44,809 nucleotides of DNA from Synergistaceae bacterium (GTDB taxonomy: Bacteria > Synergistota > Synergistia > Synergistales > Aminobacteriaceae): assembly GCA_017450825.1 (NCBI GenBank), contig JAFSSV010000044.1, forward strand, positions 1 to 44,809. Reading direction: 5' to 3'. The notes below the pieces were generated by a model. That model did no database searches. It was given only the letters and a program-made list of their open reading frames with translations, and was not told where the DNA came from. Positions within the stretch are counted from its first letter, which is position 1, and each line of letters opens with the position of its first letter. This document shows, in pieces, positions 1 through 44,809 of this stretch. A program made the position numbers and the translations under genes.

Positions 1-510
1 GAATTCAGGCTTAGGGACTTTTGTATCGACATAAAGAGCTTGGCCAACGGAGTCGGGATCTGAAATTTCTGCTTTGCCGTCCAAGACCATTGAGTCTTTA
101 TAGACTTTAATTTTTAAATCTTCGATTTGTTGGAGGAGGAGTCCTTTTTCTTTTTCCTGATTGCCAAGAAGAACATGTTTTATATCTCTGAATTGTGCTT
201 CGATATGATTGACCCGGGCGGCCGAGATCGCATACATGACTGTACTTTCAACGCCCTGAACTTCGTAATATTTAAAGTAAGCGTCGTTGACGTGCTTATA
301 AGCGTCGCTGTACTTATCGCTGATTACGTCGTCGATAGCCGCGTTAAATTCAAGCGCCATATCCGCGGCGACTCCCCGCCAGTCTTCGTAACGTTTTTTC
401 TTTTTGGCTGCTTCGGAATTGTCTGTGCAGACAAAAATAAAAGAGCATAAAATTAATACAAGCGTTGCGATTTTCGCAAAGCCTCTTAGATTTTTGGACA
501 AGTGATTCAT
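1..510 (-). CDS. Hypothetical secreted or membrane-anchored helical protein; 3' end lies outside the window
   Basis: An open minus-strand frame starts at the ATG at 510-508 and runs off the left edge (170 codons). It is absent from the ORF track because it is truncated. The N-terminus MNHLSKNLRGFAKIATLVLILCSFIFVC looks like a signal or anchor peptide. The remainder (AYFKYYEVQGVESTVMYAISAARVNHIEAQF) is charged and helical. It resembles the periplasmic N-terminal domains fused to FTR1-type iron permeases, but this is unverified. Confidence 0.5.
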   Translation of the reverse strand, partial: MNHLSKNLRGFAKIATLVLILCSFIFVCTDNSEAAKKKKRYEDWRGVAADMALEFNAAIDDVISDKYSDAYKHVNDAYFKYYEVQGVESTVMYAISAARVNHIEAQFRDIKHVLLGNQEKEKGLLLQQIEDLKIKVYKDSMVLDGKAEISDPDSVGQALYVDTKVPKPEF

Positions 511-614
511 TTCCCTTCTATGTACGGAAAAATTATGTGAGTCAAACTTCTTTGTTGAATGGAATTTTATCAGCAGTTTTTTGATAGGTCAAGAGAAAAG
601 TTAATTATCTCAAA

Positions 615-649
615 CAAAAAAAGAGTCCCCGAAGTTTTTTCGGAGACTC
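615..649 (-). terminator. Rho-independent terminator downstream of ilvD
   Basis: On the minus strand the sequence reads GAGTCTCCGAA-loop-TTCGGGGACTC followed by TTTTTTTG. The single non-Watson-Crick position is a G.U wobble only in the minus-strand RNA. This fits the orientation of ilvD. Confidence 0.7.
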
Positions 650-661
650 TGAAAAATATTT

Positions 662-2312
662 TTATTGAAGTCTTGCGCCCTTGTCTGCGCTTGTAACGAG
701 CTTGGCATACCGAGCAAGCCAGCCCGTTTTAATCTTAGGCTCTAAAGGTTTCCAAGAGGCCCGGCGCTTTTCGAGTTCCTCGTCAGAAACTTTCAGCTCA
801 ATTTTGTAAGCGTTAATGTCTATGCTTATTATGTCGCCTTCCTGAACAAGCCCGATATTTCCTCCCGAAGCAGCCTCCGGCGATACATGCCCGATACTTG
901 CGCCGCGTGTAGCTCCGGAAAATCTCCCGTCTGTAATTAAAGCTACGCTCGTATCGAGTCCAGCGCCGCAGATTGCGCTTGTCGGGTTCAACATTTCACG
1001 CATTCCCGGGCCGCCCTTGGGGCCTTCGTAACGAATCACTACGACATCGCCCGGCTTAATCTTCATATTATAAATAGCTTCGATTGCTTCGTCTTCAGAA
1101 TTAAAGACTCGGGCCGGGCCCTCGTGCTTTAACATCTCCTTAGCAACCGCCGAACGCTTCACAACACAACCATCAGGAGCAAGATTGCCGCGCAAAACCG
1201 CAATGCCTCCATAAGGCGAATAGGGATTTTCAATCGGGCGAATAATATCATGGTCAAGATTATTTGCAGGCGCGATATTTTCTCCGACTGTCTTTCCTGT
1301 CGCGGTTAATAAGCTTGTGTCGATTAAATTTTTCTTAGCAAGCTCATTCATGACAGCATAGACTCCTCCGGCGCGGTCTAAGTCTTCCATGAAAGTATCT
1401 CCGGCCGGAGCTAAGTGACATAAGTTCGGAGTACGTTCGCTGATCTCGTTGGCCTTGTCTAAATTAATTTCAACGCCGGACTCGTGAGCTATCGCCGGAA
1501 TGTGAAGCATGGTATTCGTAGAACACCCGAGCGCCATATCTACAGCAAGAGCATTCTCAAATGCCTTGGCCGTCATTATGTCACGGGGTCTGATATTTTT
1601 TTCTACAAGCTCCATGATTTTCATTCCGGTTAATTTTGCGAGTCTTATTCTTGCGGAGTAAGGAGCGGGGATTGTCCCGTTGCCTCTTAACGACATTCCT
1701 ATAGCTTCGGTAAGACAGTTCATTGAGTTCGCCGTGTACATTCCGGAGCATGAACCGCAGGACGGGCAAACGTTAGAAGTATAGTCATCAAGTTCAGCGT
1801 CGTTAATTTTTCCGGCATGATAAGCTCCGACCGCTTCAAAAATGTGACTCAGGCAAGTTCTCTTTCCGCTGCTTAAATGCCCGGCCAACATAGGCCCGCC
1901 TGCACAAAAGATCGCCGGAATGTTCAGCCTTGCGGCCGCCATTAAAAGCCCGGGGACGTTCTTGTCACAATTAGGAACCATTACGAGGCCGTCAAATTGA
2001 TGAGCAAGAGCCATAGACTCTGTGCTGTCTGCAATTAATTCACGGCTTGGAAGAGAATACTTCATTCCCTCGTGTCCCATTGCTATTCCGTCACAGACAG
2101 CTATAGCAGGAAATTCAATCGGCGTTCCTCCGGCGGCGTAGATTCCTTCTTTAACGGCTTGAGTGATTTTGTCCAAGTGCATATGACCGGGGACAACTTC
2201 ACTGAAGGAATTAACGACTCCGATTATCGGTCGGCTGATTTCTTCTTTAGTGAGGCCGAGAGCATAAAGTAAGCTTACATTAGGCGTACGCTCCGGGCCT
2301 GATTTAATATTC

Positions 2313-2332
<20 letters not shown>
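662..2332 (-). CDS. ilvD: Dihydroxy-acid dehydratase
   Basis: 556 aa. It shows the typical IlvD N-terminus ([22 protein letters not shown]), the Fe-S cluster region ([25 protein letters not shown]) and the C-terminal [22 protein letters not shown]. Confidence 0.95.
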
Positions 2333-3346
<1,014 letters not shown>

Positions 3347-3400
3347 TTAAAAAAGATTTCGATTATTTTAGCATTACTTTAAAAAAATATAGTAAGCACA

Positions 3401-3665
3401 CTTCCCCACCCCTTGGCCCTCTTGTGGAAAAATAACCCCCTCGCCAGCAAGCTGGCCCTCTCCCCCTTCACAGGGGGCGCAAGGATTTTTTCAAGATACT
3501 CTATTCCCTTTACACCTTGCCTCCCCTGAAAGGGGAGGTGGTGAGCGAAGCGAACCGGAGGGGTTAATTTTTAAAAAGGGGAGGTGCCTGAACGAAGCGA
3601 AGGCGGAGGGGTTGTAGTTAGAAGAAAAAGGGGAGGGCCTGAAAGGAGGCCGGAGGGGGTTAGTT
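3401..3665. repeat. GC-rich mosaic hairpin repeat, locus A (between the pbpC 3' end and the ilvC 5' end)
   Basis: A chain of C-run/loop/G-run hairpins, for example CCCCCT-tcac-AGGGGG at 3462-3477 and CCTCCCC-tgaaa-GGGGAGG at 3520-3538. Three degenerate tandem units of form GGGGAGGTG..GAACGAAGCGAA..CGGAGGGGTT lie at about 3528-3565, 3572-3613 and 3623-3662. Modules are shared with loci B, C and D. Confidence 0.9.
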
Positions 3666-3676
3666 AAAAAAGGTCT

Positions 3677-5851
3677 TCAAAATAATTTTTGTACTTGAGT
3701 TCTTCCCGGCGTAAAAACTTTCACGTCAACCTTGACGCTTCGTCCGGTGGTATCGGCGGCGCTCACAACGTGTTCACCGTCAGGAATGTTATAAAAAAAA
3801 TTTTTGTCCGGCAATGACGAGCCTATGAAATTTCCGTCCAGCCACCACCACACGCGCTCGGCTGCTCCTTCGGTCTTGAGGGGAATTTTTCTTTCAGTGT
3901 CGAACGGTGCCGCAAAATATGACGCGCCCGGGATAGGCGACACTATGCTTAACACAGGGCCTTCACGTTTTAGTCCTTTGGGAAGATTTATATTAACTTG
4001 GCCGGATTTCATGACGTGCATATCACATGGAAAAGTTTTTGTTACGCCGGCTATAGCCCATTCGTTTTTAATGCTTGGACATAAAGCCGTAGGAGGCTTG
4101 CCGGAAAGCGAACAGACCGGACGCAAAATTAATCCTTCGGGCTTCTCGTACCATGTTGAATTAGGAGAAAGGACGCGCAAAATTTTTACTGCAACAGGAG
4201 CCGCCGCTCTTGCTCCTACGAGTCCTTCCCATGAAGTTCCGTCAGGCTTGCCCGCCCACACTACGACAGTGTAATCAGGAGTCCATGCCGCCGCCCATGC
4301 GTCACGCAATCCGTAAGAAGTCCCGGTCTTTAAAGCTATCCGCCATTGACTCCCAAGAGTCCCGCGGGCAAACAATGAAAGCTCACCGTTATATTTCAAA
4401 ATGTCACTGACAAGCCAACAAGCCTCCGGACTAGCAAGCCTTTCACCTGGAATAAAATTCAAATCGCTTGACAATAAACTCAAAGGCCTATGAAGTCCCT
4501 GGGAAGCTAACATAGTAAAAGCTTCAAGTTCTTCAAGCAAAGTTACATCACAGCCGCCAAGTATTAAACTGTCGCCGTAATAAATCGCATTCTGTGATAA
4601 ATGCTTCAGGCCTGTTTGACGCATGAGCGATAAAATTTTCCCGTTGCCTGTCGAACGCAGGACTCTAACCGCAGGAGCGTTCAGACTTTCTGAAAGAGCT
4701 ACACGGGCGCTCACAGCTCCGCGATATTTGAGATCAAAATTTCTAGGAGCGCGGCCGGAAAAAGCCATCGAAGTATCAGCTAAAAGAGTCGAAGGCGTTA
4801 ATTCTCCGTTATCAATAGCGCAAAGATACGCGAAGGGCTTTAGCGTTGAACCGGGCGATCTCAAAGCAAGACCGCAGTCAACCCAATTTTTATTAGCATA
4901 ACTGAATCGCGCATTGCCAACCCATGCTGTGAGGCTTGCGGTTTTATTGTCAACAACTCCGGCCGCAAGCGTGACATCTTCGGGAAAATTATTTAAAGAT
5001 TGTTTCAGGATTGCTTCAAGCTTAGTTTGAGCTTCAAGATTTAAGCTTGTATTAAATGAAGAGTTTATATTTTGACTCAAGACAAGCTCCGTAAAATGAT
5101 AAGCCCTTCGAGGGAGTTCAAATTTTCTTCGCGGGAGATCTTCAAGGCGGGCGCGTCTGGCTTCGTCATGAGAAAAAATTTTTTTCCGCTCCATTAAATT
5201 TATTATATTGTTGCGGCGCTTTCTTGCTGCTTCGGGGCGGGTGTCCGGTCTGTAAAGAGTTGGGCCTTTGAGCATTCCGATTAATAAACAGGCTTCGCCC
5301 GGAGAAATTTGTGACGCTGACTTCCCAAAATAAACAAGGGACGCTGCTTGAACGCCCCTGATATTTCCCCCGAAGGGAGCAAGATTTAAATAAGCCTCTA
5401 AAATTTCCTGCTTGCTTAAAATTTTTTCGAGCTTCGAGGCCATTAAGAACTCTTGAATTTTTGTCGCGATATTTCTTTTTCTGCCTCTTGGCTCTGAAAT
5501 TGACATGCGAATGACTTGGCTTGTAATTGTCGAAGCTCCGCTGACTCTTCGCAAGCGCGTTATATCTTGAAAGATTGCCCGGCCAAGCGCAAGGAAATCA
5601 ATTCCGGAATGCCTCCAGAATCGTCCGTCCTCTGCTCCGATTGCAACGAGCGGAAGCCATTTGCCCATATCGTCAAGCCTTATAGGGATTTGCCATTCAG
5701 ACGAGGGCGACAGCTTAACATGAAATAATTTTCCGTTTACGTCATAAAAAGCCTGCGAGCCGTTAATATTAATTGAAGGACTTTCAGTGAGATATAACGC
5801 GCCTTGAAAAATTCCAAAGGTTAGCAAAAATATTATTAAGATTTTTTTCAT
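3677..5851 (-). CDS. pbpC: Penicillin-binding protein 1C (bifunctional GT51 transglycosylase / transpeptidase)
   Basis: 724 aa. GT51 motifs are EDGRFWRHSGID and GASTITSQV. Transpeptidase motifs are STLKP (SxxK), SLN (SxN) and KTGTS. A C-terminal PBP1C-type beta domain and an N-terminal membrane anchor are present. Confidence 0.9.
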   Translation of the reverse strand: MKKILIIFLLTFGIFQGALYLTESPSININGSQAFYDVNGKLFHVKLSPSSEWQIPIRLDDMGKWLPLVAIGAEDGRFWRHSGIDFLALGRAIFQDITRLRRVSGASTITSQVIRMSISEPRGRKRNIATKIQEFLMASKLEKILSKQEILEAYLNLAPFGGNIRGVQAASLVYFGKSASQISPGEACLLIGMLKGPTLYRPDTRPEAARKRRNNIINLMERKKIFSHDEARRARLEDLPRRKFELPRRAYHFTELVLSQNINSSFNTSLNLEAQTKLEAILKQSLNNFPEDVTLAAGVVDNKTASLTAWVGNARFSYANKNWVDCGLALRSPGSTLKPFAYLCAIDNGELTPSTLLADTSMAFSGRAPRNFDLKYRGAVSARVALSESLNAPAVRVLRSTGNGKILSLMRQTGLKHLSQNAIYYGDSLILGGCDVTLLEELEAFTMLASQGLHRPLSLLSSDLNFIPGERLASPEACWLVSDILKYNGELSLFARGTLGSQWRIALKTGTSYGLRDAWAAAWTPDYTVVVWAGKPDGTSWEGLVGARAAAPVAVKILRVLSPNSTWYEKPEGLILRPVCSLSGKPPTALCPSIKNEWAIAGVTKTFPCDMHVMKSGQVNINLPKGLKREGPVLSIVSPIPGASYFAAPFDTERKIPLKTEGAAERVWWWLDGNFIGSSLPDKNFFYNIPDGEHVVSAADTTGRSVKVDVKVFTPGRTQVQKLF

Positions 5852-5859
5852 TTTTTTTA

Positions 5860-6100
5860 ACCAACCCCCTCCGCCTTCACTTCGTTCAGGTACCTCCCCT
5901 TTTTAAAAATTAACCCCTCCGGTTCGCTTCGCTCACCACCTCCCCTTTCAGGAGAGGCAAGAGTGTAAAGGGAATAGAGTATCTTGAAGAACTCTCTCGT
6001 CCTCCCTGAAAGGGGGGATGTCAGCTTGCTGACAGGGGGGTTGCTTTCCAAGAGGGCCAGCTTGCGGCGAGGGGGTTATATTAAGCTGGGGTGTTCGGTT
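5860..6100. repeat. GC-rich mosaic hairpin repeat, locus B; an inverted copy of locus A, immediately upstream of pbpC
   Basis: The reverse complement of 5863-5988 aligns to 3490-3613 with about 5 differences in about 125 nt. The reverse complement of 6051-6079 aligns to 3432-3460. Extra hairpins are inserted at 5989-6050. Confidence 0.9.
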
Positions 6101-6120
6101 AAGGTTGTTAATCTAGAAAG

Positions 6121-7758
6121 CTACACATTACTTTTAATAATATCCAGCGTATAGCCTGCTATATTGTTGCTGTGATCTCCAATTCGTTCGAGATTGCTAA
6201 GCAGCGAGATAAAGTTCACGCCCTTCTCCGGATCGCATTCGCCGCGGTTAAGGCGATCTATGTGAGCTTTGCGGTAAGTTCTTTCTTGATTGTCAATTTT
6301 CTTTTCAAGATCCCTGATAACCTTCCAAGCTTCGGAAGAATTTTCATCGTTAAGAGATTTCATTGAAGTATCAATAGAAAGAGTCGTCGTATCGAACATG
6401 TCTTTTAATTCGTTGATAGCGTCTTCGGATAAATAATTATCCATGAGGTCGGCGCGTTCGATTAAATTTTCTGCACGGTCGCCGATTCGTTCGAGATCTA
6501 ACGAGGCGTTCACGTAGCAGCCCAAGACAGTCGAAACTTCGTCCGAGACTCCGCGCTGCCAGATTTCAGACGAGTAGCCCGCAATAGCTTCAGTGATTTT
6601 ATTAACGCTTTGCTCGTAGTTGTCGAATTTCTTTCGGCGCTCTTCAAGCTTTGACGAGTCGTAGCTGAACAGAGTCTCACGGACTAACGCGAACATGTCA
6701 TGAATAATCCGGCCCATGTGCATTAATTCATCTTTGACCGCCGCAACGGCCGAAGCACTTGAAACAGAAATTAAATTCAAGTCCAGATACATAACTTCTT
6801 CGAGTTTATCTTCAGGGCTTAACGGGATAAGCCTTGAAATTAATTTCGCAAGCAATCCAACGAACGGGAAAAATATTACGGTGTTTAACAAATTAAAAAT
6901 CGTGTGAGCGTTGGCTATCTGTCTTCCGATATCGGGACTGCTCCATAAAATTATTTGCTTGTATAACGGGAAAGCCAGCAGGAATATCACCGTGCCTATT
7001 AAATTAAATAACACGTGAGCAGTAGCAGCTTGTTTGGCCGGACGGGTTGCGCCCATAGATACGACAATAGCAGTTAGAGTCGTTCCTATGTTGTCGCCGA
7101 GAATTATCGGGACAGCCGCGTCGAGTCCTATCAAGCCCTGTGAAGCTACAGCCATTGTTAAGCCGATTGTCGCGGCGCTTGACTGAATCAAAATCGTTAA
7201 GACCATTCCGGCTATGACTCCTGTTATAGGGTTCTGGCTCAAGATCAATAACATATCTTTATGCCGTGAGATTATGTGAGTGGCGCTTGACATTGTCTGC
7301 ATTCCAAGGAAGAGAAGACCGAGGCCGACAATGCCGCTTGAAAGGTAAGTGATTTGTTTTTTCTTTGCGAAGATTGAAAGGAATACACCAAAGAAAACTA
7401 ACGGTAAGGCGAAGGCATCAATTTTAAAGGCAATGATTTGGGCTGTAACTGTTGTTCCTATGTTTGCTCCCATTATGATCCCGATCGCTTGATTAAGCGA
7501 CAACAAGCCGGAATTCACGAAGCTTACTGTCATAACCGTTGTGCCTGTACTGGACTGAATGAGAACCGTAACGAGAATTCCTACGAAGATCCCGCGAAGA
7601 GGAGTCTTGGTGAGATCGCCGATTAATTTTCTCATTCTGTCCCCGGCTATGAACTGTAACGCCTCACTCATAAGCTTTATTCCGTACAGGAACAGGGCAA
7701 CGCCGCCGGCTATGTTAAAGAACGTCTTAATGTCCAAAATAAAATTTCCTCCGTACAA
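6121..7758 (-). CDS. Na/Pi cotransporter family protein with C-terminal PhoU-like repeats
   Basis: 545 aa. It has a polytopic N-terminal half with duplicated QSSTGTT / QSSAATI motifs typical of NptA/YjbB-type Na/Pi cotransporters. The C-terminal half carries ERIGDRAEN and ERIGDHSNN PhoU-like motifs. Confidence 0.85.
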   Translation of the reverse strand: MYGGNFILDIKTFFNIAGGVALFLYGIKLMSEALQFIAGDRMRKLIGDLTKTPLRGIFVGILVTVLIQSSTGTTVMTVSFVNSGLLSLNQAIGIIMGANIGTTVTAQIIAFKIDAFALPLVFFGVFLSIFAKKKQITYLSSGIVGLGLLFLGMQTMSSATHIISRHKDMLLILSQNPITGVIAGMVLTILIQSSAATIGLTMAVASQGLIGLDAAVPIILGDNIGTTLTAIVVSMGATRPAKQAATAHVLFNLIGTVIFLLAFPLYKQIILWSSPDIGRQIANAHTIFNLLNTVIFFPFVGLLAKLISRLIPLSPEDKLEEVMYLDLNLISVSSASAVAAVKDELMHMGRIIHDMFALVRETLFSYDSSKLEERRKKFDNYEQSVNKITEAIAGYSSEIWQRGVSDEVSTVLGCYVNASLDLERIGDRAENLIERADLMDNYLSEDAINELKDMFDTTTLSIDTSMKSLNDENSSEAWKVIRDLEKKIDNQERTYRKAHIDRLNRGECDPEKGVNFISLLSNLERIGDHSNNIAGYTLDIIKSNV

Positions 7759-7810
7759 ATTTAAAAATTTTTAAAAAGTATATCAAAGCACTTTCAGAAT
7801 TCATAATTCC

Positions 7811-7840
7811 TTCACATTGATAAGAAGATTGTTTTATAAT
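7811..7840 (+). promoter_or_regulatory. Candidate sigma70-type promoter for the RND efflux operon
   Basis: TTCACA at 7811-7816, an 18-nt spacer, then TATAAT at 7835-7840. If this promoter is used, the track start at 7817 cannot be translated, which favours the ATG at 7883. Confidence 0.4.
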
Positions 7841-7882
7841 CCTAAAAAAATTTATATTCAAAGGAGCTTATTTATATTTCAA

Positions 7883-9034
7883 ATGAAACACTTTGTTAAA
7901 ATTTTAATCGGCGCGCTGATTATTGCGGGCGTATGTTACGGCCTCAATACCTTGCGCGAAAAACACCAGCCCGAGCCAGAGCCGGAAATAATCCGCCCGG
8001 TAAGAGTCATAACGCTCACCGGCGGTTCAGACTCAATGACGCGTCACTACTTCGGAAAAATTCAGGGCGGCAAACGCGCTGATCTTTCTTTCAGAGTCTC
8101 CGGAACGTTAAACAAAATTAACGTCGAAAAAGGAGCAGCCGTTAAGACAGGCGACCTCTTAGCTACGTTAGACCCCCGCGACTTCAACACAAGAATTTCT
8201 CAAGCTTCAAGCTCGCTGTCACAAGCTCAGGCTCAATATAAAAACGCTCAAGCCGATTTCAAACGCTACGAGAATTTATACAAGCAAAAAGTTATTGCCC
8301 GGGCACAGTACGACACTTACAAGACTCAACTTGATGTCACACGAAGCGCCGTAGGAGCAGCGCAGGCGAATTTAAAATCTCTTCGGGATGCTTTAAAAGA
8401 TACAGAGCTTCGCGCTCCCTTCGATGGAATTATCGCTGATAGGACTGTAGAAAATTTTCAGGACGTTACGGCCAAGCAGACTATTTTTAGCTTGCAGGAT
8501 CTTTCAGCATTAGAGATAGTCTTCAACATTCCGGATAATGATATTCTTCTTGCTCCCTTGCCGAGAATGAAGAGCGTTAAAGATTTACAGAAAAGCCAAG
8601 AGCTTTTTAATATTGTTGCCCGTTTCGAGGCAATGCCCGATAAAACTTTCCCTTTGACAGTCAAAGAAGTTGCGACACAGGCCACAGCCGCCAATACTTA
8701 CCCGGTTACAGCGACAATGCCTCAGCTTCAAGATATTCGCGCCCTTCCAGGCATGGCCGTAACGGTTGAAGTTTATATGGAGGGTGGAGAAAAGGACGAA
8801 GGTTCTCCAAAATATTTAGTCCCTGCTACTTCAATCTTGAACGAGAAAAATAAAAATTTCGTCTGGAGATTTAACAGCGGCAAAGCTGAAAAAATTTCTG
8901 TCGAAGTCGGAGGCATTAAAGACAGCGGCATGTTAGAAATTCAAAGCCCCGTCCTTCATAACGGAGATAAAGTCATTACGGCCGGCGTATATTTTTTGCG
9001 TGAAGGTCAGAAAGTCCGCTTGCCCGAGGAGTGA
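7883..9034 (+). CDS. Efflux RND transporter periplasmic adaptor subunit (HlyD/MFP family)
   Basis: The track ORF starts at 7817. The internal ATG at 7883 gives a typical adaptor signal-anchor (MKHFVKILIGALIIAGVCYG) and is preceded by AAGGAG at 7861-7866. The protein has lipoyl-like, coiled-coil (AQAQYKNAQADFKRYENLYKQ) and beta-barrel segments. It lies directly upstream of the RND pump. Confidence 0.85.
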   Translation: MKHFVKILIGALIIAGVCYGLNTLREKHQPEPEPEIIRPVRVITLTGGSDSMTRHYFGKIQGGKRADLSFRVSGTLNKINVEKGAAVKTGDLLATLDPRDFNTRISQASSSLSQAQAQYKNAQADFKRYENLYKQKVIARAQYDTYKTQLDVTRSAVGAAQANLKSLRDALKDTELRAPFDGIIADRTVENFQDVTAKQTIFSLQDLSALEIVFNIPDNDILLAPLPRMKSVKDLQKSQELFNIVARFEAMPDKTFPLTVKEVATQATAANTYPVTATMPQLQDIRALPGMAVTVEVYMEGGEKDEGSPKYLVPATSILNEKNKNFVWRFNSGKAEKISVEVGGIKDSGMLEIQSPVLHNGDKVITAGVYFLREGQKVRLPEE

Positions 9035-9040
9035 TTTTAA

Positions 9041-12000
9041 ATGGACATTGCAAGAGCAAGCATAAAACGCTACGTCGTAATTTTATTTATCTGTCTTCTT
9101 ACTTTGATTGGCGGCGTTATGGCGTATACAGAGATCGGCAAGCTTGAAGACCCTTCGTTCACAATCAAGACCGCCGTTATTAGTGCCGTGTACCCGGGAG
9201 CAAGCGCCGAAGAAGTTGAGCAGGAAGTCACGAGCCGGATTGAAGACGCTGTTCAGGCTATGGGTGAGATCAAGCACATTCGTTCGCGTTCGACTCCGGG
9301 GCTTGCTATTATTTACGTTGATATTAAGGACGAGTACACGAGCAAAGAACTTCCGCAGGTCTGGGACAAGCTAAGACAGAAGGTCAACGATGCAAGCGTA
9401 TATATGCCGACCGGCGCGACTGTCTTAATTAATAACGACTTCGGGGAAGTTTACGGGCAATATTATTCACTCGTGGGCGACGGCTACACTATGAAAGAGC
9501 TGTACGATTATGCAGACTTCCTTAAAAAAAATCTCGTGCTTGTTGACGAAGTAGCAAGCGTAAAAATTCTTGGCGAACAGTCTGAAGTAGTTTACATAGA
9601 ATTTTCACCTTCCAGAATGTCATCGTTAGGCCTGTCGCCTTTAGCAGTGCTTGGAATTTTGACGCAGCAAAATACTTTAACGAGTGTCGGCGATATAACT
9701 TTAGGCGATAGATATATCAGAGTATCTCCTACGGGCGGCATTCTTTCTGTTGAAGATATTGGCGACTTGGTGATCGGCAACGCAGGAGGAAATTTAACCC
9801 GCCTGAAAGATGTTGCGACAGTCCGAAGAGCTTATGCCGAACCTCAAAGCTTCAAGCTGAAATTTAATAACCGTCCCGCGCTTGCTATAGGAATTTCGAC
9901 AGTCGAAGGCGGCAACGTCGTCAACATGGGCCGGGCTGTCGCGAAGAGACTCAAAGAGCTTGAAGAGTTCCGCCCGGTAGGAATCGAACTCAATGAAATT
10001 TATATGCAGTCTGAACAGGTCGTGAAGTCCGTCAATGATTTCTTGATTAATTTAATTGAAAGCCTTGCGATAGTCGTAGGAGTGTTATTAATTTTCATGG
10101 GCCTTCGGTCGGGATTGATAATCGGTCTTGTGTTGTTAATCACAGTCGCGGGGACTTTCATAATCATGAACTTCAACGGAATAACGCTCCAGATTGTTTC
10201 GCTTGCGGCTTTGATTATTGCGCTTGGTTCTCTTGTTGATAATGGAATTGTCGTAGCTGAAGGAATGTTAGTAGGAACTGAACGGGGCAAGAGTCTTGAA
10301 GACGCAGCCTCCGAGTCTGTTGAAGGTTCAAAGTGGGCAATGCTGGGAGGAACTTTTATAGCTGTCTTGGCTTTCGCTCCGATTGGGCTAGCGAACGTTC
10401 AGGCCGGAGAATTTTTGCGTAGCTTGTTTCAGGTTGTCGGGATCTCAATGGCTTTGAGCTGGATTGCGGCGTTAGTAGCAGCGCCGGCGCTTGGAAAAAT
10501 ATTTTTGAAGCCTTCAAAGCAAGAGGGCGATCCTTACGACAGTTTTTTATTCAGGACGTACAGAAAGATTCTTGAGGCTTGCCTGCGTCACAGAGCCTTG
10601 ACGGTCTTAACAACTATAGCAATGTTTGCGGGATCGCTTTATATTTTCTCAACAATGCCGACATCGTTCTTCCCGGACGCGCAGACTGTATATTTCAACG
10701 TTGACTTATGGAGTCCCGAAGGAACTTCAATCGAAGCACAGGAGCGGGCGACTCAAAAACTTGTTGACTATATAACCTCCGAAGGCAAAGTCAAAAATGT
10801 TTCGCAGTTTATAGGCGGAGGCGGCTTGCGATTCATGCTGACCTATTCGCCTCCGGAAAATAACACGGCGTTTTCTCAGTTAATGGTAGAAATGGAAGAC
10901 GCTAAGGACACAAGAGAATTACTCTTGAAGACTCAGGCTTACATTGACGAACGAATGCCGGAGCTTGACGGATATTGCCGACTCTTCGCAAGAGGAAGCG
11001 GAATGAGCGAGAAAATAGGCGTGAGATTTTACGGCCAAGACCCGGAAATTTTAAGGGCGCTTGCTAAGAAAGCCTGTGAGATTTTGCAGGACGACCCGGC
11101 GAGTCAATTTGTCCGTGACAGTTGGCGTGAAAGAGTCGAAGTTATTGAGCCAAAAATCTTAAAAGATCAAATGCAGAGCCTTGGCCTGTCGCGTCCGATA
11201 ATAAATCAGTCAATTTTAGCGGCGACTACCGGCGCAACTATCGGAGCATTTCGTGACGGCGATAAGTCACTTTCAATCAAATTAGCTTTCACTCCCGAAG
11301 AGCGCAATAAAATTGAACTGTTAAGTTCTATGCCTGTATGGGCAATGGCGGCAAACAAAGCTGTACCCCTTGGCACTGTCTTTTCGAGTTTAGAGACGAA
11401 GTTTGAGGACAATATAATAATGCGCCGCGACCGAAGCCGATATATAACGGCAATGAGCGAAGTAAAGTTCGGGCGGAACGCCGATGCAATGTTAGCAAGA
11501 GTCACGCCTAAGATCGAAGCTCTTGAACTTCCCTTGGGTTATTCGCTTGAATGGGGAGGCGAGCATGAGCTTTCAGACGAGTCACTTGAAGGAATGGCCG
11601 TATCATTTCCTTCGGCGGTCTTAATAATGTTTATTATTATGGTCTTCCTGTTCAATGGATTTAGACAGACGATAATAATTTTTATTTCGCTGCCTTTGAT
11701 TTTGATTGGAGTCGTAGGGGGCTTATGGCTTATGGGAATGGATGTGAGCTTCTTGGCTATCGTAGGACTTTTGAGTCTTGTCGGAATGCTTGCGAAAAAT
11801 TCTATTGTCTTGCTTGACCAAGTTAGCGCGGACTTTGCCGCGGGCCGTGACAAGTACGAAGCAATAGTCGAGGACGGAGTAGGACGTTTGCGCCCTGTCG
11901 CTATGTCTGCTCTTACAACTGGATTAGGAATGATACCGTTAATATGGGATGTAATGTTCGGGCCAATGGCCGTTACTATCATGGCCGGCTTGACGGTCAG

Positions 12001-12067
12001 CACGATTTTGACTCTGTTAGTTATTCCGGTTTTGACGGCGATAGCTTATAACGTTGAGAAGAAATAA
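9041..12067 (+). CDS. Efflux RND transporter permease subunit (AcrB/AcrD/AcrF family)
   Basis: 1008 aa with a 12-TM architecture and two large periplasmic loops. AcrB-like segments include SLAIVVGVLLIFMGLRSG and LVDNGIVVAEG. It starts 7 nt after the adaptor gene. Confidence 0.9.
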   Translation: MDIARASIKRYVVILFICLLTLIGGVMAYTEIGKLEDPSFTIKTAVISAVYPGASAEEVEQEVTSRIEDAVQAMGEIKHIRSRSTPGLAIIYVDIKDEYTSKELPQVWDKLRQKVNDASVYMPTGATVLINNDFGEVYGQYYSLVGDGYTMKELYDYADFLKKNLVLVDEVASVKILGEQSEVVYIEFSPSRMSSLGLSPLAVLGILTQQNTLTSVGDITLGDRYIRVSPTGGILSVEDIGDLVIGNAGGNLTRLKDVATVRRAYAEPQSFKLKFNNRPALAIGISTVEGGNVVNMGRAVAKRLKELEEFRPVGIELNEIYMQSEQVVKSVNDFLINLIESLAIVVGVLLIFMGLRSGLIIGLVLLITVAGTFIIMNFNGITLQIVSLAALIIALGSLVDNGIVVAEGMLVGTERGKSLEDAASESVEGSKWAMLGGTFIAVLAFAPIGLANVQAGEFLRSLFQVVGISMALSWIAALVAAPALGKIFLKPSKQEGDPYDSFLFRTYRKILEACLRHRALTVLTTIAMFAGSLYIFSTMPTSFFPDAQTVYFNVDLWSPEGTSIEAQERATQKLVDYITSEGKVKNVSQFIGGGGLRFMLTYSPPENNTAFSQLMVEMEDAKDTRELLLKTQAYIDERMPELDGYCRLFARGSGMSEKIGVRFYGQDPEILRALAKKACEILQDDPASQFVRDSWRERVEVIEPKILKDQMQSLGLSRPIINQSILAATTGATIGAFRDGDKSLSIKLAFTPEERNKIELLSSMPVWAMAANKAVPLGTVFSSLETKFEDNIIMRRDRSRYITAMSEVKFGRNADAMLARVTPKIEALELPLGYSLEWGGEHELSDESLEGMAVSFPSAVLIMFIIMVFLFNGFRQTIIIFISLPLILIGVVGGLWLMGMDVSFLAIVGLLSLVGMLAKNSIVLLDQVSADFAAGRDKYEAIVEDGVGRLRPVAMSALTTGLGMIPLIWDVMFGPMAVTIMAGLTVSTILTLLVIPVLTAIAYNVEKK

Positions 12068-12094
12068 ATAATATTCTCGCCTCCTTCTTTTTTT

Positions 12095-12276
12095 AATAAC
12101 CCTCACCACCGCAAGCGTTTTTTGAGTAAGGAATCCCCCCGCCGCAAGCGGCCCTCCCCCCTTAAAAGGGGGGCTCTAGGATATTACTAACAAAGCCTCC
12201 CCTTGGGGAGGTGGTGAACGAAGTGAACCGGAGGGGGTTGCTTTCCAACGAGCCATGAAGTGGCGAGGGGGTTATT
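12095..12276. repeat. GC-rich mosaic hairpin repeat, locus C (between convergent genes), with MITE-like imperfect terminal inverted repeats
   Basis: The ends are AATAACCCTCACCACC (12095-12110) and GTGGCGAGGGGGTTATT (12260-12276, reverse complement AATAACCCCCTCGCCAC). Hairpins include GCCGC-aa-GCGGC and CCCCCCT-taaa-AGGGGGG. The core module CCTCCCCTTGGGGAGGTGGTGAACGAAGTGAACCGGAGGGGGTT is shared with loci A, B and D. Confidence 0.85.
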
Positions 12277-12300
12277 TTTTAAGAAAAAGGAATTGCTTGT

Positions 12301-12918
12301 TTAATAAAACCCTATGACAGCAGTCACGGATTTTATTGGGCTCATCATCATTGAGCGGGTCACCGAGAGGCCGATTTGTTTAGCCGCATTAAGAAGGCTA
12401 ATGATCTCCTCGGTGACTTCCATTTTTAAATCGCCGTAGCCCGGACTGAAACGCGACGTTAAAAATTCTCCGGCTTTGAGGCCCGGGACGATTTGATTTT
12501 TAATATATTCGTTTAAGAAGTCATCGACTTGAACAGACGCGGCCGAGTCCAGTGCGAGTCCTTCGAGCATGTTTTTCTGTTGAGCTAAAGAAATTTGCCT
12601 GTCAACTTCGTGCCCGAGTGTCGCGGCTATTAAGATACATTTATCAGCCCGGGCCGTTAAGCGCGCAATATCTTTGCTGAAGATACTAGCGCCTTCGATT
12701 TCAATTCCGCCGTCAAAATGAATCAGCTTGAACTCCCTCCAGATACAACGGGGAGTCATAAAGCCCTCAAGCCTTTGAAAAGCGTTGTCTATAATTTGAA
12801 TAAGCTCGTGATCGTTTTCAGCGTCACGAGCTTTCATGTATCGCAAGGCGTTAATTATCAGCCTTTTCTCTGCGGGCATATCTCTTAGTGTAAAGCACTG
12901 AACGAATCCCCGCGTCAA
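12301..12918 (-). CDS. Stand-alone vitamin-B12-dependent methionine synthase activation-domain protein
   Basis: 205 aa. The C-terminal RFSPGYGDL...IGLSVTRSMMMSPIKSVTAVIGF matches the MetH AdoMet-binding (reactivation) domain signature. It lies downstream of metF, as in Thermotoga and Clostridia. The track start overlaps metF by 68 nt, so an internal Met at 12879 or 12840 may be the true start. Confidence 0.75.
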   Translation of the reverse strand: MTRGFVQCFTLRDMPAEKRLIINALRYMKARDAENDHELIQIIDNAFQRLEGFMTPRCIWREFKLIHFDGGIEIEGASIFSKDIARLTARADKCILIAATLGHEVDRQISLAQQKNMLEGLALDSAASVQVDDFLNEYIKNQIVPGLKAGEFLTSRFSPGYGDLKMEVTEEIISLLNAAKQIGLSVTRSMMMSPIKSVTAVIGFY

Positions 12919-13744
12919 TACGCCGGACAGTATCAGCTTGATTCATTGTGTAAAGGTGAACGCCGTCAACGTCACGCGCTAATAAATCTATTAACTGTTC
13001 AGTAGCGTAAGCAATACCGGCTTCTTTAATCGCGGCTTGATTATGTCCGTAAGCATTAACGAAGCGGCGGACTCTTTCCGGGACTGAAGCTCCGCACATC
13101 TCAACGACCTTTGAAATCTGTGACGCGGCTGTTATCGGCATGACCCCGGCTATAATAGGTTGAGTTATGCCGATTGCGCGAGCCTCTTCACGCCATTGAC
13201 AAAAAATATCGTTGTCAAAAAATAATTGCGAGATAAGAGCCTTGACTCCAAGATCGCATTTTTCTTTTAAGTGCAGCAAGTCTTCTTTTATTGACTTGGC
13301 CTCGGGGTGTTTCTCCGGGTAACAGGCCGCGAATACGTCGAAGTCATTTCCGTATTCTTTTTTAATGAATGCGATTAATTCTGAAGCGTAATGAAAATCT
13401 CCAAGATCGGACTCGTCTTTGAGATCGCCGCGCAAAGCTAAAATATTTTTTACTCCGTTAGCTTTTAATTGATTCAGAATGCTTCTAATATTTTCGCGCG
13501 TTGTTCCTACGCAGGTAAGATGAGCTACGCCGCAGACGTTGTATTTATTTTGAATTCCTGAAGTAATTTCTACGGTGTTGTCACGGCTTGAACCTCCAGC
13601 TCCGTAAGTCACGCTGATTAAATCCGGCGTGAAGCTCACTAAACTATCAATTACTGCATAAGTTCCAGCGGTGCTGGCGTTGCCCTTGGGCGGGAAGATT
13701 TCAAACGTGTAACTGGGCGCGGGCCTTTCAAAAAATCCTTCCAT
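12851..13744 (-). CDS. metF: 5,10-methylenetetrahydrofolate reductase
   Basis: 297 aa. Typical MetF features are present: the N-terminal FEIFPPKG, SVTYGAGGS, HLTC and LALRGD. Confidence 0.9.
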   Translation of the reverse strand: MEGFFERPAPSYTFEIFPPKGNASTAGTYAVIDSLVSFTPDLISVTYGAGGSSRDNTVEITSGIQNKYNVCGVAHLTCVGTTRENIRSILNQLKANGVKNILALRGDLKDESDLGDFHYASELIAFIKKEYGNDFDVFAACYPEKHPEAKSIKEDLLHLKEKCDLGVKALISQLFFDNDIFCQWREEARAIGITQPIIAGVMPITAASQISKVVEMCGASVPERVRRFVNAYGHNQAAIKEAGIAYATEQLIDLLARDVDGVHLYTMNQADTVRRIDAGIRSVLYTKRYARREKADN

Positions 13745-13774
13745 TAATAAATATCTCCTTTCAGTTTTGACTCT

Positions 13775-14659
13775 TCATTGACTCAAGAGCCATTCTCTAA
13801 GGGCCGTTATCTTATAAACATAATCGAACGAACTCATGTGTTCTGAAAAATTTTTTGAGCTGTCGATCCCTTCGGGCAAGGTTGAGCCGGCTTTGAACGT
13901 TATGAAGTTTGCGTACTGTGACGGGAAGATAAACACGCGGGGATCTTTAGCGTCGATATTTTTATAAGCTACGTAAGGGACTCCGGCCTCGTCAAAAAAT
14001 TTTATAACTTCGCTTTGACCTTTTGAAGCTTTCTCATCTCCAGCGGAAGCCGCGTAAATAAATTTCACGGTCTTCAATCCTTCAAGCTCTTTGATATTCC
14101 ACTGTCCCGACACGAACAAACAAGCCGTAAATAAATCCGGATACTTTGAAGCAAGTAATAAAAGAGTCATGCAGCCCATTGACTGTCCAGTCGCGTAAAC
14201 TCTTTTGGGATTAAGCTTATAATTTTTTATTGAGTGCCGAACGAATCGCGCTGTAAGTTCTACATAGTCCGTAGTCTTAAAACCATTGTGATCGTCAAGA
14301 ATAATTTCCGGGTAAGTCGGAACGATAACAACTGCGTCATGTTCAGTCCAGACTAAAGCTCCGTAACCTTGAGTGACAGAAAACTCCGTGGCCTTGCCTG
14401 CCGCGCTTGCGTCAGCGATAAAAAATACAACGGGAAAATTTTTTTCGGGCGAATAATTTTCAGGCAAGTAAATATCATAAGAAAGATCCAAGCCTGTCAC
14501 TTCGTCATGAAAATTTTTGACAGTGAATTTTTTTGCTGAAGTGCTGATTAAATTTTGCAGAGTCTCATCGCCTGATTTATCCGGGTGAAGCATTGCTGCT
14601 TGTGTCGAAAATGCCAAGGCCAGAACTAACGCAAGAGCAAGAAAAATTTTTAACTTCAT
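13775..14659 (-). CDS. Secreted alpha/beta-hydrolase (esterase/lipase-like)
   Basis: 294 aa. It has the signal peptide MKLKIFLALALVLALAFSTQA and a nucleophile elbow GQSMG. Its start overlaps the speD stop by 4 nt. Confidence 0.7.
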   Translation of the reverse strand: MKLKIFLALALVLALAFSTQAAMLHPDKSGDETLQNLISTSAKKFTVKNFHDEVTGLDLSYDIYLPENYSPEKNFPVVFFIADASAAGKATEFSVTQGYGALVWTEHDAVVIVPTYPEIILDDHNGFKTTDYVELTARFVRHSIKNYKLNPKRVYATGQSMGCMTLLLLASKYPDLFTACLFVSGQWNIKELEGLKTVKFIYAASAGDEKASKGQSEVIKFFDEAGVPYVAYKNIDAKDPRVFIFPSQYANFITFKAGSTLPEGIDSSKNFSEHMSSFDYVYKITALREWLLSQ

Positions 14660-15069
14660 TCTTTCTTCCCGTCGACTCGATTTTCTTCCCAGGTTATGAA
14701 CGAGTGATAGAAGACTTTATCATTATCATCAAGTCCGCGGGTTATTTCAGTTATGTGAATGTGCTTTGCCTTGACCTGTTCAAGAACGTAATCGACAGCC
14801 AGCATAGGCTCGGTATGAGCGCCGCAGGTATAAATATCCAGCGCCATATAATTTACTTCGGGCCAAGTGTGAACGGATAAATGCGACTCACTTATAACTA
14901 CAATGCCGCTGACTCCGTTGGGCGGAAATTTATTGAAGGACACGGACCAAACTTGAGCGTGAGCTCTTTTGGCAGCTTCAACAAGAATATCTTGAAGCTT
15001 AGGAACATTAGTAATTGTATCATCGCAGCCTGAAACCTCTACGATATAGTGAACGCCTTTCGGGGACAA
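14656..15069 (-). CDS. speD: S-adenosylmethionine decarboxylase proenzyme (small prokaryotic class)
   Basis: 137 aa. The self-processing site context VVISESHLSVHTWPE and DIYTCG are characteristic. The TTG start at 15069 is preceded by AGGAGGG 9 nt upstream. Confidence 0.9.
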   Translation of the reverse strand: MSPKGVHYIVEVSGCDDTITNVPKLQDILVEAAKRAHAQVWSVSFNKFPPNGVSGIVVISESHLSVHTWPEVNYMALDIYTCGAHTEPMLAVDYVLEQVKAKHIHITEITRGLDDNDKVFYHSFITWEENRVDGKKE

Positions 15070-15144
15070 AATGAATCACCCTCCTGAAATATGAAATTGT
15101 GAGATGAAAATTTTTTTTAGAAATTATATCTTATCATAAAAAAT

Positions 15145-15375
15145 AAGCCCCCCTTGGGGAGGTTTTAGTAATATTTTGAAATAACCTCCTCGCCAGCAAG
15201 CGGTTTTTGAGTAAGGAATCCCCCCGCCGCAAGCGGCCCTCCCCCCTTAAAAGGGGGGCTTATAGTAATGCTAATCAAGCCTCCCCTTGGGGAGGTGGTG
15301 AGCGAAGCGAACCGGAGGGGGTGAATTTTAAAGAAAGGGGAAGTGGCGCAACGAAACTAAGCGGCGGAGGGTATT
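15145..15375. repeat. GC-rich mosaic hairpin repeat, locus D (between the gmd 3' end and the speD 5' end)
   Basis: A 57-nt block at 15204-15260 is identical to 12119-12175. The block at 15277-15322 matches 12193-12238 at 44 of 46 positions. There is an extra hairpin AAGCCCCCCTTGGGGAGG at 15145-15162 and a second degenerate unit at about 15331-15373. Confidence 0.9.
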
Positions 15376-15397
15376 GAGTCTTAAAAAAGTTTTTCTT

Positions 15398-16489
15398 TTA
15401 AACTTCTTCTAATGCGCTTGTAACTTTATAGCCTGCGTTACGGATCAAGATTTCTTTCTGGAAGACTTCGAGATCATATTTAACCATGCGGCGAACTAAC
15501 TCTTCAAAAGAAACTTTTCTCTTCCAGCCTAAAACTTTTTCGGCCTTTGAGGGATCGCCTAAAAGCAAATCGACTTCAGTCGGCCTGAAATATTGCGGAT
15601 CAATTTCAATCACGACCCGCCCGGTCTTTGAGTCGATTCCCTTCTCGTTGACTCCTTGGCCTTGCCATTCGATATTAATTCCTACTTCTTTGAAAGCAAG
15701 CTCGGCGAATTCTCTTACTGAATGAGTCTCGCCCGTAGCGATAACAAAATCTTCGGGCTTCTCTTGCTGTAAGATCAGCCACATAGCTTCGACATAATCT
15801 TCAGAATGTCCCCAGTCACGTTTAGAGTTTAAATTTCCAAGGTAAGTTTTATCTTGAAGGCCAAGAGAAATTTTAGCGGCCGCTCGTGTGATTTTACGGG
15901 TTACGAAAGTTTCGCCCCGAAGTTCGGACTCATGATTGAATAAAATTCCGTTGCAGGCAAACATGTTATAAGCTTCTCTGTAATTTACCGTTATCCAGTA
16001 AGCATAAAGCTTAGCTGCAGCGTAAGGACTTCTAGGATAAAAAGGAGTCGTTTCTTTCTGCGGGATCTCTTGGACTTTGCCGTAGAGTTCGCTCGTTGAA
16101 GCCTGATAAAATTTCGTATGACCTTCAAGCCCTAAAATTCTTATAGCCTCAAGGAGTCTTAAAGTCCCAAGCCCGTCCGAGTCTGCTGTATACTCTGGAG
16201 CTTCAAAAGAGACTCTAACGTGACTTTGAGCGGCCAGATTATAAATTTCATCGGGTTGAATTTTCTGCACCATGCGAATCAAATTTGAAGCGTCAGTTAA
16301 ATCTCCGTAGTGAAGAAAAAATTTATGTCCTTCGTCGTGAAGGTCTTTATAAAATCCGTCAATCCTTGCTGTGTTGAAAAGCGAACTGCGGCGTTTGAGG
16401 CCGTGAACCTCATAACCCTTGCGCAATAAAAACGAAGTCAAATATGCTCCGTCTTGGCCGGTTATACCGGTGATTAAAGCTTTCTTCAT
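15398..16489 (-). CDS. gmd: GDP-mannose 4,6-dehydratase
   Basis: 363 aa. It has the N-terminal [16 protein letters not shown] Rossmann motif, the catalytic YAAAKLY and [16 protein letters not shown]. Confidence 0.93.
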
Positions 16490-16497
16490 TTTTTAAA

Positions 16498-17862
16498 TTA
16501 ATTCTCCTTTTTTAGATTTTCTTTTAGAATCTCAGCTATTTCATTATCAAAATTCATTAAGGCGTGAGATAAGGCGGTCATGCCTTTATGGTCTCTTATA
16601 TTGAGATCGGCTCCGTTATTAATTAAGAACTTTACTATTTGAAGCTGTGTTTCCCGTCGTGAGAACGCGTAGAAAATTGAAAGGGCCAGCCACAAGCGCA
16701 CGCCTTTGGCCCTGATTGCTCCTGTTCGTATAAGAGCAGAGATTGAGAAGTCGGGTATTCTGTCTTGGCCGTTGATTGTCCACATTAAAGCCGTATAACC
16801 TTTTTCGTCTTGAATATTAGGATCTGCTCCGAATTCAAGAAGACTTTTAATGACTCCGTCCTCGCTGTCGCCGTCAATCGCGGCCAACATCAAGGGCGTT
16901 CTACCGTTGTTATCTTTTAAATTCGGGTTGCCTCCGTTAGACAGGAGCAGCCTTAAAATTTTGTTGCTTGTCAAGATTGAGAACATTATCGAAGACTTTC
17001 CGCTATAGTCAAGAAAATTAGGATCAGCTCCGGCGTTTAAAAGTATCTTGACTATATCGGGCCTGTCCATGGAGATTGCAAGATTTAAAACGTTGCTGAA
17101 GGCTCCTTCGTCAAAAAAAATTTTTTGATCTATATCTGCTCCTCTTTTTATTAAAAGCTTAATCATTTTAAGAATCTCCGGGCTGGAATTTGAGTGGAGT
17201 ATCGCAGCAGAAAGCGGCGTTTGATTTGCAAGGCATGGTTTATTTATATCTGCTCCGGCTTTGAGCAGCAAGTCCATTAACTTTAAATTATTTTCTTTTA
17301 TTGCTAAGACCATCGCCCTATCATAATCTGCTCCGGCGGCTATGAGCGCTTTGACAATACCCGGAGAAATTTTCAGCAGGCCGTCGTTGAACAACATGGA
17401 CAAATAAGTCAAAGCCGTTTCCCCTTCTTCTCCTTCCTTTGATACTATTGCGTTGACATCTGCGCCAAGCTTTATTAAAAATCTAACCATTTTTAAATTA
17501 TTAATTGTCGCAGCGTAGAAAAGAGGAGTCCGGCCTCTTTCGTCTTTGGTGTTTATTCCTATTCTTTTGGTAAGGTATTTGACCATAATTTTATCGTCAG
17601 CGTTCAGCGAGATCATATACGCAGGGAAAGGTTCAGCGCCCCTATCCAGCAAAATTTTCACCGCCTCAAGATTACCGCCCGCTACGGCCGCAATCAACGG
17701 CGTATAGTCAGCGCCGTACATATTGACTGCTTCTTCAAGGTCGTAGCCGTTATCTATAAACCATTCGATCTCTTCACTGGAGTGAGTGAAGCAGCTCCGG
17801 ACAAATTTTTCCTGCGGGGTCATTTCTTCTTCGTCTTCGTAATATTCGTCGTCGTAATACAT
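16498..17862 (-). CDS. Ankyrin-repeat protein
   Basis: 454 aa with at least 9 recognisable ANK units (for example GRTPLFYAA..NNLKMVRFLIKLGADVN and GRTPLMLAA...LLEFGADPN). The N-terminus MYYDDEYYEDEEE is acidic and there is no signal peptide. Confidence 0.85.
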   Translation of the reverse strand: MYYDDEYYEDEEEMTPQEKFVRSCFTHSSEEIEWFIDNGYDLEEAVNMYGADYTPLIAAVAGGNLEAVKILLDRGAEPFPAYMISLNADDKIMVKYLTKRIGINTKDERGRTPLFYAATINNLKMVRFLIKLGADVNAIVSKEGEEGETALTYLSMLFNDGLLKISPGIVKALIAAGADYDRAMVLAIKENNLKLMDLLLKAGADINKPCLANQTPLSAAILHSNSSPEILKMIKLLIKRGADIDQKIFFDEGAFSNVLNLAISMDRPDIVKILLNAGADPNFLDYSGKSSIMFSILTSNKILRLLLSNGGNPNLKDNNGRTPLMLAAIDGDSEDGVIKSLLEFGADPNIQDEKGYTALMWTINGQDRIPDFSISALIRTGAIRAKGVRLWLALSIFYAFSRRETQLQIVKFLINNGADLNIRDHKGMTALSHALMNFDNEIAEILKENLKKEN

Positions 17863-17885
17863 AAAAATTTTTTTCTTTCTTATTT

Positions 17886-18713
17886 CTAAAATTTTGGGGC
17901 GTTTAAAATTTCGTGTGCTTTGTCCACGATTTCAATTATATTTAACTCTTCGCTGTCATTAATACCTTTGCGCAAGTAGCAAAGAAATTCCGTGTTGCCT
18001 TCGGTGCCTTTAATCGGAGAATGAGTCAGGCCGGCGATAAAAAAATCTGTTTGTTCACGAATGAATTTTATAATGTCTTCAAGAACTTCGCAGTGAATCT
18101 TTTTATCCTTCACTATGCCGCCGGAAATTTTTTCGCGGCCTGCTTCAAATTGCGGCTTGATTAAAATCACGGCTTCACCTTCGGGGCTTAACACTTCGTT
18201 GATAACGGGCAAGATTAATTTCAAAGATATAAACGACACGTCACAGCTTGCAAAATTTATTAGATCGGGCGAAAAATTTTCGCGGGTTAAATATCTTGCG
18301 TTTGTCCTATCCATTACTACGACCCGGGGATCGCTTGCAAGCCTCCAGATTAATTGACCGTACCCGACATCAATCGCATAAACTTTTTTTGCTCCGTTCG
18401 CCAGTAAAACATCTGTGAAGCCTCCGGTCGAAGCTCCGAAGTCCGCGCAAATTTTTTCTTTGACGTTAAGCCCGAAGACTTCAAAGGCCCGTAATAATTT
18501 TTTTGCGCCTCGTCCGGCCCACGGGAAAATTTCATCGAGTGTGATATTCGCGCCCTTGTCAAACATTGCTCCGGCTTTCGTGACGACTTGACCGTTTACC
18601 CGAACTTTGCCGGCCATTATTAAAGCCTGAGCTTTGTTTCTTGTATCAGCGAGGCCAAGCTCGGGCAATAATTTATCAAGGCGTTCTTTCTGTTCTTTCT
18701 TAGCGGTCTTCAT
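17886..18713 (-). CDS. tlyA: TlyA-family rRNA (cytidine-2'-O)-methyltransferase
   Basis: 275 aa. An N-terminal S4-like RNA-binding segment (RLDKLL...RNKAQALIMAGKVRVNG) is followed by an FtsJ-type SAM motif DFGASTGGFTD. It lies downstream of dxs, a common arrangement. Confidence 0.88.
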   Translation of the reverse strand: MKTAKKEQKERLDKLLPELGLADTRNKAQALIMAGKVRVNGQVVTKAGAMFDKGANITLDEIFPWAGRGAKKLLRAFEVFGLNVKEKICADFGASTGGFTDVLLANGAKKVYAIDVGYGQLIWRLASDPRVVVMDRTNARYLTRENFSPDLINFASCDVSFISLKLILPVINEVLSPEGEAVILIKPQFEAGREKISGGIVKDKKIHCEVLEDIIKFIREQTDFFIAGLTHSPIKGTEGNTEFLCYLRKGINDSEELNIIEIVDKAHEILNAPKF

Positions 18714-20553
18714 GTTGAGAAGATAAAAATTTTTTAGCTTCGTGAATAATATTTTCCGCCGTAAGCCCGTAGAGTTCCCGTTGTTCGTCTTGTGTAGCGT
18801 GAGTCACGCAAACGTCAGGGACTCCGAGATGTAAAAGCCGGGGTGAATAACTTTCTTCGGATATTCGAGCCGCGACAGCTTCGCCGAGTCCTCCGGGCAT
18901 GTAACTTTCTTCCAGAACTACTACAAGCTCTTTTGTCTTTAAGATCCCGTCAAGGATTTCAAAATCCAGAGGCTTAATTCTCCGAACGTCATAGAGCGCC
19001 GGGACGTTAAGGTTTTTGTCACGCTCGGCAAGTTTTTTTACTTTCAGCATGACCGGGACGGATGCTCCGTAAGACAAGACCGCCCACTTCTCACCGTCGG
19101 AAATTTTTACAATGCTCTGATTTTGATTTCCTTCGACAAAATTTTCAGGAGGGATTGAGCCTCTAGGATAACGAATGAGAGTCGGCCCGTTACGTTTTGA
19201 GGCAATCCGCATAACTTCTTTCAAAGAATTTTCATCTGAAGGAGCATAGATTTCAAGATTGGGAATTGCCCGCGCCCATGAAATATCGAGAAGGCCCTGA
19301 TGTGTATCGCCGTCGGAGCCGGCCAGCCCCGCCCGGTCTACCATTAGAACAACCGGAAGATTTTGGAGGGCTATATCGTGCATTAATTGATCCATTGCCC
19401 GCTGTAAAAAAGTTGAGTAAATAAAAACCCAAGGGCGCATACCTCCTGCCGCCAGTCCTGCCGCCATTGTGAGCATGTGACTTTCAGCTATGCCGACATC
19501 AAAAAATCTATCTGGAAATTCGCTGGCAAATTTTTCAAGCTTGACTCCTGTGACCATTGCCGCTGTAAAGCAGACGACTCTGTCGTCATTCATTGCTAAC
19601 TCTTCGGCGATTTTGGAGGCGGCTTCGCTCCATGTTCGAGATTTTTTTGAACCGGCCGGGGCTACTTGATGATATTTCGTGGGATCTTCTTCGGCTTCTT
19701 TGAGTCCCTTGCCTTTGATTGTATTGAAGTGAAGGAGGACGGGCTTATCGTATCGTTTGGCAAGCTCAAAAATTCTTTCAGCGTTTTTAATATTATGACC
19801 GTCGAACGGCCCCCAGTAATTTATTTCAAGCTCATCAAAAAAATTATTGGGCTTGATAATAAATTTAAAAGTGTCACGGAATTTTTTTAAAATTTTAAAT
19901 GACTTTGTAGTTCTTGCTCCGGTCTTGGCCAGAAGATAATTTTTAAATCGCTTGTAAAAAGTATTAGCTGAAAGACTCGCAAGCAGAGTCGAGAAGCCTC
20001 CGACCCGGTTGCTTATTGAGTGCCTGTTGTCGTTGAGAACGATTATTAACTTTGTTTTAGTTTCGCTGACGTAGTTAAGAGCTTCGAGGGCCAAGCCGTT
20101 AATCATTGACGCGTCACCTATGAAGGCTATAACGTGCCGTTGTTCGTTTAATAAATCTCTTGCCTTGGCATAGCCCAGCGCCGCTGAAATTGAAGTGCTG
20201 CTGTGCCCGGTGTTGAAATGATCGCAAGGACTCTCGTTCCGTCTTGGGAATCCCGAAAGCCCTCCCTTTAATCTCAAGCTTGAAAATTTATCGAATCTAT
20301 CAGTCAAAATTTTATACGGGTAAGACTGATGGCCAACGTCAAAAATTATTCTGTCTTTCACGGGGTCGAACTGTCGAAGCATTGCTATAGTAAGCTCGAC
20401 AACTCCGAGCGACGAGCCGAGGTGTCCGCCGTTCTTTTTAACCGTGTCGATAATAACTGCCCGTACCTCTTGGGCAAGGACGGGCAGATCTTCTTTCTTT
20501 ATAGTCTGTAAATCTTTATAAGTAAATCCTTCTTTTAAGACTTTAAATTCCAT
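18700..20553 (-). CDS. dxs: 1-deoxy-D-xylulose-5-phosphate synthase
   Basis: 617 aa. It carries GGHLGSSLGVVELT, the ThDP motif IGDASMINGLALEALN and DVGIAESH. Confidence 0.95.
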   Translation of the reverse strand: MEFKVLKEGFTYKDLQTIKKEDLPVLAQEVRAVIIDTVKKNGGHLGSSLGVVELTIAMLRQFDPVKDRIIFDVGHQSYPYKILTDRFDKFSSLRLKGGLSGFPRRNESPCDHFNTGHSSTSISAALGYAKARDLLNEQRHVIAFIGDASMINGLALEALNYVSETKTKLIIVLNDNRHSISNRVGGFSTLLASLSANTFYKRFKNYLLAKTGARTTKSFKILKKFRDTFKFIIKPNNFFDELEINYWGPFDGHNIKNAERIFELAKRYDKPVLLHFNTIKGKGLKEAEEDPTKYHQVAPAGSKKSRTWSEAASKIAEELAMNDDRVVCFTAAMVTGVKLEKFASEFPDRFFDVGIAESHMLTMAAGLAAGGMRPWVFIYSTFLQRAMDQLMHDIALQNLPVVLMVDRAGLAGSDGDTHQGLLDISWARAIPNLEIYAPSDENSLKEVMRIASKRNGPTLIRYPRGSIPPENFVEGNQNQSIVKISDGEKWAVLSYGASVPVMLKVKKLAERDKNLNVPALYDVRRIKPLDFEILDGILKTKELVVVLEESYMPGGLGEAVAARISEESYSPRLLHLGVPDVCVTHATQDEQRELYGLTAENIIHEAKKFLSSQHEDR

Positions 20554-20558
20554 ATCAC

Positions 20559-21959
20559 CTATTCAAATCTTTTAAACTCATATGCTGCGAACTGGGCGAT
20601 TAATTGCAGCGAAGCAAGCTGCGAACGATTTAAGCCGCCCGGCCCGAGCGCTATTAATCCCATGAGCGAATTATCGTCGCAGATCGGGAACACGTATTGA
20701 ATCGAAGAAGACTTCAAAATTTCTTTCCATGGACAGCCGGCAAGCCCCCAGGATTTAAATACAGCGTCGGGAGATTTTTGAGAAAGTTCGTAATAAGCTT
20801 CGCTGATTTTTTCGCTGGAGATCGGGCCGCTTGAGGAAGGCAGGAGCGTTGGATCTAAATTAACTTTGTAATGACCTGTTCGATGTTCTGAAATCGTGTA
20901 GCCTTGGCGGGATTTGTTCCAAGCGGCCAAGACGCAGTTAGACATACGGCTTTGCTCTGTGAAAATGTCAACGAGGAGTGAGAAGAATTTTATTTTGCTG
21001 TCTGCTCCGCGTAAAACTTTCAGGACGTTTGAAAGCGAAAGAACGGTGAATTCTCCCTGAGAGATATTTGCTTCGGCCTGCTTTGACTGGAGGCGCAAGT
21101 TATTTATAGCGATTGCCCTTACTGCTAAATTTCCGAGAAGCTCAAGGAAGTTCATTGTCTGATCGTCCGGAAGATTTTTCCATTTCATAAGACAGAACAA
21201 TCTGCAGTCCCCTTCGGCTACAGGCAAGACGACTTCGACGGGGGAGTCGCTCTTAGTTACGACCGGAGTCGGCGGCAAAATTTGCGAGGCGTATAAACCT
21301 TGGCGGGCGGGAATGCTGTCTGCTTTGCCGTTGAAGACCGTTAAATAATTTCCTTCGTCCTTTAAAATTGCAATGGACTCAGGGAACAAACTTTCCTGTA
21401 AAACATCGGCCAAGAACGAAGCAAAATATTGAAGGGGCATAGGCTCAAAAATTGACGCAAGAGTACTCTTTGTTGCCAGTATCATATAAGACAGGCGCGA
21501 CAATTTTTTTTCGGTGTCTGAAATTTTCTTGAAGGTCTGCCAGAGTCTTATTAACCCCGCGTAAGGTTTTAAATCTTTCACGAGTGCTTCAGGGTCGGAG
21601 GGCTTCTCTTTTAAGAGTATAAAGATTTTCCATTCCGCGCCCATAATTCTAATTACGCCGGGCCATTCTTCGGGGCCTTCGGAGAATTCAAGCTCAAAAG
21701 ATTCTTTAGCTATATTAGAAGGAAAGAGCTTTGAAATTTCGTCCTTCAGTGTCAAGCTTGACGGGACGAGCCCGGCCGCGTCTACTACGTTAAGATTTTC
21801 TGCAAAGGCTGTGGCCTCTAAGACTAATGCTTTAATGCCGCGCTCGTTTAAAAAGTCTGTAAGATTTTTCAGAGCGCCGCCTTTAATAATAAAATCAGTT
21901 TGATTATAAAGCTCGTTGATATTATTTTGGGACATGGTACTAAAAAATACCTCCGGCAA
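20559..21959 (-). CDS. Hypothetical protein with GAF-like modules and no recognisable output domain
   Basis: 466 aa. The alternative ATG at 21935 (MSQNNINELY) lies downstream of GGAGG. Two C-terminal segments of about 150 aa follow the loose GAF pattern and end in ...LIALGPGG...LIAQFAAYEFKRFE. No catalytic or DNA-binding motif was recognised. The gene is divergent from the flagellar operon. Confidence 0.4.
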   Translation of the reverse strand: MPEVFFSTMSQNNINELYNQTDFIIKGGALKNLTDFLNERGIKALVLEATAFAENLNVVDAAGLVPSSLTLKDEISKLFPSNIAKESFELEFSEGPEEWPGVIRIMGAEWKIFILLKEKPSDPEALVKDLKPYAGLIRLWQTFKKISDTEKKLSRLSYMILATKSTLASIFEPMPLQYFASFLADVLQESLFPESIAILKDEGNYLTVFNGKADSIPARQGLYASQILPPTPVVTKSDSPVEVVLPVAEGDCRLFCLMKWKNLPDDQTMNFLELLGNLAVRAIAINNLRLQSKQAEANISQGEFTVLSLSNVLKVLRGADSKIKFFSLLVDIFTEQSRMSNCVLAAWNKSRQGYTISEHRTGHYKVNLDPTLLPSSSGPISSEKISEAYYELSQKSPDAVFKSWGLAGCPWKEILKSSSIQYVFPICDDNSLMGLIALGPGGLNRSQLASLQLIAQFAAYEFKRFE

Positions 21960-22082
21960 AAATTTTTTTGTTCATCTATTTTATCGCTTTTTTCGCTCAA
22001 AATCGTATAATATTGTCTAACCTTATAAATTATATATATTCAAATTCAAATTCCAAAAGAAGGGCTGGCGTTTTTAAAAATA

Positions 22083-22301
22083 ATGATTGAAGTACATCGT
22101 CTGAACGGCGAACCATTCTTGCTTAATTCTGACATGATTGAGACCATTGACGTAACGCCGGATACTGTTTTGCGACTCCTGAACGGTCATAGATACGTCG
22201 TGAAGGAAAAAGTCCCGGACGTATATAAAAAAATTATAGCCTTCAGGAAGGCCGCGGGTTATACATGTATAATCGCAAGCACTACTAAAGACGAAGCGTA
22301 A
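22083..22301 (+). CDS. flbD: Flagellar protein FlbD
   Basis: 72 aa. MIEVHRLNGEPFLLNSDMIETI....LLNGHRYVVKE is the FlbD signature. It is the first gene before motA/motB. Confidence 0.88.
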   Translation: MIEVHRLNGEPFLLNSDMIETIDVTPDTVLRLLNGHRYVVKEKVPDVYKKIIAFRKAAGYTCIIASTTKDEA

Positions 22302-22334
22302 TAACCGTAATAACACTGTAGAGGTGAGTTCATT

Positions 22335-23108
22335 TTGGATTTAACAAGTCTTATAGGATTTCTGGCAACATGGATATTAGTTCTTGCGTCGATGGCTGCG
22401 GGCGGAAACTTCGGAGCTTATATTGACGTTCCCTCAGTCATGATCACTCTGGGGGGAGCAATCGGAGCGACAATAATTTCAAACCCCGGCGACAGACTCA
22501 AAGCGGTCGGCGGAGCTTTAAAGAGCGTTTTTATTTCTCACGCTCCAGATTTAATCGGAATGGTACAAATGATCGTGAGCTTTGCAGAAAAGGCCCGGCG
22601 TGAGGGACTCTTATCGCTTGAAGCCGATGTAGCTGAAGTTGAAAGCGACTTCATGAGAAAAGCTATTCAGCTAGTAGTCGACGGCACAGACCCCGAACTT
22701 GTACGCGCTATTCTTGATACAGAGATAGGAGTCTTTGAGGACAGGCACAGCGCGAACAAAACAGTCTTTGATAATCTTGCTGAATTCGGGCCTTCGTTCG
22801 GAATGATCGGAACGCTGATAGGCTTAATAGCAATGTTAGGAAACCTTTCCGACGTCAGCGCACTTGGCCCCGGTATGGCCGTTGCCCTTATTACTACGAT
22901 GTACGGCTCAATGCTTGCCAACATGTTCGCAATTCCTACGGCTAAGAAACTTGCGGCCCGTTCGGCCGAAGAAGTTAAGGCAATGGAGCTTATGGTTGAG
23001 GGAATTTTAGCAATTCAAGCCGGCGAAAACCCAAGAATAGTTGAAGAAAAATTAAAAGTTTATCTTCCGCCTAAAATGCGTGAGGCATTTAATCAGGAGG
23101 GCGAATAG
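22335..23108 (+). CDS. motA: Flagellar motor stator protein MotA
   Basis: 257 aa with 4 TM segments and the MotA/TolQ/ExbB C-terminal channel segment (GPSFGMIGTLIGLI...ALITTMYGSMLAN). The TTG start follows GAGGTGA. Confidence 0.9.
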   Translation: MDLTSLIGFLATWILVLASMAAGGNFGAYIDVPSVMITLGGAIGATIISNPGDRLKAVGGALKSVFISHAPDLIGMVQMIVSFAEKARREGLLSLEADVAEVESDFMRKAIQLVVDGTDPELVRAILDTEIGVFEDRHSANKTVFDNLAEFGPSFGMIGTLIGLIAMLGNLSDVSALGPGMAVALITTMYGSMLANMFAIPTAKKLAARSAEEVKAMELMVEGILAIQAGENPRIVEEKLKVYLPPKMREAFNQEGE

Positions 23109-23110
23109 TC

Positions 23111-23839
23111 ATGGCCCGTCAAAAGAAACCCGAAGAGCCCGGACTTTCGGCCCCGTTCTACATGAGTACATACGGGGATATGATAACTTTAGTTCTTTGC
23201 TTTTTCATTTTGCTTTTCGCTATGTCTTCGATAGACTCGCAGAAATTTCAGAAGGCTTTATTATCTTTACGGGGTTCACTGGGAGTCTTGAAGGGCGGAG
23301 TTACCACTGAAGAGTCACAAGATCCCAATAGGAGCGGCGAAGTAGGCACAAGCCCCGGCGCAAGCGAAAGGGTTGAGATCGACACGAGGCACGTAGCTTA
23401 CACGCTCAACAGCTTTTTAAGATCTGAAAATCTTACCCGTGATATTCAAGTATCTATAAATCAAAGAGGCGTAGCAGTTTCAATCAGCGATCAATTTTTA
23501 TTTCAGCCCGGCCGGGCAGACTTGAGGCCCGAAGGTCAAAGGGCCTTGTTTAAAATTTCTGAACTTGTACGCGACAGAGTCCCCGCCGCCGCCGTTGAAG
23601 GTCATACGGACTCGGGGATTTTAAACGGCGGAATTTATCGCGACAACTGGGGACTAAGTGCAATGCGGGCCGCCGCCGTTGCGAGTTACATGGAAAGATA
23701 CGGAGGCTTTGATCCTACTAAGCTGCAGGCCGTGGGCTACAGTTCAGCTCAGCCTATTGTCCCTAACGATACGCCCGAACATAGAGCGCTTAACCGCCGT
23801 GTCGAAATAGTTTTCTTATCGCAATATCCCAAGAGATAG
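23111..23839 (+). CDS. motB: Flagellar motor stator protein MotB (OmpA-like peptidoglycan-binding domain)
   Basis: 242 aa. The N-terminal TM segment carries the conserved Asp context (YGDMITLVLCFFILLFA). The C-terminal OmpA-like motifs are GHTD...NWGLSAMRAAAV...NRRVEI. Confidence 0.9.
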   Translation: MARQKKPEEPGLSAPFYMSTYGDMITLVLCFFILLFAMSSIDSQKFQKALLSLRGSLGVLKGGVTTEESQDPNRSGEVGTSPGASERVEIDTRHVAYTLNSFLRSENLTRDIQVSINQRGVAVSISDQFLFQPGRADLRPEGQRALFKISELVRDRVPAAAVEGHTDSGILNGGIYRDNWGLSAMRAAAVASYMERYGGFDPTKLQAVGYSSAQPIVPNDTPEHRALNRRVEIVFLSQYPKR

Positions 23840-23858
23840 AACAGGGAGGGAGAAACAT

Positions 23859-24221
23859 ATGTTAAAGAAATTTACGGCATGTTATCAAAAATTAGAGCAT
23901 GGATATATGGGAAGCCTTCTTGAATGGCCGGGAGTCATTACAGAAGGTGACAACTTGGAAGATTGCCGCGAACTTTTAATGGAAGCCGCAAACGAAATGG
24001 CTAAAATGTTCAAAGACGACGGAATGAAAATACCGTACACATCTCTTATTCTTGAGCCTTTATCTATATCAGTTGCTCCTGAATGTCTACCTGAGGGCGG
24101 GCGACATAGCTTCTATGTTCATCAGGACGGGAGAGCTACCGCAGTTAAGAGGCATAATATTTTTGACAGAATATCAGCGAATAAAACTTGCAAAGATGCC
24201 GGGCTTCAGCCTATATTCTAA
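23859..24221 (+). CDS. HicB-like antitoxin domain fused to a degenerate HicA-like toxin domain
   Basis: 120 aa with a good RBS (GGGAGGGAGAAACAT-ATG). Residues 1-72 fit the short HicB/UPF0150 pattern (..GYMGSLLEWPGVITEGDNLEDCRELLMEAANEMAKMF..G..IP). Residues about 80-120 (GGRHSFYVHQDGRATAVKRHNIFDRISANKTCKDAGL) fit the HicA core G-x-x-H...GR....RH........I.K..GL but lack the N-terminal helix. Confidence 0.45.
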   Translation: MLKKFTACYQKLEHGYMGSLLEWPGVITEGDNLEDCRELLMEAANEMAKMFKDDGMKIPYTSLILEPLSISVAPECLPEGGRHSFYVHQDGRATAVKRHNIFDRISANKTCKDAGLQPIF

Positions 24222-24249
24222 ATTTCATTCAGAAGGGAACAACTAATAA

Positions 24250-24705
24250 ATGAAACGTATTTTAATTTTTGCGATAGTCGGCCTCGTAATGTTCGGGGCA
24301 GGGTTTGGCGGCGGTCTTATTCTTGGCCGGACGATGGCTCCGAAGGACACTAACGAGATAGGCGCTGGAAAAGTTATTCAAAATCCCGGGCCTATCGTTT
24401 CAATCGGACAATTCACGAGCAATCTGGCCGGAACTGGACGACACGTAATAGACTGCTCACTTGCTCTTGAACTCGTTGAGAAGGACGGAGCAAGCGCATT
24501 GATTCAGACTCCGGGATGGCTTAATAGAATCCGCAGTGAAATTTTTATGCTAATGAAAGATAGAGTCTATGACGACTTGACAAGCGCCGAAGGTGCCCTG
24601 CAGTTAGCTGGCGATATTAAACGAGCCTTGAATAGAATGCTCCCCGATGTTGGCGGCGAAGCTCCCGTAGTTAATGTATTATTCGAGAGCATGATTTTAC
24701 AGTAA
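24250..24705 (+). CDS. fliL: Flagellar basal-body-associated protein FliL
   Basis: 151 aa with a single N-terminal TM segment and a FliL-like C-terminal domain (FTSNLAG...IRSEIFMLM.....L.....IKRALNRML..........VLFESMILQ). It sits between motB and fliM. Confidence 0.8.
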   Translation: MKRILIFAIVGLVMFGAGFGGGLILGRTMAPKDTNEIGAGKVIQNPGPIVSIGQFTSNLAGTGRHVIDCSLALELVEKDGASALIQTPGWLNRIRSEIFMLMKDRVYDDLTSAEGALQLAGDIKRALNRMLPDVGGEAPVVNVLFESMILQ

Positions 24706-24728
24706 GAACAAAATAAAAAAAATTAAAA

Positions 24729-25754
24729 ATGCCAGACGTATTATCACAAGATGCTATTGATGCCTTAATGAAATCTATCTCAAGCGGTGCTAACATCGAC
24801 GAGATAGCAGCAAAGGCTGACGAATACGCAAAATTAAAAATCTATGACTTCAAACGCCCCGACAAGTTCAGCAAAGACCAACTCCGCGCTATTCAAATGA
24901 TTCATGAGTCTTTTGCCCGGCAAATGACGACAGTTCTTTCCACTTTAATACGCTCTATAGTTTCTGCTGAAATTGCTTCGGTCGAACAGCTTGCCTATGA
25001 AGAATTCGTAAACTACATGGTACAGCCTACAGTCATTGGCCTGATAGAAATGCACCCGTTCGAAGGCTCAATGTTAATAGAAATTAATCCGGCTATAGTC
25101 TTCACGATTATTGACAGAATGCTGGGAGGCCGTGGAACTTTTGCCGGCAATGTAAGAGAATTAACAGACATAGAGAAGACAGTGGTCGAACGCGTGATTA
25201 TGCGAATACTTGAACTCTTGGAAGACAGCTGGAGTACAGTCGTAGACGTTCGCTTCAGGTTTGAAAGCATGGAAAGCAACCCCTTCTTTGTTCAAATTTG
25301 TTCGCCAAGCGATATGGTCTTGGTAGTAATTATGAAATTGAGAGTCTCTGAAGTCGAAGGCATGGTCAGCTTATGTTTCCCGTATTTCTTAATCGAACCG
25401 ATAATGGACAGACTTTCAAGCCAGCAATGGTTCGCCTCAACGAGTCATAAAGCCGATCCCGAAATGAAAACATGGTTGAATAATTCCATGCTCAAAGTTA
25501 ATATGCCAATGGCCATGGAACTCGGACATACTGTCTTATCGCTCAATGACGTTTACGCACTTCAAACCGGAGATGTTATCAAGCTTGACGAGCTTAAAGA
25601 CTCTCAAATAGATGTACGTGTAGGAAATCAAATTAGATTCAAAGCAAGGCCGGGGACTCTTAATGGTCATATGGCCGTAGAGCTTACTCAAGTTTTGACT
25701 CGGGATATGCCCCTGCTGCCTCAACAAGACGATGAGAAAGGAGAGAATAAATAA
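24729..25754 (+). CDS. fliM: Flagellar motor switch protein FliM
   Basis: 341 aa. It has the N-terminal CheY-P binding motif LSQDAIDALM, a FliM middle domain (GGRG motif region IIDRMLGGRG) and a C-terminal FliN-like domain. Confidence 0.92.
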   Translation: MPDVLSQDAIDALMKSISSGANIDEIAAKADEYAKLKIYDFKRPDKFSKDQLRAIQMIHESFARQMTTVLSTLIRSIVSAEIASVEQLAYEEFVNYMVQPTVIGLIEMHPFEGSMLIEINPAIVFTIIDRMLGGRGTFAGNVRELTDIEKTVVERVIMRILELLEDSWSTVVDVRFRFESMESNPFFVQICSPSDMVLVVIMKLRVSEVEGMVSLCFPYFLIEPIMDRLSSQQWFASTSHKADPEMKTWLNNSMLKVNMPMAMELGHTVLSLNDVYALQTGDVIKLDELKDSQIDVRVGNQIRFKARPGTLNGHMAVELTQVLTRDMPLLPQQDDEKGENK

Positions 25755-26792
25755 ATGCCTGATGATTTATTAAGCCCTGATGAAATTAACGCCCTCTTAG
25801 CAGGAGGAGATATTGGAGGCGACGTTGAAGAAATTTCAAGCGCCGACGCCGAACAGTTGGCAAAAGTTGCCGACACCTTCGCTAATTCTGAAAACAGTGT
25901 TATCAATATGCTCACGGGCAAGAACGTTACAACTAAGACAGGAAGCCCGGAGATTTTATCGCAAACTGACTTCACCGGAAAATTTTCAGAGATCCCGTTT
26001 TTATTTTCCAGTACATTCGGAGGCATGGACGATATGCCGCTTGCCCTCGTTGTCGATCAGCAAGGCGCGTTAATGCTTGCCGACTTCATGATGGGAGGAA
26101 CTGGAACTGTAGTCCCCGATCCCAATGACATGCACTGGAACGCAGCTCAGGAAGGCTTGAGCCAAGTAGTAGGATCAGCCTTTACGAGCCTCAGCGCAAT
26201 GCTGGCGGGCCGAAGGTTAATGCCGGAGAATACAACTTCAGCTCTTGGCGAAGATAACTGGCGGGCGTTTTCTCTTGAACCTGCTGAGAAAAAAATCTGG
26301 GCATGTCCCGTAAGCGTTACTATCGAAGGCTTACAGCCTTTTAATATCTGGACGTGTTTAACGCTCGACAATGCTATTAACATTGCGGGCTATATGCGCG
26401 ACGCTCTCGAAGGTAAAAAGCCTGAGCCTCAAGCTAATAATAATTCTATGGGAGGAGGAGGATTCATGGGAGGTGGCAGACCAAACGCCGGCCCTGCTGT
26501 AGACGTGAGACCGGCAGCCTTTCAGCCTCTTGGAGGAGGCAGCAGCGGAGGCGCTCCGAGTCCCATTGACTTGATCGCCGATATTCCTGTTCGTGTTACT
26601 GTTGAACTCGGCAAGGCGCGCAAAAGTGTTTCAGAAATTTTAGCGCTTAACGCCGGAGCAGTTATCGAACTCGACAAAATGGCCGGCGAGCCCGTTGACA
26701 TTTTAGTAAACGGAAAATTAATCGCTCATGGTGAAGTAGTTGTAATCGACGAAAATTTTGGCGTAAGAATTACAGATATAATTCCAAGTTAG
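25755..26792 (+). CDS. fliY: Flagellar motor switch protein FliY/FliN family (CheC-like middle domain plus FliN C-terminal domain)
   Basis: 345 aa. It has the N-terminal LSPDEINALL motif, a Gly-rich linker and the C-terminal FliN domain (IPVRVTVELGKARKSVSEILALNAGAVIELDK...VDILVNGKLIAHGEVVVIDENFGVRITDI). Confidence 0.88.
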   Translation: MPDDLLSPDEINALLAGGDIGGDVEEISSADAEQLAKVADTFANSENSVINMLTGKNVTTKTGSPEILSQTDFTGKFSEIPFLFSSTFGGMDDMPLALVVDQQGALMLADFMMGGTGTVVPDPNDMHWNAAQEGLSQVVGSAFTSLSAMLAGRRLMPENTTSALGEDNWRAFSLEPAEKKIWACPVSVTIEGLQPFNIWTCLTLDNAINIAGYMRDALEGKKPEPQANNNSMGGGGFMGGGRPNAGPAVDVRPAAFQPLGGGSSGGAPSPIDLIADIPVRVTVELGKARKSVSEILALNAGAVIELDKMAGEPVDILVNGKLIAHGEVVVIDENFGVRITDIIPS

Positions 26793-26849
26793 ATGAAGTT
26801 ATATTATAATATTCAAAATTCTTTATAATATGAAGAGAGGTTTTAGAAA

Positions 26850-27683
26850 GTGAAACGATTTTTATGTGCTGTGCTTGTCGTACTGGTAATGGCCAGTTGT
26901 GTTTACGCTGCAGACTCGCTGAAGATCGGAGTACTGACAAAGCTTAATGTTACTCAGGAAGATTTTGAGAAGCTCATGCAGGGACTACGTCTGAGAAAAC
27001 GAGAGTACAGAACCAGCCCTAACCCCGAGGGAATTTCCTATACGTACAGGTTCTATGATACATTGACTGCAATGTTAATGGCCCTCAACAGTGGCGAGAT
27101 CGATGAGATCCAAATCCCTGAGGACGTTGCTAAATACGTTTTGAGCTACAACAAGTCTTATGAAATCAGCGCGATTAACGTCAAAGCTAAAGATTATTTG
27201 TCTTTGGGCTTTAATGACAACGAGAAAGGCAGAAAACTTCAGAGTCTCTTTAATGATGCCTTGATCACAATGGAGAATGACGGCAGGTTAGCTGCTTTGA
27301 CTTCTTTGTATGTCACTGATCCCGGAATCGATGACGAGCCTGAAGCTATACGCTTTGAACATTTCGACGGCGCAGAAACAATCAGCGTAGCAGTTACGGG
27401 CGATATGCCTCCAATAGATTTTATTGCCGCAGACGGAGTCCCGGCTGGCTTTAACACCGCAATACTTGCTGAAGCTGCAAAGATCATGAAGGTTAATGTC
27501 AAGCTCGTTAATGTCGACACGATTGCAAGAGCGGCTTCTCTTGTATCAGGACATGTTGACGTAGTCTTCTGGTTCCAGATAAGCTCAGACCCTCAAGAAC
27601 AAAATTTTGATATTCCTCAAGGAATCATTTTGTCTGAACCTTATTACAGTTGGGACAAAATGTATTCGCTCAAGAAAAAATAA
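26850..27683 (+). CDS. Orphan family-3 solute-binding protein homologue with permuted segment order; lipoprotein or secreted
   Basis: 277 aa with the signal/lipobox-like N-terminus MKRFLCAVLVVLVMASC. The C-terminal half (GDMPPIDFIAADGVPAGFNTAILAEAAKIMKVNVKLVNVD...SGHVDVVF...SEPYY) matches the usual N-terminal half of SBP_bac_3 proteins. The N-terminal half (LKIGVL...ALNSGEIDEIQIPEDVAKYVL...NDALITMENDGRLAALTSLYV) matches the usual C-terminal half. No ABC permease or ATPase gene is adjacent. Confidence 0.6.
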   Translation: MKRFLCAVLVVLVMASCVYAADSLKIGVLTKLNVTQEDFEKLMQGLRLRKREYRTSPNPEGISYTYRFYDTLTAMLMALNSGEIDEIQIPEDVAKYVLSYNKSYEISAINVKAKDYLSLGFNDNEKGRKLQSLFNDALITMENDGRLAALTSLYVTDPGIDDEPEAIRFEHFDGAETISVAVTGDMPPIDFIAADGVPAGFNTAILAEAAKIMKVNVKLVNVDTIARAASLVSGHVDVVFWFQISSDPQEQNFDIPQGIILSEPYYSWDKMYSLKKK

Positions 27684-27701
27684 TTAGCCCCAAAAATTAA
27701 G

Positions 27702-27733
27702 GGCCTCTTGTAAAATTCAAGAGGCCTTTTTTT
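27702..27733 (+). terminator. Rho-independent terminator between convergent genes
   Basis: GGCCTCTTG (27702-27710), a 7-nt loop, CAAGAGGCC (27718-27726), then TTTTTTT (27727-27733). An A-rich run on the other side could give partial bidirectional function. Confidence 0.8.
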
Positions 27734-27738
27734 ATGAC

Positions 27739-28629
27739 TTAATTTAATAATTTATTAGCGTTCTTAAACAAGATTAAATTCTTTTCGTCTGAATTCAGAA
27801 CAGGAAGGGACAAAAATTTTTCAAGACTCTCCCCTTGAGAAGCCCACGGCGAGTCCGTCCCAAAAATCACGCGGCTTGCTCCAAAATTTTTTATGAGCTC
27901 AATAAATTTTTCAGCGCTCAATAATTTACAAGCCTCGCGAGTCTTATAATAGCCGTCGCCGTTCAGCGTGAACTCCCCTAAAGAAAATGCAGTGTCTATA
28001 AAAATTCCTTCACGGCCCGCAAAAAATCTTTCGGCTTCGTCCCAAGCCCTCCAGCCTCCCATATGAGCAAGAACGATTTTAAACTCACATTGAATCTTAT
28101 CAATAGCACAAGAAATTTTTTCCGGCATCGCGTACTCATTGCCGGGAAAGCCAATGTCAAAGCCCGCATGAATCAAAATTACAAGGCCAAGCTCAGAAGC
28201 AAACCGCAAGATTTTTATATATCTTTCATCGTCAACAGGCAAGCCCTGATAAACCGGGTGAAGCTTTATGCCTTTTATGCCGGCAGAAAAAATTCTTTCA
28301 AGTTCCGGCTCACAATCTTCAAAGGCCGGGTGCATTGCCCCGAAAGAAATTATATTTTTTGAAAGCGAATTAATTTTTATTGCGGCGTTGTTAATTCCCG
28401 GGACTTGTTCGGGCCGGGTTGCTACGGGCTGCAAAACAGAAAAACCAACGCCAGAGTCCTTCATTGATTTTTCCAGTGCGCTTAACGTTCCGTCCGTGAA
28501 GGGTCGCGTATGACTCTTGGCCTGTAATTTCTCCAGAGCAGCCGCCGCGATTTTATCCGGGAATGTATGGACGTGAAAGTCAATACAGAATTCGTTATCC
28601 AAGCCCCTCCGGCCTCCCTTAATCTCCAA
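27739..28629 (-). CDS. Amidohydrolase-2 / TIM-barrel metal-dependent hydrolase family protein
   Basis: 296 aa. It has the N-terminal metal-binding motif IDFHVHTFP, an internal HAGF and HMGG, and a terminal FGTDSPW. Confidence 0.75.
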   Translation of the reverse strand: MEIKGGRRGLDNEFCIDFHVHTFPDKIAAAALEKLQAKSHTRPFTDGTLSALEKSMKDSGVGFSVLQPVATRPEQVPGINNAAIKINSLSKNIISFGAMHPAFEDCEPELERIFSAGIKGIKLHPVYQGLPVDDERYIKILRFASELGLVILIHAGFDIGFPGNEYAMPEKISCAIDKIQCEFKIVLAHMGGWRAWDEAERFFAGREGIFIDTAFSLGEFTLNGDGYYKTREACKLLSAEKFIELIKNFGASRVIFGTDSPWASQGESLEKFLSLPVLNSDEKNLILFKNANKLLN

Positions 28630-30196
28630 GAGCCTTCGACTGTCTGATTGTTACGTTCTTAGTGTAACAGGAAAACGCATCTTCAAGAAATTTCTTTTCG
28701 GGCTTCGGGCTTATCAAGCTAAACACCGGGACAATTACAAAGCCAGCCAGCATACAAAACGCTCCGGCGTTAATAGGCGACTGAAGCATGACAGGGAAGT
28801 CCGGCCTTACAAAAATATTCGCCGTCATTACGACGCTGGAAAAAATAAAATTAATCCAGCACGAAAATTTTGTAACGCCCTTCCAATATAAGCTATACAT
28901 GAACGGCGCAAGGAATGCTCCGGCCAATGCTCCCCATGACACGCCCATTAATTGAGCTATAAAAGTTACGTTGGATTTATATTGAATTAACGCAAGCACG
29001 ACAGAAATAATTATGAAAATTATTATCAAGAATCTCATTGTCTTGAGCTGTGACTTCTCGTCCATGTTCTTTATTACGTGTCCTTTCAACAGGTCAAGCG
29101 TAAGAGTCGAACTCGAAGTCAAAACTAATGAAGAAAGAGTCGACATCGAAGCCGATAAGACTAAAATTACAACAACCCCAAGCAAAATATCAGGCAAGCC
29201 CGATAACATTACAGGAATAACAGAGTCGTAACCTTCAACAGGAACGCCAGTCCCCGCAGGATCTAATTGAGCCGTGAATAATCTCCCGAAACCCCCAAGG
29301 AAATAACAGCCTCCGGCAATCACAAGAGCAAATAAAGTAGAAATTACTGTGCCCTTCGTTATATCGCTCTCGTTCTTGATTGCATAAAATTTCTGTACCA
29401 TTTGAGGCAAGCCCCATGTGCCTAAGCTCGTTAAAATTACAACGAACATTAAATTAATCGGGTCAGGCCCAAAGAATGACGCAAAAATTCCCGGCGATTT
29501 CGCAAGCCTCGTCACCGCGTGAGGGTCTGAAATTTCAGCAAGCCCGAACAAAGCTTCAAAGAGTCCTCCCTTGCTGGCAAGCACAGCAAAAATTACGGCT
29601 GTGATTCCTACGAGCATTATTATTCCTTGAATGAAATCGTTTATAGCCGTCGCCATATAACCGCCAGCCACGACATATATTCCCGTTAAGACAGCCATAA
29701 AAATTACACAAAGCGAATAGTCTATGCTGAAAGCCATTCCGAAGAGTCTGCTAAGGCCGTTATAAAGACTCGCCGTGTAAGGAATTAAAAATATAAAGCA
29801 GATTATTGAAGCCGCAATTTTAAGCGCGTCGCTTTGAAATCTTTTGCCGAAGAAGTCCGGCATAGTTGCGCTTGAAAGATGCTGGCTCATGATTCGAGTC
29901 CGCCTTCCCAAGACCGCCCACGCCATTAAAGATCCTATTACGGCGTTGCCAAGCCCGGCCCATGTTGCCGCGATACCGTAGCGCCAGCCGAACTGCCCCG
30001 CGTAGCCTACAAAAACTACAGCAGAAAAATAACTAGTCCCGTATGCAAACGCCGTAAGCCACGGCCCAACCGAGCGGCCTCCAAGGACAAAGCCGTTTAC
30101 GTCCGTTGAATTTTTGCGACAATAAAAACCTATCCAGAGCATAGCCCCGAAAAATAAAATTACAAGAAAAATTTTTATGAGCATATTTTTTCTCAC
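28619..30196 (-). CDS. Sodium:solute symporter (SSF) family transporter
   Basis: 525 aa with about 13 TM segments. SSF-like segments are GGRSVGPWLTAFAYGTSYFSAVVFVG and the mid-protein GLPQMVQKFYAIK. Its stop overlaps the downstream amidohydrolase start by 11 nt. Confidence 0.85.
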   Translation of the reverse strand: MRKNMLIKIFLVILFFGAMLWIGFYCRKNSTDVNGFVLGGRSVGPWLTAFAYGTSYFSAVVFVGYAGQFGWRYGIAATWAGLGNAVIGSLMAWAVLGRRTRIMSQHLSSATMPDFFGKRFQSDALKIAASIICFIFLIPYTASLYNGLSRLFGMAFSIDYSLCVIFMAVLTGIYVVAGGYMATAINDFIQGIIMLVGITAVIFAVLASKGGLFEALFGLAEISDPHAVTRLAKSPGIFASFFGPDPINLMFVVILTSLGTWGLPQMVQKFYAIKNESDITKGTVISTLFALVIAGGCYFLGGFGRLFTAQLDPAGTGVPVEGYDSVIPVMLSGLPDILLGVVVILVLSASMSTLSSLVLTSSSTLTLDLLKGHVIKNMDEKSQLKTMRFLIIIFIIISVVLALIQYKSNVTFIAQLMGVSWGALAGAFLAPFMYSLYWKGVTKFSCWINFIFSSVVMTANIFVRPDFPVMLQSPINAGAFCMLAGFVIVPVFSLISPKPEKKFLEDAFSCYTKNVTIRQSKALGD

Positions 30197-30286
30197 ACTT
30201 TCCTATAAAAGAAATAAAATAAAAATCAAGAGGGAAATTTAACGCCGCGAATTTTCAAAATCAAGTTTCAAAAATGATAGCCGAAT

Positions 30287-30319
30287 AAAAAAACTTCCGG
30301 ACTAATTGTCCAGAAGTTA
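30287..30319 (-). terminator. Rho-independent terminator downstream of carB
   Basis: The minus strand reads AACTTCTGGAC-aatta-GTCCGGAAGTT followed by TTTTTTT. The single U.G wobble exists only in minus-strand RNA. Confidence 0.75.
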
Positions 30320-30330
30320 GAATTTATTTT

Positions 30331-33300
30331 TTAAGCCTGAATTTCTTTGTGCAGTTCTTGAAGAGGCTTGAGGGATTCAGTTTTCTGATTCTTTACGGTC
30401 ATAATTCCTTCGATTGCCGCGTCAGCTCCGGCCAGTGTCGTTATGTAGGGTATCCCGGCCTTGACAGCTCCGCGCCGCAAGTTTGAGCCTGTACCGGTCA
30501 AAGCCTTTTCGCGTGGAGTGTTAATCACGAGCTGAACTTGTCCGTTAATAATATAATCACGAACATCTGGACGCTTCGTGCCAATTTTGCCGCAAGCAAC
30601 GCCGGAATTTTTTAAAGCCTCGTACGTTCCTTCGGTCGCAAGAATTTTAAAGCCCGCGCTCAAAAATTTCTTAGCTATCCCGGCGATCTCTTTCTTGTCC
30701 GAGTCACTAACGGCGATTAAAACCGTCCCGCTTAAAGGCAATTTTGAATTCGCCGCCTCTTCGGCCTTAAAGAACGCTTCGCCCGGAGCAGCCGCAAGCC
30801 CTAAGACTTCGCCAGTCGAACGCATCTCCGGCCCTAAGACCGGATCAACTTCCTGGAACATATTAAACGGGAACACGGACTCTTTGACTCCGTAATAAGG
30901 GATCTTTCTTTCAGTAAGCGAAGCAAGCGGAGACTCCCGGCCCGTAAGCTCACGCGTTATAGCGTCAACCGCAAGCGGCACCATTCTAATTCCGCAGACT
31001 TTAGAAACTAAAGGAACAGTACGGCTTGCCCTCGGGTTGGCCTCAAGAACAAAAACTTTTCCGTTCTCTATAGCATATTGAATATTCATAAGCCCGACTA
31101 CGTGCATAGCCTCGGCGATTTTTCTTGTATAGTCTTTGATTGTAGCAAGAGCTTCCGGGGCTATATGCCTTGAAGGAATTATACAGGCGCTGTCGCCCGA
31201 ATGAATCCCTGCGAGTTCGATATGTTCCATTACGGCCGGGACGTAGGCATGAGTCCCGTCACATATAGCGTCAGCTTCACACTCAAGCGCGTGATTTAAA
31301 AACCTGTCAATTAATATCGGCCTGTCAGGGGTGACTCCTACAGCGGCTTTGACGTAACGTTCAAGGCTCTGCTCATCGTAAACAATTTCCATTCCCCGCC
31401 CGCCTAAAACATAAGACGGCCTCACCATGACAGGATAGCCTATTCGCTCCGCAAGCTCATGAGCTTCTTTTAAATTTGACGCTGTGCCGGATTCGGGCAT
31501 GGGGATATTCAAATCGTCCATGACTTTTTTAAATCGCCCGCGGTCTTCGGCTAGGTCGATAATTTCAGGGGAAGTGCCAAGAATTTTTACGCCGTTGCTT
31601 TCAAGTTCAGACGCAAGATTTAAAGGAGTCTGTCCTCCGAACTGCGCAATAACTCCCAAAGGTTTTTCAGCTCTGTAAATGCTCAAGACATCTTCAAGAG
31701 TCAAAGGCTCAAAATATAATTTGTCTGAAGTGTCGTAGTCTGTCGATACCGTTTCGGGGTTGCAGTTTACCATGATAGTTTCAAAGCCGAGCTTCTTTAG
31801 CGACTGTGCCGCGTGTACACAACAGTAATCGAATTCAATTCCCTGTCCGATTCTGTTCGGGCCGCCTCCAAGTATCATGATTTTATTTTTTGAAGAGATA
31901 GGATTATTCGCGTTCGGGTTGTTGTAGCTTGAATAATAATACGCGCCGTTTTGTGTCCCGCTCACGTGAACGCCGTCCCAAGTTTCAATAATGCCAAGGG
32001 CCTCGCGCTGCTCACGGATATTTTTTTCAGGAACGTTTAAAATTTTAGCAAGATATTTATCAGCGAAGCCGGAGCGTTTGGCTTTTATTAAAATCTCATC
32101 GGGAAGTTTTTGGCCGCGATAAGTCAAAATATGTTCTTCTTCTTTGACAAGGTCGGCGATCTCTTCAAGAAAATATTTTTTAACGTGAGTAAGCTCGTGG
32201 ATCTCTTCGACCGTTGCGCCCTTCCTTAAAGCCTCGTAAATTACAAAATATCTTTCACTGTTGGGATATTCAAGAAGGCCAAGGAGTTTTTCTTTTGAAA
32301 GCTCGTTGAAATTTTTAACGAAGCCCAAACCGTAACGATCTTTTTCAAGCGAACGTACAGCCTTTTGAAAAGCTTCTTTGAAATTTTTTCCAATGCTCAT
32401 TACTTCCCCTACGGCTCGCATTTGAGTCCCTAACTTGTCCTCAACGCCTTTAAATTTCTCAAAGGCCCACCGCGCAAATTTAACGACTACATAATCTCCG
32501 TCGGGTTTATATTTTTCAAGAGTGCCGTACTTGCTGCACTCAATGTCGCTAAGAGAAAGCCCGGCCGCAAGTTTCGCTGATACTAAAGCAATCGGAAAGC
32601 CCGTAGCCTTTGACGCAAGCGCCGAAGATCTTGAAGTCCTCGGATTGATTTCTATTACTATTACTCGTCCGGTCTTTGGATCGTGAGCGAATTGAACATT
32701 AGTGCCACCTATGACTCCGATATGTTCGACAATCTTGTAAGCCATTTCCTGTAAACGCGCCTGTAATTCTTCCGGCACCGTCAACATAGGAGCAACACAA
32801 AAAGAATCCCCCGTATGGACTCCCATTGGGTCAACGTTCTCAATAAAGCAAACAGTGATTAAATTATTATCTTTATCGCGGACGACTTCGAGCTCAAGTT
32901 CTTCCCAGCCCAATACAGATTCTTCTACTAAGACCTGATGAACTATGCTGGCCTGCAAGCCGCGTTCACAAACTGTCTTTAACTCTTCACGGTTGTAAAC
33001 GAGTCCGCCGCCTGCTCCGCCCATTGTATAAGCCGGGCGAAGTACAACGGGATAATTTAATTTCTCTGCAATGTTCAAAGCTTCTTCGACTGAATAAGCA
33101 ACTTCGGAACGGGCCATGTCAATTCCAAGGGCCTGCATGGTCTTCTTGAATTCGACTCTGTCTTCGCCGCGTTCGATTGCATCAGCTTGGACTCCTATGA
33201 CTTTGACGTTATATTTTTTTAAGATTCCAGCCTTGTGAAGTTCGGCGCATAAATTCAAGCCGGATTGACCGCCAAGGTTAGGGAGCAAAGCGTCCGGCCT

Positions 33301-33549
33301 TTCACGGGCGATAACAGCTTCGAGGCGTTCGGGGTTAAGAGGTTCTATATAAGTTATATCCGCCATTTCGGGGTCGGTCATGATTGTAGCGGGGTTAGAG
33401 TTTACGAGAACAATTTCATAGCCAAGGGCGCGAAGGGCTTTGCAGGCTTGCGTTCCCGAGTAATCGAACTCACAAGCTTGACCAATCACGATCGGCCCAG
33501 AGCCAATGATTAAAATTTTATGAATATCCTTGCGTTGTGGTGCAGTCAT
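30331..33549 (-). CDS. carB: Carbamoyl-phosphate synthase large subunit
   Basis: About 1072 aa. The track begins at the GTG at 33561, but the ATG at 33549 (MTAPQRKDIHKILIIGSGPIVIGQACEFDYSGTQA) is the likely start. The two ATP-grasp halves are duplicated and a C-terminal MGS-like domain is present. Confidence 0.95.
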   Translation of the reverse strand: MTAPQRKDIHKILIIGSGPIVIGQACEFDYSGTQACKALRALGYEIVLVNSNPATIMTDPEMADITYIEPLNPERLEAVIARERPDALLPNLGGQSGLNLCAELHKAGILKKYNVKVIGVQADAIERGEDRVEFKKTMQALGIDMARSEVAYSVEEALNIAEKLNYPVVLRPAYTMGGAGGGLVYNREELKTVCERGLQASIVHQVLVEESVLGWEELELEVVRDKDNNLITVCFIENVDPMGVHTGDSFCVAPMLTVPEELQARLQEMAYKIVEHIGVIGGTNVQFAHDPKTGRVIVIEINPRTSRSSALASKATGFPIALVSAKLAAGLSLSDIECSKYGTLEKYKPDGDYVVVKFARWAFEKFKGVEDKLGTQMRAVGEVMSIGKNFKEAFQKAVRSLEKDRYGLGFVKNFNELSKEKLLGLLEYPNSERYFVIYEALRKGATVEEIHELTHVKKYFLEEIADLVKEEEHILTYRGQKLPDEILIKAKRSGFADKYLAKILNVPEKNIREQREALGIIETWDGVHVSGTQNGAYYYSSYNNPNANNPISSKNKIMILGGGPNRIGQGIEFDYCCVHAAQSLKKLGFETIMVNCNPETVSTDYDTSDKLYFEPLTLEDVLSIYRAEKPLGVIAQFGGQTPLNLASELESNGVKILGTSPEIIDLAEDRGRFKKVMDDLNIPMPESGTASNLKEAHELAERIGYPVMVRPSYVLGGRGMEIVYDEQSLERYVKAAVGVTPDRPILIDRFLNHALECEADAICDGTHAYVPAVMEHIELAGIHSGDSACIIPSRHIAPEALATIKDYTRKIAEAMHVVGLMNIQYAIENGKVFVLEANPRASRTVPLVSKVCGIRMVPLAVDAITRELTGRESPLASLTERKIPYYGVKESVFPFNMFQEVDPVLGPEMRSTGEVLGLAAAPGEAFFKAEEAANSKLPLSGTVLIAVSDSDKKEIAGIAKKFLSAGFKILATEGTYEALKNSGVACGKIGTKRPDVRDYIINGQVQLVINTPREKALTGTGSNLRRGAVKAGIPYITTLAGADAAIEGIMTVKNQKTESLKPLQELHKEIQA

Positions 33550-33581
33550 GTAAAAAATCACTTCCTGTTAAATTATTGAGG

Positions 33582-33590
33582 CATTATAAC
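33582..33590 (-). promoter_or_regulatory. Candidate extended -10 promoter element for carB
   Basis: The minus strand reads TGTTATAAT about 35 nt upstream of the carB ATG. No convincing -35 element was found. Confidence 0.35.
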
Positions 33591-33617
33591 ATTTCAAAAT
33601 CTTCAAGCCTTACAATC

Positions 33618-33652
33618 AAAAAAGAGTCCCCGGGTTTAGACTCGGAGACTCT
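33618..33652 (-). terminator. Rho-independent terminator downstream of the PpiD-like gene
   Basis: The minus strand reads AGAGTCTCCG-loop-CGGGGACTCT followed by TTTTTTG. Its stem arms are the same sequence as those of the ilvD terminator at 615-649. Confidence 0.65.
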
Positions 33653-33683
33653 TTTCAAAAAAATATTCCTAAAAAAATTTTTT

Positions 33684-35045
33684 TTATTCTGTTACAGCTG
33701 GAAGGTCGATAGATTTTACAGCCTCTTCGATTTTTTCTACGGCTGCTTTAATTTCTTCGGGTTCTTTGACCTCTGGAGTCGGCTCTGCACTCACAGGCTC
33801 TTCGGTCTTGACTTCTTCAGGCTCTTTGACTTCAGGTGTCGGCTCTGCGCTCACAGGCTCTTCAGCTTTGACCTCTTCAGATTCTTTGACTTCAGGAGTC
33901 GGTTCGGCGCTCACAGGCTCCTCGGCTTTAACTTCCTCTTTAACTTCCGGCTTAACCTCTTCGGATTTAACTTCGGGTTCGGCGCTTACTTCTGTAATAT
34001 CTTCGATTACAAACTCCGGCGCTGTATCTTTGCTTTCAGGTTCCGGGCTTGCGAATAATTCTTTGTCATTAATAACTACATTGGCTTTGGCAAGCAAAGA
34101 CTCTTGATAGTTTGAGAGTCTTGTCCGCTCTTCCTGTTGAGTTAAGACTGTACGAATATCGCTGCTTACTTCGTCATAAGGGCTTACGCTTGCGTCAACA
34201 TGACTGGTTTTCATTGCTACGCCGAAATCAGAACTTGAAAGCGTGAATACTTCGCTCGGCTTTTCAAGATCAAGCGAAGCCAATGCGCTGAATGTTCCCG
34301 TAGCGAATGCGTTTGCAGGCAAGAACACTGGCTCTCTTGTAATATCAACTGAAGCAGAAAGATCGCTTGAGGCTATTATGTCCCAGCTTTCTCCGTTGAC
34401 GAGTCGCGTTCTGAAATTTTCAGCGTCTGCACTTGTATCGAAATTGGCCAAATGAATCATAAAGCCTTCGGGTTTACTGTAGACGATATTTTTCATCGTG
34501 TCATAAAATTCTAAGGCTTTATCTTCGCTGATTTCGATTTCTCCTACGGCCATATTCATGAGCTGATCTATAGCTATTTGACGGGCAAGGCTCTTTTTAT
34601 AATCGTCTGGTCTGATTCCTGACTGTTCAAGGGCTTGATAAAATGTTTCGCGTGTCGGGAAATATGTATCGGCATAAGCTTTCATAGCCTGCTCGGCTTG
34701 AGCGTCAGAAATTTTTATGCCGTTAGCTTCGACTTCTTTATCAAGCTGTGACTCAAGGATTGCGTTATCTAAAACTGTTTTGTAAATTGCGGGCATATCA
34801 AGCGACTCAATATTTCTTGAGCTGTAATTGCTAAGATAGCTTCTAAGTCTTTGCTCAAGCTCCGAACGCATTAACGAGCGGCCGTTGATCTGCGCGACTT
34901 CGTAATCGCTCATAGTGCCGTCAGCGTTGCGCGTTGGAGTGCGCCTCGTGCCTGTTCCTTCGTACATTAAGAATGTAGACAGCAGGAAGGCAACGACGAT
35001 AATAGCCATAACCCATTTCATTTGCTTTCGCAGAAAATCCATCAT
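33684..35045 (-). CDS. SurA-N/PpiD-like membrane-anchored chaperone with an acidic tandem-repeat C-terminal tail
   Basis: 453 aa. An N-terminal TM anchor (MKWVMAIIVVAFLLSTFLMY) is followed by a SurA_N-like helical region. No clear parvulin signature was recognised by eye. The C-terminus carries three repeats of EEPVSAEPTPEVKE(S/P)EE(V/I)K. Confidence 0.65.
   Translation of the reverse strand: MMDFLRKQMKWVMAIIVVAFLLSTFLMYEGTGTRRTPTRNADGTMSDYEVAQINGRSLMRSELEQRLRSYLSNYSSRNIESLDMPAIYKTVLDNAILESQLDKEVEANGIKISDAQAEQAMKAYADTYFPTRETFYQALEQSGIRPDDYKKSLARQIAIDQLMNMAVGEIEISEDKALEFYDTMKNIVYSKPEGFMIHLANFDTSADAENFRTRLVNGESWDIIASSDLSASVDITREPVFLPANAFATGTFSALASLDLEKPSEVFTLSSSDFGVAMKTSHVDASVSPYDEVSSDIRTVLTQQEERTRLSNYQESLLAKANVVINDKELFASPEPESKDTAPEFVIEDITEVSAEPEVKSEEVKPEVKEEVKAEEPVSAEPTPEVKESEEVKAEEPVSAEPTPEVKEPEEVKTEEPVSAEPTPEVKEPEEIKAAVEKIEEAVKSIDLPAVTE
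33760..33939. repeat. 60-bp tandem repeat x3 inside the PpiD-like CDS
   Basis: The units are 33760-33819, 33820-33879 and 33880-33939, about 85-90 percent identical by eye. They are in frame and encode the 20-aa acidic Pro/Glu repeat. Confidence 0.9.
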
Positions 35046-35119
35046 GATAAATTAAAACCTTCTCTCTTGAATCTTAAAATTTTGGTCTAAGTATTTCTTA
35101 CGAATTAGATTTTAGCACA

Positions 35120-37465
35120 TTATACATTGCTTAAAAATTTTCCTTTTTTAATCTTTACTTCCAAGTGTTCGATCTCACCGCCGGAGGCCCTCATAATTTC
35201 TTCTAGAGTTCGGGCGATCTCATCGGCTTCGTCCTCGTGACATTCGCAGACTAAAGAGTCATGAACTTGTAAAAATAATTTTCCAGGGGCTTGCGCCTCA
35301 AAATTAATCATAGCCCGCCGGGCAATATCGGCGGCTGTTCCCTGTATCGGAGAATTTATCAATGCCCTGTCTAATGCTTGGCCGATTGCTGGAATTTCTT
35401 TAACGGGCCTTATCCTTCCGGCAAGAGTCTTTGAATAGCCGCGCTGCTTTGCCTCGCGAATAATTTTCTCTAGGAAATTTTGAATCCCCGGCAAGGCTTC
35501 AAAATATTTTTTCATAATTTCGCCGGCTTCTTTGCGGTCGACTCCGAGGCGTTCAGCGAGTCCGAATGAACTCATGCCGTAGAGCAAACCAAAATTAATC
35601 ATCTTGGCCGCGCGCCGCAGTTCGGGCGTGACGAATTCAGGAGAAGTTCCGAAGACCCATGAGGCCGTTTCAGTATGAATATCTCTTTGATTTTTGAAAG
35701 CTTCAATTAATTTTTCTTCGCCGCTCAAGTGAGCAAGGACTCGCAATTCAATTTGAGAATAATCCGCGGCCACAAAAATTTTTTTCGGGTCAACAGGAAC
35801 TAACCCGGCTTTAATTTTTTCGGCCCATTGTCCATAAGCCGGAATGTTTTGAAGGTTAGGATCTCTGCTGCTCAATCTTCCTGTTCCGGTGAAAGCAGGT
35901 TCAAAAGTTGTATGAATTATCCCGTCATTGTCGGCTGCTTTCTGAAAAGGAATCACGAAGCCCGATAACATTTTCGTAAGCTCACGATGTTCAAGAATAA
36001 GCCCGGGGATTTTTCCGTTCGGCAATTTAGCAAGCTTCTCAAGGACTCCCGCATCTGTTGAAAAAGAAGTCTTGCCCTTGGTCTTTGCTTCGGGTTCAAA
36101 GCCAAGCCTTTCAAACAAGAGCGAAGCTACTTGCTTAGGAGAATTGATATTAATTTTTATTCCGGTGTCGTTAATAATTTTCTGTTCGATATTAAAAATT
36201 TGTTCTTGAAGTTCGTTTTGAGTTACGGAAAATTTTTCGGGATCGAGTCGGACTCCTCTGTCTTCCATTTTATTTAAGACTGGAATTAAAGGGAGGTCGA
36301 TTTGATTCATAACATCGTTAAGATTTTCATGATTTAAAATTTCCCCGTTGAGTTCGCCAGCCATAGCCTCAAGATTCTTTTGAGCGATAAAATCTTGAAA
36401 GCCTTTTTTCATTTTATCGGGGTGGAGCATATAGTAGGCGCTCTTCAAGTCAAAAATTTTTTTATTAATCAGCGCCGGATTTTTTCTAAGCTCGGCTTTG
36501 AGATCTATAACTATCTCGTCACAATCCGGAGCAACTATAACGGGTATGAAGGTGTCTTGAATTTTTAAATGCTCAAGTACTCTTGTAAGGGCCAAGCGGC
36601 TTGCAAGGGCTGTAGCTTTTTCGTTATCGGGTTTAAGGCTAAGGCACTCGTCAATAAAATTTTTCTCGTTGTCAAAGAGATTATCTTTCAACCTTATTAA
36701 ATTGTCGCGAATCCATAGCGCATGTTCCAAACCGCAAGCCTCTAATTTTTTTCTCACGGCTGTTTTTAAATTTTCTATTGACGAAAAAATTTCTTCGAGC
36801 GTTGGATATTGAGCCAATAAATTTTTCGCGGTCTTCTCGCCTATGCCTTCAATGCCGTGAACGTTATCAGCGGTGTCGCCGGTCATAGCTAAGTAGTCAA
36901 TCATTGACGAAGGCATGAAGCCGTATTCGCTTTTAAAATTTTCGATATTATAAATTTCCGGATCTGATACTCCTCGTTGAATAGGCCGGAGCATTTTTAT
37001 TCCGGTGTCTAAGATTTGCAGAAGGTCTTTATCGGACGAGAGAATAATTACTTCATGCCCTTGAGCCTGTGCAAGCTTTGACAGCGATGCGACAACATCA
37101 TCAGCTTCGACTCCGGGGCGTGAAATTATTTTGTGCCCGCTGAAAATTAAAAGCTCCTGCAAAATAGGGAGCTGAATTTTTAACGCCTCGTCTAAAGGTT
37201 TGCGGGTCGCTTTGTAATCCTCCTGAAGTTCGTGACGAAAAGTTTTGCCGCCCGAGTCAAAAATTATAATCGTGAAGTCGGGCCTTAAATCTTTTTGAAC
37301 TTTATAGAGCATGTTCATAAAAATAAAAATCATGCCCGTAGGAGTTCCGTCGGGAGCTGAAAAATTTTTTTTCGTTGCCAGTGAAGCATGGTAAGCGCGG
37401 TGGGCTATGCTGTGCCCGTCGATAATTAAAATTGAAGAGTTATTATTTTTGTTTTTATTTTCCAT
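35120..37465 (-). CDS. polA: DNA polymerase I (5'-nuclease plus family A polymerase; no recognisable 3'-5' exonuclease motifs)
   Basis: 781 aa. The 5'-nuclease N-terminus is ILIIDGHSIAHRAYHA. Motif A is DYSQIELRVLAH and motif B is RRAAKMINFGLLYG. Motif C reads QVHDSL rather than the usual QVHDEL. Confidence 0.92.
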   Translation of the reverse strand: MENKNKNNNSSILIIDGHSIAHRAYHASLATKKNFSAPDGTPTGMIFIFMNMLYKVQKDLRPDFTIIIFDSGGKTFRHELQEDYKATRKPLDEALKIQLPILQELLIFSGHKIISRPGVEADDVVASLSKLAQAQGHEVIILSSDKDLLQILDTGIKMLRPIQRGVSDPEIYNIENFKSEYGFMPSSMIDYLAMTGDTADNVHGIEGIGEKTAKNLLAQYPTLEEIFSSIENLKTAVRKKLEACGLEHALWIRDNLIRLKDNLFDNEKNFIDECLSLKPDNEKATALASRLALTRVLEHLKIQDTFIPVIVAPDCDEIVIDLKAELRKNPALINKKIFDLKSAYYMLHPDKMKKGFQDFIAQKNLEAMAGELNGEILNHENLNDVMNQIDLPLIPVLNKMEDRGVRLDPEKFSVTQNELQEQIFNIEQKIINDTGIKININSPKQVASLLFERLGFEPEAKTKGKTSFSTDAGVLEKLAKLPNGKIPGLILEHRELTKMLSGFVIPFQKAADNDGIIHTTFEPAFTGTGRLSSRDPNLQNIPAYGQWAEKIKAGLVPVDPKKIFVAADYSQIELRVLAHLSGEEKLIEAFKNQRDIHTETASWVFGTSPEFVTPELRRAAKMINFGLLYGMSSFGLAERLGVDRKEAGEIMKKYFEALPGIQNFLEKIIREAKQRGYSKTLAGRIRPVKEIPAIGQALDRALINSPIQGTAADIARRAMINFEAQAPGKLFLQVHDSLVCECHEDEADEIARTLEEIMRASGGEIEHLEVKIKKGKFLSNV

Positions 37466-37478
37466 TTTGTTTTTTGCG

Positions 37479-38813
37479 TTACTTTCCTACACAGAATCGC
37501 CCGAACATGTAATCCAATAATTCATCGCCGGCGTTAGAGCCAAGTACGTTCAAGAGCGTTACTCTTGCGACGCTCAACATATCAGCAGCAACATCGGAGC
37601 CTGTATCATTGAGCAAGGCCCTTTGTGCCTCACGAATTAACGTTAAACTTTCTTTGAGATTTTCAATTTGAGTTATCGAAGCCGTGAGTCCTTCGCCTGA
37701 AGTTTGAGTCTTGATTGCTTTGTTATATATAGCGGCCTTCAAGTCTTCGAGCCCTTGGCCTGTCTTTGCAGAAACAAAAATTTTTTCGAGCGGCGAGTCA
37801 ATCTTTGCTGATAAATTTAAATCGCATTTATTAAAAACTATCAGCGCTTTATCTCCCAATAAATTTATCTCGTGGATTTCTTCGCTGGAAATTTCCTGCG
37901 CCGAGTCAAGAACGAATAAACATAAGTCCCCTTCTTTGAGGGCCTGTCGCGCAAGCTTGACTCCTTCGGCTTCGATAATATTTTCAGTTGAACGCAAGCC
38001 GGCTGTATCTGAAAGCTTGACCGGCAAGCCGTTAATAAAAATTGTGTCGCTGATAATGTCGCGGGTAGTTCCGGGAATTTCTGTGACTATAGCGCGATTT
38101 TTTTCGGTTAGGGCGTTAAGTAAAGAAGACTTGCCAACGTTAGGACGGCCGGCCAAGATTACATTAATTCCTTCATTTAAAATTAATCCGGTCTCACATC
38201 GGGATAAAATTTTTTCAAGCGCGGCGATAATTTTTTTTATCTCTTCTAATGAATCAAAGCCCGCATCAAAAATTTCTCCTTCGGGGAAGTCTAAATTAAT
38301 TTCTATGCTGGCCTGTAAATTTAAAATCTCGTCATGAATTTCTTGAATGCTTCGTGAAAGATCTCCGGTAAGAGTCCTTGCGCTTGCTTTTAAGGCTTCG
38401 AGGCTTCGGGCTTTTATTATGCCGAGGACTCCTTCAGCTTGAGATAAATTAATCCGGCCGTTAGTGAAAGCTCTTCGAGTAAATTCTCCCGGCCCGGCAA
38501 GCGTCGCTCCGTTCTGCAATAAAAGTTCAAGGCATGTACGAGCGACAAAGATTCCTCCGTGAGTATGGATCTCAAAAATTTCTTCGCCCGTATAAGAATG
38601 AGGGGCTTTGAAATTTACGGCTAGGACTCTGTCAAGCGTAACGCCTTGAGGATTTATCAAGCTTGTTAAATATAACTTGCCGACGACGGGAAAATCTTTG
38701 CGCTTTAAAATTTTTGTAGAAATAGAAACGGCGTCAGGCCCGGAGACTCTTACGACAGCGATGCCTCCTTCGCCCAACGCCGTTGAGATAGCTGCTATTG
38801 TGCTTTCAGCCAT
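37479..38813 (-). CDS. mnmE: tRNA uridine-5-carboxymethylaminomethyl modification GTPase MnmE
   Basis: 444 aa. It has the N-terminal TIAAISTALGEGGIAVVRVSG, the G-domain motifs GRPNVGKSS and DTAG, and the C-terminal FCVGK (CxGK) motif. Confidence 0.93.
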   Translation of the reverse strand: MAESTIAAISTALGEGGIAVVRVSGPDAVSISTKILKRKDFPVVGKLYLTSLINPQGVTLDRVLAVNFKAPHSYTGEEIFEIHTHGGIFVARTCLELLLQNGATLAGPGEFTRRAFTNGRINLSQAEGVLGIIKARSLEALKASARTLTGDLSRSIQEIHDEILNLQASIEINLDFPEGEIFDAGFDSLEEIKKIIAALEKILSRCETGLILNEGINVILAGRPNVGKSSLLNALTEKNRAIVTEIPGTTRDIISDTIFINGLPVKLSDTAGLRSTENIIEAEGVKLARQALKEGDLCLFVLDSAQEISSEEIHEINLLGDKALIVFNKCDLNLSAKIDSPLEKIFVSAKTGQGLEDLKAAIYNKAIKTQTSGEGLTASITQIENLKESLTLIREAQRALLNDTGSDVAADMLSVARVTLLNVLGSNAGDELLDYMFGRFCVGK

Positions 38814-40063
38814 TCTTCGGCCTTTGCTCTGCTGTTTACAATGCCAGTGCCTACGGCGAAATCGAGTCCGTCTAAGAGTTCGCCGACTCGCTTGCCCGGT
38901 TTGAGCTGTAACAAGTTCATAATCTCACGGCCGGTCATGTAACGCGGCGCGCCCTCGGTCTGGAGTCGAACGTTAGCGAATCTCCGCAAGACTTGTCTTA
39001 AATTCCAAGTGTTGCTTTCAAAAACATCGCTGTACTGTTCTGTCTTGCCTTGAGCTTCGGCTACACACTTTGCAAATTCAAGCGCTACTTCTACGGCTTC
39101 TTCTGAATGTTCTAAGACTCCTTTACAGAATCGCGGCTCGCTTATAGGCTCATAATATTTTGGGTACATGTGCATTATCGCGATAACTTCTTCAATCGTT
39201 TCGCTGGCGATATTCCAGCGGGTCATGCAGTCGCTGATAAGCCTGTCCGTATATTTCGTACGGTCTTTAGCTTCAATAGAATCAAGCCCAATGTTATTAA
39301 ACAATCCGGCCAAGACGAACGCGTCACTCTGCATAATCTTATTAGTATCGAGTCGTTTCTCAATGACTTCGAGAACTTTCAAAGTATGATCAAAAATCTC
39401 CCTGTGATTTTTCTTCATATCTTCGAGTTCATTTAAAAAGAAAGGAATTATTCTGAACGAGTCACACATTCTCATAAACCTGTATGGCCTTCGTACCAAG
39501 CCTTTCATAAGCTCACGGCCCCAGCGTTCCATAGGAATATCTCTCATGTGGTCGGCATGTTCTTCTAAGAACGAACGAACGTCGCTGGCAGTCTTCCAGA
39601 AAATATCCATTTCAAATTCAGCCGCGAAGCGCAGCATTCTTAGAATTCTTAGCGGGTCGGAGTTAATTAAATCTACGTTGTCGCCGGTGAGTCTTATTAC
39701 TTTGTTACGAATATCAAAGCGCCCGCCGAACGGATCAACTATTCCGCCGTCGCTGCGTAAAGCGATTGCCTCTATGCTTAAATCTCTTTGTGCTAAGTCA
39801 TCTTCGATCGTAGCACCTCTTAAACTAAAGGCCCTGAAGTTTACGCCAAGCAGTTCGCCCCTCAATGCCGGATAGATTCCGCGAGAGTCTACGTCTCCCG
39901 TGCCGAGTGCCATCGCTACGCTGTACATATCATCCGAGTCTATAGCCAGCGTAATAACTTCGGGCTGTACTCCCATCAGGAGCATTCGCACGGTGTCACC
40001 AACAAGCCAGGCCTTTGCGCCTGTCTCCTCGATTTTAGCGAGGACGTCAAGATAGTTGTGCAT
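38795..40063 (-). CDS. tRNA nucleotidyltransferase / poly(A) polymerase family protein with a degenerate catalytic head motif
   Basis: 422 aa. The family neck motif DPLRILRMLRFAAEFEMDI is present. The head motif reads LVGDTVRMLLMGVQPEVITLAID where the family normally has GGxVRDxLLG....DxD. Its stop overlaps the mnmE start by 19 nt. Confidence 0.7.
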   Translation of the reverse strand: MHNYLDVLAKIEETGAKAWLVGDTVRMLLMGVQPEVITLAIDSDDMYSVAMALGTGDVDSRGIYPALRGELLGVNFRAFSLRGATIEDDLAQRDLSIEAIALRSDGGIVDPFGGRFDIRNKVIRLTGDNVDLINSDPLRILRMLRFAAEFEMDIFWKTASDVRSFLEEHADHMRDIPMERWGRELMKGLVRRPYRFMRMCDSFRIIPFFLNELEDMKKNHREIFDHTLKVLEVIEKRLDTNKIMQSDAFVLAGLFNNIGLDSIEAKDRTKYTDRLISDCMTRWNIASETIEEVIAIMHMYPKYYEPISEPRFCKGVLEHSEEAVEVALEFAKCVAEAQGKTEQYSDVFESNTWNLRQVLRRFANVRLQTEGAPRYMTGREIMNLLQLKPGKRVGELLDGLDFAVGTGIVNSRAKAEEWLKAQ

Positions 40064-40083
40064 GATTTTTCCTCCTTGCCAAT

Positions 40084-40689
40084 TTATATTATTAAGGCCT
40101 TAATCGCTTCGGCCATGTTACCCGGGTCAATATAGCTTGTGTTTATGCACAAGTCATAATTATTTTTATCTCCCCATTTCTGTCCGGTATAGAACTCGTA
40201 GTATTCTCTTCGGGCTTTATTGATCTGCTCTATGCGTTTTGTGAGTTCCTTCTCGGTTAGTTCAGCGCCTTTTTCGTAATCTTTGCCGGCATTGTTCTTA
40301 CAGCGTTTAATTTTGCATGACATTTCAGAATAAATAAAAATTCTGAAGGGGTTAAGCTCACGCAAAATATAATCTGCTCCCCGTCCAACGATAACACAGT
40401 CAGACTTCGCCGCAACCTCACGAATAATATTGTGCTGTTCCGCGTGGACGGTCTGTCCGTAATCCGGAACGACTGTCCAAAAGGTTTGCCCGGTATGAAT
40501 CGGAAAGGGAATCAGCGGTTTATGCTCGGCGATATTCTGAACATATTTTTCAGAAAGGGAAGTTCTCTTAGCGATCTCGGAGATTATCTCACGATCATAA
40601 TAAGGGAAGTTTAAAACTTCGGCGAGCTTCCTTCCGAACTCTCGTCCCCCTGAGCCGAACTCCCGGCCTATGGTTATGATTTTGTTCAT
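40084..40689 (-). CDS. Cytidylate-kinase-like family protein
   Basis: 201 aa. The N-terminus IITIGREFGSGGREFGRKLAEVLNFPYYDREII is typical of the cytidylate-kinase-like (PF13189-type) family. Confidence 0.75.
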   Translation of the reverse strand: MNKIITIGREFGSGGREFGRKLAEVLNFPYYDREIISEIAKRTSLSEKYVQNIAEHKPLIPFPIHTGQTFWTVVPDYGQTVHAEQHNIIREVAAKSDCVIVGRGADYILRELNPFRIFIYSEMSCKIKRCKNNAGKDYEKGAELTEKELTKRIEQINKARREYYEFYTGQKWGDKNNYDLCINTSYIDPGNMAEAIKALII

Positions 40690-40893
40690 GAATTTTTTCT
40701 CCTCTTAAAAATTTTTGAAACAAAAATAAAAAATAAAATTAACTTGAGCTTGAAAATCTTAGCATATTTTACGCTCTAGCGTGAGAGAAAAAATGCGTTA
40801 TAATTCTAGACAATATAATTTTTCAGATTTTTTCTCTTTTAAATTTCAATTCAATTTTAAATTTTTTATTTTCAGGAAGGAAGTGCTGTAATC

Positions 40894-41385
40894 TTGTTCT
40901 TTAGAAAATACGGGGACATAGTAACCGGAATTTTCTATGCGGCCCTCGGAGCTGTAACGATTTATTTAGCACAGCAGCTCCCAAAGTCACGCGTCATGAA
41001 AATCGGCCCCGACTTCATGCCTATGGTAATTGGCATACTGATTTTATTTTTGGCCGTCATGCTTTTAATAAGCGCCCTCAAAAATTTCAAGGCTAATGCA
41101 GCTAAGGCGGAGGCAATGCCCGCAGACACTTCAGATTATAAACGAGTGCTGGCTTCGTTGGTGCTCGTTGTGATTTACGTTAATATTCTTGCGCCGGTGG
41201 GCTTTATTCTTTCAACGCTTGGATATTTATTCCTTCAAATCGTGGTGCTTGCTCCGAACGACAGACGAAGCGCGAAAAATATTTTGATCTATGCACTGAT
41301 TGATATTATTTTCGTGTTCGTTGTCTTCTTCCTGTTTAGATACGGTTTCAAAATCGTATTACCGGCTGGAATCTTCAGCTTGTAA
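40894..41385 (+). CDS. tctB: Tripartite tricarboxylate transporter small membrane subunit TctB family
   Basis: 163 aa with 4 TM segments. It lies immediately upstream of tctA. The TTG start follows AGGAAGGAAG. Confidence 0.75.
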   Translation: MFFRKYGDIVTGIFYAALGAVTIYLAQQLPKSRVMKIGPDFMPMVIGILILFLAVMLLISALKNFKANAAKAEAMPADTSDYKRVLASLVLVVIYVNILAPVGFILSTLGYLFLQIVVLAPNDRRSAKNILIYALIDIIFVFVVFFLFRYGFKIVLPAGIFSL

Positions 41386-41412
41386 ATCTTAAAGAAGGAG
41401 GTTAAAAAAATC

Positions 41413-42918
41413 ATGGGAGCTTTAGCACAATTAGGAGCGGCGACGCTTCGAGTCTGTGAGCCGACTTCTTTATTCTTAATGATAGCCGGTGTAGCAATCG
41501 GAATTATTTTTGGATCAATCCCCGGCCTAAGCGCCTCAATGGCTGTTGCCTTGATGCTGCCTCTTACGTTCTCAATGGGGTCTTCGCTTGGAATGAATGT
41601 ACTTGTAGCAGTTTATATCGGCGGAATTTCGGGCGGTCTTATCTCTGCAATTTTATTGAACATGCCCGGCACAGCCTCTTCAATCGCTACGACCTTCGAC
41701 GGCTATCCAATGGCCCAGAAAGGCGAAGCCATGAAAGCCCTTGGAGTCGGCATAGTCTTCTCATTCTTAGGATCTATCTTCTCATTTATAATCTTGACTT
41801 TCTTTGCGCCTATGTTGGCGGATATAGCTTTGCAGTTCGCTGCGCCCGACAACTTCGGAATTTGCTTCTTCGCTTTAACAATGGTTGCTGTATTATCCTC
41901 CGGAAATATGGTCAAGGGACTCTTGGCCGGAATGTTAGGACTTCTATTCGCGCTTGTCGGACTTGCTCCGATTGACGGTACAGCAAGATTTACTTTTGGA
42001 ATTCCTGAAATGCGCGGAGGCTTTAACACACTTACAACTTTGATAGGAATTTTCGCTGTCGCTGATATTCTAGTGAGCGCTGAAACTATTGGACAGGGAA
42101 TTAAGGCAGTCCCGGTTAAAAAAGTTTGGGGCTTCGGCTTCAGCCTTGCAGAATTCTTTAAATGGATTCCCGGAGCTATCCGCGCCGCGTTAATTGGAAC
42201 GGGCATTGGAATTTTGCCGGGCATTGGCGGTTCAACTTCGGGAATGTTATCTTACGTTACGGCGAAGAACATGTCCAAGCACCCGGAAACTTTTGGACAG
42301 GGCGAGCCTGAAGGAATCGTAGCGACTGAATGCGCGAACAACGCGACAATCGGCGGAGCTTTGATCCCGTTGTTAGTTTTGGGAATCCCCGGCGACGGAG
42401 TCACGGCTATGATGCTCGGAGGATTTTTAATTCACGGACTTAGCGCGGGGCCGTTGCTCTTCGTTAAGAATGCCGATGTAGTTTACGGAATTTTTGCGGC
42501 CTGCATGGTCTGCGCTTTGATAATGCTGATAGTCGAATGGACTTGTATAAAAGCCTTCGTTCAGGTCTTGAAAGTTCCGAAGCATGTATTATTGCCTTTG
42601 ATACTTGTACTCTGTGCCGTAGGAGCTTACGCGACTAACAACAGAATTTTTGATGTGCAGTCAATCGTAGTCTTCGGGGTAATTGGCTATCTATATCATA
42701 AATTTAAATTACCGACGACACCGTTTGTTTTGTGCTTCTTAATCGGAAGAATGACCGAAGAATATTTGCGCCGCGGCCTTATGAGATTCAAGACCTTCGG
42801 AGCATTTTTCAGCCGACCGATTTTCACGGGCTTCTTTGCGATTGCTGTTTGTGTAATTTTATGGGCAATGTACAAAGAATTTAAAGCCGCCCGCGCCGAG
42901 AAGAAAGCAGCAGCATGA
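41413..42918 (+). CDS. tctA: Tripartite tricarboxylate transporter large permease TctA family
   Basis: 501 aa, polytopic. TctA-like segments are GSIPGLSASMAVALMLPLTF and GILPGIGGSTSGMLSY. Confidence 0.88.
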   Translation: MGALAQLGAATLRVCEPTSLFLMIAGVAIGIIFGSIPGLSASMAVALMLPLTFSMGSSLGMNVLVAVYIGGISGGLISAILLNMPGTASSIATTFDGYPMAQKGEAMKALGVGIVFSFLGSIFSFIILTFFAPMLADIALQFAAPDNFGICFFALTMVAVLSSGNMVKGLLAGMLGLLFALVGLAPIDGTARFTFGIPEMRGGFNTLTTLIGIFAVADILVSAETIGQGIKAVPVKKVWGFGFSLAEFFKWIPGAIRAALIGTGIGILPGIGGSTSGMLSYVTAKNMSKHPETFGQGEPEGIVATECANNATIGGALIPLLVLGIPGDGVTAMMLGGFLIHGLSAGPLLFVKNADVVYGIFAACMVCALIMLIVEWTCIKAFVQVLKVPKHVLLPLILVLCAVGAYATNNRIFDVQSIVVFGVIGYLYHKFKLPTTPFVLCFLIGRMTEEYLRRGLMRFKTFGAFFSRPIFTGFFAIAVCVILWAMYKEFKAARAEKKAAA

Positions 42919-43307
42919 AACATAAAGTTAAACTCACTGTAATAGACAAAAAACTTTTTCCAGAACTTAAGGAAAAGTTTTGCGCCGTTCCTGACTCTGG
43001 CCCTTGCCCTTGCTATAACGTTGGAGATGAATTTATTTTTGAACGCGACGGCGACAAAGATCACTTCTGGCACATGGGGCTTGACACACTTGTTAAGACT
43101 CAAGCTGATCCTGACACAGTAGCGGGAGGCCCTAAGCTCCCGCATTGTTCAGAGGCATGGGACGCTTTTTCGCGTTATATTTACACGGGTTTACAGGGCG
43201 GTTCTATCATGAAGGGCTGGATGAAAGACGAGAACGTTATGATTACATGCTGCTCTGATGGAACACGTCCCGTAATTTTTAAGATCGAAAGAATTGATTA
43301 TGAGTAA
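42915..43307 (+). CDS. TIGR04076-family Cys-rich protein
   Basis: 130 aa. The pattern KVKLTVIDKK......C...DSGPCPCYNVGDEFIF....C.EAW.......GLQGG......W......ITCCSDGTRPVIFKIERI matches what I recall of TIGR04076. Its ATG overlaps the tctA stop (ATGA). Confidence 0.7.
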   Translation: MKHKVKLTVIDKKLFPELKEKFCAVPDSGPCPCYNVGDEFIFERDGDKDHFWHMGLDTLVKTQADPDTVAGGPKLPHCSEAWDAFSRYIYTGLQGGSIMKGWMKDENVMITCCSDGTRPVIFKIERIDYE

Positions 43308-44355
43308 GTCTTTTAAAATTTTAACCGGCATGATTTTATTTGCAAGCTTGCTCGTGCCAGGAGCAGCTTTTGCTGAAGTGCCGGATTATTCACTAGCCTC
43401 GAACTGGCTTGACGGATTCCCGGCGATTAATGCCAGCGTTGACACAATTTTTTTTAGTACGACCGGAGCAGAAGATACCAAGCTTCCAGATATAGTTTCG
43501 TATGACAATGAGTCTATGAGAAAGGGCGTAGCGCTTTATACTTTTAATAATGCTTCACCGTTTCTGAAGACCACGAATTGTTTTATTCCGTTCTATAGCC
43601 AGAGTCATTTAAGAAATTTTGTTGAGAAGACACCGGCCGAAATGGAAGAATTTGAAAAAGGCCGCCAGTTTCAAGACGCTTGTGCCGCGCTGGATTATTA
43701 TTTTGAAAATCTCAACGGAGGAAGACCTTTTATTCTTGCGGGACATTCTCAAGGCTCGCTGCTTTCAAAAATAATTTTAAGTGATTACATGAAGCTTCAC
43801 CCGGAATATTATTCGCGTATGGTAGCCGCGTATGTCGTAGGCTATTCAGTCACTAAGGAAGACTTGAAAAAGAATCCTCATTGGAAATTTGCGGCCGGCT
43901 CAGGGGATACAGGCGTAGTAATTTCTTGGAACACCGAAGGCCCAGCAAACAAAAACGCAAAAAATCTTGTTGTCCTTGACGGAGCAATAAGCATTAACCC
44001 TATGAACTGGAAACGTGACGAAACACCGGCACCGGCCAGCGAAAATCTTGGAAGCTTCGCTAAGATCTCCAGCGGCTTGATGTATTCTCCAGACGAAAAA
44101 TTTACCAAAGAAAACTTGCTCTATCCCAGCCCGATTGAAGCTCAGCTCGATACGGAACGCGGAGTTGTGGTCTGCCGGGCGGGCGACATTAAACTTATGC
44201 CGACGTTCGCGGCTGCGTTCGGGCCTGAAGGTTATCACGCTGATGATTACGCCTACTTCTTCGGAAACATCTGCGAGAATATCAAGCTTAGGACTCAAAA
44301 CTGGTACAAATTAAACAAGGGAATTAATCCGCAGGAAATAATTTTTGCGGATTAA
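43294..44355 (+). CDS. Secreted alpha/beta-hydrolase, DUF3089-like
   Basis: 353 aa. It has the signal peptide MIMSKSFKILTGMILFASLLVPGAAFA and the nucleophile elbow AGHSQGS. It overlaps the upstream gene by 14 nt. Confidence 0.6.
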   Translation: MIMSKSFKILTGMILFASLLVPGAAFAEVPDYSLASNWLDGFPAINASVDTIFFSTTGAEDTKLPDIVSYDNESMRKGVALYTFNNASPFLKTTNCFIPFYSQSHLRNFVEKTPAEMEEFEKGRQFQDACAALDYYFENLNGGRPFILAGHSQGSLLSKIILSDYMKLHPEYYSRMVAAYVVGYSVTKEDLKKNPHWKFAAGSGDTGVVISWNTEGPANKNAKNLVVLDGAISINPMNWKRDETPAPASENLGSFAKISSGLMYSPDEKFTKENLLYPSPIEAQLDTERGVVVCRAGDIKLMPTFAAAFGPEGYHADDYAYFFGNICENIKLRTQNWYKLNKGINPQEIIFAD

Positions 44356-44392
44356 AAAATAAAAAAATTTCAAAGGAGTTGTAATTCTTATC

Positions 44393-44809
44393 ATGAAGAA
44401 AGCTTTATTAGCATTACTTGTCGTCCTTGTTGCAGCCTCTTGCGCGTTCGCCGAATGGAAACCCACAACCACCGTATCAATTATCGTTCCGGCCGGTGCA
44501 GGCGGAAACACAGACCTCAGCGCCCGTGTCTTTGCACAGTATGCAAAGGAACTTTCCGGCGTTGACTTTATCGTCGTCAATGCAAACGGAGCAGCAGGAT
44601 CAATCGCCGCTGACCAAGTACGCAGCGCAGCCCCCGATGGTCATACGTTCCTTTATGGTCACAACCTCGTGAACGTTGCCAACGTTGCCGGCATTACTGA
44701 TTATAATTACACGGCTTTCACCCTTGGCCCTACGTTTGCAAAAGACCCGGCCCAGCAGCTCTACGTCAACCCCAAGAAATATAAAAACCTTGAAGAATTT
44801 ATCAAGGCC
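44393..44809 (+). CDS. tctC: Tripartite tricarboxylate transporter substrate-binding protein (Bug/TctC family); 3' end lies outside the window
   Basis: An open frame runs from the ATG at 44393 to the window edge (139 codons), so it is not in the track. It has the signal peptide MKKALLALLVVLVAASCAFA followed by the Bug-family start KPTTTVSIIVPAGAGGNTDLSARVFAQY...NGAAGSIAA. AAGGAG lies upstream. Confidence 0.85.
   Translation, partial: MKKALLALLVVLVAASCAFAEWKPTTTVSIIVPAGAGGNTDLSARVFAQYAKELSGVDFIVVNANGAAGSIAADQVRSAAPDGHTFLYGHNLVNVANVAGITDYNYTAFTLGPTFAKDPAQQLYVNPKKYKNLEEFIKA

Follow-up and report, generated by a model that had tools for sequence, protein, structure and literature searches.

An inverted repeat bracketing pbpC in a Synergistaceae genome is probably a by-product of REP/BIME-like repeat clusters

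REP and BIME elements of enterobacteria are built from palindromic units (Gilson/Bachellier; review PMC3479197), and the same review mentions Correia and RUP elements. REPINs are mobilised by RAYT transposases (Bertels and Rainey; PMC3116915, PMC3337134), and no two of their spacers are identical, yet all form a hairpin (PMC3337134). REP/BIME and REPIN elements are the closest known kinds to the repeats that we describe here. MITEs, among them the Neisseria Correia elements, ERIC, RUP and BOX, offer a further point of comparison, and Correia hairpins are substrates of RNase III. Genes for rRNA (e.g. 16S) are bracketed by long-range processing stems that are conserved and essential for maturation.

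The locus analyzed lies in a 44,809-nt stretch of Synergistaceae DNA (contig JAFSSV010000044.1, hereafter the window), in which the original prediction described pbpC as tightly bracketed by a high-identity inverted repeat. The gene (3677..5851, minus strand) encodes a 724-aa penicillin-binding protein 1C, an assignment drawn from the ORF, Pfam, TIGR02073 and synteny. Its product carries the Pfam domains Transgly, Transpeptidase and BiPBP_C and scored 557 bits against TIGR02073, above the equivalog cutoff of 494. Judged by these domains and scores, the gene between the arms is a true PBP1C gene; a lookup of the exact protein gave no match, and near-identical PBP1C proteins were used for comparison in its place.

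A repeat search of the window placed the core of the arms at 3516-3611 against the reverse complement of 5866-5961 (96 nt, 97% identity), with further blocks at 3462-3515/5963-6016 (78%) and 3447-3461/6051-6065 (100%), the last being an outer block of the kind by which the arms had been predicted to extend. The whole arms match at 175/200 positions. Gapped alignment confirmed that 3490-3613 differs from the reverse complement of 5863-5988 by exactly three substitutions and two single-base indels, as predicted, and gave 186 identities in 216 columns for the two intergenic blocks; the longest exact run between the arms is 61 nt (3525-3585 versus 5952-5892). The downstream arm ends 64 nt past the pbpC stop and the upstream arm begins 12 nt before the ATG, distances that had also been predicted and that agree with the ORF at 3677-5851. 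An independent assembly (L001, 99.8% identity) contains this inverted repeat as well, so the repeat is not an assembly artefact. While the arm-to-arm match is far beyond chance under a random-sequence null, the proper null for an inverted pair is not random sequence but clusters of a repeat family distributed among gene boundaries; with four clusters spread over ~40 gene boundaries, two or more of them would be adjacent with a probability of ~0.28.

The arms are indeed two of four intergenic clusters of one repeat family (c1 to c4) in the window, and all 16 window matches (E<=1) of a covariance model based for the most part on units from metagenomes fall within these four. The downstream arm, c1, is a BIME-like mosaic (3433..3661) delimited from sequence, unit coordinates and covariance-model matches at 3433-3479(-), 3520-3566(+), 3575-3614(+) and 3627-3660(+). 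Its units number four, one in minus and three in plus orientation, and a long hairpin forms its centre. The minus-oriented unit (3434..3466) is of a "GCAAGC" subtype, its reverse complement reading GGGGGAGAGGGCC-AGCTTGCT-GGCGAGGGGGTT; the central loop (3490..3515) is of an "alpha" type (TTCAAGATACTCTATTCCCTTTACAC) that c1 shares within the window only with the other arm. The first plus-oriented unit (3520..3565) is complete, with a CCTCCCC-TGAAA-GGGGAGG hairpin, a T-GGTGAGCGAAGCGAACC hairpin and GGAGGGGTT, and is the best match to the covariance model (53.7 bits, E 8e-14). A second tandem unit follows at 3578..3613 (GGGGAGGT-GCCTGAACGAAGCGAAGGC-GGAGGGGTT), and a third at 3630..3661 (GGGGAGG-GCCTGAAAGGAGGCC-GGAGGGGGTT) is without counterpart in the other arm.

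The upstream arm, c2 (5863..6077), was delimited from unit coordinates and covariance-model matches at 5862-5902(-), 5911-5957(-) and 5998-6043(+), and on the sense strand of pbpC it runs from two "GCAAGC" units through a central hairpin to two G-type units. The G-type unit adjoining the pbpC start (5863..5899, minus strand) contains the Shine-Dalgarno-like GGAGG to which the original prediction drew attention. Next to it lies a full unit (5911..5957, minus strand, 52 bits against the covariance model) that is the twin of 3520-3566, followed by an inverted copy of the alpha loop (5963..5988) and by the two "GCAAGC"-subtype units (6012-6042 and 6051-6077, together 6012..6077), whose G-rich strand is the plus strand. 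Neither arm contains an ORF. The two remaining clusters are c3 (12098..12273), between convergent acrB-like and metH-like genes, and c4 (15147..15373), which repeats c3 in direct orientation (131/147), the two together bracketing a four-gene block; neighbouring clusters are mutual best matches in both pairs, c1-c2 and c3-c4. It had been granted at the outset that an inverted pair around one gene would be expected by chance if the same modules recurred genome-wide at hundreds of intergenic sites in random relative orientation, and modules of this kind do recur, at 12098-12273, at 15147-15373 and at no fewer than 120 metagenome loci, including gut metagenomes.

Both arms are mosaics of ~35-50-nt units, each with a CCTCCCC/GGGGAGG hairpin, a variable covarying hairpin and GGAGGGGTT; in general form, a CCTCCCC/GGGGAGG box hairpin leads into a short variable hairpin with mostly GNA or GNRA loops and ends in a GGAGGGG(G)TT box. 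One architecture is common to all six independent clusters aligned (alignment A1), and the cluster ends resemble an 11-nt inverted repeat (AACCCCCTCSG). Each cluster is a quasi-palindrome, because a long hairpin at its centre is surrounded by units that are arrayed in tandem and face in opposite directions. A pattern scan of metagenomes that left the gap between the boxes unconstrained gave 127 matches; among these were 86 distinct inner sequences, 93% of which fold to at least 5 bp compared to 46% of shuffles. At anchored pair positions 3-9, 75-96% of the bases are complementary, most positions with 4-5 pair types, versus 8-60% when the register is slid, and in alignment A3 87.5% of cells pair versus 54% in shuffles, with 0/500 shuffles reaching 87.5%. 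Immediately before the variable stem the units read ...GGAGG-T-G-(G/T/C); of the 5' GT[AG]G tetranucleotide that REP/RAYT systems conserve at the foot of the hairpin, the form "GTGG" is legible in 67/110 distinct units if the first G-C pair and the frequent G.A at position 2 count as unpaired, and otherwise the flank reads AGGT. We rejected two other readings of the unit. A mini-ORF (Shine-Dalgarno, start, TAA stop) fails because frames are inconsistent between units and both orientations occur, and a CRISPR-like or attC-like reading is at odds with "spacers" that fold back on themselves as hairpins and with boxes that lack complementarity to one another.

These features place the clusters nearest to REP/BIME elements. 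The unit is a short imperfect palindrome of the kind that defines REPs (~20-40 nt), its inner hairpin paired with compensatory changes, and clusters of alternating orientation with linker motifs, the mark of BIMEs, are seen both in alignment A1 and in an array on phage contig L176. Enterobacterial elements likewise are 35-40-nt imperfect extragenic palindromes that form alternating-orientation clusters with linkers and vary between strains (PMC3479197). They differ in that E. coli REPs have a conserved hairpin with a 5' GTAG, whereas here G-rich boxes lie on both sides of a freely varying hairpin, and in that classical REPs are lineage-specific, whereas these box sequences are common across phyla. 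With REPINs the clusters share conserved end motifs, a copy-variable spacer that keeps its hairpin, long single-strand hairpins and a non-autonomous nature; however, a REPIN ends in two inverted copies of a single REP, while the boxes here (GGGGAGG and GGAGGGG) are not mutually complementary and pair only with the C-boxes of neighbouring units. Like MITEs, they are small, intergenic, hairpin-rich and without ORFs, a class whose members are often co-transcribed with neighbour genes, but they are mosaics of variable number rather than of fixed length, and neither a parent insertion sequence nor the target-site duplication that, with terminal inverted repeats, defines MITEs was found, the duplication being absent in the only filled/empty comparison available.

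That comparison comes from strains 95-99% identical to the window's, whose metagenome assemblies may collapse or mis-join at repeats. Strain L003 is without the upstream arm: block 5850-6120 (271 nt) is replaced by 9 unrelated nt, and the start codon of pbpC overlaps the stop codon of the gene upstream. No target duplication was seen at this single filled/empty junction, which is imprecise rather than that of a clean insertion. An additional 61-nt unit is found in strains L002, L004 and L005, the downstream cluster of L004 and L005 is different and in direct orientation, and L142 differs in its units as well as in its central loop. Assembly chimeras may account for some such differences (e.g. 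in the L142 downstream flank). The inverted repeat measures 175/200 in L001 as in the window and 66/76 in L142, with none in L004. The two arms are present, absent or different independently of one another among near-identical strains.

In a five-way alignment (A2), c1 was identical to the backbone of the L142 downstream cluster apart from ~96 nt, which were instead identical to c2. This probable gene-conversion patch (3490..3585, boundaries approximate) includes the 61-nt exact run. Lying as it does inside a strain-shared backbone, it suggests that the two clusters underwent gene conversion with each other, although L142 could equally have imported a different central loop. The pbpC arms thus appear to exchange sequence, and the core of the inverted repeat would be near-perfect because a ~96-nt patch was copied between the flanking clusters.

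The gene itself sits in an old neighbourhood. Upstream lies a Na/Pi cotransporter gene with PhoU domains (NaPi; 6121..7758, minus strand), identified by Pfam and conserved as the partner of pbpC in 70-73%-identical Synergistaceae (L006-L012), where 0-34 nt separate the two genes and no repeat units were found in ~100 kb read. Since this adjacency is conserved in relatives whose loci are free of units, pbpC is not independently placed, as had been argued from the missing alpha-2-macroglobulin partner; the NaPi-pbpC pair is ancestral and the missing partner a lineage trait. The proposed comparison with related genomes for presence or inversion of pbpC came out the same way, with an ancestral adjacency to NaPi and no arms. 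Homologues of pbpC at 60-75% identity all belong to Synergistaceae or Fretibacterium, a distribution consistent with vertical descent.

We therefore consider it likely that pbpC is an ordinary chromosomal gene whose flanking spaces were colonised by dispersed REP/BIME- or REPIN-like clusters, the inverted repeat being a by-product. In this Synergistaceae species, each of the two intergenic spaces beside pbpC would have been colonised by one cluster, perhaps with the help in trans of a single-strand DNA enzyme specific for hairpins. The clusters would turn over fast, gaining and losing units between repeated boxes and swapping patches with one another; in the window's strain the ~96-nt patch most likely moved from c2 to c1, presumably by gene conversion. 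Colonisation, turnover and patch exchange would together yield an inverted repeat as a by-product. The effects on pbpC would be incidental: uncoupling from the upstream gene, putative stable hairpins, and possibly a long-range duplex if the arms are co-transcribed. The effects that REP/BIME elements have incidentally on mRNA stability and operon polarity could apply to these clusters as well.

An RNA-level device was the first function that had been proposed for the repeat. In the form considered here, both arms, carried on one pbpC RNA, would pair over ~125-200 nt, leading to RNase III cleavage or occlusion of translation and so insulating or tuning pbpC. We regard this as improbable, although several observations are compatible with it. 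NaPi, pbpC, ilvC and ilvD are all on the minus strand, and a promoter and terminator scan gave no signal above shuffles and predicted no terminator-like site inside either arm. The proposed folding of the transcript bore out the pairing as a prediction, with 210 long-range arm-to-arm pairs in the minimum-free-energy structure of the 2.8-kb transcript and a predicted duplex of -363 kcal/mol versus ~-101 for each single arm. Complementary flanks of a 1.5-3-kb gene that could pair in one transcript and be cleaved by RNase III also recall the rRNA stems, but the complementarity here is strain-specific and built from selfish-looking repeats. Among the strains, the window's own, L001 and probably L002 are the only ones in which high-identity pairing is available. 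L142 offers weak pairing and L004 none; in L003 it is impossible, and the relatives, which have no arms, give it no basis. The arms are made ~2.2 kb apart and each folds stably by itself, so local folding should be favoured. The units show no orientation preference relative to genes, being mixed within the window and 12 sense versus 16 antisense in metagenomes, a noisy count because stop-to-stop ORFs in GC-rich DNA overlap 45/127 units. Thus, the part of the prediction that concerns complementary untranslated regions holds to the extent that modelled arms can pair if they share one RNA, whereas the GGAGG in the upstream arm, 16 nt from the pbpC ATG, is not a conserved ribosome-binding site, as it is absent in L003, where the ATG overlaps the upstream stop.

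It is more improbable still that the arms make pbpC an invertible segment, flipped by homologous recombination relative to upstream transcription to give on/off variation. The 61-nt exact run and the 96 nt at 97% are longer than the usual minimum for RecA recombination, and the patch in c1 that matches c2 indicates that the arms do interact. Nonetheless, the orientation of pbpC relative to NaPi and/or ilvC is constant in the window, L001, L003, L004 and L005, and the arm-specific outer sequence is colinear in L002, L141 and L142, so that one orientation was found in all informative assemblies. The inverted repeat is also strain-specific, the window encodes no invertase, recombinase or transposase, and the hallmark of an invertible switch, an adjacent invertase together with both orientations, was not found among the assemblies examined. 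A captured composite cassette, moved between two mobile-element copies with pbpC as its sole cargo, is scarcely credible: only the geometry of a single gene tightly bracketed by related repeats, with 11-nt ends like terminal inverted repeats (AACCCCCTCSG), speaks for it, whereas pbpC is a resident gene whose adjacency to NaPi is older than the repeats and whose homologues fit vertical descent, the arms occur separately in strains, have no ORFs and show no target duplication, and no transposase with cargo moving together with both arms was found.

With the inverted repeat read as a by-product of repeat colonisation, a striking whole-gene structure would be incidental, which is a caution for scans that flag "bracketed" genes. 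The strain series shows how clusters of this kind acquire and shed units, swap patches and can separate two translationally coupled genes. Our scans also brought to light a repeat family that lacks annotation yet is widespread, its units combining conserved G-rich boxes with a covarying hairpin and turning up in phage DNA as well as in several phyla. Neither Rfam at the gathering score (the window and L013-L020, with sub-threshold, chance-level miRNA-like hairpins alone appearing at E<=10) nor a literature search by sequence strings and by taxon with REP terms returned anything relevant to the family. A specific 35-mer scan of metagenome contigs gave 0 matches, and a plasmid database searched with an alphaproteobacterial doublet of units gave one weak match without annotation. 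No RAYT (Y1/HUH) gene, which in REP systems is single-copy and often has REPs on its flanks, lies within the 44.8-kb window, and ORF clustering in 128 loci (L013-L140) for an enzyme associated with the units yielded housekeeping families and no recurrent neighbour family.

A GTDB scan found the 32-mer core of unit 3520..3565 in seven alphaproteobacterial MAGs and one other Synergistaceae MAG; the alphaproteobacterial MAGs with the identical 32-mer have a GC content of 62-66%, compared to 44% in a Synergistaceae genome that carries it. It is conceivable, though on balance doubtful, that the units form an undescribed, horizontally spreading REPIN-like superfamily present in Synergistaceae, Clostridia-like gut bacteria, Alphaproteobacteria and at least one phage, with an inner hairpin that varies freely in sequence yet stays strictly complementary and has its GNA loops on the G-rich strand. 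Were this so, the conservation of the boxes across phyla would imply a conserved partner, which could be a hairpin-specific single-strand DNA enzyme or, because both boxes contain GGAGG, the ribosomal anti-Shine-Dalgarno. Such a superfamily would not be consistent with REP/RAYT co-evolution as it has been described to date, confined strictly to single lineages; inheritance of REPINs is described as vertical, but these units are also present in phage contigs and across three phyla. If the family is truly undescribed, the range of REP-like elements would be wider than Proteobacteria and vertical-only inheritance would be called into question. The array on phage contig L176 spans 900 nt, and the ORFs adjoining it encode phage terminase and HTH proteins rather than a transposase. 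A homologue search for a gut unit-bearing contig returned dockerin domains, and the Clostridia-like gut bacteria that carry units encode dockerins and sortases.

Direct inspection of the sequence of positions 3200-6400 and a repeat search located inverted arm pairs on either side of pbpC at 3516-3611/5866-5961 (96 nt, 97% identity), 3462-3515/5963-6016 (54 nt, 78%), 3447-3461/6051-6065 (15 nt, 100%) and 3429-3445/6066-6082. When both entire intergenic blocks beside pbpC were aligned with gaps, 186 of 216 columns were identical, and the longest exact arm-to-arm run was 61 nt. The inverted repeat described in the original prediction was thus confirmed by search and alignment, down to the three substitutions and two single-base indels counted over 3490-3613. 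Since L001, an independent metagenome assembly of 99.8% identity, also has both arms, the repeat is not an assembly artefact. The sole long open reading frame between the arms, 3677-5851 on the minus strand, encodes PBP1C, with Transgly, Transpeptidase and BiPBP_C domains and a TIGR02073 score of 557 bits (cutoff 494).

As judged from its sequence, each arm is a mosaic built from copies of a small repeat unit whose G-rich strand reads GGGGAGG-T, a short hairpin, then (C)GGAGGGG(G)TT. Units of this form lie on the plus strand at 3532-3565, 3578-3613 and 3630-3661 and on the minus strand at 5863-5899 and 5912-5945, often preceded by a CCTCCCC-loop-GGGGAGG hairpin, and 'GCAAGC-loop' subtype units (3434-3466, 6012-6042 and 6051-6077) run in the opposite orientation beyond the central long hairpin. 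Recurrence of these modules at other intergenic sites, which had been named as evidence against a special pairing around pbpC, was found within the window: blocks 12098-12273 and 15147-15373 are built from them and form a direct-repeat pair (131/147 identical). This pair brackets a four-gene block (12301-15069) comprising a metH-like activation domain, MTHFR, an esterase and SAM decarboxylase.

The motifs GGGGAGG, CCTCCCC, GGAGGGG and CCCCTCC occur ~2-5-fold above composition, almost all inside the four window clusters, and a covariance model trained chiefly on metagenome units and run unfiltered across the entire window gave 16 matches at E<=1, all 16 within these intergenic clusters. None of the window's clusters lies in a divergent promoter region. 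Aligning six independent clusters (the four in the window, the differing downstream cluster of strain locus L004 and one cluster of L020, from another Synergistaceae MAG) revealed a single common architecture: two C-oriented units, a CCCCCC/GGGGGG hairpin, a variable 20-45-nt centre, a CCTCCCC/GGGGAGG hairpin and one to three G-oriented units. Where the amidohydrolase and sodium:solute symporter genes meet, a hairpin-less box pair at 28595-28620 (reverse complement AAGGGAGG-CC-GGAGGGGCTT), without a covariance-model match, could be a degenerate unit or merely a ribosome-binding region.

Gene order indicates that pbpC is resident rather than cargo. Among Synergistaceae whose PBP1C is 70-73% identical, representing three separate lineages, a Na/Pi-cotransporter gene lies directly upstream of pbpC (gap 0-34 nt), downstream neighbours vary, and ~100 kb of pbpC loci contain no units; the conserved gene pair and unit-free relatives together argue that the repeats are recent arrivals there. 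The missing alpha-2-macroglobulin partner, previously taken to fit an independently placed pbpC, is instead a family-wide trait and no sign of relocation. Capture of pbpC as a composite cassette is rejected because the gene pair is conserved in relatives and the arms vary independently among strains.

This variation is extensive. L003 (98.5% identity) keeps the downstream arm but lacks the upstream one, with 9 nt in place of window positions 5850-6120, and its third-site cluster also differs from the window's. In L003 the start codon of pbpC and the stop codon of the cotransporter gene overlap as ATGTGTAG (6052-6059), so the window's upstream cluster splits a gene pair that is probably coupled in translation. 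The upstream arm of L002, L004, L005 and L141 has an additional 61-nt unit with its own hairpin. The downstream cluster of L004 and L005 (95-96% identity) is of other make-up and in direct orientation to the upstream cluster (best inverted score 9, versus 119 in the window). L142 has other units and another central loop, 'beta', as in L020 of another species, and its inverted match is just 66/76. Past the outer end of its downstream cluster (2625-2730), the L142 contig runs into non-ilvC sequence, which means that a rearrangement broke at the repeat or that the assembly formed a chimera across it.

Starting at the pbpC stop, the downstream clusters of the window and L142 are identical for two units, and they agree once more past the centre; they differ over ~96 nt (roughly 3490-3585). 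Both the spacer AATTTTTAAAAA and the central 'alpha' loop fall in this patch, where the window matches its upstream arm. The alpha loop is found upstream in all strains showing that region, whereas of the downstream clusters only those of the window, L001 and L002 have it. Most simply, this would be a non-reciprocal transfer from upstream to downstream (gene conversion) in this lineage, which would explain the 97% arm identity in the core against about 78% beyond it; gene conversion also agrees with the observation that adjacent clusters are the most closely related to one another. We favour, with good confidence, a resident pbpC flanked on each side by a repeat cluster, with gene conversion homogenising the clusters locally.

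Crossover between the arms, which had been proposed to invert pbpC, is possible in principle, but it is unobserved in the assemblies: wherever unique flanks are present, pbpC runs in the direction of the cotransporter and ilvC. Crossover would also put pbpC antisense to its own operon, and the window encodes no recombinase. As for pairing in RNA, a terminator scan found no terminator-like site in either arm and the genes flanking on both sides are co-directional, so one transcript could carry both arms. ViennaRNA placed 210 arm-to-arm pairs in the minimum free energy structure of the 2.8-kb RNA and gave the arm duplex -363 kcal/mol, whereas either arm folding by itself reached about -101. The stems flanking rRNA are RNase III substrates, and by analogy the arm-to-arm duplex would be one too. 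The pairing of pbpC untranslated regions envisaged in the original prediction is thus supported by folding, but it is limited to some strains and each arm folds stably by itself, both of which make a selected regulatory role quite unlikely.

Beyond pbpC and its flanking clusters, the unit is a genuine element, constrained in its structure, that occurs far outside this genome. Among the metagenome matches listed, 93% of inner sequences fold to >=5 bp, compared with 46% of shuffles, and the loops are mostly GAA, GCA, GTA, GNRA or TTT. Box-anchored pair positions 3-9 are 75-96% complementary, versus 8-60% with the partner slid, and show 4-5 pair types at most positions. In a unit alignment (A3), 87.5% of cells are paired compared with 54% in shuffles, none of 500 reaching that value, and double changes occur in 119 cells against 43 expected. 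Pairs are almost purely Watson-Crick (G.T 9/620, A.C 4/620), and G.A/A.G juxtapositions number 63/620 against none for C.T/T.C; across loci L021-L176, GNA/GNRA loops and G.A juxtapositions sit on the G-rich strand, with strong loop asymmetry. The near-pure pairing and the G.A asymmetry indicate a palindrome of the DNA type, and its loops suggest that the G-rich strand is the single strand that folds.

A GTDB-wide scan found the 32-mer GGGGAGGTGGTGARCGAAGYGAACCGGAGGGG in a Synergistaceae MAG from goat rumen and in seven MAGs of Alphaproteobacteria (62-66% GC), at loci that hold more related units in alternating orientation. In the window (44% GC), the 32-nt core at 3532-3563 is identical to that in the alphaproteobacterial loci L013-L019, a sign that the unit has spread horizontally or is under very strong constraint. 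A metagenome scan that fixed only the two boxes, with a free 12-24-nt gap, covered at least 120 loci and yielded at least 127 matches with at least 86 distinct inner sequences. Among the matches listed, the genes beside the units are unrelated and of housekeeping type; those for sortase and dockerin proteins point to Clostridia-like hosts. A noisy comparison with flanking ORFs gave no orientation bias (12 sense, 16 antisense). Units were also present on 34 viral contigs; in phage contig L176, a ~900-nt array at 7050-8050 consists of nothing but units, with the terminase large subunit gene (5755-6945) lying directly downstream of it. No Rfam family matches the unit, and a literature search by unit sequence strings returned nothing matching. 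The closest known kinds are REP/BIME (PMC3479197) and REPINs, whose spacers differ in each copy while the hairpin is always kept (PMC3337134); like REP/BIME, the units are palindromic, form extragenic clusters of alternating orientation and vary rapidly among strains. As for the 5' GT[AG]G signature of REP/RAYT systems, GTGG can be read in 67 of 110 distinct units when the first G-C pair and the frequent G.A at position 2 are taken as unpaired, and the flank otherwise reads AGGT. Membership among MITEs fails, as the L003 filled/empty comparison has no target duplication, and neither the defining features of an invertible switch nor those of a gene cassette fit pbpC with its arms. The unit superfamily, spanning several phyla and at least one phage, is a lead worth following.

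Elsewhere in the window, ilvC (2313-3331, minus strand) has a 1-nt deletion near ~3203 relative to the 99.8%-identical L001 that frameshifts ketol-acid reductoisomerase after residue ~43; the deletion may be a sequencing error, or else the gene is a pseudogene. The ORFs at 20559-21959 (466 aa) and 42915-43307 (130 aa) had no Pfam match. A 60-nt repeat present in three tandem copies (33753-33935, 84% matches) forms a 20-aa acidic coding repeat inside a SurA-like chaperone gene (33684-35045, minus strand). Adjoining a GDP-mannose dehydratase gene, 16498-17862 encodes a 454-aa protein with ankyrin repeats along nearly its whole length, an unusual feature on the chromosome of a free-living bacterium.

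Follow-up and report, generated by a model that had tools for sequence, protein, structure and literature searches.

A dispersed, probably non-autonomous intergenic repeat in Synergistaceae with the sequence layout of a hairpin-linked intrastrand triplex

What kind of element fills the four intergenic regions, all flanked by housekeeping genes, in which the GC content rises to 54–56% against 44.5% for the window as a whole, i.e., the 44,809-nucleotide stretch of Synergistaceae DNA analyzed here (Table 1)? The earlier note had described a mosaic, non-coding, dispersed family of BIME-like organization, with four blocks built of shared modules. This description was borne out: every coordinate holds, the units point in either direction, and the arrays have no transposase gene near them. 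In our assessment, the blocks are probably arrays of a dispersed intergenic repeat that is non-autonomous and functions as single-stranded DNA of its G-rich strand.

The core module is present in all four arrays, at 3532–3563(+), 5914–5945(−), 12205–12236(+, two mismatches) and 15289–15320(+), with 0 expected in shuffles, and the 57-nt module Y is identical at 12119–12175 and 15204–15260. The positions given for module X were also correct (6035–6079 and 12233–12274, the inverted part at 3432–3460, and degenerate copies at 12094–12116 and 15179–15201), but it is not a single module; it is a composite in which the final tract of one unit is followed by the linker TTGCTTTCCAA and by a purine-tract/hairpin/purine-tract unit that has TTAT at its end. 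Three orphan units, each consisting of a purine tract, a hairpin and a mirror tract without the pyrimidine arm, can be added to the list (3578–3611, 3630–3658 and 5866–5899(−)). Each locus carries one inverted pair of complete units in the order (−) then (+), accompanied in array A by two tandem orphans. Arrays A and B form an inverted pair (96 nt at 97%) on either side of the PBP1C gene, while arrays C and D form a direct pair (87 nt at 90%) 3,085 nt apart; no additional copies were found in a scan of 15.4–44.8 kb of the window. The 64-aa ORF was rightly dismissed as a translation artefact: a search of 5.8 billion proteins gave only four weak relatives, of which the sole named one is a hypothetical protein of a Synergistaceae metagenome-assembled genome (MAG), and the one locus examined (on contig L021) is a repeat array.

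Table 1 Arrays of the window and the units within them
Feature	Position	Strand	Description
Array A	3401..3670		from PBP1C gene stop (3677-5851, -) to ilvC start (-); 55% GC
X-type unit, array A	3436..3479	-	CGCCCCC / TGTGAA / GGGGGAG(AGG) / GCCAGCTTGCTGGC / GAGGGGG; one mismatch in pyrimidine arm; outer terminus ATAACCCCCTC
Unit-pair spacer, array A	3476..3519		AT-rich; closing stem CGCAAGG...CCTTGC
Core unit, array A	3520..3564	+	CCTCCCCT / GAA / AGGGGAGG / TGGTGAGCGAAGCGAACC / GGAGGGGT; 8 perfect triads
Orphan unit, array A	3578..3611	+	GGGGAGG-TGCCTGAACGAAGCGAAGGC-GGAGGGG
Orphan unit, array A	3630..3659	+	GGGGAGG-GCCTGAAAGGAGGC-CGGAGGGGG
Array B	5853..6100		from Na/Pi-cotransporter stop (6121, -) to PBP1C start (5851, -); inverted copy of array A
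Orphan unit, array B	5866..5899	-	GGGGAGG-TACCTGAACGAAGTGAAGGC-GGAGGGG; inner pair A-T (A·C in the array A copy)
Core unit, array B	5914..5957	-	pyrimidine arm CCTCTCC; one Watson-Crick mismatch
G6-type unit, array B	6000..6040	+	TCCTCCC / TGAAA / GGGGGGA / TGTCAGCTTGCTGAC / AGGGGGG
Linker TTGCTTTCCAA and terminal purine-tract/hairpin/purine-tract unit, array B	6041..6079	+	GAGGG-CCAGCTTGCGG-CGAGGGGG-TTAT; 3' part of module X as drawn in the earlier note
Array C	12089..12290		between convergent genes: acrB-like (ends 12067, +) and metH-activation-like (ends 12301, -)
Module-Y unit, array C	12133..12174	-	(G)CCCCCCTT / TT / AAGGGGGG / AGGGCCGCTTGCGGC / GGGGGGAT; 8 perfect triads
Core unit, array C	12196..12237	+	central hairpin ACGAAGT, a compensatory change relative to GCGAAGC
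Linker and terminal X half-unit, array C	12238..12274	+	CGAGCCATGAAGTGGCGAGGGGGTTA
Array D	15145..15375		from GDP-mannose dehydratase stop (15398, -) to speD start (15069, -)
Lone pyrimidine/purine hairpin, array D	15148..15162	-	CCTCCCCAAGGGGGG, then CTTATTTTTT
Module-Y unit, array D	15218..15259	-	identical to array C module-Y unit
Core unit, array D	15280..15321	+	core match
Degenerate orphan unit, array D	15334..15370	+	GGGGAAGTGGCGCAACGAAACTAAGCGGCGGAGG

The modules had been characterized as stable hairpins, which they contain, but the defining third component had been overlooked, namely a mirror-symmetric purine tract that follows a second small hairpin. The complete unit thus reads: pyrimidine tract CCTCCCC (Y), short loop, purine tract GGGGAGG (R), a 14–20-nt GC hairpin usually of the GCGAAGC type, and mirror tract GGAGGGG (H). 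Judged from its sequence, this is the layout of a class II purine-motif intrastrand triplex, as in the BoxC/PIT/TMECO elements of E. coli. The pattern GGGGAGG-N8-30-GGAGGGG occurs seven times in the window against 0 expected, and five units have 7–8 perfect triads, against none in 30 Markov shuffles; when one mismatch is allowed, there are eight units, an inverted pair at each locus.

Retrieval of 88 metagenome contigs with a pattern omitting the Y arm gave 136 unique units, 129 of which have this arm, in perfect form in 104. The tracts are mostly G, and the information on the mirror relation comes from few A/T positions. At the eighth position, which was fixed by no search pattern, the third tract obeyed the pairing rules of a triplex: of 58 units with R=G, all but one had H=G, and each of the 22 units with R=A had T or A in H, counts that include non-independent events through the shared descent of the copies. 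This rule was seen in both high-GC and low-GC contigs in a listing read by eye rather than formally stratified. Additionally, 222 bystander Y-loop-R hairpins, picked by no search motif but lying on loci retrieved with family-derived patterns and hence less biased rather than unbiased, included 55 with a perfect mirror tract at most 45 nt downstream; the controls yielded 19 when a direct copy was sought, 5 when the tract was sought upstream, and 3.3 on average (at most 8) in shuffles. The bystander set spans 15 distinct R/H tract types, and covariation of the tracts is also seen in other types (GGGAGAAGG with GGATGAGGG; GGGAGAGGG with GGGTGAGGG).

The central hairpin is likewise maintained: 93.6% of its cells are paired against 74.2% in shuffles, and its covariation score was 0.567 compared to 0.175 after shuffling (a value reached by 0 of 500 shuffles; slid controls ≤0.082), with the same non-independence of related copies. 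Among 324 cells, G·T wobbles outnumber A·C by 39 to 1, and therefore the G-rich strand is the folding one; the Y:R stems contain 16 T·G pairs and no C·A. The loops are mostly C-GNA-G (GAA 13, GCA 7, GGA 2 and GTA 1 of 54 bystanders), and GNA mini-hairpins are DNA motifs whose stability is far higher in DNA than in RNA (PMC13037366).

These observations suggest the following scheme. When the G-rich strand, 5'-Y-loop-R-GC hairpin with GNA triloop cap-H-3', becomes unpaired as a lagging-strand template, in a repair gap or as a displaced strand, Y and R would zip into a 7–8-bp hairpin, and the mini-hairpin, typically in the form GA-GCGAAGC-GA, would provide a tight, stable turn that lays H antiparallel to R in the major groove through G·G-C, A·A-T and T·A-T triads, resulting in a class II purine-motif intrastrand triplex. 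The units usually lie in inverted pairs, so either strand bears one foldable G-rich unit. We infer that the triplex forms in vivo and that the element, as single-stranded DNA, thereby causes local instability: its folds may lead to stalling, slippage and template switching at shared G/C tracts, which would explain module shuffling, deletions between direct hairpin copies and array differences between near-identical strains. Copying to new loci would proceed via a trans-acting enzyme or repair-mediated copying. The orphans, which make up three of the seven R-hairpin-H units of the window, would be unable to form the triplex alone because the Y arm is missing. Nearest-neighbor folding, a method that cannot score triplexes, leaves H unpaired, and in inverted pairs H is predicted to be able to pair instead with the H' tract of the partner.

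The family is not a local duplication. Further arrays adjoin hisIE and other sites on contig L021, and the family was found in a goat-rumen Synergistaceae MAG and in the 88 metagenome contigs; it is dispersed in the lineage of the window and also occurs in Alphaproteobacteria and Deinococcus. At the same time, it is absent from the 66 kb examined of three related Synergistaceae species. In strains that share 98.6% identity, arrays C and D have been rearranged, and in contigs of 99.8% identity they are unchanged. One such difference is a strain-specific segment of 131 nt in array D, located between 18–19-nt direct copies of a hairpin, one of which is the hairpin at 15148..15162(−). When we compared the ranges of the metagenome contigs with the positions of the arrays, we counted ten contig ends that lie within an array.

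Could the units be an ordinary REP/BIME- or MITE-like hairpin repeat, in which only the Watson-Crick hairpins matter and the mirror tract is either inherited baggage or pairs with the tract of an inverted partner, closing a long hairpin or cruciform at its base? Units lie in both orientations within mosaic arrays, an inverted partner lies no more than 200 nt away for 80 of the 124 strict units, the fold predicted for the 143-nt pair in array A joins AACCCCCTC to GGAGGGGTT, and the termini of the pairs resemble short terminal inverted repeats. Nevertheless, we consider this explanation unlikely: 35% of the strict units are partnerless, H is outermost among partners as often as innermost (40 vs 40), and partner pairing predicts neither the R/H mirror relation nor the eighth-position rule (79/80); the excess of bystander mirror tracts over direct tracts (55 vs 19) and the nearly invariable Y-loop-R polarity (179 vs 7 of the opposite polarity) also argue against it. 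A quite unlikely explanation is an RNA-level element, the transcribed units serving as terminators, 3'-end stabilizers or regulatory structures with G·U wobbles that arise from RNA folding. An excess of G·T over A·C is also a signature of structured RNAs, tandem G·A pairs are common in RNA, the arrays sit at gene ends, and the hairpin at 15162–15148, the sole strongly terminator-like site, is followed by a T-run. The terminator, insulator and ribosome-binding roles proposed in the earlier note were nonetheless unsupported, since a T-run follows only one or two hairpins and orientation is unbiased: a crude ORF heuristic applied to only 35 units gave 13 same-sense, 9 antisense, 7 convergent and 6 divergent, arrays A and B are oppositely oriented though both lie between minus-strand genes, and a unit that is sense at one locus of the window is antisense at the next. 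A search of Rfam for a prior family matched none in the window or 18 other loci. Moreover, C-G-closed GNA triloops are mini-hairpin motifs of DNA and are considerably weaker in RNA form (PMC13037366), purine-motif triplexes reportedly do not form in RNA, and neither promoter nor terminator activity was seen for PIT/TMECO elements (PMC4666352).

It is very unlikely that the units are single-stranded DNA signals used by the host, i.e., priming or primosome-assembly sites or binding sites of nucleoid or topology proteins. BIMEs bind IHF and gyrase, and very similar sequences across phyla would suit such a role. Mini-hairpins of the GCGAAGC and CCGAAGG types are also known from the priming sites of phage G4 and ssiA and are resistant to binding by SSB (PMC13037366). 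Against this stand the patchy distribution, including the absence from 66 kb of three related Synergistaceae species, and the rapid gain, loss and rearrangement between strains, which fit a selfish or neutral element better. The G runs of 4, 2, 2 and 4 could also be read as a two-tetrad quadruplex with the hairpin as its long loop, consistent with the high G-run content and the Y-less orphans, and according to Holder et al. (2015, PMC4666352) quadruplex formation is in principle open to G-rich triplex motifs. This hybrid is highly improbable: a perfectly complementary Y arm (104/136 units) would compete with it, the A/T positions of H track the A positions of R, for which a quadruplex has no requirement, there are only two runs of at least three G per unit, and for TMECO the quadruplex was excluded by NMR (PMC4666352).

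Like REP, BIME and REPIN elements, the units are short, structured intergenic repeats in mosaic clusters with alternating orientation and linkers, the inverted doublet is the usual form, and action as single-stranded DNA hairpins is thought likely. REP, BIME and REPIN elements are mobilized by RAYT transposases, whereas no RAYT or other transposase gene was found in the window or recurring near about 100 loci; the units also have no GTAG or CGTC tag, and REPs lack the third mirror tract. The CGTC-tagged REPs, which include Neisseria dRS3 and Rickettsia RPE, are likewise frequent in Alphaproteobacteria and extend to several phyla, have no dedicated transposase and are mostly head-to-head dimers, but have 8–9-bp stems starting with A/T pairs, 4–5-nt loops and CCA tails (Di Nocera et al. 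2013, PMC3733652). The text of that paper mentions no G/C tracts; some alphaproteobacterial central hairpins (TGTC...GACA) may overlap the CGTC REPs. Most central hairpins are the d(GCGAAGC) mini-hairpin DNA of Hirao or its ACGAAGT and CCGAAGG variants, and the GAA, GCA, GGA and GTA triloops dominate here as well; these mini-hairpins have been described as isolated motifs in phage and plasmid single-strand origins and promoters rather than as the linker of a triplex-type repeat (PMC13037366).

The family is not of an unnamed kind, as had been supposed, since BoxC, PIT elements and TMECO of E. coli and other Proteobacteria are described relatives (Bachellier, 1990s; Hoyne and Maher 2000; Holder et al. 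2015, PMC4666352). In vitro, TMECO adopts a triplex with a Tm of 70–82 °C, TMECO/BoxC folds being very stable under these conditions, and PIT elements block polymerase in vitro according to earlier work; the TMECO triplex was undetected by in vivo DMS footprinting, and the duplex wins in vitro once the complement is present (PMC4666352). Shared features are a G-rich strand that reads Y-loop-R-loop-H, the class II order, with triads of the G·G-C and A/T·A-T kinds, strictly intergenic location without strand bias, frequent inverted pairs of two unit types, patchiness among related taxa, and loci that are hypervariable between close strains without a linked transposase; TMECO itself is tied to strain instability (PMC4666352). 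The tracts here are shorter, at 7–8 nt (GGGGAGG/GGAGGGG among others), than the 9-nt GGGNGAGGG of TMECO, the units lie in larger mosaic arrays with orphans, and the hosts are Synergistaceae, Alphaproteobacteria and Deinococcus. Above all, the second loop, 3 nt in TMECO (TTA or CCG), is replaced by a covarying 14–20-nt GNA-triloop hairpin, so the units fail the TMECO pattern, of which there was no match in the window or in 114 loci, and exceed the published loop limits. Intermediate forms combine TMECO-like tracts with a hairpin loop (e.g., locus L015), and the hairpin-linked triplex form of a BoxC/PIT/TMECO-type repeat seems to be described here for the first time.

The four GC-rich intergenic regions described in the earlier note were confirmed, with the core, module Y and module X with its fragments lying where they had been located, and with 54–56% GC in the regions against 44.5% GC for the window. 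The core was found 0 times in 100 shuffles of the window. Two longer pairs had escaped attention, namely a 96-nt inverted pair (97%) formed by regions A and B around the PBP1C gene and an 87-nt direct pair (90%) formed by regions C and D, 3,085 nt apart. The pattern GGGGAGG-N8-30-GGAGGGG occurred seven times in the window against none expected, and added three previously unlisted tandem orphan units. The neighbours of the arrays are housekeeping genes (ilvC, a PBP1C-type penicillin-binding protein, an Na/Pi cotransporter, an RND efflux pair, a metH-activation-like gene, MTHFR, an esterase, speD and GDP-mannose dehydratase), and the remainder of the window is likewise housekeeping and transposase-free, in agreement with the claim that no transposase accompanies the repeats. 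No database record of the exact sequence of the window's PBP1C protein was found.

All of these modules are built on a single unit plan, read on the G-rich strand: a pyrimidine tract (Y, CCTCCCC) at the 5' end, a first loop of 2–8 nt, a purine tract complementary to Y (R, GGGGAGG), a small GC hairpin such as GGT-GA-GCGAAGC-GA-ACC, and a purine tract that is the mirror image of R (H, GGAGGGG). The plan is followed by the core, by module Y (CCCCCCTT/AAGGGGGG/.../GGGGGGAT), by the G6 unit and by the X unit; the orphan units are R-hairpin-H without the Y arm. The class II order of pyrimidine arm, purine arm and antiparallel purine third tract with triad-compatible bases is present in the window. 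A rule-based finder, which demanded a triad-compatible tract (antiparallel G·G-C, A·A-T or T·A-T) no more than 40 nt downstream of a perfect Y:R stem of 7, returned five distinct perfect units in the window, whereas 30 Markov shuffles yielded none; when one mismatch was allowed, it returned eight units, one (-,+) inverted pair for each of the four loci. Standard folding with ViennaRNA, which cannot score triplexes, strongly predicted the Y:R hairpin (z about -3.5) and left H without a Watson-Crick partner within the unit.

Positions of the repeat features and of other features in the window and in two compared contigs
Feature	Sequence	Position	Strand	Remarks
Array A	window	3401-3670		
Array B	window	5853-6100		
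Array C	window	12089-12290		
Array D	window	15145-15375		
Core, 32 nt, GGGGAGGTGGTGAGCGAAGCGAACCGGAGGGG	window	3532-3563	+	
Core	window	5914-5945	-	
Core	window	12205-12236	+	two mismatches
Core	window	15289-15320	+	
Module Y	window	12119-12175; 15204-15260		57 nt, identical
X unit	window	3436-3479		
G6 unit	window	6000-6040		
GGAGG/CCTCC-containing tracts	window	3520-3611		
Terminator-like hairpin	window	15162-15148	-	GC hairpin and T-run
Terminator-like hairpin	window	12211-12196	-	qualifies weakly
ilvC	window	2313-3332	-	1-nt deletion at ~3203
Ankyrin-repeat protein	window	16498-17862	-	
SurA-like chaperone gene	window	33684-35045	-	
Tandem 60-nt units	window	33753-33935		within the SurA-like gene
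Core unit with insertion	L021	3151-3365		
Deinococcus plasmid unit	L115	1395-1550		

In this lineage the units recur as a composite of ~135–170 nt, in which an X-type unit and a core unit are separated by an AT-rich spacer closed by CGCAAGG/CCTTGC; its inverted termini ATAACCCCCTC and GGAGGGGTTAAT lie in A/T-rich flanks, and extra R-hairpin-H units sometimes trail it. Second loops within the window span 14–20 nt and those in other loci reach about 35 nt; large inserts are tolerated, because one core unit on the compared contig L021 carries a ~22-nt insertion (GGGGAGGTGCCGGTTGCGAAGCACGCCGAAGGCTACAAAGTGAGGTCGGAGGGG) in its central hairpin; the GCACGCCGAAGGCT segment of this insertion recurs in an array of another contig, L001. 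The commonest tracts, both in the window and in metagenome units, include the Shine-Dalgarno-like GGAGG and the anti-SD-like CCTCC, a likeness that is probably incidental, since other tract types of the family do without them.

The Y arm was not included in the metagenome search pattern, which fixed the purine tracts and the hairpin motif, and was found in 129 of 136 unique metagenome units, being perfect in 104. Among 34 variants of the central hairpin, 93.6% of cells were paired against 74.2% in shuffles, double-sided changes numbered 41 against 9.6, and the covariation score was 0.567 against 0.175 (0/500 shuffles as high; slid controls ≤0.082). At the eighth tract position, which no search pattern fixed, the base after GGAGGGG was G in 57 of the 58 units whose eighth R base was G, and T (21) or A (1) where that base was A; by an unstratified, by-eye reading, the rule applies in high-GC and low-GC contigs alike. 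The mirror relation is also kept in other tract types (GGGAGAAGG/GGATGAGGG, GGGAGAGGG/GGGTGAGGG and AAGGGGGG/GGGGGGAT). Of 222 informative bystander hairpins, that is, Y-loop-R hairpins without the searched motif, 55 had a perfect mirror tract within 45 nt downstream, representing 15 distinct R/H types; the controls gave 19 for a direct copy, 5 for the upstream side and a mean of 3.3 (maximum 8) for shuffles. Polarity was strongly one-sided, with 179 Y-loop-R hairpins against 7 R-loop-Y. Mispairs in the central hairpin were G·T in 39 and A·C in 1 of 324 cells, and those in the Y:R stem were T·G in 16 cases and C·A in none, so that the strand under structural selection is the G-rich one. The R/H covariation by triplex rules, the wobble tolerance of one strand and the DNA-stable linker are together evidence from sequence evolution that selection acts on a folded single strand.

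Other structures were weighed for the same tracts. Pairing between inverted partners, counted without overlap since a perfect hairpin matches on either strand, does not explain H, because 35% of strict units had no partner and the arrangements with H outermost and H innermost were equally common. By inspection, the four runs of three or more G of a G-quadruplex motif are absent, each unit having two such runs; a two-tetrad quadruplex form of the units is possible but improbable. As to the nature of the strand, the central loops are mostly C-GNA-G (GAA, GCA, GGA, GTA), with GCGAAGC itself as the most frequent hairpin. A review of mini-hairpin DNA describes such motifs as exceptionally stable in DNA and far less so in RNA, and as occurring at single-strand priming sites (PMC13037366), while purine-motif triplexes do not form in RNA according to Holder et al. 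(PMC4666352). Orientation relative to flanking genes had no preference (13, 9, 7 and 6 for the four configurations), in a crude count for which 35 units were usable and 34 were "inside" stop-free stretches, the ORF heuristic being crude in high-GC contigs; arrays A and B are in opposite orientation although they lie between co-directional genes. The terminator role proposed in the earlier note found little in its favor: a single clear terminator-like hairpin was present, terminator-like sites across the regions numbered 31 against 21.4 ± 5.3 in shuffles, and of an intrinsic terminator's features, a GC hairpin with an immediate T-run oriented with the upstream gene, the only examples were 15162-15148(-) and, weakly, 12211-12196(-). 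At gathering score, neither the window nor 18 other loci (137 kb) matched any Rfam family, and the sub-threshold hits, even at permissive E-values, were chance miRNA-like or whalefall-1 matches. The loops, the triplex chemistry, the absence of orientation bias, the scarcity of terminators and the Rfam result lead us to favor a single-stranded DNA fold over an RNA element.

Comparison of strains revealed the arrays as unstable. The arrays of contigs 99.8% identical to the window are identical to its own, and in contigs 98.6% identical both of the arrays reached (C and D) differ from those in the window. In the 98.6% strain the gap holding array D measures 151 nt and contains one unit, whereas that of the window measures 328 nt. 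Direct copies (18–19 nt) of the CCTCCCCAAGGGGRGGCTT hairpin flank the window's extra 131 nt, an arrangement suggestive of deletion or slippage; contig L012 carries a third variant of the array. Array C of the other strain is much longer, running off the contig end, and has the same X half and linker followed by a different unit, so that the junctions fall at shared C/G tracts. The pattern fits array rearrangement by slippage or template switching at these tracts. No clean empty site or target-site duplication was found, and three other Synergistaceae species had no synteny at the relevant junctions and hence gave no clean insertion site. Relative to contig L110 (99.8% identical), one nucleotide is missing from the window's ilvC (GATGTAATCG to GATGT-ATCG), which puts the first ~64 codons out of frame; the cause is an error of assembly, or else the gene is a pseudogene in this strain. 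Elsewhere in the window, a 60-nt unit is present in three tandem copies (84% matches) inside the SurA-like chaperone gene and codes for a 20-aa repeat, and a 454-aa ankyrin-repeat protein encoded between gmd and ftsJ is conserved in the related Synergistaceae contigs L113 and L114.

Metagenome proteins match the window's DXS protein at 99% identity, its closest named relatives are Synergistaceae MAG proteins (74–80% identical), and the related contigs were assembled from gut or rumen-type metagenomes. The family is dispersed rather than local to the window, as had been proposed: L021, which shares a sample with one of the ~98.6% strain contigs (L004), has arrays both upstream of hisIE and at the opposite contig end, and the composite was also found in a goat-rumen Synergistaceae MAG (L020). 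Ten ends of twelve strain contigs lie inside arrays (tally by hand), as expected because multi-copy repeats break assemblies. No unit was found in three other Synergistaceae species (DXS 71–79% identical; 66 kb examined), so the distribution is patchy. Farther afield, seven alphaproteobacterial MAG contigs of 62–66% GC (Rhizobiaceae, Hyphomonas, Hyphomonadaceae, Terricaulis and others) carry the exact core, and a broad pattern, with only the purine tracts and the GA-N-CGAAG-N-GA hairpin motif fixed, was matched in 88 metagenome contigs of 32–73% GC. Plasmid copies of the unit were located by BLAST in Deinococcus sp. AJ005 and Sphingomonas. The one on the AJ005 plasmid p380k (L115) reads CCTCCC/GGGGAGG/TGGCGCGTAGCGCC/GGAGGGG with the end TTAAC, lies in a divergent intergenic region and has, by eye, an apparent degenerate inverted partner upstream. 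It may belong to the "small noncoding repeats" of Deinococcus, which date from about 1999–2001 and for which the searchable literature supplied no usable sequences. A phage origin was rejected, with the core in 0 viral contigs and the broad pattern in two. Unit density is very high in an IMG/VR contig (L118; 7 units in 11 kb), whose "viral" label may be a misclassification, and in a metagenome contig (L066; 15 units in 13.4 kb). No recurrent neighbor gene or transposase emerged, since in an all-against-all clustering of 1,918 ORFs the most widespread family was present at 6 or fewer of the roughly 97 loci.

The purine-motif triple helix and the GCGAAGC mini-hairpin are among the most stable DNA folds known. 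It is possible, if rather doubtful, that the units represent an undescribed cross-phylum class (Synergistota, Alphaproteobacteria, Deinococcota), structured as single-stranded DNA, in which these two folds are fused. If so, the third-strand covariation would be the first comparative (evolutionary) evidence for triplexes formed and selected in living bacteria, and would imply a use by the host, for instance in priming, or else an as yet unrecognized machinery by which the folded strand is recognized or copied. We infer the triplex fold in vivo, its causal role in the instability and the mechanism of spread; the family makes the formation of non-B DNA such as triplexes in bacterial cells testable. 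In practical terms, the arrays break metagenome assemblies, create strain-specific intergenic variation beside housekeeping genes and can be mis-called as small ORFs; a census via such ORFs gave 4 hits only.

The BIME/MITE-like reading in the earlier note was partly right but missed the triplex architecture and the known relatives. Mosaic clusters, alternating unit orientation and linker motifs are shared with REP/BIME elements; REP/BIME/REPIN units are 20–40-nt imperfect palindromes with a GTAG or CGTC end tag, which by inspection is on none of the present units, no RAYT (Y1 transposase) gene was found within the 44.8-kb window, and the CGTC REPs were judged from their published description to be a different family. 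No related autonomous insertion sequence with the same ends, as expected for a MITE, was present in the window or the fetched loci. Literature searches with sequence strings returned chance primer matches only, the RepRanger paper mentions neither Synergistetes nor triplexes, and the searchable, non-subscription literature held no description of the family. The closest relatives are the E. coli BoxC repeats, rediscovered as PIT elements and investigated under the name TMECO, a class II intrastrand triplex motif; TMECO repeats are intergenic, strand-unbiased, often in inverted pairs, patchy among relatives and linked to strain-level variability, and form a stable triplex in vitro, with no triplex detected by in vivo footprinting in E. 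coli (PMC4666352). The present family has all the organizational features tested in common with TMECO (intergenic location, no strand bias, inverted pairs of unlike units and strain-level instability), and its array instability matches that reported for TMECO loci (PMC4666352). Neither the window nor any of 114 fetched loci matched the pattern of TMECO sensu stricto, CCCTCNCCC-N3-6-GGGNGAGGG-N3-GGGNGAGGG. The ITxF definition asks for a stem of 6–15 nt with at most one mismatch and both loops of 1–6 nt (Holder 2015), and Hoyne 2000 allowed loops of 0–10 nt (PMC4666352); our units have 7–8 triads, and their second loop of 14–20 nt lies beyond both limits. The family thus falls outside the TMECO pattern and the published loop limits because its second loop is a covarying mini-hairpin. 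Earlier searches, with loops ≤6 or 10 nt, would have passed over it; intrastrand-triplex repeats are therefore probably under-counted and more widespread than published surveys report. Judged by its sequence organization, the family is an apparently undescribed variant of BoxC/PIT/TMECO-type repeats. The existence of intermediates such as L015, in which TMECO-like tracts are combined with a hairpin loop, favors a single broad superfamily.
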